From a virus (lineage: Duplodnaviria; Heunggongvirae; Uroviricota; Caudoviricetes): a stretch of 16,008 bases of DNA. Positions 1 to 16,008 of the stretch are shown here, one piece after another. The position numbers were made by a program, and so were the translations under genes. The stretch covers positions 1-16,008 of the IMG/VR virus record IMGVR_UViG_2675903413_000007. One strand, given 5' to 3'. Numbering within the stretch: the first letter of the stretch is position 1; each line of letters opens with the position of its first letter. The notes beneath the pieces were generated by a model. The model was not told where the DNA came from. It saw nothing but the letters and a program-made list of their open reading frames with translations, and did no database searches.

Positions 1-1236
1 CTACGATAACCGCGCATTCAACATGGCTATCTGTTCGTCGTTCATGTCATCAATCCACATACCGTAAATTTCATACACCATCTGCGCAGTTTCATGCCCC
101 ATTTGGCTGGCTATAAATGCCGGGTTCGCTCCTGCCGTCAACAGCCAGCAGGCAAAAGTATGCCGCGTATGGTACGGATTACGGCGGCGAATACCAGCAC
201 GTTTTACTGCTGCATTCCACCTTGCCCCCAAACTGCTTACCGAGTAATAAGGTTTTTGTTTTCCGTTACACACCCTGGGCATGAAAACAAAATGCAGTTT
301 TTGCTTTTCGGTTCTGCCGTACTCCCGATGATAAAAGGTGATTTCGCTTTTGCGATGATGCCCGGTCAGTTTGTATTGCTCCTTCAGTGCTTCAAGAGCA
401 GGCTGCAGTAGTGTTACTGTTCGGATCCCGGCATTTGTTTTTGGGGGACCGAACATATCAAGTATCGTCAGGTTTCTTCTGACATTCACTATTCCCTTTT
501 CGAGATCCACATCCTCCCACGCCAGAGCTGCCAGTTCCCCGTGACGAAGTCCTGAGTAAACGGCAAATTTCCACAAGTTCTGGCTCTGTCCTTTTTCACT
601 TTCCATTAATGCATTGAATTCTGTTTTAGATAACGGATCAGGCTTTATTCTGTTTCGCTGTAATTTTTTTACTCCTTCAAATGGTTTAGTTGATATAAAT
701 CCCGACTGATACGCAAAACGCAACAGCGAACAGAGCAGGGCGATATAGTTATCAACTGTGCGCACGGTTCTTCCTTTTTTGTTGGATCTTGGATTATCCA
801 GGTAAAGCGTTTCTCCATGCAGCAGTTCATTCCGGTAGTTTAAGATATCGCTATAACGAATATGTGATATCGGGGTACTTTCACAAATTATTATTCTGAG
901 TGTTTTTAATTGTGATTTCGTTTTCTTCATTGTGTTTGTTGTTAACTCTGTCTCTTTAATTTTTGTCCAGATATCACAAAGCTCTCCGAACGTTTTTATG
1001 ACTCTCGTTGTCACCATTTTTGCCCCAGTGCTGGACTGGGGAAAACGTCTTAAATACTCAAATTCACCGGAGTTTATTTCATGAACTATCAGCGATCTTA
1101 AATTTCCGGCCTTTTTAATATTACTGTTTGTAATCTCCCAGCCTTTTAATGTTTCCCGACATCGTTTTCCTCGAAACATGAACCAGATGCGAATGTATCT
1201 ACCTCTAATCTCGACACCTGTTGGTAATTTAGACAT
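1..1236 (-). CDS. intR: Phage integrase, tyrosine recombinase (Rac prophage IntR-like), 411 aa
   Basis: Complete 411-aa ORF with ATG at 1236-1234 and stop at 3-1. Translation matches the Rac integrase as I recall it; the C-terminal region carries the tyrosine-recombinase R...HxxR...Y pattern. Position next to the xis gene is typical. Confidence 0.93.
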   Translation of the reverse strand: MSKLPTGVEIRGRYIRIWFMFRGKRCRETLKGWEITNSNIKKAGNLRSLIVHEINSGEFEYLRRFPQSSTGAKMVTTRVIKTFGELCDIWTKIKETELTTNTMKKTKSQLKTLRIIICESTPISHIRYSDILNYRNELLHGETLYLDNPRSNKKGRTVRTVDNYIALLCSLLRFAYQSGFISTKPFEGVKKLQRNRIKPDPLSKTEFNALMESEKGQSQNLWKFAVYSGLRHGELAALAWEDVDLEKGIVNVRRNLTILDMFGPPKTNAGIRTVTLLQPALEALKEQYKLTGHHRKSEITFYHREYGRTEKQKLHFVFMPRVCNGKQKPYYSVSSLGARWNAAVKRAGIRRRNPYHTRHTFACWLLTAGANPAFIASQMGHETAQMVYEIYGMWIDDMNDEQIAMLNARLS

Positions 1237-1237
1237 A

Positions 1238-1453
1238 TCATGAGTCTTTGATAAACTGATTTATCTTTGGATAGTTGTACCAGATAATCCCTCGTTTGCT
1301 GTCTGGCTTACCTAAAGGAGATACTCGTTTGAAGTGGAAGCCCTCCACCCAACAGTTCTGGCGGTATGCTTCAATTTGTCTGGCCCCCAGACCAGTGCGA
1401 AGCATCAGGCCGTATTCAACCATCCACTCTTCATTAAAGATTACTTGTGCCAT
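1238..1453 (-). CDS. xisR: Excisionase / DNA-binding protein (Rac XisR/YdaQ-like), 71 aa
   Basis: Small ORF immediately upstream of int on the same strand. ATG at 1453 is preceded by AGGTGA 5-6 nt upstream; the track start at 1477 is a TTG. Translation [35 protein letters not shown]... matches Rac YdaQ from memory. Confidence 0.82.
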
Positions 1454-1531
1454 CGCATCACCTCTGGCAGGCGCCAATGTTAGACTGAAATTGACGCCCG
1501 ATGTTGATTATTAATAATCAGCTATGAAGTT

Positions 1532-1741
1532 TTAATTTGAATACAATGCAATTCTCGAGGACTGAAGTTTCTCGCAATTAAAATTTATCAGTTTTACTTT
1601 CTGCTCTCTGGAAACGCCTGCTTCTTTTTTACCTGAGAGCATTTTTTCGCATTCTGATTTCGTTAGTTTAGATTTTGAATATCTTGTCCAGTTAGTAGGA
1701 GTGCCACCTTCCTTTTCAATAGTGGCGGTAATTTTATACAT
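1532..1741 (-). CDS. ydaC: Rac prophage small protein YdaC-like (DUF1187), 69 aa
   Basis: ORF MYKITATIEKEGGTPTNWTRYSKSKLTKSECEKMLSGKK... in the conserved Rac order between xisR and ralR. Start taken at the internal ATG (1741) that overlaps the ralR stop by 8 nt; the track ORF extends to 1813. Confidence 0.65.
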   Translation of the reverse strand: MYKITATIEKEGGTPTNWTRYSKSKLTKSECEKMLSGKKEAGVSREQKVKLINFNCEKLQSSRIALYSN

Positions 1742-1928
1742 GAACACCTCCATTATTATTTCCAGTGGTTCGTTTATTCCATCTTTCGAGTGCTTCTTTT
1801 TCACTTCCACCATAACCGGTTCGGGATTCGCATCCGTTACACTTCGCTCGGTAATATCCTGAAATGGCTTTCACCGTTACTGATGGACAACCACAAAATG
1901 GACATGGTTTAACATTGTCATATCTCAT
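1734..1928 (-). CDS. ralR: Restriction alleviation protein Lar/RalR, 64 aa
   Basis: Translation MRYDNVKPCPFCGCPSVTVKAISGYYRAKCNGCESRTGYGGSEKEALERWNKRTTGNNNGGVHV matches Rac RalR from memory, including the CxxC...CxxC pattern. Start taken at the third Met of the track ORF. Confidence 0.88.
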   Translation of the reverse strand: MRYDNVKPCPFCGCPSVTVKAISGYYRAKCNGCESRTGYGGSEKEALERWNKRTTGNNNGGVHV

Positions 1929-1984
1929 AATTTTTCTCATAAAAAATATTTCAAGTTGGCGGTGCATTACACCGCCAGGCTGAA

Positions 1985-2794
1985 TTATTCCTCTGAATTA
2001 TCGATTACACTGTATTCCCCGGTTAATACAGAGGAATCTGCAGGATCGATTGTCAGTGGTTCCTTTTCATCCATTGATACTGCACGCTGGATCTCAATTG
2101 ATACGGGCAGATATTTGAACAGGCGACGAATAGCCGTTTTCTTTGCCATTTCTTCCCAGTGAGTTACCCACGGCCCGTTATTACCAGCTTTACTCAGGCT
2201 GCGCACCAGCTCAATCTGTTTGCGCGTCATAACTTCAAACTGAGTACCTCCGTCTTTCAGTCTTGCGACAGCATAGACGTGGGTAACCGGGGCATCTTCG
2301 TTTTCTCCCGGGCGGTGTATTAACTTTTCATCAAGGCCAAATTCGAAGCTAAACTCGTCACCTTCACGGACAACACGGGCTGACAGGCTGGCGATTTGAC
2401 CAGAACGGCGAGCCAGATCAATCATGCCGCGATAGCCAATGATTAGCTGAACGTTCTTTTTACCGCTCTTTTCGTTTTTATTACCAAAAGGCAGTAAATA
2501 TGCATGACCGAGGGCGCTACCTGGCTCAAGTCCGAGCTGTGAACACTGTACGATCGCACTGACAAAACTCATAGTGTCACAGTTTCCTAACGCCGGAACT
2601 TTACGAATTTCTGTGGTGGCGATACGGATCATACGTTCAGCCGTCATATGGCGTGGAAGAGCTGCTGCCAGTTGCTCTTTCATTGATGGCTGGTTAATAA
2701 AACTAATCACGTCGCTATTTTTAACTGCTGCTGGTGCACGGTTTCCCTGAGTTTTTTGCAGATCGGCTTTTGCGATTGGTGGTTGCTTAGTCAT
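1985..2794 (-). CDS. recT: Recombinase RecT (single-strand annealing protein), 269 aa
   Basis: Translation from [21 protein letters not shown]... to ...[10 protein letters not shown] matches E. coli Rac RecT over its full length as recalled. Start at 2794 overlaps the upstream recE stop, as in K-12. Confidence 0.95.
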
Positions 2795-3479
2795 TTGCAT
2801 ATTCCTTAGCCCAGCGGGGCAGTGATAATGTCTTAATAGCTGGCCATTCATCGGTATTCAGGCAGTCAGACAGGGTTCGCAGATTGCGGTGATATTCCTG
2901 TTGACCTGCCAGTTTTGCTTCTTCGCCCATCATGAAAATTTCAACCGGATAACGTCCGCATTCAATAGTTGTGCTGGCAACCAGAAAAACGAAAGTTGGC
3001 TGCACTCCAAACTGTGCTTCATAACCGTCACTGTAGAATGCATCCTGAACGTGATAGCGGTAGTCGTAATAAGCGGTTTTGAATCGTTGAATATCCGCCG
3101 TAGTTTTCACGTCCATGATCCAGTGAAATTCAGGGATAATTTTGTCCGGACGGCACCGACACAAAATTCCTGTTTCAGGATCTTCCCAGTAAATTGATGA
3201 TTCAGCGTGTCCGGCGCTTTCAACAAGCCATTGCCCCAGCGGCAAAGCCATAACGCTTTGATACATGAGTTCAATTTTCCGGCCTTCTTCCGCAGTGATA
3301 ACCGTTTTTCCTGTGCTTGCGCATTCCATCAGAAACGCTTTCTCTTCTTCTTTTCCGGCGTTTGTACGGCGGTTAAATTCAGGTGCTACGATAAAGCGGT
3401 TACTGAATTCTTCCGGTTCAAGTACGGGAAGATGCTCCAGAGTGGCTTCGCTCTTTATTTTTTGTAACTGTCCTCGATA
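2787..3479 (-). pseudogene. recE: 5'-truncated recE (exonuclease VIII) remnant: C-terminal ~230 codons only, no start codon
   Basis: The minus-strand frame is open from the stop at 3512-3510 down to 2787 and translates to ...[54 protein letters not shown]...[15 protein letters not shown], which matches the RecE C-terminal nuclease domain. Full RecE is ~866 aa. The homology and GC-rich composition stop near 3480, where the AT-rich island begins. The only in-frame Met is at 3329. Confidence 0.85.
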
Positions 3480-3484
3480 ATTTT

Positions 3485-4264
3485 TTGTACATTGATGGTG
3501 ATAGCCGCATTACGAATGATGAGAACAAGCCGTTGGGTATTAAGGCTTTGATCGAGCGACTTTGCGCAGAGAATGGTCAAGAAACAGATCATGAGGATTT
3601 CGATTCATGGTACTGCTATGATGCTTTGAAAGCGCGTTTGCAACATATGCGTTGGTTTCAATTTTATGATGCTGTTGAGATTATCGGAGATCTATTAAGA
3701 AAAAGAGATGTAGAAAGAGGCCATACTTGGGGTAAGAAGGCATTAGAAGACATTACTTTTACATCATATCGTCAGAAATTGAACGAGTTATTCGCATCTC
3801 GAAATATTGACTGGAAAATGAATTCTGCTGGTAGGTTAGAAACACCACTACCAAATGAATTAGAACAAAAAATCGATGAAACTAACAACTTATTGCAAGA
3901 CCAGTTTGAACCTGCAAGGAGGCACTATGTGAAAGCCCGGGCTTTTGCATTAGGTGCGCATAAGGATCCAGAAAATTCCATAAAAGAATCAATAAGTGCA
4001 ATAGAAAGCATGTGTCGGACTTATTATCCTTCAGCCTCAACCTTGGGCGATGTATTAAAACTGATGAGAAAAGAAAACACTATCTCACCTATGCTTTTAA
4101 CGGTGATAGAGAAATTTTACGCTTATACAAATGCAGAGCCAGCAGTAAGACATGGTAGCAACAAGGTTTCTTCTGTCTTGGAATACGATGCTGAATTCGT
4201 GTTGCATATATCAGCAGCATTTATTAGAACAATAATACAAAGAAAAGCTGTTTTGGATAACTAA
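3485..4264 (+). CDS. Hypothetical protein, 259 aa as drawn; start uncertain (TTG, no RBS); possible Abi/HEPN-like C-terminal module
   Basis: Long AT-rich ORF beginning exactly at the recE junction. The first codon is TTG with no Shine-Dalgarno, and the frame is open upstream to 3407 inside the recE remnant, so the native N-terminus may be lost. Predicted helical protein; the C-terminal segment ...[31 protein letters not shown]... loosely resembles abortive-infection C-terminal (HEPN-type) modules. The similarity is weak and unverified. Confidence 0.5.
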
Positions 4265-4350
4265 GTCAGACTTACAGCCAACTGACTGTCTCTTATTATT
4301 CAAAACATAATAATGTTAGGTCCGCTTATCGCACATCAGGGACAACCATA

Positions 4351-4381
4351 CTCAAATCTCCCACATTGCAGGAGATTTGAG
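4351..4381. repeat. Perfect 11-bp inverted repeat (ctcaaatctcc / ggagatttgag) with 9-nt spacer between convergent island genes
   Basis: Read directly from the sequence. No flanking T- or A-tract, so it is not a canonical intrinsic terminator; it could be an attenuator or a protein-binding palindrome. Confidence 0.4.
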
Positions 4382-4504
4382 TGTGAACACGTCACCGTGG
4401 AACAAAGACTGTATCATCGGTCAAAAAAGACCTGGTTATCTAGCAAAAACTTTTAACATACCAACAAACTTAATTTATTTAAATGCTATTAATACAACTA
4501 ATGT

Positions 4505-5731
4505 TTAAAATATATATTTTATATCAACCCAATTTTTAGCATTATTGTCAACTAAAGTAACGCTATGTCCATGACTTGAATTTATAGCATCGATTACTGA
4601 TTGTGATGGGTGTCCATGTGAATGACCATCCGACTGAGCTATAAACAAAACATTATCAAAATCCGCAATTATTTTTTGATTGAAATTTAATTCCGAACCA
4701 TGATGAGGTAATGTCATCACCCTTACCGTTTTAATCACTTTTGAATAGAATTCAGCCCATTTATTATAATACAATGATGTATTAAGCTTTGAGTCACCTG
4801 TTAATAAAACAGATCTAATTCCTTTATCTCTATCAAAGAGAAAATGTCGCTCAACCCGACTATTTCTAAAACTAAACCACTCACGAGAAGGCTCATTAAC
4901 AATTTTCATCTCAGCTTCTTGATTATTAATAATCAAGAGATTGATTGATATTACATTATGATCGCCAGCAAGTTTTAAATAACACTCGCGTAATTTCTTT
5001 CTTTCCCCCGTGCTAGTTAATATTTTAAGCATTTTTTTCTTACTTAACTCAGTAAAACCATTTTCTATTAACTGCTGACTGAAAATTTCAATTTTCTTAC
5101 GTGAACGGGGCGGTATCCAAGAAATAAATGACATTAGTGTATCAGTTTTGTTTTCCCCAATCCTTTTAACCAACCAACGGTTACATTCAACATCTCCTTT
5201 GGAGTCAGATATTTTCATTGGTAAGCTTACAGCGCTACCCTTAATGTTTTCACTATTAAATATAGGAGGGTCAAAATTATCATCAATATCACTGGGGTAA
5301 AGCAAAGATATATCTGCCTCAGGCAACCTTGATTTTATCCATTTGACAGGATCAATGAGAAATTCCATAAAAAGACCTGACGTAGAATTAGAGCATAGCT
5401 CCGATGCAATTAAGTAATAGCTATCATGGATATCTAGGTATGGTAATACAACCTTGCGTATTTTGTTATCTACAAGCTGACATAAATGGTCAAATCCATT
5501 TATATGGTCTGAATCCAAATGAGAGATGTATACCACATCAATATATTTCTCATCAATATTAAAGAGAGATTTAGCCACATCCATCTCCCTACGCAACGCA
5601 TTTAATTGGTCACTTCCGCAGTCATACACATAACTGTAAAGCAAACTACCATCCCTTCCCCTCAGTCCGCCTAAACTAAATCCACCCTGGCCAACGGGAA
5701 ACAATCTTTTATGAAATACTTCTCCGCTCAT
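4505..5731 (-). CDS. Standalone ComEC/Rec2-type metallo-beta-lactamase-fold hydrolase (predicted nuclease), 408 aa
   Basis: ATG at 5731 is preceded by AAGAAGGA about 7 nt upstream. Ordered MBL motifs are visible: FPVGQGGFSL near the N-terminus, YDCGSD, ISHLDSDHINGF (HxDxDH variant, as in ComEC ISHADQDH), LPHHGSELN (ComEC HHGS motif) and SDGHSHGHPS (C-terminal GHP). A ~250-aa insertion lies between motif 2 and the HHGS motif. There are no transmembrane competence-channel segments. Very AT-rich. Confidence 0.75.
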   Translation of the reverse strand: MSGEVFHKRLFPVGQGGFSLGGLRGRDGSLLYSYVYDCGSDQLNALRREMDVAKSLFNIDEKYIDVVYISHLDSDHINGFDHLCQLVDNKIRKVVLPYLDIHDSYYLIASELCSNSTSGLFMEFLIDPVKWIKSRLPEADISLLYPSDIDDNFDPPIFNSENIKGSAVSLPMKISDSKGDVECNRWLVKRIGENKTDTLMSFISWIPPRSRKKIEIFSQQLIENGFTELSKKKMLKILTSTGERKKLRECYLKLAGDHNVISINLLIINNQEAEMKIVNEPSREWFSFRNSRVERHFLFDRDKGIRSVLLTGDSKLNTSLYYNKWAEFYSKVIKTVRVMTLPHHGSELNFNQKIIADFDNVLFIAQSDGHSHGHPSQSVIDAINSSHGHSVTLVDNNAKNWVDIKYIF

Positions 5732-6445
5732 ATATCCTTCTTACACCCTAACGTGATCATAAAATTGTCTTAAAGTTAAGTTTAAAGCTAAAAAGTCACA
5801 GCTCATTCCAACTCGTGAGCAATAGGAATGTATATTCAATCAGTTAGAGGATCAACCCGATTTTCTCTAATGAGATTTCGCAACGCAGTACGAACAGCAG
5901 CTACTTCTGCCATCTCATTAACAACCACACTGGACTACAATCCCCTAAGTTCTACAGACTGTAACCATATCCTCTTCACAGAAATAATCTGATTAATGCT
6001 GAAGGTCATCTTTCTCGACGCGAATGTATGACATAACAACCTCAGTTAATTATCTTTCGATAGAAAAATACCTTCACAAAAGGTTTAAGCAACCCATCAC
6101 AAGACAACACGCTAAGCTTGCCTTGTAAGCGTCCTGCTTAACCGAACAGTTCGCTTTCAGAGGATCTCCGGAGAACAGCTCCGATGCCTTATAAGGCCAA
6201 TGCTCGCTCCTCGCTCACTGCGGACCTAAGGTTTGGTCAGCTTGTTCGCACTCTGCCAAAAGCGGGAGTTACTCCCATTCGGTGTTAATCAATGTAGAGC
6301 AGATCAATCAACGACAAAGAAAATGAGAGGCATATCACTACTCATATGAAAATTATTGTAGTAAAGTGAGCCGTAAGTTCATCATTTATAAATCATATAG
6401 CATATATGTTATATCAATTTTAATTTAAATGGCAGAATAATTACC

Positions 6446-7150
6446 ATGGAAAAAATTAAAGCTCCTTGTCCATATTGTAAAGGTGAAAAAAATTGCCACA
6501 TAATAGGCCATAAAAAAAGAGAATGGAGTGAGGATGATGGGGGCAACTATTTTTGGGCTGAAAGTGAATACAAATTATTAGAGTGTATGGGGTGCGACGG
6601 AATATTTACATATATTAAATCCCGTCACAGTGAAGATTACGACATTGAAAGAGATGAGTCAGGCTATGATTGTATGGTATATAACTATCATATATCAACA
6701 TATCCCACTCAAGAGCAAGAAGAGATTAGACCAACTTGGTTTGGTGAGATATTAAACAAAGATCGTCAGCTGTATGTAATAATGAACGAAATGTACATCG
6801 CATTTCAAAATAAATCATTCATTTTAGCGGCGATTGGACTTAGAACTATTTTTGACAGAACAGTTGAGGTTCTAAATATTCATCCAGGATATACATTAGG
6901 CCAGAAGGTTGACATTCTTAAAGAGGAAGGTTTTATTGGGGAAACAGAAAGGAGCCAACTTAAAATTGTAACCGAAGCTGGCAACTCAGCTGCACACAGG
7001 ACATGGGCACCGAACGAAACTGAATTTAAATCGCTTTTGGTAATTATAGAAAATTTTGTAATGCGAACAATACTAAAAAATGAGGATATATTTAAGATTA
7101 CAGAAAAATTACCTGCGAAATATCCAAGACCTCCCAAAAAGCAAGAATAA
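6446..7150 (+). CDS. Zn-ribbon + DUF4145-like (HEPN-superfamily) protein, 234 aa
   Basis: The N-terminus has CPYC...(35 aa)...CMGC, a CxxC-CxxC zinc ribbon. The C-terminal ~100 aa contain AAIGLRTIFDRTVEVL and the motif TEAGNSAAHRTW, which matches the conserved GNxAAH signature of DUF4145 domains as I recall it. AT-rich; divergent from the MBL gene. Confidence 0.7.
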   Translation: MEKIKAPCPYCKGEKNCHIIGHKKREWSEDDGGNYFWAESEYKLLECMGCDGIFTYIKSRHSEDYDIERDESGYDCMVYNYHISTYPTQEQEEIRPTWFGEILNKDRQLYVIMNEMYIAFQNKSFILAAIGLRTIFDRTVEVLNIHPGYTLGQKVDILKEEGFIGETERSQLKIVTEAGNSAAHRTWAPNETEFKSLLVIIENFVMRTILKNEDIFKITEKLPAKYPRPPKKQE

Positions 7151-7559
7151 TGTACGTAAGTGTAAATAGAGCTAAGAGATTATATATTGACTCTGGTTAT
7201 CTCTATTAGCACATGCTTTTTGTAATGCCTTAACTGATTATTTAAACTCCTGTCAGCTTTTCGCTCAAAGCGGACTAAAGTGTTGGCTTGTGACTGACTT
7301 AGCGCATTTAAGGAAGTGGTGGTGGTGACGGGGTGTTGTGTCCCATTTCCACAGAATAAATCAGAGAAACTATAGCGGCTGTAATGGCAATCTATGGTCT
7401 TGCTATTGCTCTTATGGATCACCTTTCTGATTGATTTCATATTGGCGAGGTAACGGGAGTTAAGTAGAATAGCTGCGGGTGCTTGAGGCTGTCTGCCTCG
7501 GGCATGAACACCAAAGGCAGATAGAGAAAAGCCCCAGTTAACATTACGCGTCCGGCAAG

Positions 7560-7640
7560 ACGCTTAACATTAATCTGAGGCCACATCTATGCTTTGCATA
7601 CGTAGATTAGCCTCTTACCGACCAAAAGGTCAAGGAGAAG
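7560..7640 (-). ncRNA. sok: Expected Sok-type antisense RNA opposite the mok/hok leader (position approximate)
   Basis: Inferred from hok-family locus architecture only; no promoter or terminator for it was pinned down in the sequence. Confidence 0.25.
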
Positions 7641-7837
7641 CAGGCTATGAAGCAGCAAAAGGCGATGTTAATCACCCTGATCGTCATCTGTTTAACCGTT
7701 ATAGTGACGGTACTGGTAACGAGGAAAGACCTCTGCGAGGTACGAATCCGAACCGACCAGACGGAGGTCGCTGTCTTCACAGCTTACGAACTTGGGGAGT
7801 AAGAGGACCAGCGGGGAGAAATCCCCGCAACCTCTGA
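7589..7837 (+). CDS. mok: Mok-type overlapping reading frame (modulator of killing) of the hok locus
   Basis: An 82-codon ORF in a different frame that starts upstream of hok and fully overlaps it, which is the canonical mok arrangement. Confidence 0.5.
   Translation: MLCIRRLASYRPKGQGEAGYEAAKGDVNHPDRHLFNRYSDGTGNEERPLRGTNPNRPDGGRCLHSLRTWGVRGPAGRNPRNL
7647..7802 (+). CDS. hokD: Hok-family type I toxin (HokD/RelF-like membrane peptide), 51 aa
   Basis: ATG at 7647 with AAGGAGA about 10 nt upstream. Translation MKQQKAMLITLIVICLTVIVTVLVTRKDLCEVRIRTDQTEVAVFTAYELGE is near-identical to E. coli HokD/RelF and Gef/HokC as recalled. It has a single transmembrane helix and the conserved Cys. Confidence 0.9.
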   Translation: MKQQKAMLITLIVICLTVIVTVLVTRKDLCEVRIRTDQTEVAVFTAYELGE

Positions 7838-8265
7838 TGTATTATGCATCCTCAACGCAGCCACAGTTAACCTGATTGGCGGGTTTATTTCATCTGTAAA
7901 TATTTTTATAAAAATAATGCCCACGCACAGCATAAAACAAAAAGTATTACAGATAAAAAAGGAACGTAATGTGCAGATTTGTTGTTTTCCATATTTACTC
8001 ACCTTAATATGATTAATCCTGATAGGGTTGTTATTTCAGCGGTTTTCAAATGAGATATTATGGTGATCTGACAAATTTGCATAGCATTAAAATTTAATTT
8101 GTTTAACCACTTTTAATAATAAGCGTTGTTTGCATCCCAGCAATCTGTTGTTTGGTTTTTATTCCATTAAGGTGGGGGCTTTACACTGGAACCAGTTTAT
8201 TTATACTTTATACGTCAGCCTGAACAACTGGCATCTGCTGCACTGCGCCATCGAGAGATTGAGAA

Positions 8266-8865
8266 ATGGCGCATATACAACTGGTCAAACAAACTTCTTC
8301 TGGTTTACTTCTCCCGGCGACGCCGGAGAGTTGCGATTTTCTGCATCAAATCAAAATAGGTGAGTGGATACACGCAGACTTTAAGCGTGTGCGTAACTAC
8401 GCATTCCACAAGCGTTTTTTCAAACTCCTGCAACTGGGATTCGATTACTGGACTCCGGTCGGTGGGGCGATCACGCCTCGCGAACGAGAACTGCTGTCTG
8501 GTTTCGTTGATTACCTGTGCGAATCAGTTGGTCGGGAACACACGCCAGCCCTGAGTGATGCCGCAGAGCAATACCTTAACACCGTTGCGACTCGTAGAAC
8601 CCGGGATACGGCGTTGCTAAAGTCGTTTGAGGCTTTCCGCGAGTGGGTAACCATTCAGGCCGGATTTTACACCGAGCATATTTATCCGGACGGTAGCCGT
8701 GGGCGTCGGGCAAAATCCATCGCTTTTGCGAATATGGACGAAGTCGAGTTTCAGCAGGTTTATAAATCTGTACTGAATGTGCTGTGGAACTGGATTCTGT
8801 TCCGTAAATTCTCCTCTCAGGAGGAAGTTGAAAATGTGGCCGCACAACTACTGGAGTTTGCGTAA
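8266..8865 (+). CDS. Conserved lambdoid nin-region protein of unknown function, 199 aa
   Basis: GC-normal ORF whose stop overlaps the next start (TAATG at 8863-8867), i.e. translationally coupled to the YbcO-like gene. I do not recognise a specific family with certainty. Confidence 0.6.
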   Translation: MAHIQLVKQTSSGLLLPATPESCDFLHQIKIGEWIHADFKRVRNYAFHKRFFKLLQLGFDYWTPVGGAITPRERELLSGFVDYLCESVGREHTPALSDAAEQYLNTVATRRTRDTALLKSFEAFREWVTIQAGFYTEHIYPDGSRGRRAKSIAFANMDEVEFQQVYKSVLNVLWNWILFRKFSSQEEVENVAAQLLEFA

Positions 8866-9155
8866 TGGTGAATTTACGTAAAGCGGCTAAAGGCCAGATG
8901 TGCCAGATCAGAATCCCTGGCTACTGCAATCACAATCCCGAAACCTCTGTGCTGGCGCATTACAGGCTGGCGGGGACGTGCGGAACAGCGACAAAACCAC
9001 ACGATATGCAGGCGGCGATAGCCTGTAGCTCATGCCACGATCTAATCGACGGGCGGGTAAAAACCAGCGATTACACCAAAGAAGAATTGCGCCTGATGCA
9101 TGCTGAAGGGGTTTTTCGCACACAAGAAATCTGGAGAAAGAAAGGTCATTTATGA
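8865..9155 (+). CDS. YbcO-like nin-region protein (DUF1364, Zn-binding putative nuclease), 96 aa
   Basis: Translation MVNLRKAAKGQMCQIRIPGYCNHNPETSVLAHYRLAGTCGTATKPHDMQAAIACSSCHD... shows the Cys/His pattern and overall similarity to DLP12 YbcO as recalled. Its stop overlaps the next start (ATGA at 9152-9155). Confidence 0.7.
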   Translation: MVNLRKAAKGQMCQIRIPGYCNHNPETSVLAHYRLAGTCGTATKPHDMQAAIACSSCHDLIDGRVKTSDYTKEELRLMHAEGVFRTQEIWRKKGHL

Positions 9156-9694
9156 TTTACCCAACGAATACAGGAAAAAGCGGAGAACACCTTCGCCTCA
9201 CCACGCTGGAAAGTGTCTGGATTCAGGGAAAACTACGTATGTGGGGGCGCTGGTCGTATATTGGCGGTGGCAGGTCAGGGAATATGTTCAATCAGTTGTT
9301 GGCATCCAAAAAACTGACGAAAACAGCCATTAATGAAGCCCTGCGCAGAATGAAAAAAGCGGGAATAGAGAAAGCTGAGCTGGAAGCGTTTTTGCGAGAG
9401 ATGATCAACGGCAAGCAAAAGAGCTGGCTGGCGCATTGTACTGATGCAGAGGCGTTATGTATTGATCGAGTCATAAGTGAGGTGCTGGCAGAGCATCCAG
9501 GATTGATTTGCATTCTCCGGCAACGCTATGAAGGGCGGGGGATGACTAAGCGCAAAATGGCTGAATTGCTAAATGATGCACACCCAGAGTGGTGTTTTAG
9601 CACATGCGAAAAACGGATTGCTAATTGGTTAGCTGTTGCTGAGTATGCCCTATATATTCCCATGCGTGAATCATTTGCTGAGAAAATGGCTTGA
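9152..9694 (+). CDS. Putative late-gene antiterminator Q (non-lambda, phage 21/82-like type), 180 aa
   Basis: Last gene of the coupled nin-like operon, followed within ~80 bp by a strong intrinsic terminator (tR'-like) and further downstream by a phage-21-type lysis cassette. The call rests on position and context, not on a recognised motif. Confidence 0.5.
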   Translation: MIYPTNTGKSGEHLRLTTLESVWIQGKLRMWGRWSYIGGGRSGNMFNQLLASKKLTKTAINEALRRMKKAGIEKAELEAFLREMINGKQKSWLAHCTDAEALCIDRVISEVLAEHPGLICILRQRYEGRGMTKRKMAELLNDAHPEWCFSTCEKRIANWLAVAEYALYIPMRESFAEKMA

Positions 9695-9773
9695 TTTCTT
9701 ACGTATAAACTGCTTCAATTTTGCTATGCTTCGCAAAGCTGTATCGCGAGGCGGATTGCAGACATGGACATCG

Positions 9774-9803
9774 TAAAAAAACCGCTTAATGCGGTTTTTT
9801 TAC
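9774..9803 (+). terminator. Intrinsic terminator (tR'-like): aaaaaa-ACCGC-ttaat-GCGGT-ttttttt
   Basis: GC stem with 5-nt loop followed by a 7-T run; the upstream A-tract makes it potentially bidirectional. Located just after the Q-like gene. Confidence 0.7.
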
Positions 9804-10121
9804 GTCAGGAAAGCAGGGGAGAATGCTGCTAGTTGGGCAACTGGTCTTTCTGCTCCAAATTATAACAGAGACCAGTTATAGTTTCGGTGCTGTGTTTTTT
9901 TTACAATATTGTGATAACACATTGCTGGCGGGAGTTTTGATATTTCTTGGCAGGGGCTGATGATGCGTTATCCTGATGTCGTCAACTCATATAAAATGAG
10001 ATGAGAGATCATTGCAGGGTGGTTTGTAATTCGCTGTTTAGCGGGACAATATGTTGTCTGATACAAGACACCCGACGCCTCAGATTACTATAATAAAGAC
10101 GAAGCATCCTTTGTATTGACC

Positions 10122-10147
10122 AACCGCCTGTTTAGGCGGTTCTTTTT
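10122..10147 (+). terminator. Intrinsic terminator: AACCGCCT-gttt-AGGCGGTT-cttttt
   Basis: Perfect 8-bp stem and 4-nt loop followed by a T-rich tract, read directly from the sequence. Confidence 0.6.
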
Positions 10148-10679
10148 GGGCTGGTTTATTGTATGCCAAATGATTATTAAAAAGGTTGTGTTAATAACAA
10201 AATCCGAAATAATATGCCTGCATATTTTTATCTTGCTTATATTCTGCATATTGTGCATAGCAGGCTCATCCCTGCAATCAAAACTGTATGATGAGTATTT
10301 TTTGTTTTCCTTTTTTCCAGTCATCTGATGATGACCTGCTTCTTTTTAATCCGGATCGACATCAGTTTTTTAAGATAATTCCTGCGAGTTATATGCATAA
10401 ATACCACAAACTCCGCATTTTATGTGGTTGGGAGTTGCCGGGCGCGCAGTGAGTTTGCTAAGAAAACTCCTGCATGGTGAATCCCCCTGTGCGGTGGGGT
10501 GATACCATTAACCTTTTCTGTCGCCGACAGGTATCACGAACATTTTGTTCACCGGGAGGCACCCGGCACCATGCACTTCAATAGATTCTCTCCACATTAT
10601 GGATATTCTTTCAGAATATCCCACGCAGACTTTGTGTAAATGTTAACAAATGTGCGTTTTATTTGATCTGATTCGCTGT

Positions 10680-10709
10680 TTGAGCGTCCAAAACAACGGT
10701 ATATATAAT
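10680..10709 (+). promoter_or_regulatory. Candidate sigma70 promoter for the lipoprotein moron (-35 ttgagc, 18-bp spacer, -10 tataat)
   Basis: Consensus -10 hexamer TATAAT at 10704-10709 with a TTGAGC -35 at 10680-10685, about 30 bp upstream of the lipoprotein ATG and its GAGGA RBS. Confidence 0.4.
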
Positions 10710-10738
10710 CCTTTACTATATGACATATGTGAGGAAAA

Positions 10739-11167
10739 ATGGGTTTTCGTAGCGCATCAATTCTTACGTTGATTATTAGTGGGATTATTATCGGGTGCAC
10801 TGATGCTGTATCGACAAATTATCATGACCGTACATCATATTACTCCGATAAAGTAATAGAGACACAGTATGTGAGTTCATCTGAACGTACTTCTGATGTT
10901 AGTGAGGATATCCGTCTGTATGCCCATCAAATCAAGAGCGCCATCGAAAAACAGTTCGGGGATGCGAGTAAGTATTCAGGAAAAGAGTGTACACTGAGAA
11001 TGCATATGGCCCCGAATGGCCTTCTACTGGAGGTTAAAAGAGAAAGTGGAGACCTCGATTTATGTCGTGAAGCGATGAATGCGATAAAGAATGCTGATAT
11101 ACCTGCCCCCCCTTCGCCGGAAGTATATAAAGTATTTCAAAATGGGGTGCTGGATTTTAAACCCTGA
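10739..11167 (+). CDS. Lipoprotein with TolA domain III-like C-terminal domain, 142 aa
   Basis: Signal peptide with lipobox IIGC; GAGGA RBS. The C-terminal segment YAHQIKSAIEKQFGDASKYSGKECTLRMHMAPNGLLLEVKRESGDLDLCREAMNAIKNADIPAPPSPEVYKVFQNGVLDFKP aligns closely with the C-terminus of E. coli TolA (YAGQIKSAIESKFYDASSYAGKTCTLRIKLAPDGMLLDIKPEGGDPALCQAALAAAKLAKIPKPPSQAVYEVFKNAPLDFKP, from memory). Confidence 0.8.
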   Translation: MGFRSASILTLIISGIIIGCTDAVSTNYHDRTSYYSDKVIETQYVSSSERTSDVSEDIRLYAHQIKSAIEKQFGDASKYSGKECTLRMHMAPNGLLLEVKRESGDLDLCREAMNAIKNADIPAPPSPEVYKVFQNGVLDFKP

Positions 11168-11317
11168 TATTTATTGTTTTGTAATAAACGGTTTCGGCTT
11201 AGGTTTGTTCTGACACAGCTACGGCACTGAGCTAAATTTAGCGGATAGTCAGCTCTGAGCCAGTGGCGGACGTAACAACTACTATTGCTGAGATTTTAAT
11301 GGATTGAGGAGCAAGAA

Positions 11318-11713
11318 GTGGGATTAAAGAAAATCGTTATGTTGACTTTTTGGGTCGGTTTTGTTGCGGGATGCACACCTTTACACCCTTCAGATTGCCA
11401 CAAAACTACTGCTACAGGTAGTTGCAGTTCAGGACGCTGGGATGATCAGGATGAATGGGGGGCGCAAGCGCGGGGAATCAGAGCTGCAATTAATGCCAAA
11501 CTTGATGAGCCGCATAACTGGAAAGGGAAAAAATGCAGGTTGCATATGGAATTCTCTCAGGATGGCACGGCGTTAAAAATATCTACCAGTAACGGTGATA
11601 AAGCCTATTGCGAAGCGATAAAGTCCGCAGCTCATAAAGCCAAATTTCCGGCCTTCAACAATCCGGAAGTCTACAGAGATTTTCAGAAATCTGGCTTTGA
11701 CATGCGAGGTTAG
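11318..11713 (+). CDS. Second lipoprotein with TolA domain III-like C-terminal domain (divergent paralog), 131 aa
   Basis: GTG start at 11318 preceded by GAGGAG; lipobox VAGC. The C-terminus KCRLHMEFSQDGTALKISTSNGDKAYCEAIKSAAHKAKFPAFNNPEVYRDFQKSGFDMRG keeps the TolA-III pattern (C...L...DG.....GD...C.A...A.....P.....VY..F...). Confidence 0.75.
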   Translation: MGLKKIVMLTFWVGFVAGCTPLHPSDCHKTTATGSCSSGRWDDQDEWGAQARGIRAAINAKLDEPHNWKGKKCRLHMEFSQDGTALKISTSNGDKAYCEAIKSAAHKAKFPAFNNPEVYRDFQKSGFDMRG

Positions 11714-11838
11714 CTCTTCAATTACTATATCTCATTCATAGCAAACTGACAGATTTGATGATGTTCTATATACGAAACCTGTGATGTCAAGTCTGAGCTA
11801 ATACAAATAAACATAATATCAGAGAAATACATTTTATT

Positions 11839-11862
11839 AGCTCGCTACGGCGAGCTTTTTAT
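11839..11862 (+). terminator. Intrinsic terminator after the lipoprotein moron: AGCTCGC-tacg-GCGAGCT-ttttt
   Basis: Perfect 7-bp stem, 4-nt loop and T-tract, read directly from the sequence. Confidence 0.6.
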
Positions 11863-11964
11863 ATTGCATCGTCTCCAGCATATATATCAATTAAGGCTCT
11901 GATTGATGTGTCTGAAAGCCTACACATAATAACTATGCCATCCGTTCCGTGCGGAGGTGAGGCT

Positions 11965-12180
11965 ATGAAATCCATGGACAAAATTTCAACAGGCATTGCC
12001 TACGGCACCTCCGCAGGCAGTGCTGGCTACTGGTTTTTACAGTTGCTCGATAGAGTAACTCCGTCACAGTGGGCTGCAATCGGTGTGCTGGGTAGCCTGG
12101 TATTTGGCCTGCTGACGTACCTGACAAACCTTTATTTCAAGATTAAAGAAGATAAGCGCAAGGCTGCGAGAGGTGAATAA
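11965..12180 (+). CDS. Phage 21-type pinholin S (dual-start MKSM motif), 71 aa
   Basis: Translation [71 protein letters not shown] matches S21 as recalled. GGAGGTGA RBS upstream; stop overlaps the endolysin start (TAATG). The track ORF begins earlier, at 11908. Confidence 0.88.
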
Positions 12181-12677
12181 TGCCTCCATCATTACGAAAA
12201 GCCGTTGCTGCTGCTATTGGTGGCGGAGCAATTGCTATAGCATCAGTGTTAATCACTGGCCCAAGTGGTAACGATGGTCTGGAAGGTGTCAGCTACATAC
12301 CATACAAAGATATTGTTGGTGTATGGACCGTATGTCACGGGCATACAGGAAAAGACATCATGCTCGGTAAAACGTATACCAAAGCAGAATGCAAAGCACT
12401 CTTGAATAAAGACCTTGCCACTGTCGCCAGACAAATTAACCCATACATCGAAGTCGATATACCGGAAACAACGCGCGGCGCTCTTTACTCATTCGTTTAC
12501 AACGTGGGTGCTGGCAATTTCAGAACATCGACGCTTCTTCGCAAAATAAACCAGGGCGATATCAAAGGCGCATGTGATCAGTTACGTCGCTGGACATATG
12601 CTGGCGGTAAGCAATGGAAAGGTCTCATGACTCGTCGTGAGATTGAGCGTGAAATCTGTTTGTGGGGTCAGCAATGA
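12180..12677 (+). CDS. SAR endolysin (phage 21 R-like lysozyme, GH24), 165 aa
   Basis: N-terminal signal-anchor-release segment [18 protein letters not shown] followed by a T4-lysozyme-like catalytic region (LEG...KDI...WTV). Near-identical to the R21 sequence as recalled. Confidence 0.93.
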
Positions 12678-13138
12678 ACAGAGTAACCGCGATTATCTCC
12701 GCTCTGGTTATCTGCATCATCGTCTGCCTGTCATGGGCTGTTAATCATTACCGTGATAACGCCATTACCTATAAAGCCCAGCGCGACAAAAATGCCAAAG
12801 AACTGAAGCTGGCGAACGCGGCAATTACTGACATGCAGATGCGTCAGCGTGATGTTGCTGCGCTCGATGCAAAATACACGAAGGAGTTAGCTGATGCGAA
12901 AGCTGAAAATGATGTTCTGCGTGATGATGTTGCCGCTGGTCGTCGTCGGTTGCACATCAAAGCAGTCTGTCAGTCAGTGCGTGAAGCCACCACCGCCTCC
13001 GGCGTGGATAATGCAGCCTCCCCCCGACTGGCAGACACCGCTGAACGGGATTATTTCACCCTCCGGGAACGACTGGTAATGATGCAGGCCCAACTTGAAG
13101 GTGCTCAGCAATACATAACCGAGCAGTGTTTAAAGTAA
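12674..13138 (+). CDS. Inner-membrane spanin Rz (i-spanin)
   Basis: Translation [68 protein letters not shown]... matches lambda-type Rz. ATG overlaps the endolysin stop (ATGA). Confidence 0.93.
12894..13079 (+). CDS. Outer-membrane spanin Rz1 (o-spanin lipoprotein), embedded in Rz in the +1 frame
   Basis: Translation [52 protein letters not shown]... has lipobox VVGC and a proline-rich region; classic embedded Rz1. Confidence 0.9.
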
Positions 13139-13275
13139 AATCTTAACTACAATATGATTCATTTTGATGATTGTTTCATAAGGAACAGTGAAGTAAGATC
13201 TAAGAGGAGTTAAATTTTATACAGTATAATCATAATATTGCAGCAAGGTGGTTATAATTGAAAGAATATTTAGAT

Positions 13276-14733
13276 ATGAATACATCTCATGTAAGAGTTG
13301 TTACTCATATGTGTGGGTTCCTGGTTTGGCTCTATAGTCTTTCAATGTTGCCACCAATGGTTGTAGCATTGTTTTATAAAGAAAAAAGCCTGTTCGTTTT
13401 CTTTATAACTTTCGTTATATTTTTTTGCATTGGTGGCGGAGCGTGGTATACAACTAAGAAATCTGGCATTCAATTACGTACCCGTGATGGGTTTATTATA
13501 ATTGTAATGTTTTGGATTTTGTTTTCTGTTATTAGTGCATTCCCTTTATGGATTGACTCAGAACTTAATTTAACGTTCATTGATGCTCTGTTTGAAGGGG
13601 TTTCTGGAATAACAACAACAGGAGCAACTGTAATTGATGATGTTAGTTCATTACCTCGGGCATATTTGTACTATCGGTCACAGTTAAATTTTATAGGTGG
13701 TTTAGGAGTTATTGTTCTGGCGGTTGCTGTATTGCCATTATTGGGTATTGGTGGTGCAAAGCTTTATCAGTCAGAAATGCCGGGGCCATTTAAGGATGAC
13801 AAACTCACTCCCCGCCTGGCCGATACGTCACGGACACTGTGGATAACTTATTCTTTATTAGGTATTGCTTGTATTGTCTGTTATAGACTTGCAGGAATGC
13901 CTTTGTTTGATGCTATTTGTCACGGGATTTCCACAGTTTCGCTTGGTGGTTTCTCAACTCATAGCGAGAGTATCGGATATTTTAATAACTATTTGGTTGA
14001 GCTGGTGGCTGGTTCTTTTTCCCTGCTATCGGCTTTCAACTTCACTCTTTGGTATATTGTTATTAGCAGGAAAACGATAAAACCTTTAATCAGAGATATT
14101 GAACTTCGTTTCTTTCTGTTAATAGCCTTAGGGGTGATCATTGTTACCTCTTTCCAGGTCTGGCATATAGGTATGTATGACTTGCATGGAAGTTTTATTC
14201 ATTCGTTTTTTCTTGCCAGCTCCATGCTCACTGATAATGGTTTAGCTACGCAGGATTATGCAAGTTGGCCCACGCACACGATAGTGTTTTTGCTGTTGTC
14301 AAGTTTCTTTGGGGGATGTATAGGTTCAACTTGTGGTGGAATTAAGTCACTTCGATTTCTTATACTTTTCAAACAAAGCAAACACGAGATAAATCAGCTT
14401 TCTCATCCCAGAGCGTTGTTGAGTGTAAATGTAGGAGGGAAGATAGTTACAGATCGTGTAATGAGGTCTGTATGGAGTTTCTTTTTTCTTTATACACTCT
14501 TCACGGTGTTTTTTATACTGGTGTTAAATGGTATGGGATATGATTTTCTTACATCATTTGCAACAGTGGCTGCATGTATTAATAATATGGGATTAGGTTT
14601 TGGGGCTACTGCATCGTCATTCGGAGTGCTTAATGACATTGCAAAATGTTTAATGTGCATAGCTATGATTCTTGGTCGCCTTGAAATTTATCCTGTTATT
14701 ATATTGTTTTCAGGTTTTTTTTGGCGCTCCTAA
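13276..14733 (+). CDS. trkG: Potassium uptake protein TrkG (Trk system membrane subunit), 485 aa
   Basis: Translation from MNTSHVRVVTHMCGFLVWLYSL... matches Rac-encoded TrkG of E. coli K-12. Multi-pass membrane protein; AT-rich gene. The track ORF starts 18 nt earlier on a TTG. Confidence 0.93.
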   Translation: MNTSHVRVVTHMCGFLVWLYSLSMLPPMVVALFYKEKSLFVFFITFVIFFCIGGGAWYTTKKSGIQLRTRDGFIIIVMFWILFSVISAFPLWIDSELNLTFIDALFEGVSGITTTGATVIDDVSSLPRAYLYYRSQLNFIGGLGVIVLAVAVLPLLGIGGAKLYQSEMPGPFKDDKLTPRLADTSRTLWITYSLLGIACIVCYRLAGMPLFDAICHGISTVSLGGFSTHSESIGYFNNYLVELVAGSFSLLSAFNFTLWYIVISRKTIKPLIRDIELRFFLLIALGVIIVTSFQVWHIGMYDLHGSFIHSFFLASSMLTDNGLATQDYASWPTHTIVFLLLSSFFGGCIGSTCGGIKSLRFLILFKQSKHEINQLSHPRALLSVNVGGKIVTDRVMRSVWSFFFLYTLFTVFFILVLNGMGYDFLTSFATVAACINNMGLGFGATASSFGVLNDIAKCLMCIAMILGRLEIYPVIILFSGFFWRS

Positions 14734-14870
14734 TATATGGCTGATTTATAATTGTGAGTTTAATATTATGTTGACTCACTCATTGATCCAATACCTAACT
14801 TTACCAGCAACCCCTCCGTCCCCAGTAGCACTGGCTGCTGGGGTGCGTTTTATTCATAAAGCAAGGCTGT

Positions 14871-15161
14871 ATGAGCGAGAAATTAAAGATAGTCTATCGC
14901 CCATTACAAGAATTGTCACCGTATGCGCACAACGCCAGGACGCACAGCCCTGAGCAGGTGGCACAACTGGTAGAAAGTATTAAGCAATTCGGCTGGACTA
15001 ATCCGGTGCTGATTGACGAAAAGGGCGAAATTATTGCGGGTCACGGTCGTGTTATGGCGGCTGAAATGCTCAAAATGGATTCTGTTCCGGTCATTGTTCT
15101 GTCTGGCCTGACGGATGAGCAGAAAAAGGCGTACCGCCTGGCAGATACCTTCTGCCCGTAA
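14871..15161 (+). CDS. ynaK: ParB-like nuclease-domain protein (Rac YnaK-like), 96 aa
   Basis: Translation [67 protein letters not shown]... carries the ParB N-terminal domain signature ([11 protein letters not shown], resembling the ParB GxRRxxA box). It sits downstream of trkG as in K-12. Confidence 0.78.
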
Positions 15162-15162
15162 G

Positions 15163-16008
15163 GTGAATGGTAAGGCGCTTTCAGCTGATATAACACTGAC
15201 GCCGAAAGATATTGGTACGCTTAACTCAACAACAATGTCATTCAGCGGTGGTGCTGGTTGGTTCAAATTAGCAACGGTAACCATGCCACAGGCGAGTTCT
15301 GTTGTTTCAATTACGTTGATTGGTGGCGCGGGATTTAACGTGGGGTCACCTCAACAGGCAGGTATATCTGAACTTGTTTTGCGTGCAGGTAATGGTAATC
15401 CGAAGGGGATTACTGGTGCTTTATGGCAGCGCACATCGACAGGGTTTACAAATTTTGCCTGGGTCAATACATCTGGTGATACTTACGATATTTACGTTGC
15501 AATCGGAAATTATGCGACTGGTGTAAATATTCAATGGGATTATACCAGTAATGCCAGCGTGACGATTCATACGTCACCAGCATATTCTGCTAATAAGCCG
15601 GAAGGGTTAACGGACGGTACAGTTTATTCACTCTATACGCCATCAGAGCAGTTTTATCCGCCTGGCGCACCAATCCCGTGGCCATCAGATACCGTTCCGT
15701 CTGGCTATGCCCTGATGCAGGGGCAGACTTTTGACAAATCTGCATACCCGAAACTTGCAGCCGCTTATCCGTCAGGCGTGATCCCTGATATGCGTGGCTG
15801 GACGATTAAGGGCAAACCCGCCAGTGGTCGTGCCGTATTGTCTCAGGAACAGGACGGCATTAAATCGCACACCCACAGCGCCAGCGCATCCAGTACGGAT
15901 TTGGGGACGAAAAACACATCGTCGTTTGATTACGGAACCAAATCCACGAATAACACCGGGGCGCATACCCATAGTATTAGCGGGACTGCAAATAGTGCCG
16001 GTGCGCAC
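15163..16008 (+). pseudogene. Side tail fibre gene fragment (Stf-like), 5'-truncated and running off the 3' end of the window
   Basis: Frame open from 15163 to the window end with no convincing start. Translation ...[106 protein letters not shown] shows the repeated G.H.H His-box motifs of lambdoid and T-even tail-fibre distal regions. The ORF track does not list it, presumably because it lacks a start and a stop. Confidence 0.75.

Follow-up and report, generated by a model that had tools for sequence, protein, structure and literature searches.

When a complete recT gene stands beside a recE gene of which only the 3' part is left, and when this remnant runs directly into genes of low GC content, the question arises as to whether the break in recE marks the edge of inserted foreign DNA or has come about in another manner, and what the remaining RecE fragment may still do. 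We address this question for a window of 16,008 nucleotides, that is, the whole stretch of phage-type DNA analysed here. A first-pass annotation had taken the breakpoint for the left edge of a cargo island that had been inserted there or had replaced part of the gene, and had regarded the RecET recombination module as probably non-functional. Our analysis leads with high confidence to a different view of the breakpoint: the window represents the left arm and the late-regulatory/lysis region of a Rac-type cryptic prophage of Escherichia coli which carries a 10,334-bp internal deletion.

The assignment to Rac rests on gene order and sequence identity. The order intR-xisR-rcbA-ralR-recT-recE is found beside ttcA, with trkG and lysis genes to the right (Table 1), and the same order of the left arm, including ralR/RalA, characterizes Rac of E. 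coli K-12, the identity to K-12-type copies being 99.9–100%. In contigs carrying the same junction as the window, for example contig L015, ttcA is located just past intR, that is, at the left prophage end. Likewise, the position on the ttcA side and a pattern of decay in which racR, ydaS/ydaT and kilR are lost together are shared with other Rac variants. Unlike in Rac of K-12, where recE has all of its 866 codons and the racR-ydaST module is retained, recE is cut here and joined to a cargo slot. The genes that were kept comprise int/xis, ralR/RalA, recT, most of the block of defence-type cargo, hok/sok, the lysis genes and trkG.

Table 1. Features of the window (positions are those of the whole stretch).
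Feature	Position	Strand	Evidence
intR, Rac integrase, 411 aa, intact	1..1236	-	ORF, translation, intR annotation in matching S40 and DH5alpha regions
xisR excisionase, 71 aa, intact	1238..1453	-	S40/DH5alpha annotation, translation
rcbA, 69 aa, intact	1532..1741	-	S40/DH5alpha annotation, translation
RalA antitoxin sRNA	1557..1735	+ (opposite strand)	Rfam RF02694, 225 bits vs gathering score 170
ralR toxin gene, 64 aa, intact	1734..1928	-	S40/DH5alpha annotation, translation
recT, full length, 269 aa	1985..2794	-	ORF, Pfam, comparison with S40
recE remnant, RecE 655–866 (212 codons and stop)	2787..3425	-	megablast, three-way alignment, phmmer, residue numbering
Longest start-codon ORF in remnant, Met687–866, 180 aa, reported by gene callers	2787..3329	-	ORF list
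Deletion junction, 3-bp microhomology TAC common to both parents	3423..3425		three-way alignment
5'-truncated candidate defence gene (intact 297 aa; PADLOC PDC-S32, Pfam AbiJ_NTD4)	3423..4264	+	alignment, profiles
Strong hairpin between convergent PDC-S32 and MBL-fold genes	4347..4385		-31.7 kcal/mol, z = -4.1
MBL-fold metallo-hydrolase cargo gene, 408 aa, transcribed toward junction	4505..5731	-	ORF, S40 context, profiles
DUF4145 cargo gene, 234 aa	6446..7150	+	ORF, S40 context, profile
True right boundary of variable cargo slot	7370		homology with Rac prophages of other cargo resumes
sok RNA and hok-family toxin gene (hok CDS 7647–7802)	7477..7802	+	conserved prophage backbone right of cargo

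The extent of the recE remnant could be established at the level of single bases. In megablast comparisons with 5426 complete E. coli genomes, the similarity of the recT/recE segment to Rac stops at window position 3425, and up to this point (position 1526 of a query spanning 1900–4400) the remnant is 100% identical to many strains. In the numbering of the 866-residue protein, which is used throughout, the left breakpoint falls after R654 or V655, and residues 1–654 are gone. It had been proposed earlier that ~230 C-terminal codons remain and that the recE region extends to position 3479; only a 3' fragment is indeed left, but it is somewhat shorter than proposed, and bases 3426–3509, through which the recE frame stays open to an in-frame stop at 3510–3512, are the antisense of the neighbouring PDC-S32 gene and not recE. 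From this stop down to the ATG at 3329 (Met687), neither ATG, GTG nor TTG occurs in the recE frame, in agreement with the claim that the gene has no start. That the remnant encodes part of RecE is beyond question: in a phmmer search of PDB sequences, its 212 residues correspond to residues 54–265 of the chain of 3H4R, the RecE nuclease domain, with E = 7e-146, a match far beyond chance.

The adjacent recT is full length, as had been claimed. Its translation is free of internal stops and scores 188.9 bits against the Pfam RecT profile (cut-off 24), its ATG overlaps the recE stop region, and a Shine-Dalgarno sequence of its own, AAGGA, is located within the 3' end of recE. Comparison with recT of E. 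coli strain S40 reveals zero mismatches, and the S40 product carries the same accession as that in the DH5alpha record.

The origin of the break became apparent from the comparison with the Rac-type prophage of S40, in which recE is complete. Positions 1–3425 of the window align to this prophage with 99.88% identity and positions 3423–15147 with 99.74% identity, both in the same orientation; in S40, the two matches are 10,334 bp apart, and this interval is missing from the window. A three-way alignment shows that the identity flips from one parental sequence to the other at the trinucleotide TAC present in both parents, and that the breakpoints share no similarity beyond these 3 bp. Based on the S40 annotation, the interval comprises (i) codons 1–654 of recE, racC, ydaE, kilR, a sieB-family gene and ydaF, (ii) a divergent HTH pair at the positions of racR (the repressor) and ydaS, as well as ydaT, (iii) a gene at the ydaU position, ydaV, and DUF1627 and DUF977 genes, with replication genes among these, and (iv) an anti-phage dGTPase gene along with the first 52 nt of the 297-aa PDC-S32 gene. 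The arrangement is best explained by a single 10,334-bp deletion with its left end inside recE and its right end 52 nt into the candidate defence gene. Both genes that meet at the junction are truncated at their 5' ends and face apart, which identifies the junction as the product of a deletion and not of an insertion. Since the breakpoints have 3 bp in common and nothing else, homologous and site-specific recombination are ruled out and illegitimate recombination is indicated; the ends were joined at TAC, which could have come about by replication slippage or by microhomology-mediated end joining. At 100% identity, neither remnant has diverged from intact copies in other genomes, which indicates that the deletion is recent. 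Recombination between two lambdoid prophages was considered separately and rejected, the homology at the breakpoints being limited to 3 bp.

It has to be kept in mind that S40 is a close model and not the direct ancestor, its host flank being ~1% different, and it is from this model that we infer the deleted content and the number of steps. The same arrangement might have been reached in several successive steps, for instance if the segment from racR to ydaV had disappeared first and a further deletion had come later. Rac has been reported to decay piecemeal (PMC5700373), and strain S3, which harbours a prophage of the same type, has independently lost a 3.6-kb segment from racR to ydaV. In the window, however, one junction is visible and both of its sides are colinear with S40, so that a single event is the simplest explanation; furthermore, no intermediates were encountered among contigs with the 180-aa recE-derived ORF or the 259-aa ORF on the other side of the junction. 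We thus consider a stepwise loss to be unlikely, and favour a single deletion.

Such a deletion can be expected to have affected the prophage as a whole. With both the repressor region and the replication genes lost, the prophage would no longer be inducible or able to replicate. As int and xis are intact, excision would be predicted to remain possible, though not the production of phage. The gene recT is normally silent in K-12; here it is intact but stripped of the repressor-controlled early promoter region, and would most likely be silent as well. That the deletion was tolerated may be due to the repressor having gone together with the toxic genes under its control, that is, ydaS/ydaT and kilR. 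The joint loss of these genes fits published evidence: racR can be deleted only if ydaS goes as well, and the Rac toxin genes do not occur apart from their controllers (PMC5700373). One might go further and speculate that the deletion was a selected step of 'domestication' rather than neutral decay: a single cut would have removed racR-ydaST, kilR and inducibility, and RecT on its own might be made constitutively in small amounts, its gene now being downstream of the MBL-fold gene, and thereby raise recombination with incoming phage or other foreign DNA. We regard this scenario as improbable.

What the RecE fragment may still do depends on which parts of the nuclease have been retained. The residues D748, D759 and K761 of the PD-(D/E)XK motif are present (RPDKII at 746 and IMDVKT at 757), while His652, which is named among the active-site residues in a structural review (PMC11611040), falls in the deleted part. 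Residues 1–53 of the 3H4R chain find no counterpart in the remnant; assuming that the chain represents RecE 606–866 preceded by four extra N-terminal residues, these would correspond to 49 native residues. Consistently, the match to the Pfam DUF3799 PD-(D/E)XK profile begins only at profile position 41, with the first 40 positions missing, and the remnant scores 474 bits against the NCBIfam model of exodeoxyribonuclease VIII, for which the cut-off is 1269. The nuclease domain of RecE has been delimited as 564–866 (PMC11611040), and E588, with 279 residues, is an active form of the protein (PMC11257833). With its extent of 655–866, the remnant is shorter than these two forms and the 3H4R chain, that is, shorter than every active or structured form considered, which is in line with the earlier suggestion that it falls below the minimal active fragment; whether the complete domain is taken to reach from 564, 588 or ~606 to 866, the remnant does not contain it. 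If translation were to start at Met687, the product would even begin inside the loop 665–698, which is disordered in the crystal (PMC11611040).

Signals for expression were sought as well. A consensus-only scan of the minus strand from 3330 to 4540 yielded no match resembling a sigma-70 promoter, and in the wider promoter/terminator scan the counts were no higher than in shuffled sequence, with nothing useful near the junction. A terminator-like site was noted on the plus strand at 3439–3454, within the truncated PDC-S32 gene. The strong hairpin listed in Table 1, between the convergent PDC-S32 and MBL-fold genes, may block read-through toward the recE remnant and recT, although it lacks a U-tract and is not a canonical terminator. 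Because there is neither a start codon before Met687 nor a promoter, because His652 is absent and because the N-terminal part of the nuclease fold is missing, the RecE stub is almost certainly dead. Hence, the earlier view of the RecET module as probably non-functional appears justified for the exonuclease half, while recT itself is intact.

One may nevertheless ask whether the deletion could have created a working mini-module, in which read-through from the MBL-fold gene transcribes the 180-aa RecE ORF and recT so as to provide a short exonuclease and an annealase, or in which constitutive RecT was selected for. The MBL-fold gene is indeed located upstream on the same strand, the intervening hairpin is devoid of a U-tract, recT possesses its own Shine-Dalgarno sequence, the three motif residues are kept, and the remnant has not diverged at all from intact copies. 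This last observation is explained equally well by a recent deletion, however, and the minus strand between 3330 and 4540 offers no promoter-like site. Furthermore, the ATG at 3329 is not preceded by a good Shine-Dalgarno sequence, and a product initiated there, in the loop, would be devoid of His652 and of ~80 residues of the crystallised domain, whereas the smallest active or structured forms begin at 564, 588 or ~606 (PMC11611040, PMC11257833 and the PDB chain, respectively). We hold a functional short module to be very improbable, and return to the reading of the locus as a deletion with a dead RecE stub.

The genes to the right of the junction deserve attention in their own right. The intact 297-aa gene matches PADLOC PDC-S32 over its full length (E = 1.6e-33); in the window, the first 52 nt of the gene are missing, as is its promoter, and the first possible start, a TTG at 3485, would yield a protein of 259 aa. 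The cargo block occurs with 99–100% identity in 9 complete E. coli genomes, in each of which the match begins exactly at window position 3423. Among these nine, the left flank of the block was examined in S40 only. There, the cargo follows replication genes as well as DUF977 and dGTPase genes, precedes hok and the late-regulatory genes DUF1367/DUF1364/DUF1133, and is located ~10 kb from a full-length recE. Comparison of S40 with strain S3, which holds DUF262 and TPR genes at the same place, delimits a variable cargo slot that begins immediately to the right of the DUF977 gene and ends at the equivalent of window position 7370. The window retains the right ~3.95 kb of a module of ~5.9 kb, the right breakpoint being ~1.95 kb inside it. 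The low-GC 'island' is thus located in its normal slot of the prophage. More generally, defence-type genes are swapped in such prophages at this slot, with the DUF977 gene on one side and hok on the other.

These observations bear directly on the proposal that a low-GC cargo island entered recE or took the place of the 5' part of the gene, which would make the breakpoint the island's left edge. It is true that the GC content falls from ~47% to 33–39% just right of the junction, and that the genes located there resemble defence cargo. In S40, however, the same cargo occupies its native slot after the DUF977 and dGTPase genes, far from recE, and an uninterrupted target is not seen, the sequences flanking the junction being 10.3 kb apart in the intact S40 prophage. 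Insertion also leaves out of account that the first cargo gene is itself 52 nt short at the junction, and that the whole S40 stretch from recE codon 654 to the breakpoint in PDC-S32 is missing from the window. Flanking repeats, which the first-pass annotation had suggested to look for as att-like or target-site duplications at the junction and near 7150–7600, were not found; comparison of 3400–3500 with 7100–7700 gave short matches at chance level only. Neither is the breakpoint common to all Rac variants, a possibility raised at the same time: at least 80% of recE is present in 1623 of the 5426 complete E. coli genomes. An insertion therefore seems highly improbable, and the proposal gives way to a deletion that happened to end within the cargo module.

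The deletion allele is not confined to the window. Carriers were found by exact-protein look-ups of the two truncated ORFs, and a 43-mer spanning the junction served as a probe. This 43-mer recurs unchanged in at least 11 further contigs, covered by 12 retrieved loci, from NCBI, ENA and Logan assemblies. A contig of GCA_001269265.1 matches the window along 14,264 bp at 100% identity; further carriers are GCA_907172445.1, the complete chromosome CP099166.1, and several ENA metagenome and Logan run assemblies. By megablast, the junction was encountered in 0 of the 5426 complete RefSeq E. coli genomes, and exact scans with the 43 bases gave no match in GTDB representative genomes or in JGI metagenome contigs. 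In principle, such rarity could mean that assembly had falsely linked two parts of an intact prophage, but since the very same junction is found in 11 independently assembled contigs, from draft as well as complete NCBI genomes, ENA metagenomes and Logan assemblies of separate sequencing runs, and no repeat is present at the breakpoints which could have misled an assembler (just 3 bp being common), an artefact can be excluded for practical purposes. As a separate matter, an engineered deletion was considered and rejected: no scar sequence is present, and both metagenome assemblies and assemblies of unrelated public sequencing runs contain the allele.

The carriers also provide some indication of how the allele has spread. 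Three of them have long host flanks, which differ among each other by at most 1 SNP in 6.5 kb, while those of S40, S3 and a K-12-type record deviate from the three by ~1%. The simplest reading is that one deletion event occurred and has since been passed on within an apparently single E. coli lineage. A metagenome-derived carrier (L018) exhibits 13 SNPs, all left of the junction, and next to its intR, where ttcA would be expected, the tail end of a different prophage is found; this suggests a tandem prophage and some recombination in its left arm. Because of these SNPs and the different left flank, the allele is not strictly confined to one uniform background.

It is instructive to compare the remnant with known truncations of RecE. 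Like the 564–866, E588 and 3H4R forms, it is a C-terminal fragment containing the PD-DXK motif, and it is paired with a full-length RecT; unlike these, it starts at 655 (or at Met687 if translated) and is devoid of His652, a promoter and a start codon. The engineered forms make use of plasmid promoters, whereas a recognisable promoter is absent from the remnant. A second comparison is with the sbcA-type rearrangements that activate recET: according to work of Chu, Templin and Clark from 1989, some of these rearrangements are deletions which reportedly create an in-frame fusion of an upstream gene with the 3' part of recE. The present deletion resembles them in that it lies upstream of and within recE in Rac, and leaves the 3' nuclease-coding part together with recT. 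It differs in that an in-frame partner is missing: the recE frame enters the antisense of the PDC-S32 gene and meets the stop at 3510–3512 with no start codon on the way. In contrast to sbcA-type activation, the predicted outcome is inactivation, the retained part of RecE being too short. The resemblance to both the engineered fragments and the activating rearrangements is thus superficial.

Rac is mosaic in composition, half of it having been lost from the majority of E. coli strains; recE is listed among its best-conserved genes (PMC5700373). In this light, the present case is one of ordinary prophage decay by a well-known kind of event, and there is nothing here that would surprise a specialist. 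No earlier description of this particular allele appears to exist, and we consider its value to be one of bookkeeping only. It does provide a clean, base-resolved example of Rac-type decay in which a microhomology-mediated deletion takes the repressor along with its toxic genes. For annotation, it follows that the 180-aa 'PD-(D/E)XK/DUF3799' ORF and the 259-aa ORF are best recorded as 5'-truncated pseudogenes arising from one deletion; they neither constitute a short RecE or a RecET module nor mark the boundary of an insertion.

Many other assemblies contain the same 180-aa Met687 ORF beside recT; in the collection searched, this ORF is indexed in 204 blocks. The other recE pseudogenes arose differently, that is, by a frameshift or nonsense mutation which splits the gene into an ORF of 659 to 704 aa and the 180-aa ORF, or by insertion of IS1 (L010), and two further loci (H79 and H83) exhibit recE deletions with other breakpoints. 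The early region, which is missing in the window, is still present in the other recE pseudogene assemblies that were examined.

The slot extending from the DUF977 gene to hok is a site at which cargo is swapped in Rac-type prophages. Its content in strain S40, the reference with an intact prophage, comprises genes for an anti-phage dGTPase, PDC-S32 (a PADLOC candidate defence family), an MBL-fold hydrolase and a DUF4145 protein; in strain S3 the same slot is occupied by DUF262 and TPR genes, and in a DH5alpha-labelled record it likewise holds a DUF262 gene. The similarity of the window's MBL-fold protein to defence-associated MBL proteins is weak and confined to the C-terminal part, the match to LmuA (2.4e-12) being followed by weaker ones to Avs1a, DRT and PDC-M48B, while searches of PADLOC and NCBIfam with the DUF4145 protein yielded no matches. 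The hairpin formed by the inverted repeat is very stable (-31.7 kcal/mol; z = -4.1) and is devoid of a U-tract on both strands.

Coordinates of the cargo slot and of features in the window
Feature	Position	Strand	Remark
Cargo slot	window 3423-7370; L001 (S40) 6052-11948; L004 (S3) 11053-14773
Inverted repeat, 15-bp arms	window 4347-4385		between convergent PDC-S32 and MBL-fold genes
MBL-fold protein, 408 aa	window 4505-5731	(-)
DUF4145 protein gene	window 6446-7150	(+)
STnc100 sRNA match, 86.6 bits	window 10442-10628		upstream of two TolA C-terminal-domain genes
Two adjacent genes, TolA C-terminal-domain proteins	window 10739-11167 and 11318-11713

The 180-aa ORF starting at Met687, the longest start-codon ORF in the recE remnant, is called in many assemblies and indexed in 204 blocks. 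In these assemblies, recE is broken either by a frameshift or stop, leaving a 659- to 704-aa ORF along with the 180-aa ORF, or by IS1 (split genes are found, for example, in L005, L008, L010, L013 and L014). Pseudogenisation of recE is therefore frequent and has followed several routes. Within the left 3.4 kb, only four differences separate the window from S40, and one of these alters RecE residue 794 (window 3019), which is Glu in the window and in the 3H4R chain vs Val in S40.

Among carriers of the deletion junction, the metagenome contig L018, in which the junction is identical, exhibits 13 SNPs, all of them left of the junction. In its segment 1-2977, the neighbour of intR is the tail end of a different prophage, with HTH/Peptidase_M78, hypothetical and DUF4376 genes, instead of ttcA, which suggests that prophages lie in tandem at the intR/ttcA site. 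In the complete genome CP099166.1 (L016), insertion of an additional transposase gene (L016 14840-16002), whose HTH_Tnp_1/rve domains are of the IS3-family type, separates hok from the DUF1367 gene.

Other deletions were likewise encountered. Strain S3 has lost ~3.6 kb at L004 10337-10363, independently of the window's deletion, and with it racR, ydaS, ydaT, ydaU, ydaV and part of the DUF1627 gene; kilR and full recE are nonetheless retained. The window prophage itself bears a second scar (window 14871-15161 and about 15147-15388), at which its ParB/Srx (ynaK-type) gene is shortened to 96 aa. Similarity to S40 stops at 15147, and only from about 15388 does the sequence match again, now to a truncated tail-fibre gene; the structural-gene block is therefore absent in its entirety, as it is from many Rac remnants. 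In the late region, the STnc100 match and the TolA C-terminal-domain genes directly precede the holin, lysozyme and Rz genes.

Follow-up and report, generated by a model that had tools for sequence, protein, structure and literature searches.

Prophage slots that gather anti-phage genes are well known, and the island described here is the expected kind of object. In integrons (attC hairpins) and T4-type phages (promoter-early stem-loops, PeSLs), short hairpins are found at the ends of exchangeable cassettes. RAZR (ring-activated zinc-finger RNase) is a single-gene abortive-infection RNase composed of a zinc finger, which sets the specificity, and a DUF4145 domain (PMC13017515). It becomes active when it assembles around ring-shaped phage proteins, and its cleavage of ssRNA is non-specific. 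A DUF4145 domain also occurs in the defence proteins BxaP (PMC10799925) and Ishtar (10.64898/2026.07.06.735840). The authors who described DS-38 noted that it differs from PD-T7-4 in the zinc-finger domain (PMC13092281). ComEC-like MBL DNases are known to act as gated defence effectors (PMC12799240).

We analyzed a 16,008-nt stretch of Caudoviricetes DNA (the window), which contains a Rac-type prophage and an AT-rich island with the following features:

2787..3425, minus strand: recE 3' remnant, the last ~212 codons (99.9% identity to recE of strain GF31 up to 3425)
3423..3425, no strand: deletion junction with the 3-bp microhomology TAC (three-way alignment and BLAST coordinates)
3424..4264, plus strand: 5'-truncated AbiJ-like gene (full-length allele 297 aa, WP_021554375)
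4316..4432 (115 bp), plus strand: relic of a 200-aa tyrosine-recombinase gene, its upstream region and first ~50 nt (by similarity)
4505..5731, minus strand: stand-alone MBL-fold metallo-hydrolase of ComEC type, 408 aa (Pfam Lactamase_B)
5732..6217, minus strand: ~490-nt non-coding leader of the MBL gene (conserved in five lineages, with a sharp boundary)
6202..6229, minus strand: copy of the hairpin motif (GGTCCGCAGTGAGCGAGGAGCG...) bounding the MBL cassette on its outer side (nhmmer E 8e-4), coinciding with the homology breakpoint at 6217
6243..6267, plus strand: degenerate copy of the motif where the DUF4145 cassette starts (found by eye, under the nhmmer threshold)
6446..7150, plus strand: Cys4 zinc-ribbon plus DUF4145/HEPN protein (ZnR-HEPN), 234 aa
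7258..7280, minus strand: copy of the motif, partial, at the right-hand slot edge (nhmmer E 7e-3 for 7261-7276)
7477..7802, plus strand: sok/hokD locus, the first backbone feature past the cargo (Rfam sok; hokD annotation in GF31)
7477-7652: sok (Rfam RF01794, 105 bits)
7647-7802: hokD (annotated in strain GF31)

GC content was lower in segment 3424-7250 than anywhere else in the window (36%, with 45-47% in the flanks). The GC content of 3480-7150 was 0.363 as compared to 0.469 in the recT-recE flank and 0.45 in the 7370-13050 flank, and the lowest-GC 3.7-kb interval of the entire sequence started at 3601, which confirmed the AT-rich composition break described in the initial annotation. Low GC is not confined to the island within the window, as trkG has a value of 0.378. 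The three ORFs that had been described in a convergent/divergent layout are present at 3485-4264 (+), 4505-5731 (-) and 6446-7150 (+), convergent and then divergent. Prophage sequence had been said to resume at the hok locus; indeed, the backbone is back at ~7250-7370, just 5' of sok and hokD, and homology to the backbone of other Rac-type prophages begins at 7252-7258. The nuclease- or Abi-like features ascribed to the ORFs were also found (AbiJ_NTD4 plus PDC-S32, a ComEC-type MBL fold and DUF4145/HEPN), and the statement that no named system was recognised stands, since none of the three products was above threshold for one in PADLOC or NCBIfam; the MBL and ZnR-HEPN proteins matched no defence model of either collection above threshold. 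The island was found in 9-14 of 5,426 complete E. coli genomes, with at least 80% of 3424-7400 covered in nine of them. Together with the known defence systems that occupy the slot elsewhere, this rarity bears out the earlier view of horizontally acquired cargo. Our preferred reading, with a probability of roughly 0.6, is that 3424-7250 is what remains, on the right-hand side, of an array of cargo cassettes that were each acquired independently in a variable slot of a Rac-type prophage; the array was brought to recE by a deletion, its intact genes are single-gene anti-phage effectors, and hairpins serve as exchange linkers.

The left edge of the island was examined by comparison with strain GF31. 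The initial annotation had placed the end of recE near 3480; a boundary is present there, but homology to recE ends ~55 nt further left, at 3425, and the frame is open to 3476 by chance. Relative to GF31, 8,368 bp are missing (positions 4426-12793 of its locus, L002). A deletion at the TAC microhomology joined the middle of recE, now without start codon and promoter, to codon 18 of the AbiJ-like gene, inactivating both. Lost with it were the genes from racC to racR, those for replication and one for an anti-phage dGTPase. The early genes were correctly noted as missing, as racC, kilR, sieB, racR and ydaS onward are absent here and GF31 has them between the same flanks. However, the island did not replace them: the comparison with GF31 indicated that resident cargo was joined to recE by the deletion, and in intact relatives the island lies ~8 kb further right, past the replication genes. 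None of the 5,426 complete E. coli genomes had the recE-cargo junction; a 171-nt query spanning it (3340-3510; left half recE, right half AbiJ-like gene) matched 1,733 genomes. Other strains carry independent recE truncations.

Because the AbiJ-like gene has lost its start codon, its first 18 codons and its promoter/upstream region, its sequence suggests that it is probably a pseudogene in the window. The frame has a stop six codons upstream of the junction, and the earliest possible start is a TTG at codon 39. The full-length allele (L001 5949-6842) matched Pfam AbiJ_NTD4 (3.8e-8; 34.4 bits, cut-off 34) and, over residues 1-291, PADLOC PDC-S32 (E 1.6e-33), while no Pfam match was obtained for the C-terminal domain. 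To our knowledge, PDC-S32 is a candidate only and no testing of it is known. The recombinase relic has half of a hairpin-motif copy at its start (TTAGGTCCGC) and is 92-95% identical to the matching part of the gene in ~800 E. coli genomes; the full-length 200-aa recombinase matched Pfam Phage_integrase (2e-17).

In Rac-type lambdoid prophages the variable slot has the replication module (DUF977 gene) on one side and the hok/nin region (hok/DUF1367) on the other, and in intact relatives it holds, in order, the dGTPase, the AbiJ-like gene, the integrase relic, the MBL gene and the ZnR-HEPN gene. Related prophages carry the dGTPase plus this island, DUF262 plus TPR, or IetA/IetS (annotated iteA/iteS) in it; elsewhere it has other unknowns plus a small integrase, or is empty or deleted. 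Homology ends sharply at 4488/6217 for the MBL cassette and at 6243/7246 for the ZnR-HEPN cassette. The MBL gene was found alone in a Proteus lambdoid prophage, in Serratia beside a P2-type ogr, in Enterobacter after the tail fibres, and in a CP4-like island. The ZnR-HEPN gene was found alone in a Duffyella ICE-like region, on a Yersinia plasmid, on another contig that is plasmid-like, in strain EC11 after pinE, and in a P2-like prophage of an O121 strain between the tail-fibre-assembly and sheath genes. Among 50,697 deposited phage genomes, neither protein had a relative at BLAST level. Both cassettes are intact and self-contained, have their own upstream regions and are bounded by the motif.

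The MBL protein is probably a DNase, as predicted from its sequence and structural model. Among 82 homologues, H71, D75, H76, D313, H343, H344 and H374 were invariant and D73 nearly so, and the metal motif S70-H71-L72-D73-S74-D75-H76 is of the ComEC-type H-x-D-x-D-H form. The AF2 model had a pLDDT of 87.8 with low-pLDDT segments at ~160-170 and 282-294. Its best and sole confident solved match in Foldseek was 9ic4, the beta-lactamase-like nuclease domain of ComEC (E 6.7e-10, probability 1.00, target TM-score 0.71). PADLOC gave partial matches to LmuA, RTasMBL, Avs1a and PDC-M48B over the C-terminal 90 residues (E 2e-12 or weaker), and scores were below the NCBIfam cut-offs for Avs1a (31 bits vs 420) and 6A-MBL (23.6 vs 220). 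The family had no conserved partner gene, and neither a trypsin-like or caspase-like protease gene nor a sensor gene was found beside the MBL gene in the window or in eight homologue contexts. Codon positions 1 and 2 of the gene are more conserved than position 3. The leader always accompanies the gene and evolves at about the rate of third codon positions; no conserved ORF and no covariation support were detected in it. Some MBL homologues gave faint matches to Pfam Anti-Pycsar_Apyc1 (E 0.03; 14 bits, cut-off 50).

The ZnR-HEPN protein is probably an abortive-infection RNase, a prediction drawn from conserved residues and analogy. Its ~86-residue N-terminal domain is beta-rich, with seven strands modelled at pLDDT >95, and is the variable part of a family of ~2,700 clusters; the C-terminal DUF4145 (HEPN) domain is present. 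Cysteines C8 and C47 were invariant and C11 and C50 occurred in 91 of 92 relatives. In the HEPN domain H184 was invariant, with R133 in 92/92 and R185 in 87/92 relatives. The family (92 relatives) lacked the arginine that is canonical for the Rx4-6H motif of HEPN domains, and position 176, eight residues before H184, was T, I or V in 85 of the 92. PADLOC had no match for this protein or for 91 relatives, and PHROGs labels the family just 'DNA binding protein'. The protein has the RAZR architecture, but RAZR membership was not detectable: RAZR (chains 9Y9C/9Y6U) was not recovered by PDB sequence, profile or fold search.

We infer that both intact genes encode putative single-gene effectors of the abortive-infection type. 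ZnR-HEPN would act in a RAZR-like manner: binding of a phage protein by its variable zinc-ribbon domain would license the HEPN domain, in which R133 and H184 are invariant, to cleave RNA and arrest translation. For the MBL protein we propose a metal-dependent DNase of ComEC type that would be kept inactive until infection; its two low-confidence insertions may gate activity, as in the protease-gated HamM/Avs1 nucleases. The hairpin repeats would be the recombination linkers or sites for cassette exchange.

The hairpin motif is ~25-30 nt long with the core GTCCGC-N3-G(A/T)GC(C/G)AGGAGCGGAC and is often present as two inverted copies separated by 11-22 nt; at cassette junctions the (-,+) spacing was 13-22 nt. 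Every cassette junction of the island has a copy, some of them half, partial or degenerate. The degenerate copy at 6243..6267 is 15 nt from the preceding one and aligns with L013 5797-5824 and L019 5464-5490, and at the place of the partial copy at 7258..7280 two other loci (L003 and L007) have full copies. The motif is widespread in Enterobacterales mobile elements, and the cargo that it brackets includes Old, Septu (PtuA), AbiE (AbiEii) and Pycsar (PycC) genes; six of 20 sampled bracketed proteins matched known defence models. The 200-aa recombinase, which some cassettes contain, was present in four of 120 motif-bearing viral loci. Term searches of papers on temperate-phage defence hotspots gave no mention of the boundary motif.

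We considered whether the three ORFs could have been acquired together as a single multi-gene defence system, since the initial annotation had treated them as one gene combination. The ORFs are adjacent, have low GC in common and occur together in island-bearing E. coli genomes, and E. coli strains with one of the MBL and ZnR-HEPN genes nearly always have the other. However, the 9-10 genomes with both the MBL and ZnR-HEPN genes represent one nearly identical island lineage, which makes the linkage there uninformative, and outside this lineage the two genes co-occurred in none of the 11 contexts examined. Similarity to other elements stops exactly between the two, at 6217 and 6243, each gene exists alone elsewhere, ET490-type strains have kept ZnR-HEPN with MBL absent, and the AbiJ-like gene is truncated in the window. 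Lying on different strands, the genes do not form an operon. A single system is thus very improbable. It is unlikely that the cargo consists of prophage morons with a non-defence role, for example with MBL as an Apyc1-like phosphodiesterase (counter-defence) degrading immune signalling nucleotides, or with either gene as an aid to the life cycle of the prophage itself. Non-defence morons also occur in prophage cargo slots, and both the faint Apyc1 matches and the PHROGs label would fit. Against this, the metal motif and the only confident solved match of MBL point to the ComEC nuclease domain, its PADLOC similarity is to MBL nucleases of defence systems, the slot neighbours are defence genes, and a HEPN fold with an invariant histidine and a sensor-like variable N-domain fits known Abi effectors (PMC13017515, PMC3710099). 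That the stretch is inert debris, with ORFs no longer expressed or functional, seems quite unlikely. The prophage is heavily deleted and lacks a repressor as well as replication and early genes, one ORF of the three is cut short, an integrase relic is present, and recE was truncated independently in other strains. Nevertheless, both the MBL ORF and the ZnR-HEPN ORF are full length and have all conserved catalytic and zinc-binding residues, their upstream regions have been kept and move with the genes between elements, and the codon-position pattern of MBL argues against decay.

The role of the motif was weighed separately. It is possible, although we doubt it, that the motif is just a terminator/insulator or a REP-like selfish repeat that piles up between genes and has no part in cassette exchange. 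Copies are intergenic (0/109 and 12/183 inside long ORFs), typically lie 60-80 nt past a co-oriented gene and form a stable hairpin, and the inverted pairs look like REP doublets. On the other hand, the stem is not followed by a T-run and the loop, unneeded for a terminator, is conserved as strongly as the stem; all island copies coincide with independently mapped homology breakpoints, and inverted copies bracket 0.4-5-kb cargo. A broader proposal, which we advance very tentatively and regard as rather unlikely, is that a cassette system spanning the Enterobacterales uses the hairpin for exchange, as a functional analogue of attC and PeSL for temperate elements. Such bracketed cargo, defence genes included, would be shuffled among lambdoid/P2-like prophage hotspots, ICEs and CP4-type islands, and within that frame MBL and ZnR-HEPN would be new single-gene defence systems. 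The MBL protein, as an orphan 'gated' nuclease, might then be unlocked by a phage or host protease instead of a dedicated partner.

The corrected reading of the locus, a deletion rather than a replacement and independent cassettes rather than a three-gene system, changes the choice of constructs for testing. It leaves two intact unnamed single-gene candidates: a RAZR-like zinc-ribbon/HEPN protein without the canonical HEPN arginine, and a ComEC-type MBL nuclease without the protease partner thought necessary for its defence relatives. If the hairpin is a recombination substrate, it would explain in concrete mechanistic terms how defence genes are swapped rapidly between mobile elements, a process described but unexplained in current papers, and would provide a simple sequence handle to find new defence cargo.

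Compared with known systems, ZnR-HEPN most resembles RAZR/PD-T7-4 of E. coli (PMC13017515; PMC9519451). Both are encoded by single genes (234 aa here, 219 aa in RAZR) on mobile elements, and in both a linker connects an N-terminal Cys4 zinc ribbon to a C-terminal DUF4145/HEPN domain that has an essential histidine, the N-domain being variable in both families. However, the N-domain is larger here, and the catalytic R146 of RAZR (eight residues before H154) has no counterpart, R133/R185 being conserved instead. DS-38 of DefensePredictor (PMC13092281), compared by description only, is likewise a validated E. coli single protein with a zinc finger and HEPN but is another protein (WP_001313577.1, ~366 aa). 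The MBL protein has the ComEC-like fold and metal motifs in common with the protease-gated nucleases HamM of Hachiman, AVAST type 1, Lamassu and DRT (PMC12799240; 10.1101/2025.09.03.673762), and the MBL-type LmuA, RTasMBL and Avs1a were its best defence matches in PADLOC. It differs in having no adjacent protease or sensor, scores far under the family cut-offs and an extra ~150-residue insert; relative to the ComEC domain, its model contains the low-confidence insertions. The full-length AbiJ-like allele has the N-domain of AbiJ and an end-to-end match to PDC-S32 (PMC3710099), whereas the copy in the window is 5'-truncated and without a start codon. As in integrons and with PeSLs, short conserved hairpins lie at the ends of exchangeable gene cassettes, but no IntI-type integrase or attI is present here, only the 115-bp relic of a Phage_integrase-family gene, and the motif is not a promoter-plus-stem-loop unit. 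The motif sequence is presumably unrelated to attC. Like known temperate-phage defence hotspots, the locus is a fixed backbone slot with quickly swapped, mostly single- or few-gene defence cargo, and a ZnR-HEPN homologue lies in a P2-like prophage between tail-fibre-assembly and sheath genes; here, in contrast, the phage is of the Rac/lambdoid type, the slot runs from DUF977 to hok, and several cassettes are stacked in it.

A Rac prophage at ttcA makes up the window. Its left part has intR, xisR, rcbA, ralR/RalA, recT and the recE 3' end, and its right part has hokD/sok, nin-type genes, lysis genes and trkG. The initial annotation had marked 3480-7150 as an AT-rich island with three ORFs, and both the composition break and the ORFs were found as described. 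The GC content was 0.363 at 3480-7150 versus 0.469 in recT-recE and 0.45 for 7370-13050, and the 3.7-kb segment with the lowest GC in the entire window started at 3601. The edges were refined, with the left one at 3423/3424 and the right one at about 7250. In scans of 3300-7900, predicted promoters and terminators were no more numerous than in shuffled sequence. Two RNAs detected by Rfam, the RalA antitoxin sRNA opposite ralR (1557-1735, +, 225 bits) and STnc100 in the late region (10442-10628, +, 86.6 bits), belong to the ordinary Rac backbone. The features of the island are as follows.

3485-4264 (+), gene 1, AbiJ-like
4318-4432, 115-bp relic of an integrase-family gene
4505-5731 (-), gene 2, MBL-fold protein
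5732-6217 (-), non-coding leader of gene 2
6446-7150 (+), gene 3, zinc ribbon plus DUF4145/HEPN

We compared the window with E. coli GF31, the closest complete genome, which shares the left flank, the cargo and the right flank. In GF31, recE and the cargo are separated by racC, ydaE, kilR, sieB, racR, ydaS, remnants of ydaT and of a DUF1627 gene, a DUF977 gene and an anti-phage dGTPase gene. Window positions 1-3425 corresponded to 1001-4425 of the GF31 locus and positions 3423-7374 to 12791-16743; therefore 8,368 bp are missing from the window relative to GF31. The two matches overlapped by TAC, a 3-bp microhomology at the junction. The cargo had been thought to replace the Rac early region, but GF31 has both the early genes and the cargo, and it was a deletion that brought the cargo next to recE. 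All that survives of recE (minus strand) is its last ~212 codons. Gene 1 (plus strand) codes for 297 aa in GF31 and in WGI31CT; in the window its promoter and start codon are gone, together with 18 codons. Its frame contains a stop 6 codons before the junction, and translation could begin no earlier than at a TTG, codon 39. Gene 1 in the window is probably a 5'-truncated pseudogene. The full-length allele matched Pfam AbiJ_NTD4 with 34.4 bits (cut-off 34) and had an end-to-end match (E 1.6e-33) to the PADLOC candidate PDC-S32. In proteins of the AbiJ type, a variable N-domain is coupled to a HEPN RNase (PMC3710099). The recE-cargo junction was found in none of 5,426 complete E. coli genomes.

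Other strains have recE truncations of their own (L006 4600-5763; L007 3287-4453), one being a recE-ydaU fusion and the other recE joined to a fragment of an MFS transporter. Because these truncations are different and independent, decay of the recE region is common, and the Rac early region has therefore been lost repeatedly via different deletions. The anti-phage dGTPase gene deleted from the window is the first cassette of the array in intact relatives (L001 4177-5538; GF31 10967-12328).

The three ORFs had been regarded as one gene combination. A single three-gene system was rejected on homology breakpoints and on the genomic contexts of homologues; the cargo consists of independent cassettes, of which gene 1 is dead. 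BLAST against loci of other genera gave sharp module ends. Positions 4488-6217 had 85% identity to a Proteus prophage segment that contains the MBL gene with its ~490-nt upstream stretch and nothing else, while 6243-7246 had 88% identity to a Duffyella segment with only the DUF4145 gene and ~200 nt upstream. Solitary MBL homologues (39-90% identity) occurred in a Proteus prophage with the Q antiterminator on one side and the lysis genes on the other, in Serratia next to the ogr gene of a P2-type prophage, downstream of tail-fibre genes in Enterobacter and in a CP4-like island. The remoter MBL homologues had different neighbours, with Lamassu adjacent once. Solitary DUF4145 homologues were found in an ICE-like region, on a plasmid-like contig, on a Yersinia plasmid, after pinE in E. 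coli EC11, and, in a P2-like prophage of an O121 strain, between the genes for tail-fibre assembly and for the sheath, a site that we take to be the P2 Z/fun hotspot (PMC9122126). Among the contexts examined, MBL and DUF4145 did not occur together outside one E. coli island lineage.

The cargo lies in a slot of Rac-type prophages that extends from the DUF977 gene to hok/DUF1367. The slot holds the dGTPase gene with the window's island, or, in other Rac-type prophages, DUF262 and TPR proteins, IetA/IetS, unknown genes with a 200-aa tyrosine recombinase, or almost nothing. At least 80% of 3424-7400 was present in 9 of the 5,426 E. coli genomes; the MBL cassette was found in 10-13 of them and the DUF4145 cassette in 14. 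No relatives of the MBL and gene 3 proteins were detected by tblastn in 50,697 deposited phage genomes. The initial annotation had proposed horizontally acquired defence cargo. The island was rare, horizontally acquired and placed in a prophage hotspot with swapped contents, and its cargo is probably defensive.

The relic between gene 1 and the MBL gene matched the 5' end, and the sequence before it, of a gene for a 200-aa Phage_integrase-family protein. This gene is intact in about 800 of the 5,426 E. coli genomes and sometimes sits at the same slot. Next to the intact recombinase gene (L003 6066-6668; L004 6054-6656) lies variable cargo, such as the gene of a CBS-domain protein.

The first trace of a hairpin motif was TTAGGTCCGC, which forms a perfect inverted repeat of 10 bp with its arms at 4316-4325 and 6220-6229. 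The motif has the consensus GGTCCGC-N3-GAGCGAGGAGCGGAC, an alternative loop GTGCCAGGA and a stem of 6-10 bp. The core is GTCCGC-N3-G[AT]GC[CG]AGGAGCGGAC, 25-30 nt in length. We scanned the window with a profile made from unrelated viral contigs, and the copies in the window are as follows.

4316-4327 (+), half-copy, mapped at 4318-4327
6202-6229 (-), copy, profile match at 6205-6227, E 8e-4
6243-6267 (+), degenerate copy, seen by alignment alone
7258-7280 (-), partial copy, profile match at 7261-7276, E 7e-3
11245-11273 (+), copy, profile match, E 0.03

All the copies in the island were within 15 nt of an independently mapped homology breakpoint, and each cassette junction of the hotspot had the motif. 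Intact relatives have a (+) copy after the DUF977 gene and a (-) copy ahead of hok, and there are also copies between the dGTPase and AbiJ-like genes and between DUF262 and TPR. Comparison loci had copies at 5796-5823 in L001, at 10639-10667 in L005, at 2845-2872, 4017-4089 and 8230-8258 in L003, and at 4182-4211, 5464-5535 and 7565-7592 in L019. We read the motif as a cassette-boundary element. Outside the island, the copy at 11245-11273 separates two TolA-like genes of the late region (ORFs 10739-11167 and 11318-11713), which suggests a second small cargo cassette there. In the Qin prophage of K-12 MG1655 (record 1645978-1646998), copies at 15979-16001 (+) and 16969-16999 (-) of the locus flank flxA, adjoining relBE-hokD, and are unannotated as repeats. 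Since one of them falls within the annotated ydfV, this ORF may be spurious.

The exact pattern was found in at least 120 viral contigs and in at least 120 DNA stretches of the genome collection, and nearly all the genome matches among those listed were from Enterobacterales. It was mostly intergenic, with 0/109 and 12/183 copies inside ORFs of at least 150 aa, even though such ORFs cover 62% of the bases. Close pairs had the (-,+) orientation in 22 of 22 cases with a spacing of 11-22 nt; distant pairs were most commonly (+,-), with 0.4-5 kb between them. Six of 20 sampled proteins bracketed by the motif had a PADLOC match (Old, PtuA, Hp1, Hp2, AbiEii and PycC), and the genes for Old, PtuA, AbiEii and PycC are so bracketed in Enterobacterales mobile elements. 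There was no Rfam family for the motif, and the literature searched held nothing relevant on its sequence or on hairpin-flanked defence cassettes. The 200-aa tyrosine recombinase was considered as the cassette recombinase, but is not an obligatory partner because only 4 of the 120 motif-bearing viral loci listed have the gene. Candidate natures for the motif are a recombination substrate, an insulator/terminator or a REP-like repeat. We consider this boundary motif the most interesting lead of the island, and it merits dedicated study.

The leader of ~490 nt accompanies the MBL gene in all five lineages, which range from E. coli to Proteus. We rejected the presence of a functional RNA or a small ORF within it. 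The leader had no Rfam match and no covariation support (RNAalifold term +0.36, only 4 compensatory pairs). A 30-codon frame was open in all lineages, but its start codon was not kept, and in all 14 codons that differ between E. coli and Proteus the change was non-synonymous; no ORF was conserved across the five lineages. Since there was no RNA or ORF signal and the leader diverged at about the third-codon (synonymous) rate, we found no evidence of extra constraint on it. It may be a promoter, a long 5' UTR or something else.

The MBL protein itself retained S70-H71-x-D73-x-D75-H76, D313, H343-H344 and H374, which were invariant or nearly so in 82 homologues down to 23% identity. Codon positions 1 and 2 of the gene were just slightly better conserved than position 3, which is compatible with a fast-evolving protein. 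The AF2 model (pLDDT 87.8) had a sole confident match among solved structures, the ComEC beta-lactamase-like nuclease domain 9ic4 (E 6.7e-10). PADLOC/NCBIfam gave partial matches below threshold to MBL proteins of Lamassu, DRT, AVAST type 1, PDC-M48 and 6A-MBL. We infer that the protein is a metal-dependent DNase effector. An Apyc1-like counter-defence role was also considered and rejected, as it had faint hits below threshold and nothing more.

The relatives in these defence systems are ComEC-like DNases made as gated proenzymes, whose active site stays blocked by disordered insertions until these are cut by a trypsin-like partner protease (PMC12799240). Low-confidence segments of the model at residues ~155-172 and 282-294 resemble the pair of disordered insertions that block the active site of HamM, the Hachiman nuclease activated by a protease. 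However, gated MBL nucleases have a partner protease, whereas none was encoded near this MBL in any context examined.

Gene 3 matched Pfam DUF4145 (E 3.2e-11). A full HMMER search gave 2,723 representative clusters, 280 of them with E <=1e-30, and the best matches listed covered almost the entire profile. In 92 aligned relatives C8, C47, R133 and H184 were invariant, C11 and C50 were present in 91, and R185 and D137 in 87 each. The same zinc-ribbon plus DUF4145/HEPN architecture is found in RAZR (PD-T7-4), a 219-aa E. coli single-gene abortive-infection RNase whose zinc-finger domain determines specificity and binds phage proteins of ring shape (PMC13017515, PMC9519451). Identity with RAZR was rejected: neither the gene 3 protein nor 91 relatives matched the PADLOC model for RAZR/PD-T7-4, RAZR was absent from the PDB sequence, profile and fold search results, and T, I or V stands, in 85 of the 92 gene 3 relatives, where RAZR carries an arginine 8 residues ahead of its catalytic histidine. 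DS-38 of DefensePredictor, another zinc-finger/HEPN system, was rejected by its description as a different protein of 366 aa. Because the architecture is shared but membership is unsupported, we treated gene 3 as a RAZR-like variant, which in general terms probably acts as RAZR does. Genes 2 and 3, both intact, are unnamed candidates, kin by architecture or fold to RAZR and the gated MBL nucleases.

Follow-up and report, generated by a model that had tools for sequence, protein, structure and literature searches.

The N-terminal domains of AbiJ proteins have been proposed to act as sensors of phage components or as antitoxins that restrain the HEPN domain, itself a proposed suicidal RNase (Anantharaman et al. 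2013, PMC3710099). In SadR, an Abi_C protein with RNase activity, defence depends on the HEPN motif, and R225, N226 and H232 of its RNEYGDAH sequence are needed for both RNase and anti-phage activity (PMC13590631). HepS, a prophage-encoded single HEPN protein, is activated by a phage tail-tip protein and cleaves tRNA (PMC13043305).

Here we analysed a 16,008-nucleotide stretch of viral DNA (IMG/VR record IMGVR_UViG_2675903413_000007, positions 1–16,008; hereafter the window) that derives from a Rac-type prophage at ttcA. On its (+) strand a program-made ORF list gives a 259-codon ORF with a TTG start at 3485–4264. We conclude that this ORF is the 5′-truncated remnant of a candidate defence gene, cut by an 8,368-bp deletion, and most likely a silent pseudogene of recent origin (probability roughly 0.88). 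The finding is an ordinary one, the remnant of an already catalogued family of defence candidates. The intact alleles of the gene, found elsewhere, combine an N-terminal AbiJ_NTD4 domain (residues 1–170) with a HEPN fold at residues ~175–297.

The recE junction and the reading frame across it

Translation confirms that the frame of the ORF is open back to 3407, the preceding stop being the TGA at 3404–3406, and a first reading of the locus from its letters (the sequence-only reading) was correct in describing 259 codons, a TTG start and a frame open into a recE remnant. The peptide it quoted is present near the C-terminus of the ORF. It had also placed the beginning of the ORF exactly where recE homology ends, which needs correcting: that homology stops at 3425, and the TTG lies 60 nt past the breakpoint. 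The ~60 nt between the two (3426–3484) are codons 19–38 of the same truncated gene. This is not a chance ORF, since its DNA matches the last 842 nt of an annotated 894-nt gene at 100% identity and its protein has 128 homologues, with E values down to 1e-198. G+C content falls from ~0.48 to ~0.36–0.39 across 3450–3900, which fits a changed sequence origin.

In a megablast search of 5,426 complete E. coli genomes, window 3300–4500 fell into two parts: 3300–3425/3431 matches recE in more than 2,400 genomes, and 3423–4500 is matched in only 10 of the 5,426 (nine at 100% identity, one at 99.7%). A search with the whole window identified strain GF31 as the nearest complete genome; it carries the same prophage at ttcA, at 99.4% identity, with ~8.5 kb more DNA. 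By direct alignment, window 1–3425 corresponds to positions 501–3925 of the GF31 locus (L004; 99.85% identical) and window 3423–7374 to positions 12291–16243. Relative to GF31, the window lacks L004 3926–12293, a deletion of 8,368 bp that joins recE to nucleotide 53 of the defence-candidate gene. The two blastn segments overlap at 3423–3425, and three-way sequence comparison resolves this overlap as a 3-bp microhomology, TAC, embedded in caagTACccgg on the recE side and in ccgaTACggga on the gene side. The junction is the product of a microhomology-mediated internal deletion. Prophages usually decay by way of internal deletions.

On the left of the junction, K-12 recE matches the window up to 3425. 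The alignment with GF31, where recE is annotated at L004 3287–5887, shows that the stop codon and the last 212 codons of the gene (residues 655–866 of 866) survive on the (−) strand at 2787–3425; a listed 180-residue ORF at 2787–3329 begins at an internal ATG inside this remnant. According to the GF31 annotation, the deleted DNA comprised the 5′ 1,962 nt of recE; racC, ydaE, kilR, sieB, ydaF and a small phage gene; racR, ydaS, remnants of ydaT and DUF1627, and a DUF977 gene; a gene for an ‘anti-phage deoxyguanosine triphosphatase’ (dGTPase); and the 410-bp intergenic region 5′ of the target gene together with the first 52 nt of that gene. This 410-bp region presumably held the promoter of the target gene. 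Left behind are recT and a 212-codon recE stump without the early-left promoter, and the remaining replication-region genes were lost in the same event. Given the loss of racR, ydaS/ydaT, kilR, sieB and the replication-region genes, the prophage is a grounded remnant.

Because the reading frame runs through 19 nt of recE-derived sequence (3407–3425), a chimeric gene with an N-terminus taken from recE-derived DNA might be considered, and a fusion product of the rearrangement had been proposed from the sequence. recE is encoded on the opposite strand, however, so that only its antisense is fused, and the contribution amounts to five in-frame codons (ILPVQ, 3407–3421, + strand), bounded by the TGA and containing no ATG, GTG or TTG in the translation and start-codon scan (the codon at 3407 is ATT). 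A RecE fusion protein is ruled out by the sequence on these grounds of strand, length and start codons, and we give the chimeric gene next to no credence.

The junction is real and inherited. Its exact 36-nt sequence was found in at least six independent contigs, taken from NCBI, ENA and Logan assemblies and including GCA_001269265.1; three junction contigs are 100% identical to the window over 2.5–8.3 kb, and a look-up of the exact protein found the 259-residue ORF called on 15 contigs. By megablast none of the 5,426 complete E. coli genomes has the junction, and its sequence has no match in GTDB species-representative genomes; missing from both collections, the junction marks a minor lineage. 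One metagenomic contig (L007) has the identical junction with 13 mismatches over 4.3 kb, and beyond its integrase, where other copies have ttcA, it carries a HTH_3/Peptidase_M78 gene (L007 1–516), which suggests a different flank or a tandem element.

The deleted N-terminus and the fate of the remnant

Three of the ten complete genomes that match the gene side of the junction were inspected (S40, WY517-2 and GF31), and all three carry the gene intact, in a Rac-like prophage. It is 894 nt long and encodes a 297-residue ‘hypothetical protein’ (WP_021554375.1 or WP_112044435.1). In each case it starts 52 nt upstream of the first base that matches the window; at locus L001 the gene occupies 7949–8842 and the match begins at 8001. 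It opens ATGAAGTTCTCG..., with a GGGAG Shine-Dalgarno sequence ahead of the ATG. Its homologues (n=128) are nearly all 288–305 residues long and cover 97–100% of the 297-residue query. A 5′-truncated gene, one of the options raised by the sequence-only reading, is what these comparisons reveal.

The lost N-terminus reads MKFSxRxGYDP...EDAPxWLR and stays conserved in family members of as little as 22% identity. In an alignment of 63 sequences, F3, S4, R6, P11, A22, P23, W25 and L35 are at least 90% conserved, and F3, S4 and R6 remain so after the addition of plasmid homologues from Methylocystis, Leptospira, Arthrobacter and Pseudomonas at 22–27% identity. The motif M-x-FS-x-R-x-G[YF] was encoded by the deleted 52 nt and is missing from the window copy. 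Since these 52 nt encode a motif conserved family-wide, it is implausible that the recE-adjacent arrangement is ancestral and that the intact alleles arose by insertion.

Profile searches place the parent gene in a known family. AbiJ_NTD4 (Pfam PF18863, gathering cut-off 34 bits) matches residues 1–170 of the intact protein at 34.4 bits, with profile position 1 falling on residue 1; protein P0001 reaches 35.8 bits, all 63 relatives match as well, and on these scores the parent gene is an AbiJ_NTD4 member. The window translation reaches 24.7 bits, below the cut-off, and enters the profile at position 17. Likewise, PADLOC profile PDC-S32 aligns residues 1–291 of the intact allele with positions 7–280 of its 285 (E 1.6e-33) and the 259-residue ORF with positions 74–280 only (E 1.1e-31), as for an incomplete copy of a family member. 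NCBIfam has no model for the protein, and the best that PHROGs returned was a marginal match (E 0.0096) to a family of no known function. We found no mention or experimental test of PDC-S32 in the literature searched.

These data also bear on whether the 259-residue form is the natural one and the 297-residue annotation elsewhere an over-extended start call. The ORF call itself is the one point in its favour. Residues 1–38 are, however, among the best conserved of the protein, in relatives from several phyla and down to 22% identity, and the AbiJ_NTD4 profile begins at residue 1; the native ATG has a good Shine-Dalgarno sequence, and the DNA 5′ of window 3423 is unrelated, being recE, which sets the breakpoint within the gene. 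The N-terminal conservation rules out over-called starts in the homologues, and the chance that 259 residues are the natural length is vanishingly small.

What the window retains are the 3′ 280 codons of a 297-codon gene, uninterrupted from codon 18 to the stop and without further mutations. The remainder of AbiJ_NTD4 lies at 3422–3886 (+) and consists of a hybrid codon 18 (GTA for ATA) and codons 19–172; the domain lacks its first 17 residues, codons 1–17 being absent along with the ribosome-binding site and the promoter. The C-terminal HEPN-fold domain, codons 173–297, is wholly kept at 3887–4261 (+) and is followed by the native TAA stop at 4262–4264 (+), which corresponds to L001 8840–8842.

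For each in-frame start codon from 3407 to 3760, whether ATG, GTG, TTG or near-cognate, we estimated the pairing with the 3′ end of 16S rRNA. The TTG at 3485–3487 (+), the first canonical start in the frame, falls on codon L39 of the intact protein and not on the native start; its anti-Shine-Dalgarno duplex is valued at +0.3 kcal/mol, versus −7.3 kcal/mol for the native start of the intact copies, which bears out the earlier remark that this TTG has no Shine-Dalgarno sequence. The best duplex of any in-frame start is −3.7 kcal/mol, and the first in-frame ATG is codon 93. No in-frame start scored in this part of the window has a usable Shine-Dalgarno sequence. An unusually initiated gene, the third option raised from the sequence, is not supported, as the native ATG and its GGGAG are present in the intact copies and deleted here.

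Sites resembling sigma-70 promoters are no commoner 5′ of the remnant than in shuffled sequence, the nearest on the (+) strand being ~1 kb away; the promoter and terminator consensus scans stand at chance level, so they show no strong site and are otherwise uninformative. All (+)-strand DNA 5′ of the remnant is antisense to recE′, recT, ralR, rcbA, xis and int. A terminator-like hairpin and T-run (AGAGTGGCTTCGCTCT TTATTTTTTG) lies at 3439–3464 (+), just 5′ of the TTG and inside the 5′ coding region of the gene, with counts of such sites within chance; it is also present in the intact alleles (L001 8017–8042) and is therefore probably incidental. Of the native start codon, ribosome-binding site and upstream promoter region, none is kept in the window copy.

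We weighed these observations against the possibility that the truncated ORF continues to be expressed, with translation beginning at TTG 3485, at a non-canonical codon or at an internal start, and with transcription supplied by read-through or a weak promoter. Such a protein would be shortened at its N-terminus but keep its HEPN domain intact, and it could behave as a deregulated toxin, a dominant-negative form or a functional effector. In keeping with this possibility, the sequence reads without interruption from codon 18 to the stop and matches intact alleles at 100% identity, the allele is found in several independent samples, gene callers do call the 259-residue ORF, and HEPN-only relatives that lack the N-terminal domain occur naturally, such as the 165-residue gp056 of Rhizobium phage RHEph01. 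Its undecayed state and its presence in several samples are equally expected of a recent deletion, however, and recency accounts for the former. Moreover, no in-frame start has a meaningful Shine-Dalgarno sequence, no (+)-strand promoter-like site exceeds chance and the upstream DNA is antisense to the int-xis-rcbA-ralR-recT-recE′ arm. Starting at L39 would in addition drop both the conserved motif and the first long helix (residues 24–38) of the N-terminal bundle, so that the N-terminal domain would probably misfold. We consider expression of the remnant, with any such product, improbable.

Taken together, the want of a usable start and of an evident promoter and the loss of the conserved N-terminal motif make a pseudogene the most likely state of this ORF, and the remnant is, as judged from its sequence, most likely unexpressed. 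It carries no additional mutations and is therefore most likely recent. The sequence-only reading had looked for homologues extending 100 or more residues further at the N-terminus as the mark of a pseudogene. They extend only 38 residues beyond the TTG; the conclusion holds despite this shorter extension because the native start, ribosome-binding site and promoter are physically missing. Pseudogenisation within this gene family is not unique to the window lineage: in Logan assembly SRR31950779, an allele of 88% identity (L019 518–1412) is split by a 1-nt insertion into ORFs of 57 and 256 residues, an independent event.

The fitting annotation is therefore a pseudogene, ‘AbiJ-NTD4 domain-containing protein, N-terminally truncated’, and not a 259-residue protein initiated at TTG. 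This removes one supposed effector from the island. The suggestion of a third candidate effector applies to the intact allele elsewhere, and the copy in the window, as a pseudogene, should not be counted as one. The breakpoint itself is explained and dated: a single microhomology-mediated deletion grounded the Rac prophage and clipped the adjacent defence gene.

The HEPN-fold domain and the parent family

We modelled the intact protein with AlphaFold2 on the family alignment (pLDDT 90.4, pTM 0.82). The C-terminal part of the model is an up-and-down helical bundle that is superposable on solved HEPN domains. Fold comparison gave the HEPN domain of AbiA (9.3), HEPN-MNT toxins (9.1 and 8.6), LsoA (8.7), Csm6 (7.8), HepS of Gifsy-1 (7.7) and AbiV (6.1), and the best of these matches align ~105–115 residues, corresponding to residues ~175–297. 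A sequence-profile search of the PDB found no match, and Foldseek against the PDB returned nothing significant. Pfam Abi_C (PF14355, gathering cut-off 24 bits) matches 6 of 63 relatives below threshold (best 21.9 bits, E 2e-4), and neither the window protein nor the intact allele matches it at E ≤ 1. The Abi/HEPN-like C-terminus noticed by the sequence-only reading thus holds at the level of the predicted fold, the sequence link to Abi_C being sub-threshold.

Conserved polar residues cluster in this domain. In the alignments, D199, E201, N202, K205 and E206 are invariant within the segment DPENSIKES of the second HEPN helix (codons 199–207, window 3965–3991, +), as are S209 and E212 of the same helix and R183, H185 and K188 of the first. 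The loop before the last HEPN helix holds an Arg-His dyad, in R-H-G at codons 260–262 (window 4148–4156, +), which is presumed to be catalytic and is non-canonical. R260 and H261 are invariant in the 63 relatives and in relatives at 22–31% identity. The canonical HEPN motif, Rx4-6H, is absent from the alignments, in which positions 4–6 before H261 are A/S, E and P and the dyad sits in EPxVRHG. Counted back from the C-terminus, H261 would match H232 of SadR, with the Arg apparently moved from position −7 to position −1.

A profile search with the HEPN domain alone retrieved 4,162 cluster representatives at 50% identity, 2,994 of them at E ≤ 1e-10; most representatives are 270–310 residues long and carry the domain at the C-terminus. 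The Arg-His pair is present in 145 of the 146 representatives of 50% clusters that were listed, within the last 70 residues and ~35 residues from the C-terminus. Inspection of 25 representatives showed it as [IV]RH[GAS], usually with G or A before; a canonical R-polar-x3-5-H ending at that His occurred in 1 of the 25 sampled, a 108-residue fragment. At the small end of the family is gp056 of the lytic Autographiviridae phage RHEph01 (L011 454–951), a homologue of 31% identity that is essentially the HEPN domain alone, keeps the RH dyad and weakly matches the last ~35 positions of the N-terminal domain. A HEPN homologue is odd cargo for a virulent phage.

How might the intact protein act? Drawing on the proposal for AbiJ N-terminal domains, the precedent of HepS, and the fold and conserved residues described above, we somewhat favour a model in which the protein is a self-contained abortive-infection module: its N-terminal domain senses a trigger and regulates the effector, and a HEPN RNase aborts infection. 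The ~170-residue N-terminal domain would sense a phage component, restrain the effector, or both. The HEPN domain, probably as an oligomer, would then cleave RNA, and the infected cell would be arrested. In such a site the adjacent Arg260-His261 dyad would act together with R183, H185, K188, E201, N202, K205 and E206. RNase activity itself is what the predicted fold and the conserved residues suggest.

Residues 1–20 are modelled more confidently in the full-length protein (pLDDT 72–77) than in the isolated N-terminal domain (58–66), a hint that the conserved peptide at the N-terminus could be packed against the HEPN domain. A bolder and distinctly speculative idea, which we think unlikely, is that the AbiJ_NTD4-HEPN family, with ~3,000 or more clusters at 50% identity, forms a distinct class of single-chain immune effectors, with a CARD/PYD-like six-helix N-terminal core for trigger-induced oligomerization, a relocated catalytic Arg (the adjacent dyad in place of Rx4-6H) and the strongly conserved FSxRxG peptide, which is the part lost here, as a sensor or as an autoinhibitory plug on the HEPN site. 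If so, the window allele would amount to a naturally occurring ‘plug-less’ mutant, tolerated only for want of a promoter. The likeness of the modelled N-terminal domain to death folds of the CARD/PYD type is a lead and not a finding, as such scores are common among helical bundles; a survey of bacterial death domains makes no mention of AbiJ (PMC8195603).

The parent family is large, borne by prophages and plasmids, carries a non-canonical HEPN motif and is catalogued only as the candidate PDC-S32. It would be a reasonable target for testing, and the natural truncation described here singles out the N-terminal peptide.

Genomic setting and comparison with known systems

In Rac-like prophages the gene lies in a cargo region, between the anti-phage dGTPase gene on one side and an MBL-fold gene, a DUF4145 gene and hok on the other. 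Homologues on Rahnella, Yersinia and Enterobacter plasmids have unrelated neighbours, which agrees with the single-gene class in which PADLOC places the candidate. A functional link to the adjacent MBL-fold or DUF4145 genes was considered and rejected in view of these plasmid neighbourhoods. We found nothing specific in the literature on the Rac prophage as a defence hotspot.

Two neighbours in the window are of interest in their own right. The MBL-fold gene at 4505–5731 (−), convergent with the remnant, encodes a 408-residue protein with partial matches to PADLOC LmuA (2.4e-12), a reverse transcriptase (RT)-associated MBL, Avs1a and NCBIfam 6A-MBL, every one of them falling well short of the family cut-off; we regard it as an intact candidate effector. 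The gene at 6446–7150 (+) encodes a 234-residue DUF4145 protein (Pfam E 3.2e-11; PHROG 1305, ‘DNA binding protein’, E 9.6e-30) without a match in PADLOC. DUF4145 has been classed as a HEPN family (Anantharaman et al. 2013, PMC3710099), and the island therefore has a second, intact gene of HEPN type.

Among described systems, the closest are PF18863 and PDC-S32 themselves. The intact allele shares their two-domain build of ~290 residues and their occurrence on prophages and plasmids, whereas the window copy lacks codons 1–17 and the expression signals and falls below the Pfam cut-off. AbiJ and SadR resemble the intact protein in being single proteins with a variable N-terminal domain, a C-terminal HEPN domain and a conserved His ~35 residues from the end, and relatives of the intact protein give weak Abi_C matches over the same region. 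They part at the motif around the His: SadR has R-N-x5-H, whereas the family here has N, S or C seven residues before the His and a conserved Arg directly before it.

HepS, from the Gifsy-1 prophage of Salmonella (PDB 9oik), has no detectable sequence similarity to this protein, no AbiJ_NTD4 domain and a canonical HEPN site; its trigger (the tail-tip protein J) and its tRNA target are known. Minimal HEPN proteins and HEPN-MNT toxins (PDB 2hsb, 1ufb, 5yep and 7ae2) share 11–15% identity with the domain. They use a separate MNT antitoxin, whereas the parent gene has no partner gene and its N-terminal domain is fused to the HEPN domain.

The prophage as a whole is like K-12 Rac in its ttcA-adjacent integration, its int-xis-rcbA-ralR-recT-recE left arm and its lysis/trkG right arm. 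It differs from other decayed Rac prophages in its junction of recE to a defence gene, an arrangement that none of the 5,426 complete E. coli genomes contains.

What the first reader, a model, noticed from the sequence alone, without database searches (positions are those of the whole stretch)
5732..6445. 700-bp non-coding spacer with GC-richer core and repeated motifs between the divergent island genes
There is no ORF of 60 or more codons here despite 714 bp. The core (about 6100-6300) is noticeably GC-richer than the flanking AT-rich genes and contains paired near-repeats: tGCCTTgTAAGcg and tGCCTTaTAAGgc, the second a perfect CCTTATAAGG palindrome; GAACAGtTCGC and GAACAGcTCCG; and the CTCCGGAG palindrome. 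This looks like operator sites for a regulator, a structured non-coding RNA, or the relic of a decayed gene. Some defence systems rely on a non-coding RNA component, so it deserves a check.
Basis: seen in the sequence. Interest (0 to 1): 0.45.

Follow-up and report, generated by a model that had tools for sequence, protein, structure and literature searches.

The report
Recombination-site junction between prophage defence cassettes
The "non-coding spacer" is a dead 65-codon gene, a promoter region and, at its GC-rich core, a back-to-back pair of DNA recombination sites of the kind that mark where defence-gene cassettes are swapped between prophages; it is not a structured RNA.

Summary
It has three parts.

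(1) 5836-6034 (minus strand) is a pseudogene of a 65-aa ORF that is intact upstream of other effector genes in other E. coli.

(2) 6124-6267, the GC-rich core, is a conserved non-coding element. It has an 80-nt extension with a sharp TGTAAG edge, then two 24-bp sites:
- A: GTCCGCTYY-TCGCTC-WWAGCGGAC
- B: GTCCGCTYT-GTGCCA-RRAGCGGAC

(3) 6268-6445 is the upstream region of the DUF4145 cassette.

A and B recur in at least 1908 of 5426 E. coli genomes, never annotated. They alternate in one orientation around cargo genes, many of them anti-phage, in Rac/Qin, e14 and P2 hotspots, Klebsiella phage-plasmids and Pantoea plasmids. P2 fun(Z) and K-12 flxA are flanked the same way. Homology between contexts breaks within a few bases of the site centres. 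A 200-aa tyrosine recombinase gene sits between an A centre and a B centre in 16 contexts. No Rfam match, consensus fold or covariation supports an RNA.

Best reading: a junction of tyrosine-recombinase-type core sites. The sites probably match the P2 inverted repeats of Nilsson 2004. The recombinase link is inferred.

The parts
4505..5731 (-). MBL-fold hydrolase gene (408 aa), cargo of the left-hand cassette. Its C-terminal part resembles LmuA/Avs1a-type defence proteins.
   Evidence: ORF. Pfam Lactamase_B 2e-5. PADLOC LmuA 2.4e-12 and Avs1a 2.7e-6. NCBIfam Avs1a 1e-7.
5836..6034 (-). Pseudogene of a 65-aa small ORF. It has a stop at codon 14 and a 1-nt insertion. The ORF is intact directly upstream of other effector genes in E. 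coli S42 and Nissle 1917.
   Evidence: blastn 81% and 72% identity to annotated 198-nt CDSs. Translations and alignment. Coordinates.
6035..6123 (-). Upstream region of the small-ORF/effector operon, shared at about 81% with S42 up to the TGTAAG edge. Presumed promoter region; no consensus promoter was found.
   Evidence: Alignment A8. S42 sequence. Promoter scan negative on the minus strand.
6124..6201 (+). 'Long-form' 80-nt extension that always abuts site A. It has a sharp 5' edge at TGTAAG (6124-6129), an imperfect palindrome, and ends in ..TAAGGCCAAT. Role unknown.
   Evidence: 13 distinct copies, 81% mean column identity, flanks unrelated. nhmmer hit 6124-6202.
6202..6225 (+). Site A: GCTCGCTCC-TCGCTC-ACTGCGGAC (consensus GTCCGCTYY-TCGCTC-WWAGCGGAC), centre 6211-6216. 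It forms the right end of the MBL cassette.
   Evidence: nhmmer. Site lists. Breakpoints at A centres in other contexts.
6226..6243 (+). 18-nt A-to-B interval (an 'empty' module). In other loci the same position holds a 200-aa tyrosine recombinase gene.
   Evidence: A>B gaps of 6-17 nt or about 660 nt. Recombinase module bounded by the A and B centres.
6244..6267 (+). Site B: GTTCGCACT-CTGCCA-AAAGCGGGA (consensus GTCCGCTYT-GTGCCA-RRAGCGGAC), centre 6253-6258. It forms the left end of the DUF4145 cassette.
   Evidence: nhmmer. Homology with the EC11 cassette starts at 6254.
6268..6445 (+). Upstream and leader region belonging to the DUF4145 cassette. It travels with the gene.
   Evidence: 89% identity to the region upstream of the DUF4145 gene in an e14-like prophage of strain EC11.
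6446..7150 (+). DUF4145 gene (234 aa), cargo of the right-hand cassette.
   Evidence: ORF. Pfam DUF4145 3e-11. Annotated full length in S40 and EC11.
7252..7275 (+). Solo site A (GTCAGCTTT-TCGCTC-AAAGCGGAC), right end of the DUF4145 cassette, next to sok/hokD.
   Evidence: Motif search. Homology with EC11 ends right after this site.

Best explanation
The GC-rich core (6124-6267) is a DNA element, not an RNA gene. It is the junction between two gene cassettes in the variable hotspot of a Rac-type prophage.

It contains two 24-bp sites, A and B. Each has 7-9-bp inverted arms (GTCCGCT / AGCGGAC) around a different asymmetric centre: TCGCTC in A and GTGCCA in B. That is the layout of a tyrosine-recombinase core site.

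Across islands the sites alternate A, B, A, B in one orientation. Cargo (here the small-ORF pseudogene plus the MBL gene on one side, and DUF4145 on the other) lies in the B-to-A intervals. The A-to-B interval is either about 18 nt, as here, or holds a 200-aa tyrosine recombinase gene.

Proposed mechanism: recombination between like sites (A with A, B with B) on different replicons swaps the module between them. This resembles recombinase-mediated cassette exchange between two heterospecific sites, and the pdif modules of Acinetobacter plasmids.

Shown: the sites, their order and orientation, the position of homology breakpoints at or within a few bases of the site centres, and the recombinase gene lying exactly between an A centre and a B centre.

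Inferred: that this recombinase is the enzyme, that exchange is conservative site-specific recombination, and that the window copy (several arm mismatches, no recombinase gene seen in the window) is still usable. The role of the 80-nt TGTAAG extension is unknown.

The rest of the spacer is a dead 65-codon gene with its upstream region (5836-6123) and the DUF4145 cassette's own upstream region (6268-6445).
For: (1) Conservation without coding or folding. There are 13 distinct copies of the core in unrelated contexts (E. coli islands, Klebsiella phage-plasmids, Phytobacter, Serratia, metagenomes), with 81% column identity and unrelated flanks. Stops occur in all frames and there are 1-nt and 3-nt indels. 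No consensus structure appears.

(2) Spread. The generic A-spacer-B unit is in 1908 of 5426 complete E. coli genomes, with 1-7 copies each; every one of the 40 sampled rows lies in unannotated DNA.

(3) Order. Of 74 non-redundant neighbouring site pairs, 73 are on the same strand and 61 alternate A/B. A>B gaps are 6-17 nt or about 660 nt; B>A gaps are 0.1-5.7 kb. Per-locus maps show that four hotspots start with B and end with A: Qin/Rac DUF977-hokD, P2 G-FI, e14 after pin, and a chromosomal island.

(4) Breakpoints.
- The DUF4145 cassette is shared by the window (Rac) and EC11 (e14). Its homology runs from the centre of B to the 3' arm of A.
- The recombinase module in 16 contexts is conserved from TCGCTCA to ..CCCTGTGCCA, while the outer arms differ in each context.
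- At the K-12 Qin B site, K-12 shares its left side with plasmid pET5 and its right side with strain 127. The switch lies inside GTGCCAGGAGC.

(5) Arms do not co-vary. Positions 4 and 21 pair in only 29 of 56 A sites, which fits double-stranded half-sites rather than a selected hairpin.

(6) The recombinase. It has a Phage_integrase domain and Xer/invertase-like NCBIfam hits. Alignment to XerD conserves H-x-x-R, H and Y. Among the 23 full-length homologues of at least 83% identity with both flanks in the contig, a site at the expected position (A ending 35 nt before the ATG, or B starting 21-24 nt after the stop) was detected in 15, and both in 10. Direct reading shows an A-like sequence at that position in all 16 distinct upstream contexts, some degenerate. 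Homologues of 59-63% identity keep CGGCCAGAAGC after the stop. The gene is in 848 of 5426 E. coli genomes. The family is 77-95% identical across many gammaproteobacterial genera.

(7) Cargo includes known or candidate defence genes: PD-T7-1 at 9e-157 and PDC-S32 at 1e-31, plus an anti-phage dGTPase.

(8) Phage P2 fun(Z) is flanked by B and A. A review credits Nilsson et al. 2004 with inverted repeats flanking fun that enable site-specific exchange (PMC8987985).
Against: No experiment or read-level evidence (circles, inversions) was available.

The recombinase-site link is by position only. Most genomes with sites lack the recombinase gene: 848 genomes carry the gene against at least 1908 with sites. 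No such gene was seen in the window.

The window's own sites carry 2-3 mismatches per arm, and centre B reads CTGCCA rather than GTGCCA.

The island's left border in S40 and RM9513 has no B site next to the DUF977 gene.

Twelve of 74 neighbouring pairs are of the same type.

The sharp TGTAAG edge implies a further junction type that the model does not explain.

Breakpoints are resolved only to about 6-11 nt and from a limited number of comparisons. Short-homology recombination by phage RecET/Red at these conserved 24-mers could give similar mosaics.

The Nilsson 2004 paper could not be read, so identity with its repeats rests on the P2 sequence and on a review sentence.
Confidence: 0.65

Rival explanations
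1. The A/B sequences are only short conserved 'linker' homologies. Cassettes are exchanged by general or phage-encoded homologous recombination (RecA, RecET of Rac, lambda Red). The 200-aa recombinase is just another piece of cargo.
For: The window prophage encodes RecT and a RecE remnant. The sites are 24-40 bp of conserved sequence, enough for Red/RecET-type recombination (established knowledge). Most site-bearing genomes lack the small recombinase gene.
Against: Breakpoints fall in or beside the 6-nt centres in every case examined. 73 of 74 neighbouring sites share a strand and 61 alternate A/B, which homologous recombination does not require. The site layout (inverted arms around an asymmetric centre) and the recombinase gene framed by the two centres in 16 contexts would be coincidences.
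Confidence: 0.15
2. The core is a selfish miniature repeat (MITE/REP-like) or a bidirectional terminator/insulator hairpin that travels with morons. It has no role in cassette exchange.
For: It is multi-copy, with up to 8 copies in 10 kb of a Pantoea plasmid. It has palindromic 7-bp arms. It sits in intergenic DNA, often just after stop codons. The ends TGTTAGCAATG.. / ..CATTGCTAACA look like terminal inverted repeats in some copies.
Against: No T-run and no terminator call. In P2 the annotated V-operon terminator lies elsewhere than the B site. Orientation follows the island, not the neighbouring gene. Solo B and solo A sit at island borders, rather than whole units with target duplications. 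The arms do not co-vary to keep a hairpin.
Confidence: 0.1
3. The core holds operator or regulatory sites for the two divergent genes, or a promoter for the minus-strand operon.
For: It lies between divergent genes, and the palindromes could bind a dimeric regulator. The small-ORF/MBL operon must have a promoter somewhere in 6035-6270, and none is obvious.
Against: The same element occurs next to unrelated genes in every orientation, including between convergent genes. The DUF4145 gene keeps only 6254-6445 when it moves. No regulator gene is associated with it.
Confidence: 0.06
4. The core encodes a structured non-coding RNA used by a defence system (retron-like, type III antitoxin-like or another sRNA).
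For: It is a conserved non-coding sequence inside a defence island. A weak single-sequence fold signal appears on the minus strand (z = -1.86).
Against: No Rfam hit. RNAalifold gives -1.97 and -1.66 kcal/mol, and none of the 8 plus-strand pairs is compensated. No reverse transcriptase, no tandem repeats, no conserved promoter or terminator. Conservation is of primary sequence, with a sharp DNA-type edge.
Confidence: 0.03

Closest known systems
Inverted repeats flanking fun(Z) and other lysogenic-conversion genes in P2-like coliphages (Nilsson, Karlsson & Haggard-Ljungquist 2004, Mol Biol Evol 21:1; known to me only through PMC8987985 and its title)
   Same: In the P2 sequence, fun(Z) is flanked by a B site (P2 15334-15361) and an A site (17433-17460) of the same sequence family as the window's sites. 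The review says these repeats enable site-specific exchange of fun between phages and bacteria.
   Different: The window copy is in a Rac-type lambdoid prophage, not a P2-like phage. It is a back-to-back A-18 nt-B junction with an extra 80-nt TGTAAG extension. I could not check which repeats that paper defined, or whether it named a recombinase.
pdif modules of Acinetobacter plasmids (XerC/XerD sites in alternating orientation around accessory-gene modules)
   Same: Short recombinase core sites alternate as inverted versions of each other and delimit exchangeable accessory modules. Mosaics break at the sites.
   Different: The sequence is unrelated to dif (11-6-11). Two heterospecific centres are present here. 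A dedicated 200-aa recombinase gene lies between sites, rather than reliance on host XerCD. The hosts are prophages and enterobacterial plasmids.
Integron attC sites and cassette arrays
   Same: Arrays of small cargo genes, including defence genes, are separated by conserved imperfect palindromes of 60-150 nt. The putative enzyme is a tyrosine recombinase. Solo or hybrid sites occur at array ends.
   Different: There is no RYYYAAC...GTTRRRY polarity (the element reads GTTAGC...GCTAAC). Sequence rather than hairpin structure is conserved. Cargo lies on both strands. There is no IntI, attI or Pc platform. The crossover appears to be in two different centres.
FimB/FimE-type tyrosine DNA invertases
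   Same: The recombinase is about 200 aa, with no obvious separate N-terminal domain. NCBIfam gives weak hits to the invertase families (2e-6).
   Different: Those hits are far below the family cut-offs. No invertible promoter segment was shown here, and the sites differ.

Membership tests
P2 Z/fun-type inverted-repeat cassette sites (Nilsson 2004) | The same repeat sequences flank fun(Z) in phage P2. | tested here: met
   nhmmer finds B at L147 835-862 (E 2e-7) and A at 2934-2961 (E 7e-5) on either side of fun(Z). Whether these are the published repeats could not be read.
P2 Z/fun-type inverted-repeat cassette sites (Nilsson 2004) | The repeats flank exchangeable cargo, and homology between hosts ends at the repeats. 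| tested here: met
   DUF4145 cassette, window vs EC11. flxA cassette, K-12 vs strain 127 vs plasmid pET5.
Tyrosine-recombinase core site | Inverted binding arms around a short asymmetric centre where the strands are exchanged. | tested here: met
   Consensus from 56+56 sites: 7-bp arms GTCCGCT/AGCGGAC, centres TCGCTC and GTGCCA. Breakpoints at or within a few bases of the centres.
Tyrosine-recombinase core site | A cognate recombinase binds and cleaves the site. | not testable with these tools
   Positional association only. Catalytic H-x-x-R, H and Y are conserved in the alignment to XerD.
Integron attC | R'' RYYYAAC at the 5' end and R' GTTRRRY at the 3' end; structure conserved rather than sequence; IntI nearby. 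| tested here: not met
   The ends read (T)GTTAGC...GCTAAC(A), which is the reverse polarity. Sequence is conserved while arm pairing is not. The best integron-integrase hit is E 0.0017 at 17.6 bits, against a 435-bit cut-off.
Rfam RNA families, including retron msr and type III antitoxins | A covariance-model match, or conserved base pairing with compensatory change. | tested here: not met
   No hit at E up to 10 in the spacer or in the Pantoea array. RNAalifold about -2 kcal/mol, no compensated pair among those listed.
REP/BIME or MITE | Many dispersed copies per chromosome; whole-unit insertions with target-site duplication; hairpin maintained. | tested here: inconclusive
   1-7 copies per E. 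coli genome, all in accessory islands. Solo half-units at island borders. No duplication seen at the window copy. No empty-site/filled-site pair was examined.
Intrinsic terminator | GC-rich stem followed by a T-run. | tested here: not met
   0 terminator-like sites in 5650-6520. The P2 V-operon terminator is annotated 280 bp away from the B site.
pdif (XerC/XerD) sites | An 11-6-11 dif-like sequence bound by host XerCD. | tested here: not met
   The site sequences bear no resemblance to dif (from memory: GGTGCGCATAA-TGTATA-TTATGTTAAAT). The alternating arrangement is shared.

The most novel reading that the evidence does not exclude
A and B are the substrates of a very widespread, so far uncharacterised 200-aa tyrosine recombinase. 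Its gene lies between an A centre and a B centre. Together they would form a natural two-site cassette-exchange system that shuffles anti-phage and other accessory genes among P2-like, lambdoid (Rac/Qin), e14-like prophages, phage-plasmids, plasmids and chromosomal islands across Gammaproteobacteria. That would be the missing mechanism for rapid gene turnover at prophage defence hotspots. The window core would be a recombinase-less junction of that system.
Probability: 0.4. Interest if true: 0.85.

Novelty: new member of a known kind. Interest (0 to 1): 0.6.

Why it matters
Prophage 'hotspots' are a main reservoir of anti-phage systems. A key paper on them states that the mechanism driving gene exchange at these loci is unknown (PMC9122126).

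The flagged core belongs to a site family that delimits cargo in several unrelated hotspots, including the textbook cases P2 fun(Z) and K-12 Qin flxA/relBE. A candidate enzyme is encoded exactly between the sites. That gives a directly testable model: recombinase plus A/B substrates.

It also gives a practical annotation rule. A and B sites mark cassette borders, which helps to delimit new defence genes and to recognise mis-annotations. For example, the K-12 ydfV ORF overlies a B site.

For the window itself the result is sobering. There is no hidden RNA gene, and one third of the 'spacer' is a dead gene.

Tried and rejected
- **Rfam** at gathering and at E up to 10 on the window, the spacer and a Pantoea array: nothing in the spacer.
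- **tRNA/tmRNA scan**: none.
- **Single-strand folds**: weak z-scores.
- **RNAalifold on 13 copies, both strands**: no structure.
- **Promoter/terminator scan**: two weak plus-strand promoter-like hits, no more than in shuffles; no terminator.
- **Repeat finder**: only chance-level short repeats.
- **Coding potential of the core**: stops in all frames and frame-breaking indels. Small spacer ORFs have no Pfam match.
- **attC reading**: GCTTAAC fits RYYYAAC, but the overall polarity is reversed and Serratia and Klebsiella copies break it.
- **IS66-type inverted repeat (GTAAGCG) or MITE with terminal repeats**: a lead from memory only. No matching second end within 5 kb and no target duplication.
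- **IS200/IS605-like two-hairpin element and omega-RNA idea**: no TnpA/TnpB nearby, and the orientation of the sharp edge does not fit.
- **Partial blast matches first read as mosaic modules** turned out to be IS3 and IS1 insertions at about 6165 and 6074.
- **Exact-pattern scans**: 10 of 12 genome hits and most metagenome hits were chance matches, filtered out with nhmmer.
- **Literature**: sequence strings not found. Keyword searches found no description of the sites or the recombinase beyond the Nilsson 2004 citation. Nilsson 2004 and Odegrip 2006 are not held.
Full report
**Setting.** The window is a Rac-type lambdoid prophage of E. coli. It carries an integrase ORF at 1-1236, the RalA RNA at 1557-1735, recT, a recE remnant, sok/hokD at about 7477-7652, and lysis genes followed by trkG. 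The spacer 5732-6445 lies between a minus-strand MBL-fold gene (4505-5731) and a plus-strand DUF4145 gene (6446-7150). In strains S40 and RM9513 the same island sits in the variable region between the replication-side DUF977 gene and hokD. There it also carries an anti-phage dGTPase and a PDC-S32 candidate defence gene. In the window a deletion joins the recE remnant to the truncated PDC-S32 gene at about 3422.

**The observation.** It is accurate as a description:
- The spacer has no ORF of 60 or more codons.
- GC rises to 0.515 in 6100-6299, against 0.285-0.435 in the other 200-nt windows across the spacer.

The motifs carry no statistical weight, though. The repeat finder does not list them. 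Near-identical 11-mer pairs are no commoner than in dinucleotide shuffles: 2 observed against 2.9 +/- 2.0.

**The spacer is mosaic.** The whole 714 bp occurs at 99.7% identity or more in only 8 complete E. coli genomes. Shorter matches are due to IS3 and IS1 insertions at about 6165 and 6074. Three segments have separate histories.

*Segment 1, 5831-6123.* This stretch is 81% identical to DNA in strain S42 and 72% identical to DNA in about 100 genomes, including Nissle 1917. In those genomes it is annotated as a 198-nt CDS on the minus strand. The window copy (6034 down to 5836) has a stop at codon 14 and a 1-nt insertion, so it is a pseudogene. The intact 65-aa ORF has no Pfam or PADLOC match. 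It sits directly upstream of different effector genes: a GIY-YIG/T5orf172 nuclease in S42, and a 441-aa protein just after LmuB in Nissle.

*Segment 2, 6254-6443.* This stretch is 89% identical to the region upstream of a DUF4145 gene in an e14-like prophage of strain EC11. It belongs to that gene.

*Segment 3, the GC-rich core.* This is the interesting part and is described next.

**The core is a conserved non-coding element.** blastn, pattern scans and nhmmer recovered 13 distinct copies of the same roughly 105-150-nt sequence in unrelated surroundings:
- next to a 1589-aa DEAD/DEAH helicase gene in about 125 E. coli genomes;
- between convergent genes in 66 Klebsiella phage-plasmids;
- in Phytobacter, Serratia and metagenome contigs.

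Mean column identity is 81%. The flanks are unrelated, and the 5' edge is sharp at TGTAAG (window 6124). Every frame has stops, and copies differ by 1-nt and 3-nt indels.

It is not a structured RNA by any test available:
- no Rfam match;
- fold z-scores of -1.2 and -1.9;
- RNAalifold energies of -1.97 and -1.66 kcal/mol on the two strands, with none of the 8 plus-strand pairs compensated.

**The 3' half is a widespread unit.** The 3' half of the core is one copy of a much more widespread unit:
- site A: GTCCGCTYY-TCGCTC-WWAGCGGAC;
- a 17-19-nt spacer;
- site B: GTCCGCTYT-GTGCCA-RRAGCGGAC.

A consensus 80-mer finds it in 1908 of 5426 complete E. coli genomes, with 1-7 copies each; all 40 sampled rows lie in unannotated DNA. 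In a Pantoea ananatis plasmid it follows almost every small accessory gene (GNAT, NUDIX, ASCH, RelE/HigA): 8 copies in 10 kb.

In the window, A is 6202-6225, the spacer is 6226-6243 and B is 6244-6267. A further solo A lies at 7252-7275, after the DUF4145 gene.

**Arrangement.** Within a locus the sites share one orientation, whatever the strand of the cargo genes, and they alternate. Of 74 non-redundant neighbouring pairs:
- 73 are on the same strand;
- 61 alternate A/B;
- A-to-B gaps are 6-17 nt or about 660 nt;
- B-to-A gaps are 0.1-5.7 kb.

Four different hotspots begin with a solo B and end with a solo A, with A-spacer-B at internal junctions:
- Qin/Rac, between DUF977 and hokD;
- P2, between the tail-fibre assembly and tail-sheath genes;
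- e14, after pin;
- a chromosomal island.

Cargo includes PD-T7-1 at 9e-157 and other defence candidates.

Phage P2 itself has B and A on either side of fun(Z). K-12 Qin has B (inside the annotated ydfV ORF), then flxA, then A.

**Breakpoints.** Where the same module occurs in different contexts, homology stops at or within a few bases of the site centres.
- *DUF4145 cassette, window vs EC11.* Homology starts inside the centre of B and ends after A.
- *A-to-B interval.* A 46-nt interval is identical in three islands, while the outer arms differ.
- *K-12 Qin B site.* K-12 matches plasmid pET5 to the left and strain 127 to the right, switching inside GTGCCAGGAGC. At the A site, K-12 and strain 127 diverge right after ..AGCGGAC.

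The arms do not co-vary to preserve pairing: positions 4 and 21 pair in only 29 of 56 A sites. The sites therefore look like double-stranded protein-binding half-sites rather than selected hairpins.

**A candidate enzyme.** In two islands a 706-bp segment, 94% identical between them, carries a 200-aa protein with only a Phage_integrase domain. The segment is bounded by an A centre on the left and a B centre on the right.

Sixty-eight IMG/VR loci encode relatives.
- Among the 23 full-length homologues of at least 83% identity with both flanks in the contig, the site models find an A ending 35 nt before the ATG or a B starting 21-24 nt after the stop in 15, and both in 10.
- Direct reading shows an A-like sequence at that position in all 16 distinct upstream contexts, some degenerate.
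- Across those contexts the conserved block runs exactly from TCGCTCA to ..CCCTGTGCCA, and the outer arms vary.
- Homologues of 59-63% identity from GC-rich hosts keep CGGCCAGAAGC after the stop. The motif recurs elsewhere in those loci.

The protein scores far below every NCBIfam family cut-off. Its best similarities are to Xer recombinases and FimB/E-type invertases. Its alignment with XerD conserves H-x-x-R, H and the catalytic Y. The gene is present in 848 of 5426 E. coli genomes. The family is 77-95% identical across Escherichia, Proteus, Providencia, Pantoea, Erwinia, Idiomarina, Pseudoalteromonas and others, which implies frequent horizontal spread.

**Interpretation.** The core of the flagged spacer is the junction between two cassettes. 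On one side is [dead small ORF + MBL-fold gene], ending in the 80-nt extension and site A. On the other is [DUF4145], beginning at site B. An 'empty' 18-nt interval lies where other islands carry the recombinase gene.

The most economical mechanism is conservative site-specific recombination between like sites on different replicons. That would exchange the module between two heterospecific, mutually inverted sites.
- Works like: recombinase-mediated cassette exchange and Acinetobacter pdif modules.
- Not a member of: integron attC sites. The end polarity is reversed and no IntI is present.

This part is inference. Nothing here shows binding or catalysis. Short-homology recombination by RecET/Red remains a rival.

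[quoted passage not shown] 2004. The P2 sequence shows that those flanks are A and B, so the site family has very probably been seen before. I could not read that paper. I found no description of the recombinase, of the A/B alternation, or of its spread to lambdoid, e14, phage-plasmid and plasmid hotspots. Rousset et al. 2022 say the mechanism of exchange at P2/P4 hotspots is unknown.

**Unexplained.**
- The 80-nt TGTAAG extension: its sharp edge implies another junction type, and it contains a left-arm-like TCCCGCT.
- The missing B at the DUF977 border of this island.
- The 12 same-type neighbouring pairs.
- The promoter of the minus-strand operon.

**Verdict.**
- The RNA reading is rejected.
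- The 'decayed gene' reading is right for a different stretch.
- The core is a member of a recombination-site family at a defence-cassette junction. It is ordinary as an individual locus, but it leads to a testable and possibly new cassette-exchange system.

Noticed in passing
window 5836-6034 (-); L148 4006-4203; L149 4006-4203: A 65-aa ORF family (MSYIRVEKDGLQYEAEYF...RTALRNLIRENQVDPLTD) with no Pfam or PADLOC match sits directly upstream of diverse effector genes: MBL in the window, a GIY-YIG/T5orf172 nuclease in S42, and a 441-aa protein just after LmuB of a Lamassu-type system in Nissle 1917. It is a pseudogene in the window. It may be a small regulator or partner protein.
   Followed up: partly
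L145 (K-12 MG1655 NC_000913.3) 5980-6010 and 6974-7000: In the Qin prophage, flxA is a B..A cassette next to relBE. The B site lies inside the annotated ydfV ORF, which is split at exactly this point in other strains ('ydfV' fragments are annotated on both sides), so ydfV may not be a real gene.
   Followed up: partly
window ~3422; 2787-3329 and 3485-4264: Relative to S40 and RM9513, the window prophage has a large deletion that joins a recE remnant (DUF3799) to a 5'-truncated PDC-S32/AbiJ-NTD4-like gene. The regulatory and replication genes between recE and the island (as seen in S40), the dGTPase gene and a B site are lost.
   Followed up: partly
window ~6074 and ~6165 (other strains: L003, L002): IS1 (three frog isolates) and IS3 (two strains) are inserted in or beside the core in other genomes. 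In three of them the insertion is accompanied by deletion of neighbouring prophage DNA.
   Followed up: partly
window 6446-6672: PGAP starts the DUF4145 gene at 6673 in RM9513 and ET490 but at 6446 in S40 and EC11. The longer form adds an N-terminal CPYC...CMGC zinc-ribbon-like segment and is conserved in EC11, so the long form is probably right.
   Followed up: partly
window 4505-5731: The MBL-fold protein matches defence models only in its C-terminal ~100 residues (PADLOC LmuA 2e-12, RTasMBL, Avs1a). It may be a stand-alone effector derived from a Lamassu/AVAST-type module.
   Followed up: no
L073 8014-8052 and all close homologues: The start codon and ribosome-binding region of the 200-aa recombinase lie inside a conserved 12-bp hairpin (ACTCAAATCTCC..GGAGATTTGAGT). 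This suggests translational control similar to that of some IS transposases.
   Followed up: no
L098, L099, L102, L121 (IMG/VR contigs from GC-rich hosts): Distant recombinase homologues (59-63% identity) are followed by CGGCCAGAAGC(G/A/T)G. The same motif, usually just after a hairpin, recurs 2-4 times per 10 kb on both strands, so a diverged version of the site system may exist outside Enterobacterales.
   Followed up: partly
L014 2400-8900 (Pantoea ananatis plasmid NZ_CP020945.2): An array that looks like integron cassettes: 8 A/B sites separate GNAT, NUDIX, ASCH, metallophosphoesterase, DUF6886 and RelE/HigA genes. No integron integrase was seen in the 10 kb fetched.
   Followed up: partly
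window 1557-1735, 7477-7652, 10442-10628: Rfam gathering-level matches to RalA (antitoxin of RalR), sok (hokD antisense) and STnc100. These are ordinary features of Rac-type prophages.
   Followed up: no
L006 3758-3851 and L005 6240-6316: Second, degenerate copies of the TGTAAG extension lie about 1.2 kb from the main copy. In Klebsiella phage-plasmids the copy is inverted and flanks the NYN gene. In the E. coli helicase island it is direct.
   Followed up: partly

What the first reader, a model, noticed from the sequence alone, without database searches (positions are those of the whole stretch)
6446..7150. Zn-ribbon fused to a DUF4145/HEPN-like domain
An N-terminal CxxC...CxxC zinc ribbon, a likely nucleic-acid-binding module, is joined to a C-terminal domain with the GNxAAH-type signature (TEAGNSAAH) that I associate with DUF4145. 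That HEPN-superfamily domain recurs in abortive-infection and restriction-modification-associated proteins. The gene is AT-rich and divergently arranged from the MBL hydrolase across a long non-coding spacer, so it may be a sensor or effector partner or an independent single-gene system.
Basis: partly seen in the sequence, partly recalled or inferred. Interest (0 to 1): 0.7.

Follow-up and report, generated by a model that had tools for sequence, protein, structure and literature searches.

The report
Prophage zinc-ribbon HEPN defence RNase candidate
This AT-rich prophage gene encodes a zinc-binding sensor-like domain fused to a HEPN (RNase-type) domain; it is a distant, differently wired relative of the recently solved anti-phage protein RAZR (PD-T7-4) and most likely a stand-alone abortive-infection defence gene.

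Summary

The gene is under purifying selection (dN/dS 0.12-0.17). It belongs to a large full-length family: 2,723 clusters at 50% identity.

It moves as a roughly 1-kb single-gene cassette between accessory slots of temperate elements: Rac-like, e14-like, two P2 moron loci, prophage ends and a conjugative element. It has no constant partner, so it does not depend on the neighbouring MBL hydrolase.

The closest known system is PD-T7-4/RAZR (Nature 2026), a Cys4 zinc finger plus DUF4145/HEPN RNase that phage ring proteins activate. Homology runs the whole length through bridging sequences (hhalign 99.3%).

This clade is nevertheless distinct. PADLOC's PD-T7-4 model misses it (0 of 148 representatives). 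Its zinc domain is larger. The arginine eight residues before the catalytic histidine, essential in RAZR, is T/V/I here.

Verdict: a real, probably defensive gene and a new variant of a known kind. Interest is moderate. Function is inferred, not shown.

The parts
6250..6445 (+). Conserved AT-rich 5' flank that travels with the gene; presumed own promoter and leader.
   Evidence: Similarity among the Rac-like (window), e14-like (L003) and P2-like (L004) copies begins at about window 6250 and runs to the ATG. The consensus scan found no sigma-70-like site here, so promoter function is inferred.
6446..7150 (+). Coding sequence of the 234-aa Zn-ribbon-DUF4145/HEPN protein (WP_029798703.1 in strain S40).
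   Evidence: dN/dS is 0.12-0.17. It matches phrog_1305 at E 9.6e-30 over the full length.
6446..6700 (+). N-terminal beta-rich Cys4 domain (residues 1-85), a zinc-ribbon-like putative sensor.
6467..6478 (+). First CxxC knuckle (C8-P-Y-C11).
6584..6595 (+). Second CxxC knuckle (C47-M-G-C50), within the conserved ECxGC motif.
6701..6760 (+). Interdomain linker (residues 86-105) with near-invariant P87, P96 and W98.
   Evidence: RAZR's linker is likewise conserved and functionally required (PMC13017515).
6761..7075 (+). DUF4145/HEPN helical domain (residues 106-210).
6842..6844 (+). R133 codon, in the IGLRT..D motif. It is the only near-invariant Arg shared with the PD-T7-4-like clade apart from R185.
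   Evidence: Present in 179/180 members and invariant in A2 and A5.
6971..6997 (+). T176-E-A-G-N-S-A-A-H184 motif. H184 (nt 6995-6997) is the presumed catalytic His. Position H-8 is Thr rather than the Arg found in RAZR-type sequences.
   Evidence: H184 is 180/180. Position 176 is T/V/I and never R. R185 is 97%. P0031 and P0180 carry R at H-8.
7076..7147 (+). C-terminal helix plus basic tail carrying the conserved 'LPxK..RP' motif (P223 98%).
   Evidence: hhalign aligns this tail with that of P0031.
7151..7265 (+). Conserved 3' flank of the cassette. A hairpin followed by a U-run is a possible terminator.
   Evidence: Three-way alignment. The fold is not better than shuffles, z -0.86, and the terminator scan found nothing here, so this is weak.

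Best explanation
The gene is a self-contained, horizontally mobile accessory gene ('moron') of temperate phages and other mobile elements. It most likely encodes a single-protein abortive-infection defence of the RAZR/PD-T7-4 type.

Proposed mechanism, inferred by homology:
- The protein sits in the cell as an inactive dimer or oligomer.
- Its variable Cys4 beta-domain recognises a protein made by an infecting phage. In RAZR these triggers are large ring assemblies such as the portal or an Erf-like recombinase.
- Binding re-orients the HEPN domains so that a composite active site forms around H184.
- The enzyme then cuts single-stranded RNA indiscriminately, translation stops, and the infected cell fails to release phage.

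Shown here: the domain architecture, the HEPN fold, the conservation pattern, purifying selection, the single-gene mobility and whole-length homology to PD-T7-4-like sequences.

Inferred: the defence phenotype, RNase activity, the nature of the trigger and the oligomeric activation. Because the Arg eight residues before the His is missing, the catalytic arrangement must differ in detail from RAZR.
For: Architecture and fold:
- DUF4145 is above Pfam's cutoff.
- Four Cys are conserved, and the N-terminal domain is all beta.

Homology to a proven defence protein:
- RAZR/PD-T7-4 is described as an N-terminal Cys4 zinc ribbon plus a C-terminal DUF4145/HEPN. It acts by abortive infection, it is not toxic alone, its ZFD is the specificity determinant, and it is a nonspecific ssRNA RNase.
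- The bridging proteins P0031 and P0180 match this family's profile. P0031 has E 1.8e-9 against 5.8e9 sequences, and hhalign gives 99.3% and E 1.7e-20 over 211 columns.
- The same two proteins match PADLOC's PD-T7-4 model at E 2.4e-9 and 7e-8.

Shared behaviour with RAZR: the zinc domain is the most variable part and the linker is conserved.

Single-gene cassette in accessory or defence slots:
- P2 G-FI (fun/Z) locus in L004. Vassallo 2022 calls this a second P2 defence hotspot.
- P2 S-V slot in L018, L019 and L022.
- e14-like, next to pinE.
- The ends of three different Enterobacter prophages at one chromosomal site.
- A Yersinia conjugative element and an Erwinia islet with SymE.
- Here, a Rac-like islet with a PDC-S32 candidate and an MBL nuclease. 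In sister genomes an anti-phage dGTPase lies alongside.

The gene is selected: dN/dS is 0.12-0.17.
Against: - No experiment exists on this protein or its clade. No paper in the searched library cites its accessions.
- PADLOC and NCBIfam defence models do not recognise it.
- The Arg equivalent to RAZR R146, whose alanine substitution abolishes RAZR defence, is T/V/I in all 180 sequences examined. RNase activity therefore cannot simply be assumed.
- The RAZR sequence itself could not be obtained, so residue equivalence rests on PD-T7-4-like intermediates.
- No relative was found in 50,697 isolated phage genomes. The element is known only from integrated or predicted prophages and other mobile elements.
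- The N-terminal domain has no significant structural match to a named zinc ribbon.
Confidence: 0.68

Rival explanations
1. The protein is one component of a multi-gene system with the divergently transcribed MBL-fold hydrolase, and perhaps the PDC-S32-like gene, acting as its sensor or effector partner.
For: The three AT-rich genes lie side by side in nine complete E. coli genomes. The MBL protein has defence-type similarities to LmuA, Avs1a and RTasMBL models.
Against: The DUF4145 gene recurs without either neighbour at 82-91% nucleotide identity in e14-like and P2-like prophages. More distant homologues have wholly different neighbours. Cassette similarity stops about 195 nt upstream of the ATG, well short of the MBL gene.
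Confidence: 0.06
2. The protein is a toxin or addiction-type module, or a prophage-maintenance or regulatory RNase, rather than an infection-triggered immune sensor. Examples would be a HEPN toxin held in check by an unrecognised antitoxin RNA or small protein.
For: Many HEPN proteins are toxin-antitoxin toxines in the sense of TA toxins; HepT and the MNT-HEPN toxins are among the structural matches. A hok/sok module lies immediately downstream. An unannotated 86-aa ORF lies convergent at 7180..7440.
Against: No conserved adjacent gene or RNA accompanies the cassette across contexts. The 86-aa ORF has no family hit and lies mostly outside the conserved flank. No Rfam match was found in the cassette. 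The studied relative RAZR is non-toxic on its own even when overproduced.
Confidence: 0.1
3. The HEPN domain is catalytically degenerate because it lacks the canonical Arg. The protein would then act without cleaving RNA, for example as an RNA- or protein-binding regulator, a decoy, or a superinfection-exclusion factor that blocks a phage ring protein stoichiometrically.
For: Position H-8 is never Arg in 180 sequences. In RAZR the corresponding R146A mutation abolishes defence. PHROGs labels the family 'DNA binding protein'.
Against: H184 is invariant. R185, W187, P189, R133, D137, K154 and E202 are conserved in more than 90% of members, which is a pattern typical of a maintained active site. 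HEPN families that keep the His but lack the Arg are on record (Anantharaman 2013).
Confidence: 0.12

Closest known systems
RAZR / PD-T7-4 (E. coli UMB1727; Vassallo et al. 2022 PMC9519451; Zhang et al. Nature 2026 PMC13017515; PADLOC model PDLC04109)
   Same: - About 220-235 aa single protein with an N-terminal Cys4 zinc domain, a conserved linker, a C-terminal DUF4145/HEPN domain and a short tail.
- Invariant catalytic-type His in a GNxAAH-like helix end.
- The zinc domain is the most variable region.
- Carried on mobile elements.
- Whole-length homology through bridging sequences.
   Different: - Not detected by the PD-T7-4 HMM: the query and 0 of 148 clade representatives hit it.
- The Arg at H-8 (RAZR R146) is replaced by T/V/I.
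- The clade motif is D-A-G-[SN]-A-A-A-H-R-G-W-x-P.
- The zinc domain is longer, about 85 aa against about 65 aa, with extra beta strands.
- Trigger, oligomeric state and RNase activity are untested.
DS-38 (DefensePredictor, WP_001313577.1, 366 aa)
   Same: A validated E. coli single-protein defence that combines a zinc finger with a HEPN domain.
   Different: It is a different protein: 366 aa, with a distinct Zn-finger domain according to its authors. It was not recovered among homologues of the window protein.
Other DUF4145-containing defence proteins: BxaP (PMC10799925), Ishtar1 (bioRxiv 2026.07.06.735840), and DUF4145 fusions to restriction and helicase modules (Anantharaman 2013, PMC3710099)
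   Same: They share the DUF4145 branch of the HEPN superfamily and an association with defence.
   Different: Their DUF4145 domain is N-terminal, or is fused to HEAT, beta-domain, REase or helicase modules. None has the N-terminal Cys4 domain.
HEPN toxins of HEPN-MNT (HepT/MntA) toxin-antitoxin systems
   Different: They have a canonical Rx4HxY motif and are neutralised by an adjacent MNT antitoxin. No such partner is present here.

Membership tests
Pfam DUF4145 (PF13643; HEPN/KNTase_C clan) | Score above Pfam's gathering threshold. | tested here: met
   43.6 bits against a cutoff of 23.1, E 3.2e-11, residues 115-201 covering model positions 2-87 of 88.
HEPN superfamily | Four-helix up-down bundle fold. 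| tested here: met
HEPN superfamily | Conserved R-x(4-6)-H catalytic dyad (R-x7-H in RAZR/DUF4145). | tested here: not met
   H184 is invariant, but positions H-4 to H-8 carry no Arg, and T176 is T/V/I in all 180 sequences. Anantharaman 2013 notes that about 20% of DUF4145 members lack the full motif.
RAZR / PD-T7-4 | Match to the family's defence-annotation HMM (PADLOC PDLC04109). | tested here: not met
   The query has no hit at E<=1. 0 of 148 clade representatives hit at E<=0.01. Only the bridging proteins P0031 and P0180 hit.
RAZR / PD-T7-4 | N-terminal Cys4 zinc domain + linker + C-terminal DUF4145/HEPN in one protein of about 220 aa. | tested here: met
   hhalign to PD-T7-4-like sequences spans both domains, at 99.3%.
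RAZR / PD-T7-4 | Catalytic Arg (R146) and His (H154), both required for defence. | tested here: inconclusive
   The His equivalent is present (H184). The Arg equivalent is absent, judged by alignment through P0031 and P0180.
RAZR / PD-T7-4 | Zinc domain resembles RPB9-type zinc ribbons and binds phage ring proteins. | tested here: inconclusive
RAZR / PD-T7-4 | Higher-order oligomer activated by 12/24-mer phage rings; nonspecific ssRNA cleavage; abortive infection. | not testable with these tools
   This needs phage challenge, co-expression toxicity, SEC or cryo-EM, and RNase assays.
Stand-alone (single-gene) defence system | No conserved partner gene across genomic contexts. | tested here: met
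   At least seven different neighbourhoods share only this gene.

The most novel reading that the evidence does not exclude
The window protein represents a large, so far unannotated sister clade of RAZR. At least 150 and probably several hundred clusters at 50% identity fall in it, spread across alpha-, beta- and gamma-proteobacteria. In this clade the HEPN active site has been rebuilt without the canonical Arg: the invariant set is R133, H184, R185 and W187, and R138 is clade-specific. The zinc sensor domain is also enlarged. If so, the clade would use a different catalytic geometry and recognise different phage triggers from the portal or Erf rings that RAZR senses, and current defence-finder models would be missing it systematically.
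Probability: 0.35. Interest if true: 0.6.

Novelty: new variant of a known kind. Interest (0 to 1): 0.42.

Why it matters
If the prediction holds, it extends the recently established RAZR principle to a second, large and currently unannotated clade. In RAZR, immune activation comes from assembly on phage ring structures.

The clade occupies the classic cargo slots of P2-like, lambdoid and e14-like prophages. It also offers a natural test of how essential the canonical HEPN arginine is.

Practically, a family profile could be added to defence-annotation tools. The 1-kb cassette is small enough to test directly.

It also clarifies the makeup of this Rac-type islet. The three AT-rich genes should be treated as separate candidates, not as one operon-like system.

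Tried and rejected
1. Finding RAZR in the solved-structure libraries failed.
   - phmmer with the query, a family profile, and phmmer with P0031 gave only chance hits.
   - No direct comparison with RAZR was therefore possible.
2. Recovering the RAZR or PD-T7-4 sequence from papers failed. The Nature paper has no text supplements held. The Vassallo tables give only accession RRL46918.1. The DefensePredictor tables list only distant 'PD-T7-4-like' entries.
3. I tested whether the window protein is DS-38, the other published ZF-HEPN defence. It is not: DS-38 is WP_001313577.1, 366 aa.
4. Expanding the PD-T7-4-like bridge did little. A homologue search with P0031 added only P0180. An IMG/VR scan with that alignment found nothing.
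5. tblastn against 50,697 isolated phage genomes gave no match.
6. Looking for a promoter, terminator, RNA family or small ORF in the 714-bp spacer and flanks found nothing convincing.
7. A named zinc-ribbon Pfam family for the N-terminal domain was not found. Relatives give only sub-threshold CXXC/Zn-ribbon hints.
8. MBL partnership is rejected on context grounds. Copies lacking one or the other gene in strains E1 and ET490 result from IS insertions, so they are not independent evidence. The e14-like and P2-like copies are.

Full report
**1. The observation**

The window holds an ATG-initiated ORF at 6446..7150 on the plus strand. It encodes 234 residues.
- C8-P-Y-C11 and C47-M-G-C50 in the N-terminal half.
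- T176-EAGNSAA-H184 in the C-terminal half.
- 35% G+C, against 42% for the whole window.
- A divergent arrangement with an MBL-fold gene at 4505..5731 (minus strand), across a 714-bp spacer.

The gene is not a chance ORF. Against two diverged alleles from other prophages (93% and 86% nucleotide identity), dN/dS is 0.17 and 0.15. RefSeq annotates the same protein as WP_029798703.1, 'DUF4145 domain-containing protein'.

**2. Domains**

C-terminal domain:
- Pfam DUF4145 (PF13643, HEPN/KNTase_C clan) matches residues 115-201 at 43.6 bits against a gathering cutoff of 23.1.
- An AlphaFold2 model built on 28 homologues has mean pLDDT 86.7. It shows a beta-rich N-terminal part (residues 1-84) followed by helices at 107-121, 125-142, 151-160, 166-183, 191-209 and 213-221.
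- Foldseek's only credible matches are the same proteins, though at weak E-values.
The HEPN assignment stands.

N-terminal domain:
- Modelled alone, it is confident (pLDDT 91) and all beta, with the two CxxC pairs in loops between long hairpins.
- It has no Pfam family.
- 'Zinc ribbon' is therefore supported by the Cys4 pattern and the beta-hairpin setting, not by a fold match.

**3. The family**

A profile of 14 close homologues was scored against 1.84 billion cluster representatives. It finds 2,723 clusters at E<=1e-3 and 280 at E<=1e-30. Nearly all are 210-260 aa and aligned end to end. Named members come from Cedecea, Alcaligenes and Brucella as well as Enterobacterales.

Conservation in 180 aligned sequences:
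- The four Cys are kept in 93-97%.
- H184 is kept in 100%.
- R133 is kept in 99% and R185 in 97%.
- W187, P189, K154, D137, E202 and the linker residues P87, P96 and W98 are kept in more than 90%.
- The clade motif is D-A-G-[SN]-A-A-A-H-R-G-W-x-P.
- The position eight residues before the His is T, V or I and never Arg.

The Cys4 domain is less conserved than the HEPN domain: 28-50% against 42-66% mean pairwise identity, depending on the sequence set. PHROGs holds the family full-length as phrog_1305, labelled 'DNA binding protein', at E 9.6e-30.

**4. Genomic behaviour**

The window is a Rac-type prophage carrying intR, recT, a recE fragment, RalA/RalR, late genes and trkG. The three AT-rich genes (PDC-S32-like, MBL and DUF4145) occur together in nine complete E. 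coli genomes.

The DUF4145 gene also occurs alone:
- At 91% nucleotide identity next to pinE in an e14-like element.
- At 82% between the tail-fibre assembly and tail-sheath genes of a P2-like prophage. By my knowledge of the P2 map this is the fun/Z position. Vassallo et al. name the fun locus as a second P2 defence hotspot.

Three-way alignments show that what moves is about window 6250-7265: roughly 195 nt of upstream sequence, the gene, and roughly 115 nt downstream.

More distant homologues sit in other settings:
- At the ends of three different prophages (P2-like, lambda-like and P22-like) at one Enterobacter chromosomal site.
- On a Yersinia conjugative element.
- In an Erwinia islet with a SymE toxin.
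- In IMG/VR contigs, between gpS and gpV of P2-like phages.

No neighbour is constant. This is the signature of a single-gene cargo cassette, and it argues against functional dependence on the MBL hydrolase. The copies in strains E1 and ET490 that lack one or the other gene are IS-mediated deletions and do not count as evidence.

**5. What is known**

A full-text search for DUF4145 led to PD-T7-4. It was found in a functional screen of E. coli fosmids, where it was described as 'Zn finger-HEPN'. It has since been renamed RAZR, for ring-activated zinc-finger RNase (Zhang et al., Nature 2026).

Published properties of RAZR:
- It has an N-terminal Cys4 zinc ribbon, a conserved linker and a C-terminal DUF4145/HEPN domain.
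- R146 and H154 are both required for defence.
- It is not toxic alone.
- Its zinc domain binds the T7/T3 portal or an Erf-like recombinase ring, and swapping that domain swaps specificity.
- It assembles as a 24-mer around these rings.
- It then cleaves ssRNA nonspecifically, blocks translation and aborts infection.

**6. Relation to RAZR**

By the available model, the window protein is not a member of PD-T7-4 in the annotation sense:
- PADLOC's PD-T7-4 HMM gives no hit at E<=1.
- None of 148 clade representatives hits it.
- NCBIfam also has nothing.

The two groups are nevertheless homologous over their whole length:
- P0031 matches this family's profile at E 1.8e-9. It also matches PD-T7-4 at E 2.4e-9, over residues 12-190 and across both domains.
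- P0180 matches PD-T7-4 at E 7e-8.
- hhalign between this family and these bridging sequences gives 99.3% probability, E 1.7e-20 and 211 aligned columns, running from the first CxxC to the C-terminal LPxK tail.

Both bridging sequences carry R-F-[MI]-G-N-x-A-A-H, an Arg eight residues before the His, as the paper reports for RAZR (R146/H154). The window clade has T/V/I there.

I could not obtain RAZR's own sequence or coordinates. This equivalence is therefore indirect.

**7. Mechanism**

I think the most likely reading is a stand-alone abortive-infection RNase that works like RAZR. The variable Cys4 domain would sense a phage protein, the HEPN domains would then be brought into an active arrangement around H184, and RNA cleavage would shut down translation.

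Shown:
- The architecture and the HEPN fold.
- The conservation pattern and purifying selection.
- Single-gene mobility through cargo slots.
- Homology to PD-T7-4-like sequences.

Inferred:
- Defence activity and RNase activity.
- The identity of the trigger.
- Oligomeric activation.

The missing Arg means the catalytic details must differ. Candidates to supply a guanidinium are R133 and R185, both also present in the bridging sequences, and R138, which is specific to this clade. Without coordinates or a multimer model I could not test their geometry.

Three rivals remain possible but less likely, for the reasons given under each rival:
- A partner role for the MBL gene.
- A toxin or addiction role.
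- A non-catalytic HEPN.

**8. Novelty and score**

The kind of system is known and has recently been characterised in depth, so the finding is not categorically new. It is more than another copy, though:
- The clade is large.
- Current defence models do not see it.
- Its sensor domain is bigger.
- It lacks a residue that is essential in the characterised relative.

I rate it a new variant of a known kind, with moderate interest (0.42).

Noticed in passing
window 3371/3485..4264 (+): The gene upstream of the MBL matches PADLOC candidate PDC-S32 (E 1e-31) and, weakly, AbiJ_NTD4. In sister genomes it is 297 aa. Here, similarity to those genomes starts only at 3423, so its first roughly 17 codons are replaced and the longest ORF is 259 aa with a TTG start. 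It is possibly inactivated by the deletion junction.
   Followed up: partly
window 4505..5731 (-): This is a 408-aa MBL-fold protein. Its C-terminal third resembles the LmuA, Avs1a and RTasMBL defence models (E 2e-12 to 3e-6), and its N-terminus matches Lactamase_B. It is a separate defence-nuclease candidate with no PHROG match.
   Followed up: partly
window about 3330-3423, compared with L001 and NZ_CP172152.1: The window's Rac prophage lacks about 8.5 kb that strain GF31 and S40-type genomes carry. By inference from the S40 annotation, the missing stretch runs from the rest of recE through sieB, the racR/ydaS/ydaT region and ydaV to an annotated anti-phage dGTPase. In those genomes the dGTPase sits just upstream of the three AT-rich genes, making a four-gene defence islet.
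   Followed up: partly
window 7477..7652 (sok, Rfam 105 bits) and about 7647..7802 (Hok/Gef CDS by homology to L001): A hok/sok type I toxin-antitoxin module lies directly downstream of the cassette.
   Followed up: no
window 1557..1735 (+) and 10442..10628 (+): RalA, the sRNA antitoxin of RalR, matches Rfam at 225 bits. The sRNA STnc100 matches at 87 bits. Both are ordinary Rac and lambdoid features.
   Followed up: no
L002 6372..7076 (E. coli ET490) and protein P0007: A 99.8%-identical allele is out of frame with the window gene over about the first 35 nt, consistent with a frameshift. Only a 158-aa HEPN-only ORF is left annotated. This truncated product is recorded on 122 contigs, so decay of the gene is common in some lineages.
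   Followed up: partly
family members P0042, P0073, P0095, P0096, P0127 and others: Some relatives carry N-terminal extensions of 100-290 aa with extra zinc-ribbon-like hints. One representative hit PADLOC reverse-transcriptase models RT_UG29 and RTasDnaG-like at E 5e-14. The ZnR-HEPN unit may therefore also occur as a fused effector module.
   Followed up: no
window 7112..7147 (residues 223-234): The C-terminal tail motif 'LPxK..RP' (P223 conserved in 98%) is shared with the PD-T7-4-like bridging sequences. Its pLDDT is low (about 60) and its role is unknown.
   Followed up: no
window 6494..6496 (C17): A fifth Cys, C17, is invariant among the Enterobacterales relatives but is C, A or S across the wider family. 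It is probably not a zinc ligand.
   Followed up: no
L018, L019, L022 (IMG/VR) and L004: Members of this one family occupy two different cargo slots of P2-like phages. One lies between gpS and gpV, which by my knowledge of the P2 map is where P2 carries orf30. The other lies between the tail-fibre assembly and sheath genes, where P2 carries fun/Z.
   Followed up: partly

What the first reader, a model, noticed from the sequence alone, without database searches (positions are those of the whole stretch)
7560..7840. hok/mok type I toxin locus at the island-prophage boundary
A HokD/RelF-like 51-aa toxin with an overlapping mok frame lies immediately right of the AT-rich island. Hok/sok loci act as post-segregational killing modules and have been reported to exclude phage T4, so this may be part of the same defence neighbourhood or may stabilise the cargo. 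Whether a functional sok antisense RNA and the hok mRNA fold-back elements are intact cannot be judged by eye.
Basis: partly seen in the sequence, partly recalled or inferred. Interest (0 to 1): 0.4.

Follow-up and report, generated by a model that had tools for sequence, protein, structure and literature searches.

The report
Intact hok/mok/sok toxin-antitoxin locus
This is an ordinary, apparently intact copy of the well-known hok/mok/sok RNA-controlled toxin-antitoxin module that lambdoid (Rac-like) E. coli prophages carry as a fixed backbone gene, sitting next to, but not belonging to, the variable gene island on its left.

Summary
A 51-aa Hok toxin (7647-7802, Pfam HOK_GEF 74 bits) is overlapped by a mok frame (7589-7837). 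The full module is wider than reported, about 7442-7895.

- the hok promoter and the 5' tac box;
- the ucb box that sequesters the mok ribosome-binding site;
- the 3' fbi box;
- an antisense Sok gene (7597 to ~7521, minus strand) with promoter and terminator hairpin.

The full-length fold closes by 5'-3' pairing. Both mutually exclusive pairings (tac/fbi, tac/ucb) are conserved with compensatory changes across 30 hok mRNAs. One G-G mismatch in tac/fbi is a shared allele (139 of 5,426 genomes), not a private lesion.

Hok is prophage backbone, not cargo. In all ten DUF977-containing prophages examined the order is DUF977-[unrelated variable genes]-hok-nin/Q, and the identical Hok protein sits beside different cargo.

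The defence reading is weak. Published surveys find hok enriched in prophages but not near defence systems, and T4 exclusion was not reproduced in 2026.

The closest characterised relative is hokW-sokW of phage 933W/Sp5. Verdict: already known, low interest.

The parts
7442..7470 (+). hok/mok promoter: TTGGCG (-35), 17-nt spacer, TAGAAT (-10)
   Evidence: Consensus scan, 9 of 12 matches. It places +1 about 7 nt downstream at G7477, the same -10 to +1 geometry as R1 (TATGAT, 6 nt, then GGCGC). It lies right of the point (~7370) where homology with differently loaded prophages begins.
7477..7488 (+). tac (translational activator) box GGGUGCUUGAGG at the inferred 5' end of hok mRNA
   Evidence: Position 1 of the Rfam model. 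It pairs with fbi in the full-length MFE fold (probability ~1.0) and with ucb in the truncated fold. Both helices are conserved with compensatory changes. In 30-45-nt nascent transcripts nt 7479-7505 form a metastable hairpin of -18.8 kcal/mol.
7489..7524 (+). conserved 5' hairpin of the hok leader
   Evidence: Helix 2: 94% of cells paired, 2 pairs with changes on both sides.
7529..7535 (+). ucb / anti-SD box (AAGCCCC)
   Evidence: It pairs with the mok SD in the full-length fold and with tac in the truncated fold. It is the least variable segment among prophage lineages (mean pairwise difference 0.012). The tac/ucb helix is 98.5% paired, with a UA to CG change in the hokB lineage.
7537..7575 (+). 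long stem-loop of the leader; on the minus strand the same bases form the Sok terminator hairpin. It contains an 18-nt extension relative to hokC.
   Evidence: Alignment with K-12 hokC and the folds.
7577..7580 (+). mok Shine-Dalgarno GAGG, 8 nt before the mok ATG
   Evidence: Read from the sequence. Sequestered by 7532-7535 in the full-length MFE fold. Probability unpaired is 0.02/0.47/0.01/0.02 in the full-length RNA and 0.51/0.85/0.05/0.11 in the truncated RNA.
7589..7837 (+). mok reading frame (82 codons, +1 relative to hok). It is longer than the usual ~68 codons because the normal TGA stop is changed to TGG.
   Evidence: ORF list. Comparison with the phage Rac 442/2 mok annotation, which ends 7 nt before the hok stop, and the alignment. 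Translation of mok past the hok start is dispensable in R1 (PMC9841398).
7521..7597 (-). predicted Sok antisense RNA (~71-77 nt): single-stranded 5' tail complementary to the mok SD/start, long hairpin, U-rich tail
   Evidence: The 5' end aligns with the annotated 5' ends of K-12 sokC and sokB. It also aligns with 933W sokW, which starts at mokW start +8 and is 71 nt long. Fold -31.8 kcal/mol, z = -4.9 against shuffles.
7604..7633 (-). sok promoter: TTGACC (7633..7628), 18-nt spacer, TAATCT (7609..7604)
   Evidence: Aligned with the sokC, sokB and R1 sok promoter regions, which all share CTCCTTG...GGTAAGAGGC followed by a -10 hexamer. The hexamer is TANNNT-type in sokB and R1, and ACTCTA in sokC. 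It scores 8 of 12, below the scan threshold. By my own hexamer count R1's promoter also scores 8 of 12.
7634..7637 (+). hok Shine-Dalgarno GGAG, 9 nt before the hok ATG, held in a local hairpin
   Evidence: Read from the sequence. Paired with 7613-7616 in all folds.
7647..7802 (+). hok toxin gene, 51 aa, hydrophobic stretch at residues 7-25, Cys15 and Cys30
   Evidence: Pfam HOK_GEF 74.4 bits. 90% identical to K-12 HokD and 84% to HokW. RefSeq protein WP_021554378.1, 'Hok/Gef family protein'.
7785..7788 (+). UACG motif at Tyr47 codon: candidate TadA A-to-I editing site (Tyr to Cys)
   Evidence: Motif located. Editing of the equivalent codon is reported for hokC/D/E in K-12 (PMC12214031). Not tested here.
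7811..7828 (+). 3' stem-loop GCGGGGA-GAAA-UCCCCGC, the presumed protective end of the processed (truncated) mRNA
   Evidence: Folds. Helix 19: 91% paired, 3 pairs with changes on both sides. The role is known from R1, where substitutions in this stem cause loss of function (PMC9841398).
7850..7862 (+). fbi (fold-back inhibitory) box CCUCAACGCAGCC. G7860 gives a G-G mismatch opposite G7479.
   Evidence: Pairs with tac. Relatives have C at this position. The mismatch costs ~4 kcal/mol without loss of pairing. The allele is exact in 139 of 5,426 genomes.
7869..7895 (+). weak terminator-like hairpin followed by a T-rich run
   Evidence: Scan. The RM9513-type relatives have a stronger CCCGCTTCGGCGGG-T6 terminator here.

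Best explanation
This is a complete hok/mok/sok type I toxin-antitoxin module of the hokD/hokW lineage. It belongs to the conserved backbone of a Rac-like lambdoid prophage.

Proposed mechanism, step by step:
1. The promoter at 7442-7470 makes a stable hok mRNA of ~390-415 nt starting at about 7477.
2. While the transcript is nascent, the 5' tac box is held in a metastable hairpin.
3. In the full-length RNA, tac (7477-7488) pairs with the 3' fbi box (7850-7862), and the ucb box (7529-7535) sequesters the mok ribosome-binding site (7577-7580). The RNA can then neither be translated nor bind Sok.
4. Slow 3' trimming back to the 7811-7828 hairpin removes fbi. Tac re-pairs with ucb, the mok site opens, and ribosomes translating mok unmask hok.
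5. The short-lived antisense Sok RNA (7597 to ~7521) pairs with the mok start region and triggers RNase III cleavage. Hok is therefore made only when Sok synthesis stops.
6. Hok inserts in the inner membrane and kills or arrests the cell.

What is shown and what is inferred: the sequence elements, the folds, their conservation and the synteny are shown here in silico. Transcription, processing, Sok instability and toxicity are inferred from R1 hok/sok and from hokW-sokW.

Most likely role: ancestrally a phage function that hastens killing and lysis on induction, as shown for hokW. In this prophage the repressor and early region are deleted, so the module most likely persists as a selfish retention (addiction) module.
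For: Identity:
- Pfam HOK_GEF 74.4 bits.
- Rfam leader model 105 bits, against 110-118 bits for K-12 hokC, K-12 hokB and 933W hokW.
- 89.5% DNA identity to the annotated mokW/hokW/sokW of 933W, and 92.6% to the annotated mok/hok of phage Rac 442/2.

Elements:
- hok promoter found by scan.
- sok promoter and Sok 5' end align with annotated sokC, sokB and sokW.
- Sok fold z = -4.9. Full-length mRNA fold z = -7.4.

Switch:
- The unconstrained MFE of the full-length RNA pairs 7477-7487 with 7851-7862 and 7532-7535 with the mok SD. The truncated RNA pairs 7477-7484 with 7529-7535.
- The same closed full-length state is recovered for R1, RM9513 and 933W.
- The metastable 5' hairpin is present.

Covariation on 30 mRNAs of four lineages:
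- 84.6% of cells are paired, against ~40% for slid controls, and 34 pairs show changes on both sides.
- tac/fbi is 95% paired and tac/ucb 98.5% paired, each with UA to CG swaps.

The toxin is plausibly active:
- V22 and D37 occur in other intact alleles, and the C-terminus is naturally variable.
- 42 of 45 diverse Hok homologs were toxic, and alanine substitutions of conserved residues did not abolish toxicity.

Backbone status:
- The DUF977-[variable]-hok-nin/Q order holds in all ten DUF977-containing prophages examined. An eleventh locus, L046, is a remnant truncated immediately left of hok.
- The same Hok protein occurs with different cargo.

Function of the closest relative:
- hokW-sokW was experimentally shown to be a type I TA that speeds killing and doubles Sp5 phage release after induction (PMC8621323).
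Against: - Nothing here shows expression, processing or toxicity.
- The tac/fbi helix carries a G-G mismatch (G7479/G7860) that relatives lack.
- The usual mok stop is lost, and the terminator is weaker than in the RM9513 type.
- Five of six codon differences from the lineage consensus are non-synonymous. That could mean relaxed constraint.
- The clean tac/ucb switch in the truncated MFE fold is not strong evidence, because the same protocol fails to give the known open form for R1 itself.
- The sok promoter is below the threshold of the consensus scan.
- The locus is a recombinant: an RM9513-type leader joined to an E62-type coding and 3' part. The compatibility of the two halves is inferred only from the shared tac box.
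- The induction-linked role cannot operate here, because racR and the early region are deleted.
Confidence: 0.85

Rival explanations
1. Inactive relic. The locus looks complete but is silenced or decaying, like four of the five K-12 hok loci. Hok would then never be made, or would be non-toxic.
For: - Most K-12 chromosomal hok loci are reported inactivated by IS elements or rearrangement (PMC12214031). K-12 hokD lacks the whole leader, and K-12 hokC has IS186 in its 3' UTR.
- The window allele has an fbi mismatch, a lost mok stop and 5 non-synonymous against 1 synonymous codon changes.
- The surrounding prophage is defective.
Against: - There is no IS, frameshift, stop or missing element. Every box is present and folds as in the active references.
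- The fbi variant is a shared allele in 139 genomes, and pairing probability stays at ~1.
- The substituted residues occur in other alleles.
- Hok toxicity is robust to substitution.
- mok extension is expected to be neutral.
Confidence: 0.1
2. Anti-phage (abortive infection) component of the adjacent defence island. Host transcription shut-off by an infecting phage depletes Sok and releases Hok, and the locus was acquired with, or co-functions with, the cargo on its left.
For: - The neighbours hit candidate defence models: PDC-S32, and an MBL-fold protein with a LmuA/Avs1a-like C-terminus.
- Other Rac relatives carry an anti-phage dGTPase or a DUF4435 + AAA ATPase pair (PARIS-like by domain content, from my own recall) in the same slot.
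- Pecota and Wood 1996 reported partial T4 exclusion by R1 hok/sok (cited).
Against: - hok stays fixed while the cargo changes, so it was not acquired with the island.
- Some cargoes are not annotated as defence genes (QueH, Ea22-like, small hypotheticals).
- Genome-wide, hok is not enriched within 20 kb of defence systems: 12% against 9.4% expected.
- T4 protection by hok/Sok was not reproduced in MG1655 or BLR with two plasmids and two T4 stocks (PMC13047441).
- There is no PADLOC model hit for Hok.
Confidence: 0.1
3. Phage lysis-timing accessory that is still operating here. As shown for hokW-sokW, Sok disappears on prophage induction and Hok accelerates host killing and phage release.
For: - hokW-sokW (84% protein identity, 89.5% DNA identity) does this in Sp5.
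- The conserved position of hok between the replication and nin/Q modules in many lambdoid prophages suggests a phage-beneficial function.
Against: - This Rac copy has lost 8.4 kb, including racR, ydaS/T, kilR and sieB.
- In the window, the lysis genes are followed directly by trkG, and the window shows no structural genes.
- Induction and particle release are therefore not expected. This role fits the family but probably not this copy.
Confidence: 0.15

Closest known systems
hokW-mokW-sokW of Stx2 phage 933W / Sakai prophage Sp5
   Same: - 89.5% DNA identity over the module, and Hok is 84% identical.
- Same tac, ucb and fbi boxes and the same 18-nt-extended Sok hairpin.
- Sok's 5' end is at mok start +8.
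- It is prophage-borne.
- It has been experimentally validated as a toxin with an RNA antitoxin (PMC8621323).
   Different: - In 933W a 1-nt deletion puts mokW in frame with hokW (57-nt offset). Here mok is +1 (58 nt), as in R1.
- The Sok 5'-tail / mok-start segment differs.
- 933W has the canonical fbi (C, not G).
- The Hok C-termini differ.
- The position in the 933W genome is different.
mok/hok of phage Rac (E. coli 442/2, MN652886) and the 'hokD' loci of Rac-like prophages such as RM9513
   Same: - 92.6-95.6% DNA identity.
- The leader is identical to RM9513 from 7300 to 7673.
- Same synteny: DUF977/lygF-variable ORFs-mok/hok-DUF1367-DUF1364-Q.
- Same +1 mok frame.
   Different: - From ~7674 onwards the window switches to the HKUOPY1/E62-type sequence. 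That brings V22, D37, L49 and G50, the lost mok stop, the fbi G variant and a weaker terminator.
- It has no rem gene downstream.
hokD (relF) of K-12 Qin prophage
   Same: Hok is 90% identical. The 3' UTR and fbi region are homologous. It is a lambdoid prophage remnant.
   Different: K-12 hokD has no leader, mok or sok, because relBE replaces them. The window locus has all of them.
hok/sok (parB) of plasmid R1
   Same: - Same architecture and the same spacing: mok ATG to hok ATG is 58 nt.
- The tac/fbi closure and SD/ucb sequestration are recovered by the same folding protocol.
- Covarying helices.
   Different: - Hok is only 41% identical.
- It is plasmid-borne, with a proven post-segregational killing role.
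- It has a shorter Sok hairpin and a shorter tac/fbi helix.

Membership tests
Hok/Gef toxin family (Pfam PF01848) | Peptide of about 50 aa matching the HOK_GEF profile above its gathering score | tested here: met
   74.4 bits against a cutoff of 22, covering profile positions 1-42 of 42. The NCBIfam Hok subfamily and HokA equivalog models hit below their cutoffs (43.7 against 73; 40 against 89), so it is not one of those particular subtypes.
Hok/Gef toxin family (Pfam PF01848) | N-terminal hydrophobic membrane helix and the conserved Cys, Thr, Arg and Glu positions | tested here: met
   Residues 7-25 (MLITLIVICLTVIVTVLVT) are hydrophobic. All 11 columns invariant in the 8-sequence alignment are retained: M1, C15, T17, T25, R26, L29, E31, R35, E40, V41, A42.
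Hok/Gef toxin family (Pfam PF01848) | Toxicity to the host when expressed | not testable with these tools
   Inferred only. HokD, HokW and 42 of 45 diverse homologs are toxic.
hok/mok/sok type I TA locus (R1 parB paradigm) | Leader RNA matching the curated covariance model (Rfam RF01794) | tested here: met
   105.2 bits against a cutoff of 59, full model 1-157. The model matches the hok-sense strand, as it also does in K-12 hokC, K-12 hokB and 933W, opposite to their annotated sok genes.
hok/mok/sok type I TA locus (R1 parB paradigm) | Overlapping mok frame with its own SD, starting upstream of hok and reading across the hok start | tested here: met
   GAGG at 7577-7580 and ATG at 7589. The frame is open to 7837 and the offset to the hok ATG is 58 nt, as in R1.
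hok/mok/sok type I TA locus (R1 parB paradigm) | Antisense sok gene: promoter inside the mok/hok start region, transcript complementary to the mok translation-initiation region, terminator hairpin | tested here: met
   TTGACC-18-TAATCT, +1 at about 7597, hairpin plus U-tail. These align with the annotated sokC, sokB and sokW. This is sequence-level only, and the promoter scores 8 of 12, below the scan threshold.
hok/mok/sok type I TA locus (R1 parB paradigm) | 5' tac / 3' fbi long-range pairing that closes the full-length mRNA | tested here: met
   10 base pairs (7477/7478 and 7480-7487 with 7851-7862) with one mismatch and one bulge, at probability ~1. The helix is 95% paired across 30 sequences, with a compensatory UA to CG change.
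hok/mok/sok type I TA locus (R1 parB paradigm) | ucb sequesters the mok SD in the full-length form; the alternative tac/ucb pairing forms in the processed form | tested here: met
   SD/ucb pairing is in the MFE fold. tac/ucb is 98.5% paired with covariation. The MFE prediction of the processed form is itself unreliable, as the R1 control shows.
hok/mok/sok type I TA locus (R1 parB paradigm) | Differential RNA stability, 3' processing of hok mRNA, RNase III cleavage of the hok-Sok duplex | not testable with these tools
   Needs Northern blots, rifampicin chase and an rnc mutant.
Anti-phage defence systems (PADLOC catalogue) | Match of the protein to a catalogued defence-system model | tested here: not met
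   No PADLOC family matches Hok at E <= 0.01.
Cargo of the adjacent AT-rich island | Co-inheritance with the island genes rather than with the phage backbone | tested here: not met
   The same Hok protein and right flank occur with DUF262 + AAA cargo in E62. hok is present with seven other unrelated cargoes. Homology with those loci starts at ~7370, upstream of the hok promoter.

The most novel reading that the evidence does not exclude
The hok/sok module may be the fixed right-hand anchor of a cargo-exchange slot (DUF977-[slot]-hok) shared by many lambdoid prophages, serving two functions:
- As a conserved homology arm it would mediate cargo swapping by recombination. The window's locus is itself a recombinant, with a breakpoint at 7643-7673.
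- As an addiction module it would penalise deletions that remove it. That would explain why degraded prophages (this one, HKUOPY1 and K-12 Qin) retain hok at or near their deletion edges, and so keep the neighbouring cargo.

The sharp divergence peak in the Sok 5' tail would then reflect selection for non-cross-reacting Sok specificities among co-resident prophages.
Probability: 0.2. Interest if true: 0.4.

Novelty: already known. Interest (0 to 1): 0.15.

Why it matters
There is little new biology. Hok/sok loci in lambdoid prophages are catalogued: the protein is already in RefSeq as a Hok/Gef family protein, and mok/hok/sok are annotated in 933W and phage Rac. One close relative has been characterised experimentally.

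The practical value lies in annotation. The toxin gene next to the island should not be counted as part of the island's defence content. It does, however, mark the right border of a variable cargo slot, which helps delimit the island (right edge at about 7300-7370). The locus is also a natural, intact counterpart of the leaderless K-12 hokD. It carries a natural tac/fbi mismatch allele that could be used to probe how end-pairing strength sets activation kinetics.

Tried and rejected
- Mutational-scan table. I looked for the per-residue loss-of-function table of the R1 Hok scan, to score the five substitutions. No supplementary files are held, so I used natural variation instead.
- MFE of the truncated mRNA. 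I used it as evidence for the open state, but the R1 positive control gives the metastable hairpin rather than the known open form, and 933W and RM9513 give mixed results. I therefore downgraded it and relied on covariation.
- Private-lesion reading of the fbi change. I considered that the G7860 change marks a private inactivating lesion. I rejected this because HKUOPY1 and E62 share it and the exact 45-mer occurs in 139 genomes.
- Alternative fbi register. I considered pairing fbi with GCUGCG just upstream of 7477. I rejected it because those bases lie upstream of the inferred +1.
- The 86-aa minus-strand ORF at 7180-7440, between island and hok, as a possible partner gene. It has no significant family hit: none in Pfam or PADLOC, and only a sub-threshold aminotransferase match in NCBIfam (16.5 bits against a cutoff of 517). 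It also spans the cargo/backbone junction, so it is probably spurious.
- dcb element. I did not map it with confidence.
- A permissive Rfam scan of 7250-8300 found nothing else credible.
- NCBIfam subtype models are below their cutoffs, and PADLOC has no Hok model hit.
- Searches were input errors and gave no result.
Full report
**1. The observation**

The window contains a 51-aa ORF at 7647..7802 and an overlapping 82-aa ORF at 7589..7837, both on the + strand. The 51-aa product is MKQQKAMLITLIVICLTVIVTVLVTRKDLCEVRIRTDQTEVAVFTAYELGE.
- It matches Pfam HOK_GEF at 74.4 bits (cutoff 22).
- It is 90% identical to K-12 HokD/RelF, 84% to HokW of phage 933W and 41% to R1 Hok.
- Rfam RF01794 matches 7477..7652 at 105 bits (cutoff 59). 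K-12 hokC, K-12 hokB and 933W hokW score 118, 110 and 114 bits.
- That model is named 'sok', but in all four loci it matches the hok-sense strand, opposite to the annotated sok genes. It therefore certifies the leader, not the strand of Sok.
- The low-GC block ends at about 7500.

The functional module, however, spans about 7442-7895, wider than the 7560-7840 given.

**2. Anatomy**

- A sigma-70-like promoter (TTGGCG-17-TAGAAT, 7442-7470) places +1 at G7477. This is the -10 to +1 geometry of R1 and also position 1 of the Rfam model.
- The 5' end reads GGGUGCUUGAGG (tac). It is followed by a conserved hairpin (7489-7524), the ucb box AAGCCCC (7529-7535), and a long stem-loop (7537-7575).
- Then come the mok SD GAGG (7577-7580), the mok ATG (7589), the hok SD GGAG (7634-7637) and the hok ATG (7647).
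- The mok-to-hok offset is 58 nt (+1 frame), exactly as in R1.
- Downstream of the hok stop lie a GC hairpin (7811-7828), the box CCUCAACGCAGCC (7850-7862, fbi), and a weak terminator-like hairpin (7869-7895).

On the minus strand, the region upstream of 7597 reads CTCCTTGACC-(18 nt)-TAATCT. It aligns base for base with the promoter regions of the annotated K-12 sokC and sokB and with R1.
- The predicted Sok 5' end (G7597, mok start +8) coincides with the annotated 5' ends of sokC and sokB, and with 933W sokW (71 nt).
- The predicted Sok (7597 to ~7521) has a single-stranded 5' tail complementary to the mok SD/start, a long hairpin and a U-rich tail (-31.8 kcal/mol, z = -4.9).

**3. Are the fold-back elements intact?**

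Full-length form:
- Unconstrained MFE folding of 7477-7866 pairs 7477-7487 with 7851-7862, and pairs 7532-7535 with the mok SD.
- The whole RNA folds far better than shuffles (z = -7.4).
- The same closed state is recovered for R1, RM9513 and 933W.

Nascent form:
- Transcripts of 30-45 nt form the expected metastable tac hairpin.

Processed form:
- Removing the 3' end (any end point from 7790 to 7845) moves the tac partner to 7529-7535.
- I treat this last prediction with caution, because the same protocol does not give the known open form for R1.

The stronger evidence is comparative. I assembled 30 distinct full-length hok mRNAs from the hokD/W, hokC, hokB and R1 lineages.
- The window's own structure is 84.6% paired across them, against about 40% for slid controls. 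34 pairs change on both sides.
- The tac/fbi helix is 95% paired, with UA to CG in six sequences.
- The alternative tac/ucb helix is 98.5% paired, with UA to CG in the hokB lineage.

Both mutually exclusive pairings are thus under selection, and the window conforms to both.

**4. Peculiarities of this allele**

*(a) fbi mismatch.* G7860 replaces the C seen in relatives and creates a G-G mismatch with G7479. It costs about 4 kcal/mol, but the end-pairing probability stays at about 1. HKUOPY1 and E62 share it, and the exact 45-mer is present, single-copy, in 139 of 5,426 complete genomes. It is an established allele.

*(b) Longer Mok.* The Hok changes P49L and E50G (CCT GAG to CTT GGG) turn the usual mok TGA into TGG. 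Mok therefore runs 82 codons, to 7837. [quoted passage not shown]

*(c) Substitutions in Hok.* Relative to the lineage consensus there are five non-synonymous and one synonymous codon changes: A10T, A22V, G37D, P49L, E50G. V22 and D37 occur in other intact alleles, and the C-terminus is naturally variable. Experimentally, 42 of 45 diverse Hok homologs were toxic, and alanine substitutions of conserved residues did not abolish toxicity (bioRxiv 10.1101/2025.08.07.668861).

*(d) A recombinant locus.* It is identical to RM9513 from 7300 to 7673, and identical to E62 from 7643 onwards. The leaders of E62 and HokD-type HKUOPY1 differ from the window's.

*(e) Where divergence concentrates.* Among prophage lineages, divergence peaks in the Sok 5'-tail / mok-start segment (mean pairwise difference 0.32). 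The hok CDS shows 0.05 and the ucb 0.01.

None of these features disrupts a defining element.

**5. Context: backbone or cargo?**

The window is a Rac prophage at ttcA. Its content is intR, xisR, the RalR/RalA pair, recT, a recE fragment, the island, hok, DUF1367-DUF1364-DUF1133, the lysis genes and trkG. Compared with strain GF31 it has a precise 8.4-kb internal deletion with its junction at 3423-3425. The deletion removes most of recE, racC, kilR, sieB, racR, ydaS/T, DUF977, the anti-phage dGTPase, and the first 52 nt of the PDC-S32-like gene.

In all ten DUF977-containing prophages I examined, the order is DUF977-[variable genes]-hok-(rem)-nin/Q module. The slot contents differ:
- dGTPase + PDC-S32-like + MBL-fold + DUF4145 (L001, L002, L049, and, minus the dGTPase removed by the deletion, the window);
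- DUF262 + AAA ATPase + hypothetical (E62);
- DUF4435 + AAA ATPase (T-HYM1);
- five small ORFs (phage Rac 442/2);
- DUF4406 / Ea22-like / DUF7167;
- DUF5677;
- two hypotheticals;
- QueH.

In HKUOPY1 the prophage remnant is truncated immediately left of hok. E62 has the same Hok protein (WP_021554378.1) and the same right flank as the window, but a different cargo. Homology to these loci begins at about 7370, upstream of the hok promoter. Hok therefore belongs to the phage backbone and marks the right edge of a variable slot. It did not arrive with the island.

**6. What it does**

Regulation is inferred to follow the R1 paradigm, as summarised in PMC9841398.

The closest experimentally studied relative is hokW-sokW.
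- HokW is toxic, and SokW neutralises it in an RNase III- and Hfq-dependent way.
- SokW disappears on RecA-dependent induction.
- The locus advances killing by about 40 min and doubles Sp5 phage release (PMC8621323).

That role fits the conserved position of hok in lambdoid prophages. It probably cannot operate in this copy, which lacks the repressor and early region. Here the module most plausibly persists as a self-retaining (addiction) element.

The defence reading is weak for three reasons:
- hok is enriched in prophages (23% against 5% expected) but not near defence systems (12% against 9.4%).
- The 1996 T4-exclusion result was not reproduced with two hosts, two plasmid backbones and two T4 stocks (PMC13047441).
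- Hok matches no PADLOC model.

**7. Comparison and verdict**

Every sequence-level defining feature of the hok/mok/sok family that could be tested was met. RNA stability, processing and toxicity could not be tested.

The locus is a member of the hokD/hokW prophage lineage. It is already represented in RefSeq and in annotated phage records. It is the intact counterpart of the leaderless K-12 hokD.

Novelty: already known. Interest: low. The only mildly interesting leads are three. One is the natural tac/fbi mismatch allele. Another is the intra-locus recombination together with the Sok-tail divergence. The third is the possibility that hok anchors and stabilises a cargo-exchange slot.

Noticed in passing
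window 1557-1735 (+) and ~1734-1928 (-): A second type I toxin-antitoxin pair lies in the same prophage. RalA sRNA scores 225 bits in Rfam, and it overlaps ralR by correspondence with the GF31 annotation.
   Followed up: partly
window 3423-3425: There is a precise 8.4-kb internal deletion relative to strain GF31, with 3-nt overlap at the junction. It fuses a recE fragment (2787-3329, -) to a PDC-S32-like gene lacking its first 52 nt. It removes racC, kilR, sieB, racR, ydaS/T, DUF977 and the anti-phage dGTPase. No complete genome in the collection has this arrangement contiguously.
   Followed up: yes
window ~3423-7370; compare L001, L002, L008, L047, L048, L050-L053: The slot between DUF977 (lygF) and hok holds unrelated cargo in different lambdoid prophages. 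Several cargoes look like defence genes: dGTPase, DUF4435 + AAA ATPase, DUF262 + AAA ATPase. Others do not: QueH, Ea22-like. In the window the cargo is a 5'-truncated PDC-S32-like gene (3485-4264), an MBL-fold protein with a LmuA/Avs1a-like C-terminus (4505-5731, -) and a DUF4145 protein (6446-7150).
   Followed up: partly
window 7643-7673: There is a recombination breakpoint inside the hok locus. The sequence is identical to RM9513 up to 7673 and identical to E62 from 7643 onwards.
   Followed up: yes
window 7592-7609: Among 14 prophage hok loci, divergence peaks in the Sok 5'-tail / mok codons 2-7 segment. Mean pairwise difference there is 0.32, against 0.05 in the hok CDS and 0.01 in ucb. 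This is consistent with diversification of antisense specificity.
   Followed up: partly
L003 (K-12 mokC), L007 (933W mokW), L046, L047, compared with window 7589-7647: A 1-nt indel in the hok SD hairpin changes the mok frame between lineages. mok is in frame with hok (57-nt offset, so Mok is an N-terminally extended Hok) in annotated mokC and mokW. The HKUOPY1 and E62 leaders carry the same deletion. mok is +1 (58 nt) in the window, R1 and Rac 442/2.
   Followed up: partly
window 7785-7788 (also 7741-7744): The UACG motif at Hok Tyr47 is retained. The equivalent codon in K-12 hokC/D/E is reported to be A-to-I edited by TadA, recoding Tyr to Cys (PMC12214031). A second UACG at codon 32 would be synonymous.
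   Followed up: no
window 7900-8265: The AT-rich spacer between hok and DUF1367 has no rem gene. RM9513 and Rac 442/2 carry rem (about 260 nt) here. The spacer is nearly identical in MB06172, HKUOPY1, E62 and T-HYM1. Nothing credible was found there in Rfam.
   Followed up: partly
window 10442-10628 (+): Rfam STnc100 sRNA hit, 86.6 bits against a cutoff of 47. It lies in the region between the Q-like gene and the TolA-like/lysis genes.
   Followed up: no
L009, L030, L036, L037, L038: E. coli-type or R1-type hok loci appear on contigs labelled Veillonella parvula MAG, Xanthomonas pisi, Ferruginibacter MAG, Streptomyces morookaense and Oscillibacter MAG. The contigs are mostly short (431 bp to 5 kb; the Veillonella contig is 22.9 kb). 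They are most likely enterobacterial or plasmid contamination of those assemblies.
   Followed up: no
L047 (E62), equivalent of window 7577-7580: In E62 the mok SD reads GGGG instead of GAGG, and the leader carries several other changes. That copy may be less translatable than the window's.
   Followed up: no

Follow-up and report, generated by a model that had tools for sequence, protein, structure and literature searches.

Two prophage lipoproteins ending in the TolA-III domain, and their possible role as decoys for TolA-dependent import

The window analyzed here is a 16,008-nt stretch of DNA, positions 1 to 16,008 of IMG/VR virus record IMGVR_UViG_2675903413_000007, and the host element of the genes described is a Rac-type E. 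coli prophage. Ahead of its lysis genes are two genes, ORF-A and ORF-B. Each encodes a lipoprotein signal peptide, a linker of 29-34 residues and a C-terminal TolA domain III (TolA-III). We propose that the two products are outer-membrane-tethered decoys, or competitive inhibitors, of the TolA-dependent import of group A colicins and filamentous phages, a reading to which we give about an even chance. All positions are those of the window, and all features lie on its plus strand.

ORF-A encodes 142 aa (10739-11167) and was read directly where a sequence-only reading of this DNA had placed it. It begins with MGFRSASILTLIISGIIIGC and has the lipobox IIGC, with Cys20 at 10796-10798 and Thr at +2. 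A Ser/Thr/Tyr-rich linker (residues 21-54) separates the lipobox cysteine from TolA-III (residues 55-142, 10901-11164). ORF-B encodes 131 aa (11318-11713) and begins with MGLKKIVMLTFWVGFVAGC, at a GTG located 6 nt after GAGGAG. PGAP places the start differently, at the ATG at 11339, but the GTG is favored because the same start position is kept in the Citrobacter, Serratia and Klebsiella copies. The lipobox, VAGC, has Cys19 at 11372-11374, also by direct reading and also with Thr at +2. It is followed by a highly constrained linker, TPLHPSDCHKTTATGSCSSGRWDDQDEWG (residues 20-48, 11375-11461), and by TolA-III (residues 49-131, 11462-11710).

The TolA C-terminal profile PF06519, which has a curated gathering threshold of 25 bits, matches ORF-A at 82.6 bits (E 2.4e-23) and ORF-B at 54.6 bits (E 1.3e-14) in a Pfam profile search. 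The plasmid relatives and A', a solo variant of A, pass the same threshold. The alignments to E. coli TolA are gapless and reach the C-terminus, covering TolA 334-421 for ORF-A and 341-419 for ORF-B, and both proteins end at the same residue as TolA. Identity to TolA 334-421 is 59% for ORF-A and 31% for ORF-B. AlphaFold models of both have a pLDDT of about 90 over the domain, and in Foldseek searches with them solved TolA-III structures rank first: 2x9a for ORF-A (E 2e-12, rmsd 0.6 Å over 88 residues) and 3qdp for ORF-B (E 1.6e-8, rmsd about 1.1 Å over 83 residues). With TM scores (target) of 0.85-0.96 against 2x9a/3qdp, both models have the TolA-III alpha-beta fold, defined by three strands, three helices and the Cys363-Cys388 pair. 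The disulfide cysteines correspond to C84/C109 in ORF-A and C73/C98 in ORF-B. The beta3 strand reads G-V-L-D-F-K-P in ORF-A versus A-P-L-D-F-K-P in TolA, and in ORF-B it reads S-G-F-D-M-R-G, with conservative substitutions and without a proline at either place where D418P and K420P abolish binding by TolA. The sequence-only reading had described two lipobox proteins, each ending in a domain like TolA-III. Alignment and structure modelling bear this out, with sequence, fold, disulfide pair and shared C-terminus all in agreement.

Both signal sequences follow a PROSITE-type lipobox rule: K or R within residues 1-7, an uncharged hydrophobic stretch, and [LVI][ASTVI][GAS]C with the cysteine at 15-35. 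The TolA-III family comprises 593 representatives at E<=1e-3, and most of the short ones have a lipobox (57 of the 77 that look complete). By the Lol +2 rule, the residue at +2 governs the membrane sorting of a lipoprotein, and Asp directs it to the inner membrane. None of the 57 has Asp at this position. Since ORF-A and ORF-B both have Thr there, their sequences predict sorting to the outer membrane. Neither is a bona fide TolA, which has a long, helical domain II rich in Ala and Lys, about 400 aa and a place in the tol-pal operon; these are proteins of 142 and 131 aa encoded in a prophage late region. At the N-terminus is a cleavable lipoprotein signal and not the transmembrane anchor that couples to TolQ and TolR. 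Matches to the profiles TIGR02794/NF007065 cover only model positions 266-362 and 294-386, and the NF007065 scores are 107.7 bits (ORF-A) and 53.7 bits (ORF-B) versus a cut-off of 213.

The two proteins are 29% identical to each other (E 1e-18). The earlier description of tandem paralogs implies a local duplication and needs correction here, for the two are separate lineages. A recent tandem duplication was rejected because ORF-A is nearer to TolA than to ORF-B. A recent capture of the resident tolA was rejected as well, because a blastn search with gene A does not match the chromosomal tolA: 898 of 5426 genomes are hit, not all. The dN/dS of ORF-A versus A' is 0.34, indicating purifying selection. 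For ORF-B versus copies in other genera the value is 0.08-0.11 for the gene as a whole, falling to 0-0.02 in the linker. That linker (SSGRWDDQDEWG) bears a slight and weak likeness to colicin TolB boxes (DGSGWSSE..W); SGPGWG in a cloacin-like protein provides a TolB-box-like comparison. Databases of phage and defence proteins say little about function. In PHROG, the sole strong match is phrog_5772, labelled 'unknown function', and the annotated exclusion families (Cor/Llp) did not match either protein. PADLOC-DB 2.0 returned no defence-protein family for either at E<=1, and the TolA-III fold was not found among the BFVD viral structures at E<=1e-3. A full-text literature search found passing mentions of these TolA-III lipoproteins and no functional study of them.

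The pair lies in a moron insert of about 1.3 kb (probable limits 10630..11926), comprising promoter candidate, A, B and terminator. It consists of extra DNA between genes that are adjacent in related phages, and its composition is atypical, with 38-46% GC versus 47-52% in the flanking phage genes. The right edge is placed where other S21-holin phages begin to match, from about 11927, and the left edge where an STnc100-like sRNA element stops, at 10628. K-12 Rac is without the A-B insert. The same A-B cassette recurs beside different Q and endolysin genes, and of phages that are otherwise related some have the insert and others lack it. The moron slot ahead of the lysis cassette, named in the sequence-only reading, is confirmed as lying between Q and that cassette. 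Upstream is a Q-type antiterminator (DUF1133, with a weak Phage_antitermQ match; 9152..9694). Downstream is the lysis cassette (11965..13138), with the S21-type holin EssD (11965-12180), the SAR endolysin RrrD (12180-12677) and the spanins Rz (12662-13138) and Rz1 (12894-13079). The Q terminator had been taken for the left neighbor of the pair, a point in need of correction. The element there is STnc100-like (Rfam RF02076, 10442..10628; 86.6 bits versus a gathering score of 47 bits), and the best candidate for tR', a strong intrinsic terminator downstream of Q at 10122..10141, is 600 bp upstream. STnc100, A-B and holin move as one mosaic module, from 10410, 10451 or 10548 to 12181. STnc100 was nevertheless rejected as a part of the cassette because in the A' phages it adjoins the holin, distant from A'. 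The pair had also been credited with its own promoter and a terminator. The terminator is strong: a hairpin at 11839-11856, AGCTCGC-TACG-GCGAGCT, followed by the T run TTTTTATA (11839..11864), folds at -13 kcal/mol (z = -3.8), and 0 of 200 shuffles fold as well. The promoter candidate for ORF-A, TTGAGC-18-nt-TATAAT (10680..10709), is a sigma-70-like consensus match at 10 of 12 positions from a pattern scan that performs near chance, with 11 sites found versus 7.3 expected from shuffles. It is identical in mEp460, and the region upstream of A' is unrelated. A tRNA scan found no tRNA.

By examining matches in sequenced genomes, it is possible to see how differently the two lineages travel. The ORF-A lineage is confined to prophages and occurs, by blastn, in the 898 of 5426 genomes mentioned above. 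In INPHARED, the A and B genes were found in mEp460 only. In a Stx-like prophage, A' is found in the stx slot. The ORF-B lineage is found in Enterobacterales chromosomes, IncI-complex plasmids and pO157, and the nearest relatives of ORF-B (88% aa identity) come from other Enterobacterales, where they lie on plasmids and chromosomes. For these genes together, about 780 genomes have copies at no less than 99% identity, and the distribution is patchy and bound to mobile elements, in 16-23% of E. coli genomes. B-type genes also occur as solo chromosomal genes among housekeeping genes. The plasmid form B' belongs to the backbone of the IncI1, IncI-gamma and IncB/O plasmids, where its neighbors are nikB on one side and trbC on the other, and on pO157 it adjoins the leading region psiB-psiA-hok. 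More distant genes for lipoproteins with TolA-III are present on Klebsiella IncF plasmids, one Klebsiella plasmid copy being paired with a thioredoxin-like gene. Finally, on 379 ColRNAI plasmids of the cloacin bacteriocin type, the gene for a TolA-III lipoprotein forms an operon with one for a secreted TonB_C domain. Adjoining this operon are a cloacin-type bacteriocin gene and the immunity and lysis genes that go with it. The one thing that a truncated TolA-III and a TonB_C domain share is that each is a periplasmic handle hijacked by bacteriocins and phages. Phage IF1 uses IncI pili as its receptor and TolA-III as its co-receptor, its g3p binding the TolA C-terminal domain (PMC7911016; PDB 2x9a). 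The IncI-plasmid homologues, through this link to IF1, and the bacteriocin-plasmid neighbors with TonB_C lend circumstantial support to the decoy idea.

In the proposed mechanism, each lipoprotein would hang a free copy of TolA-III into the periplasm on its flexible linker. Because TolA domains I and II are absent, the copies are uncoupled from the TolQR motor. They would present the same beta-strand-addition surface as native TolA, formed by beta3 at the extreme C-terminus. In TolA, this surface is bound by the N-terminus of TolB, by colicin N and by domain N1 of the g3p of filamentous phages, and TolA D418P or K420P abolishes binding of TolB, ColN and g3p (PMC4339652). A ligand caught by the decoy would be retained at the outer membrane with no inward pull. 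A carrier would be expected to tolerate group A (Tol-dependent) colicins and the bacteriocins related to them, and to exclude filamentous phages that are pilus-specific. At high expression, it would probably lose some Tol-Pal function. Two divergent copies would probably broaden the range of ligands. Periplasmic TolAIII was reportedly found by Levengood-Freyermuth et al. in 1993 to give colicin tolerance too. The KD is about 1 µM for ColN-TolA versus about 40 µM for TolB-TolA (PMC4339652), and therefore a modest amount of decoy would titrate the parasites before TolB. Fusing TolAIII to a signal peptide is an established way of making E. coli leaky (Wan & Baneyx 1998, cited in PMC6195910). For the two proteins, we infer the location at the outer membrane, production in the lysogen, the binding of ligands and the phenotype. 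As to expression, the genes sit inside the Q-dependent late operon directly upstream of the holin, and an O157 prophage gene, TolA-type by the paper's own description and possibly a homologue of A or A', is 32-fold up on ciprofloxacin (PMC11125564). Therefore, late expression has no less support than expression in the lysogen.

The moron and cargo genetics, the purifying selection and the conserved beta3 strand and disulfide in both proteins count for the decoy reading. Against it, the set of colicin A contacts is partially retained in ORF-A (K368H, with K379 and K396 kept) and lost in ORF-B, which has E, S and H at those positions. A decoy that binds TolB should also produce a costly tol-like envelope defect, and a simple tether does not explain the extreme conservation of the ORF-B linker. 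An extension of the decoy reading, which we hold tentatively and at somewhat less than even probability, is that Enterobacterales mobile elements share a widespread immunity strategy: exported, motor-less C-terminal domains of TolA and, on some plasmids, of TonB serve as periplasmic decoys for bacteriocins and g3p, and the invariant Cys-loop/Trp-acidic linker of ORF-B is a second bait, e.g., for TolB or TolB-box ligands. Such decoys would catch bacteriocin translocation domains and g3p ahead of the real transducer. The mobile carriers named in this connection are prophages, IncI and IncF plasmids, pO157, small bacteriocin plasmids and chromosomal islets.

The main rival, which we consider unlikely, is that by binding TolB, and perhaps Pal, the TolA-III copies act as dominant negatives that weaken the envelope. 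Their purpose would then be a looser outer membrane for lysis and virion release late in infection, for vesicles, or for bacteriocin or toxin release, with tolerance as a by-product. The position directly upstream of the holin in the late operon, the location of A' at the stx position, the ciprofloxacin response of the O157 gene, the use of periplasmic TolAIII as a biotechnological means of making cells leaky (PMC6195910) and the one homologue beside a bacteriocin and a lysis gene all agree with it. However, the cassette has its own promoter-like site, its terminator would insulate the lysis genes, and the prophage already has a complete set of holin, SAR endolysin and spanins. Nor would the TonB_C partner on the bacteriocin plasmids loosen the envelope, and solo B-type genes are under strong purifying selection in lysis-free chromosomes and plasmid backbones, where constitutive leakiness would be costly. 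These same solo genes, widespread amid housekeeping genes, are what favors a role in host physiology instead of defence, in which an outer-membrane-anchored TolA-III adds to or rewires Tol-Pal and raises the fitness of the carrier. The linker constraint in ORF-B (omega 0-0.02), which suggests a second specific partner, and the thioredoxin-like gene paired with one Klebsiella plasmid copy fit as well. Still, TolA's known force-dependent job is impossible without TolQR coupling (PMC8928145), and the patchy distribution on mobile elements is typical of conflict genes. We regard a physiological role, which might consist in holding TolB or Pal at particular sites or in stabilizing the envelope under stress, as quite improbable.

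A role in conjugation, either modulating DNA transfer or acting in entry exclusion at the mating channel or against incoming plasmids, with uptake by prophages being secondary, would make sense of the fixed place that B' has on the IncI-complex plasmids, flanked by nikB, which encodes the relaxase, and by the trb transfer genes, and of its position next to the leading region on pO157. We consider it very improbable. The same gene occurs in prophages, in non-mobilizable plasmids and in chromosomes with no transfer genes nearby; a role for TolA-III in conjugation was not found in the literature searched; and in the text of an I-complex TraDIS paper, colicin does not appear and lipoprotein appears in the reference list only. 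That the two frames are mis-called ORFs or non-functional relics, pieces of tolA that recombination has brought along, has next to nothing left of its initial appeal, which lay in the PGAP label of ORF-A, simply 'tolA', and in the partly degraded state of the prophage in the window. Both frames are intact and have added lipoprotein signals, dN/dS is well below 1, the near-identical copies in about 780 genomes and the 593 family representatives speak for maintenance, and blastn-level similarity to chromosomal tolA was not found. Selection and distribution effectively refute this reading.

If the decoy reading is true, a pair present in about one in six E. coli genomes would account for some of the tolerance to group A colicins that is widespread in nature, and conjugative plasmids could use their relatives to offset the cost of pili that serve as receptors for filamentous phages. 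Colicins, klebicins and filamentous or pilus-targeting phages are in development as antimicrobials and as agents against plasmids. With a mobile tolerance gene, resistance to them would be available ready-made. IncI resistance plasmids, pO157 and hundreds of bacteriocin plasmids of Klebsiella have relatives of the pair. E. coli K-12 lacks the pair owing to a deletion in Rac. This probably explains why the pair has escaped study, and it makes K-12 a clean test host.

The comparison with known systems begins with host TolA-III itself (PDB 1TOL, 1S62, 2X9A, 3QDP/3QDR), with which ORF-A and ORF-B share the fold, the disulfide pair and the C-terminal end, and the core of beta3 (LDFKP) is identical in ORF-A and conservatively substituted in ORF-B. 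Unlike host TolA, they have no N-terminal transmembrane helix, no long helical domain II and no coupling to TolQR and the proton motive force; their anchor is a lipobox, predicted to lie at the opposite membrane, and their genes are on mobile elements and not in the tol-pal operon. The closest functional analogue is engineered periplasmic TolAIII (Levengood-Freyermuth 1993; Wan & Baneyx 1998), likewise an exported, free domain uncoupled from TolQR, which perturbs Tol-dependent processes and makes cells leaky. That construct is artificial, soluble, over-expressed and identical to the host domain, whereas the ORFs are natural, predicted to be lipid-anchored, diverged and under selection. Cor (phi80, HK022 and mEp phages), Llp (T5) and TraT (F) are also small accessory outer-membrane lipoproteins, encoded by mobile elements, that protect their carrier against phages, colicins or DNA coming in, but they have no sequence or fold kinship to the ORFs and inactivate or mask a receptor (FhuA, OmpA). 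In the superinfection immunity conferred by filamentous-phage g3p, periplasmic g3p N-domains occupy TolA. The same interaction of g3p with TolA-III is blocked there, against filamentous phages and group A colicins, in mirror image: g3p blocks the receptor, whereas the ORFs would mimic the receptor and capture the ligand. The C-terminal domain of TonB, the sister energy transducer, follows the same logic in its dominant-negative periplasmic form and in the secreted one encoded by a plasmid, with a free domain competing for TonB boxes. Its natural form on the Klebsiella ColRNAI plasmids is co-encoded with a TolA-III lipoprotein, though it belongs to another family (PF03544), is soluble and not lipidated, and is absent from this window. 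If the decoy reading, which can be put to a direct test, is true, the TolA-III lipoproteins would add a variant to the exclusion and tolerance factors. Their mechanism would then be of a new kind, in which a co-receptor in the periplasm is imitated and no surface receptor is masked.

The two genes of the pair encode small predicted lipoproteins that each end in a copy of TolA-III, the C-terminal domain III of host TolA used as co-receptor by colicins and filamentous phages. The ORF call in the window puts both on the plus strand, ORF-A at 10739-11167 (142 aa) and ORF-B at 11318-11713 (131 aa), as the sequence-only reading had them. Read directly, each N-terminus has a short basic N-region, a hydrophobic core and then the lipobox claimed for it (IIGC with Cys20 in A; VAGC with Cys19 in B). 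Both proteins have Thr at +2, which under the Lol rule predicts outer-membrane sorting. Gene B starts with a GTG at 11318, 6 nt 3' of GAGGAG. The Citrobacter and Serratia copies share this GTG at the same position, and the Klebsiella copy starts at an ATG one base later. PGAP places the start at an internal ATG at 11339; the lipobox is retained with either start. The RefSeq/PGAP name of ORF-A, "tolA: cell envelope integrity protein TolA", is a misleading misnomer that arises from a TIGR02794 score of 75 against a cut-off of 59.45, earned on the last 96 residues only.

The TolA-III ending itself is confirmed for both proteins by Pfam PF06519, far over threshold (E 2.4e-23 for A, 1.3e-14 for B). 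By phmmer against PDB sequences, residues 55-142 of A align without gaps to E. coli TolA 334-421, and residues 51-129 of B align to 341-419; across the domain, A shares 59% and B 31% identity with E. coli TolA. Absence of any resemblance to TolA-III in models had been named as a refuting outcome, and the modelled proteins do resemble it. The AlphaFold pLDDT is about 90 across the domain in both, with the signal peptide and linker at low confidence, and solved TolA-III structures take first rank in Foldseek (A against 2x9a, rmsd 0.6 Å over 88 residues; B against 3qdp, 1.1 Å over 83). TonB C-terminal domains appear among the Foldseek matches only as weak, distant ones.

The ligand surfaces of TolA are known well enough to be compared. 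Strand beta3 (A415-K420) binds the TolB N-terminus, colicin N and g3p-N1 by beta-strand addition, which is mostly backbone-dependent; D418P or K420P abolishes all three interactions and gives the full tol phenotype, and ColN binds with a KD of about 1 µM, TolB with one of about 40 µM (PMC4339652). In A, this strand reads L-D-F-K-P, an exact match to TolA, and in B F-D-M-R-G, composed of beta-formers without proline. Colicin A uses the opposite face, L375-P380 with the cation-pi lysines K368, K379 and K396 (PMC3365938). There A has LLEVKR, with H, K and K at the three lysine positions, and B has ALKIST, with E, S and H. From these residues, the shared TolB/ColN/g3p site is plausibly intact in both proteins, and the ColA site is partly kept in A but probably gone from B.

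By the NG86 method, dN/dS is 0.34 between A and A', a diverged solo prophage variant of it (0.29 for the domain alone), and 0.08-0.11 between B and its plasmid and other-genus copies. Judged by sequence, A and B are functional. The linker of B, TPLHPSDCHKTTATGSCSSGRWDDQDEWG (11375-11461, residues 20-48), is near-invariant across genera, with a dN/dS of 0-0.02 despite dS >1. It carries a Cys-x8-Cys pair and two Trp in an acidic stretch, and its confidence in the structure model is low. Under such constraint the linker is more than a passive tether. It could serve as a second motif for binding, and its invariance hints at a further partner. Its resemblance to colicin TolB boxes is faint and only a lead.

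The prophage in the window is of Rac type. Its left end holds intR, xisR and RalR/RalA, followed on the right by a truncated recE (2787-3329), which adjoins candidate defence genes of the early region at 3485-4264 (plus), 4505-5731 (minus) and 6446-7150 (plus), and by a hok/sok-like element. The defence candidates are a PADLOC PDC-S32/AbiJ-like protein, a protein of MBL fold whose C-terminus gives an LmuA-like match, and a DUF4145 protein. The RalA antitoxin sRNA (1557-1735, plus, 225 bits) lies opposite the ralR region; with the sok-like antisense RNA (7477-7652, plus, 105 bits), which has a small ORF alongside, it makes two type I toxin-antitoxin loci. The hok/sok-like element is followed by DUF1367-DUF1364-Q(DUF1133) and then the pair, and the S21-type holin, SAR endolysin, spanins and trkG lie 3' of the pair. 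The potassium transporter gene trkG (13258-14733, plus, GC 33-40%) is a second low-GC cargo gene 3' of the spanin genes, as it is in K-12 Rac. In Rac of K-12 MG1655 (L017, 1411000-1428000), ydaW is followed by rzpR, a pseudogene, and trkG; the laboratory strain has the Q-to-endolysin segment deleted, including the TolA-III pair and the holin.

The pair had been placed between the Q terminator and the lysis cassette. The lysis genes do follow, but the immediate left neighbor is an STnc100-like sRNA element (10442-10628, plus; Rfam RF02076, 86.6 bits), and the best Q-dependent terminator candidate lies farther upstream at 10122-10141. A promoter and a terminator of the pair's own had also been proposed. 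The terminator after B is strong (11839-11856, hairpin and T-run, -13 kcal/mol, z = -3.8), but the promoter-like site of A (10680-10709, TTGAGC-18-TATAAT) is a consensus-type match that is weak statistically, the scan giving 11 sites in 2.5 kb versus 7.3 expected. Terminator prediction across the pair found none between A and B. The GC content of the cassette is 38-46% versus 47-52% in neighboring phage genes.

Comparative mapping supports the proposal that the pair is a moron. Phage mEp460 has the same pair at 99.8% DNA identity but a different Q before it and different lysis genes after it; its holin adjoining the pair is misleadingly annotated "Phage tail fiber protein". Across 79 IMG/VR prophage loci, B follows every 99%-identity copy of A wherever the contig reaches far enough. 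The shared block in these prophages starts at about 10410-10548 and stops at 12181, where the holin ends, and the Q and endolysin around it are either those of the window or unrelated (31-34% identity). Since other S21-holin phages match the window only from about 11927, the insert extends over roughly 10630-11926. The STnc100-like element travels with A-B and the holin as a single mosaic block. A' (81% nt, 65-68% aa to A) is a solo gene, at 4947-5375 of L016 in the E. coli 2014C-3097 chromosome, with upstream DNA unrelated to that of A. Before it lie Q, a DNA methylase, tRNA-Ile and tRNA-Arg, and downstream of it comes a nanS-p-type esterase gene; this is the slot in which Stx phages carry stx. 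In A' prophages a similar STnc100 segment lies apart from A', about 2.6 kb downstream, and many Stx1 phages have a 42-nt STnc100 core a short way 3' of stx1.

The description of A and B as tandem paralogs holds as to their adjacency and relatedness, but they are separate lineages, A being nearer to host TolA (59% identity) than to B (29%). Of 5426 complete E. coli genomes, 898 carry gene A, almost exclusively on chromosomes, and its protein family is essentially limited to E. coli and Shigella. A recent local capture of tolA is ruled out as its origin, since blastn of gene A against resident tolA gave no match in those genomes. Gene B occurs in 1269 of them (826 chromosomal and 536 plasmid places); the copies at ≥99% identity, 784 of B and 781 of A, agree in number and represent the prophage pair in its linked form. 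Elsewhere, B-type proteins (78-89% aa) come from solo genes on the chromosomes of Citrobacter, Enterobacter, Serratia, Klebsiella and Raoultella. Their contexts are mutually unrelated, one adjoining GmrSD and HEPN genes, and a conserved upstream stretch of about 190 bp moves with the genes between unrelated flanks. B', a plasmid relative (88.5% aa), belongs to the conserved backbone of IncI1, IncI-gamma and IncB/O conjugative plasmids, where it lies between nikB (relaxase) and trbC; on pO157 it is flanked by psiA/hok and toxB. Copies at 88% aa on IncI-complex plasmids and pO157 are at 5965-6396 of L010 and 4965-5396 of both L014 and L015.

IncF plasmids of Klebsiella carry more distant TolA-III lipoprotein genes, next to a thioredoxin-like gene. 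A further such gene occurs in 379 plasmid records, most of them K. pneumoniae ColRNAI plasmids of 10-12 kb, where it overlaps one for a signal-peptide-bearing TonB_C domain in an operon at least 99% identical throughout (in NZ_OM144978.1, L012 3692-4425, minus, lipobox LTAC). Cloacin-type bacteriocin, immunity and lysis genes are divergent from it in these records. An exhaustive profile search with E≤1e-3 gave 593 cluster representatives. Of the 148 best-scoring new ones, 94 have 170 aa or fewer; a lipobox is present in 57 of 77 complete-looking short representatives, none with Asp at +2. From this wide spread, the window is one instance of a broad "lipoprotein TolA-III" cargo-gene family without a descriptive name.

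The most economical explanation, to which we give about an even chance, is that A and B are decoys. As motor-less copies of TolA-III they would compete with native TolA, each domain held on a flexible linker just beneath the outer membrane, in the place where colicin T-domains would emerge through porins and g3p would arrive after pilus retraction; capture of a ligand there would be unproductive. The original 1993 study of signal-peptide-TolAIII reportedly found tolerance to several group A colicins. TonB is the handle of group B bacteriocins and TonB-dependent phages. IncI pili serve filamentous phage IF1, whose g3p binds TolA-C (PMC7911016; PDB 2x9a). The neighbors of family genes, IncI pili and the bacteriocin-plasmid TonB_C, thus fit a protective role.

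A TolB-binding decoy would be costly for its carrier, and the copies might instead bind TolA partners so as to perturb and weaken the envelope. Signal-peptide-TolAIII constructs do disturb it and are used to obtain leaky cells (Wan & Baneyx 1998, as cited in PMC6195910). A free TonB C-terminal domain on bacteriocin plasmids, however, has no obvious route to envelope weakening, and mainly for that reason we rank the decoy above this alternative, which we regard as unlikely; other roles are less probable again. Both explanations share a molecular step, TolA-partner binding, and both could apply at different expression levels. The location of A and B in the late operon counts as a caution. An O157 prophage gene described as TolA-type is 32-fold up with ciprofloxacin (PMC11125564), and is at most a candidate homologue of A or A'.

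The literature searched gave no published function for proteins of the A/B type, and PADLOC has no model matching either. They share the TolA_C family with host TolA but lack domain I, domain II and the tol-pal context, and they are unrelated to the exclusion lipoproteins Cor, Llp and TraT. A and B would count among the lipoproteins of mobile-element exclusion or tolerance, with mimicry as their mechanism; since K-12 lacks this abundant family, the idea is directly testable there. In g3p-mediated immunity, g3p blocks the receptor, whereas A and B would copy the bait, a mirror strategy, and engineered periplasmic TolAIII would have in them its natural counterpart.

Follow-up and report, generated by a model that had tools for sequence, protein, structure and literature searches.

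Positions 11965 to 12677 of the window, by which we mean the whole 16,008-nucleotide stretch of viral DNA that was analysed, raise the question of whether a holin with two potential starts and a signal-anchor-release (SAR) endolysin are intact there, to which lysis system they belong, and what role they may have in the remnant of a prophage. The first-pass annotation had described a two-gene lysis system, intact, potentially functional and of a known, well-characterised type. Holin and endolysin lie exactly where it had placed them (ATG at 11965, 71 codons; ATG at 12180, 165 codons, ending at 12677), alignment with S21 and R21 revealed neither a frameshift nor a substitution of a catalytic residue, and the type is indeed familiar, as the phage 21 record (OL657228) has the same gene order, lengths and overlapping junctions; the system is larger than was thought, however, since S and R are followed by the spanin genes Rz and Rz1, which had been missed. 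It is very probable that S, R and Rz/Rz1 constitute an intact four-gene lysis cassette of the phage 21 type, carried by an E. coli prophage of the Rac type that has decayed.

The lysis cassette and its Rac-type setting

The window represents what is left of an E. coli prophage of the Rac type next to ttcA, and its genes outside the cassette are, in window order:

1 to 1236, minus strand: intR
After intR: xisR; ralR with the RalA sRNA; then recT and a recE fragment
In the place of the Rac immunity/replication region: an AbiJ-like ORF, an MBL-fold protein and a DUF4145 protein
Between the DUF4145 gene and the Q-like gene: hok/sok; NinB-like and HNH genes
9152 to 9694, plus strand: Q-like late-gene antiterminator, 180 aa, DUF1133 (PF06576, E = 2.5e-107; weak match to PF06530, Phage_antitermQ)
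10739 to 11167 and 11318 to 11713, upstream of the cassette: two lipoproteins with a TolA C-terminal domain
13258 to 14733, downstream of the cassette: trkG
After trkG: a ynaK fragment and tail-fibre remnants

The remnant is devoid of immunity, replication and virion genes (racR, ydaS, ydaT and the replication region are gone), and the cassette is therefore no longer able to serve virion release. The cassette itself comprises the following products:

11965 to 12180, plus strand: S, long form, the S71-type antiholin product of the dual-start gene (71 aa, beginning MKSMDKIS; PF04971)
11974 to 12180, plus strand: S, short form, the pinholin proper (68 aa from M4, matching the S21-68 annotation in OL657228)
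12180 to 12677, plus strand: R, SAR endolysin, a GH24 lysozyme of 165 aa (PF00959; alignment with R21 and RrrD)
12674 to 13138, plus strand: Rz, i-spanin of 154 aa (PF03245, E = 2.3e-53; phrog_13, 'Rz-like spanin', over the full length)
12894 to 13079, plus strand: Rz1, o-spanin of 61 aa, embedded in the +1 frame of Rz (PF06085, E = 2e-19; phrog_3198)

All four frames are open, without a frameshift or an internal stop. The stop codon of S (TAA, 12178 to 12180) shares one base with the ATG of R at 12180 (TAATG), and the ATG of Rz overlaps the stop of R (ATGA). The holin, endolysin and spanin families of the PHROGs profiles were all matched in the cassette, in which translational coupling and every diagnostic residue have been kept. 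Were it expressed, the cassette would probably be able to lyse cells. The minus-strand ORFs across 11965 to 12677 have lengths of 30 to 61 aa; none had any support and they were taken as chance occurrences. An Rfam scan returned no match inside the cassette.

The nearest characterised system is that of phage 21, annotated with S21-71, S21-68, a SAR endolysin and i- and o-spanins: the same four genes occur in the same order with the same overlapping junctions, S (71 aa) and R (165 aa) have the same lengths as here, and Rz1 is embedded in an Rz that is approximately 92% identical. Nucleotide identity to phage 21 is 80.6% for S but 97.6% for R, which indicates that the cassette is a mosaic. The flanks also differ; in phage 21, pR', tR' and tRNAs directly precede S and bor lies downstream, whereas here the two TolA-like lipoprotein genes intervene upstream and trkG follows. 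No tRNAs were found in the window, while both phage 21 and phage vB_EcoS-683R6 have tRNAs between Q and S. The same cassette is also found in DLP12 (essD-rrrD(ybcS)-rzpD/rzoD), likewise within a defective lambdoid prophage, although the prophage (Rac here) and the flanking genes differ, the N-terminus of the window holin is of the S21 type (I7, S8, I11) with R30 in addition, and the window R has E91 and I159. The system is one already known: thousands of genomes carry annotations of its S and R alleles, and crystal structures as well as genetic studies exist for close relatives.

The Rac-type prophages of strains EC2, GF31 and ET729 and the phage vB_EcoS-683R6 share the locus and its neighbours, namely the Q-like DUF1133 gene, the TolA-like genes, S, R, Rz/Rz1, trkG and ynaK. 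The three chromosomal copies have 99.3 to 99.7% nucleotide identity to the window and an identical holin protein; compared with EC2, which retains head and tail genes, the window remnant has suffered larger deletions, and its breakpoints relative to GF31 and ET729 are those read from annotations. The phage vB_EcoS-683R6 is an inducible Rac-like phage with the same Q (94%), cassette and trkG. K-12 Rac belongs to the same family, with the attachment site beside ttcA, the intR-xisR-ralR-recT left arm and trkG in common; there, S, R and the 5' end of Rz are gone, so that the rzpR pseudogene, rzoR and trkG are left, whereas the window keeps the cassette and has lost racR, ydaS, ydaT and the replication region.

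Holin, endolysin and spanins

The holin matches Pfam PF04971 (Phage_holin_2_1, 'Bacteriophage P21 holin S') with an E-value of 2.1e-35 and 120.9 bits (cut-off 26) over profile positions 1 to 63 of 64, and S is a class II holin by this family membership. Its start Met codons are M1 (ATG at 11965) and M4 (ATG at 11974), with Lys2-Ser3 between them as in S21. The MKSM dual start that had been proposed by comparison with S21 is therefore present, although its spacer is Lys-Ser and not Lys alone; Met-Lys-Met is the arrangement of lambda S. Upstream lies the following element:

11953 to 11962, plus strand: two adjacent Shine-Dalgarno elements recognised from the sequence, a pair conserved with phage 21 and DLP12

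The first, GGAGG (11953 to 11957), stands 7 nt before ATG1, and the second, GAGG (11959 to 11962), stands 11 nt before ATG4 (11974); in the record of phage 434, the two corresponding sites are labelled as RBS of S71 and of S68, respectively. Residues M1, K2, S3 and M4 are invariant across the phage 21, 434, DLP12 and Rac types. The dual-start motif is thus present, and both starts are predicted to be used, each with its own Shine-Dalgarno element, so that the longer form would gain a single positive charge. A GTG at 11908 opens a 90-aa ORF but is not taken as the start of S; homology begins at M1/M4, and the Shine-Dalgarno elements precede 11965. Folds of 81 nt at the dual start were no more stable than those of shuffled sequences (z of -0.57, -0.97 and +0.42), and for this reason we make no claim of RNA structure at this site. 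In phage 21 as in the window, GGAGG is tied up in a small hairpin.

The first transmembrane domain (TMD1) of S, at approximately residues 8 to 27, is SAR-like, with 60% G/A/S/T and a mean Kyte-Doolittle (KD) hydropathy of 0.39, and this weak hydrophobicity fits a releasable TMD1. A loop (28 to 35) leads to TMD2 (approximately 36 to 58, mean KD 1.5), which carries the G40xxxS44xxxG48 face and is followed by a basic, charged C-terminal tail. The invariant columns of S are M1, K2, S3 and M4, D5 and K6, G40, S44, G48 and the basic tail; the glycine zipper has been described as the interaction face (PMC9025707).

The holin is identical to S21 at 64 of 71 positions (90%), the seven substitutions being W27L, Q30R, S32T, L47F, F49L, R61K and R64K; two of them (L47F and F49L) flank G48, and one (W27L) falls in the aromatic patch. 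Identity rises to 94% with K-12 DLP12 EssD (67/71) and with the phage 434 holin, and to 100% with EssD WP_000839565.1 of the Rac-type prophages of EC2, GF31 and ET729; by sequence, S is the EssD/434 allele and not S21 itself. Each residue of the holin has a precedent among the holins of plaque-forming or inducible phages (434, mEp460_ev081, vB_EcoS-683R6 or phage 21): I7, S8 and I11 in phage 21 and mEp460_ev081, L27, F47, L49, K61 and K64 in 434, and R30 in vB_EcoS-683R6. S21 has an 'aromatic patch', YWFLQW, that ends in W27 and stabilises its pores; deletion of the patch makes them less stable (bioRxiv 10.1101/2021.04.20.440580). The window holin is without this tryptophan, but loss of function through W27L is unlikely, because L27 is common to phage 434 and DLP12; the effects of W27L, L47F and F49L are judged here from their occurrence in viable phages and from one truncation study.

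R matches Pfam PF00959 (Phage lysozyme) with an E-value of 2.8e-45 and, in the PDB, the structures 3HDE (R21; E = 1e-110) and 4ZPU (RrrD; E = 2.5e-111), with 163 of 165 residues identical to each. It differs from R21 (3HDE/3HDF) by K91E and M98T, and from DLP12 RrrD (4ZPU) by K91E and V159I. The catalytic triad E35-X8-D44-X5-T50, which follows the lysozyme definition E-X8-D-X5-T (PMC9239132), is present in alignment with R21 and RrrD and is invariant in the cluster, and the N-terminal anchor, at approximately residues 8 to 27, is identical to that of R21 and rich in Gly and Ala (13 of 20 residues, or 65%, are G/A/S/T). The first-pass description of R, with an N-terminal SAR segment and Glu-Asp-Thr catalytic residues, agrees with these observations, and its wording 'potentially functional' is a fair one for both genes, as the diagnostic features of holin and endolysin are kept on alignment with phage 21. 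The N-terminus is predicted to act as an uncleaved, weakly hydrophobic signal-anchor-release segment.

SAR endolysins are reportedly regulated either by refolding, as in R21, or by disulfide isomerisation, as in P1 Lyz (a distinction said to come from Sun and co-workers in 2009 and Xu and co-workers in 2005). The cysteines of R are at positions 52, 71, 132 and 160, with none before residue 52 and none in the SAR anchor; by sequence, R is of the R21 type and not of the P1 Lyz type, which has a caging Cys in the anchor. The window carries A8, A73 and E91 in R, and E91 is the only residue without a counterpart in the phage collection, K being found in R21, in RrrD and in all of the phages, with a best phage match of 99.4%; among the natural alleles of the cluster, position 91, outside the catalytic triad, varies between K, E and T.

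Rz has an N-terminal TMD (residues 5 to 23, mean KD 2.63) and a periplasmic coiled-coil domain, and keeps C99 and C152, while Rz1 has the lipobox VVGC (Cys20), Thr at +2 (Thr21, no Asp), Cys29 and a proline-rich stretch (PPPPP). On these sequence features, Rz and Rz1 qualify as a two-component embedded spanin pair. Each ends in a C-terminus of the Rac type (...QCLK and ...SGNDW, respectively), common to EC2 and vB_EcoS-683R6. Rz in the window carries K42 and V81 (R42K, A81V), and a single C-to-T change at 12915 gives both Rz A81V and Rz1 L8F.

A mechanism can be proposed from the near-identity to the phage 21 system, for which the dual start and the pinholin/SAR mechanism have been summarised (PMC9636201; bioRxiv 10.1101/2021.04.20.440580; PMC9239132). 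S would be translated from the two starts M1 and M4, and S68 would accumulate in the inner membrane with two TMDs, after which the weakly hydrophobic TMD1 would exit the bilayer. The freed TMD2 would oligomerise through its G40/S44/G48 face into heptameric pinholes of approximately 2 nm, with collapse of the proton-motive force; in S71, the extra Lys would hold TMD1 in the membrane, making this form a weak antiholin that delays triggering. R would be exported by Sec and stay inactive while tethered by its Gly/Ala-rich SAR anchor, until depolarisation freed it to refold into an active muramidase, built around E35, D44 and T50, and to degrade the murein. Rz, in the inner membrane, and Rz1, an outer-membrane lipoprotein, would then breach the outer membrane. 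By virtue of their resemblance to those of phage 21, the present alleles are expected to form pinholes, to release the SAR anchor and to be competent for lysis.

Proposed antitermination and the terminators upstream of the cassette

The Q-like protein matches phrog_753, 'anti-termination protein Q-like', with an E-value of 2e-79 and is 94% identical to the 'antitermination protein Q' of phage vB_EcoS-683R6; the gene is intact, and its product presumably activates the late operon to which the cassette belongs. Two further elements lie between it and S:

9695 to 9806, plus strand: inferred late promoter/Q-utilisation region, then a terminator AAAAAAACCGCTTAATGCGGTTTTTTT
11839 to 11856, plus strand: intrinsic-terminator-like hairpin from a terminator scan (AGCTCGC-TACG-GCGAGCT, then TTTTT)

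Approximately 65 bp directly after the stop codon of Q are conserved with the Rac-like phage vB_EcoS-683R6, and in each genome its own hairpin and T-run follow. This is the layout expected of pR'/qut/tR', and the stretch is a putative example of it. A promoter scan of 9500 to 13400 gave 14 sites, compared with 9.1 +/- 2.5 in shuffled sequences, which is not an enrichment, and no pR' hexamers could be assigned in that interval.

The second hairpin, approximately 110 nt upstream of S, has a folding energy of -13.0 kcal/mol (z of -4.18), and none of 200 shuffles was as stable; DLP12 has a different hairpin and T-run at the equivalent position. With such a strong terminator before S, transcription from upstream would need Q-mediated read-through, and passage of 11839 to 11856 would thus depend on the upstream Q-like antiterminator. 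Because the pR/immunity region that normally drives Q has been deleted, Q is possibly unexpressed and the cassette possibly silent in situ. The DLP12 operon, by comparison, is transcribed in K-12, is conserved, modulates the production of outer-membrane vesicles (OMVs) and has a lytic phenotype at raised expression (PMC7918800).

Constraint, distribution and present role

In comparison with phage 21, dN/dS was 0.03 for S (33.5 synonymous and 8.5 non-synonymous changes) and 0.06 for R, and in comparison with DLP12 it was 0.07 for S and 0.04 for R. Pooled pN/pS, calculated over the window and four close Rac-type sequences with few substitutions among them, ranged from 0.05 to 0.37, and S, R, Rz and Rz1 were full-length in all five of these Rac-type sequences (window included). 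Purifying selection on the cassette is detectable. A segment comprising S-R-Rz-trkG was found over at least 80% of the query in approximately 682 of 5426 complete E. coli genomes; none of the complete E. coli genomes in the collection was identical to the window, the best being 99.3 to 99.7% identical.

Given the identity established above, what has to be weighed is the present role of the cassette. We regard as evenly balanced the chances that it is a neutral relic, intact because the decay of the prophage is recent, silent behind 11839 to 11856 without a pR for Q, and heading to the state of K-12 Rac. This possibility bears on what the cassette does at present and leaves its identity untouched. 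It is in keeping with the missing immunity, replication and virion genes, with K-12 Rac, where just the rzpR pseudogene and rzoR are kept of the cassette, with the strong terminator upstream of S and the lack of a significant promoter signal in the scan, and with several recent non-synonymous differences from the sister prophages (V8A, T73A and K91E in R; R42K and A81V in Rz). A relic free to decay is harder to reconcile with the four frames being intact in every Rac-type relative examined at a pooled pN/pS below 0.4, with the number of complete E. coli genomes that keep S-R-Rz-trkG (the 682 of 5426 given above), or with the analogous DLP12 cassette, which is transcribed in K-12 (PMC7918800).

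Another possibility, which we consider rather unlikely, is that the host keeps the cassette as a domesticated module, expressed at a low level for cell-wall turnover, vesicles, biofilm or altruistic lysis in the manner of DLP12, whose conserved and transcribed operon modulates OMVs and lyses cells when over-expressed (PMC7918800). Cassette and Q have survived where most other phage functions were lost, and purifying selection is detectable; the selection signal may, however, date from the times of an active phage, and active lambdoid phages can renew the genes by recombination. We know of no host-benefit data for Rac-type cassettes, which weighs against domestication, as does the fact that K-12 dispenses with its Rac copy. 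As has been proposed for DLP12, the cassette might more specifically be a host-selected module for low-level or stress-triggered autolysis or envelope remodelling, co-expressed with the TolA-domain lipoproteins and trkG, but we hold this to be unlikely. The survival of a full lysis module and Q in a near-empty prophage is explained equally well by recent decay and by domestication.

That the cassette is sequence-intact yet impaired, with K91E in R, W27L, L47F or F49L in S, or R42K or A81V in Rz (with the coupled L8F in Rz1) abolishing or badly mistiming lysis, is highly improbable: the seven positions at which the holin departs from S21 do include both neighbours of G48 and one residue of the aromatic patch, and E91 of R is absent from the phage collection, but all of the holin residues occur in viable phages, E91 lies outside the triad at a naturally variable position of a protein that is very common in exactly this form, and the spanin changes are conservative, with cysteines and lipobox kept.

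On the favoured reading of an intact cassette of the phage 21 type, the Rac-type remnant of the source strain still holds a complete and probably lysis-competent cassette, unlike K-12 Rac. This is relevant to the stability of the strain, with regard to lysis on stress or trans-activation by the Q of a superinfecting lambdoid phage, and it is a single further observation on the time for which lysis modules persist once the rest of a prophage has decayed; beyond annotation, the importance of the result is small. The proteins themselves are widely shared, the exact holin, endolysin and Rz1 each being present on at least 1000 contigs, whereas the exact Rz variant with both R42K and A81V is rare and occurs on 12 contigs.

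Lipoprotein genes between Q and the holin gene

Two tandem genes for TolA-like lipoproteins lie between Q, the Q-like late-gene antiterminator gene, and the holin gene, the slot in which Stx phages carry stx. They are recognized by their lipoboxes and by PF06519:

10739-11167 (+), first TolA-like lipoprotein gene
11318-11713 (+), second TolA-like lipoprotein gene

The two are paralogues with 29% mutual identity; their lipoboxes read IIIGC and VAGC, and both contain the TolA C-terminal domain (E 2e-23 and 1e-14, respectively). Both match phrog_5772, a PHROG annotated as function unknown, and a literature search on the lipoprotein pair found no paper. The first copy is a full-length ORF in the window, whereas annotations of the Rac-type sister prophages in E. 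coli strains EC2, GF31 and ET729 treat it as a pseudogene truncated at its N-terminus. Phage mEp460_ev081 also has this pair of genes upstream of its holin gene. One might speculate that these proteins display TolA domains in the periplasm as decoys that counter colicins or filamentous phages.

Candidate regulatory elements upstream of the pair

The sequence separating Q from the first TolA-like gene holds three predicted elements:

9695-9806 (+), putative late promoter/Q-utilisation region and terminator (conservation with vB_EcoS-683R6; hairpin and T-run)
10065-10149 (+), promoter-like site (AAGACA-18-TATAAT, 10/12 matches) and terminator-like hairpin
10442-10628 (+), match to the sRNA family STnc100 (Rfam, 86.6 bits against a gathering score of 47)

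Immediately after Q, about 65 bp are conserved between the window and the inducible Rac-like phage vB_EcoS-683R6; in the window these are followed by a hairpin and T-run, AAAAAAACCGCTTAATGCGGTTTTTTT, whereas vB_EcoS-683R6 has a different hairpin and T-run at this point. No promoter hexamers were identified within 9695-9806, which is probably the late promoter/Q-utilisation site and the late terminator tR'. Approximately 30 nt past the promoter-like site AAGACA-18-TATAAT is the terminator-like hairpin, AACCGCCTGTTTAGGCGGTT, with a T-run; together they could yield a very short transcript of ~50 nt.

Sequence details of the lysis cassette

At 11963-11977 (+), the two holin start codons are predicted to pair with each other in the mRNA (CUAUG...CAUGG, a 5-bp hairpin). 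This pairing is probably not meaningful, because phage 21 has a mismatch in the hairpin and the fold showed no excess stability over shuffles. A single C-to-T change at 12915 relative to the sister prophages, also carried by GF31, alters the overlapping genes Rz (A81V) and Rz1 (L8F, in the signal peptide).

Accessory genes in the late region and elsewhere

Directly 3' of Rz lies trkG, a classic moron of the late region, which occupies the same position in both the K-12 Rac prophage and the inducible phage vB_EcoS-683R6:

13258-14733 (+), trkG potassium transporter gene (PF02386, E 5e-145)

At 3423-7150, where K-12 Rac has racC to ydaW, three other ORFs stand in place of the Rac immunity and replication region:

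3485-4264, ORF with a weak AbiJ_NTD4 match
4505-5731 (-), MBL-fold protein gene
6446-7150, DUF4145 protein gene

This replacement may be a defence island; the corresponding neighbourhood in GF31 additionally has an anti-phage dGTPase. The window also contains two type I toxin-antitoxin loci:

1557-1967, RalR/RalA (RalA sRNA match, 225 bits)
7477-7837, hok/sok (sok match, 105 bits)
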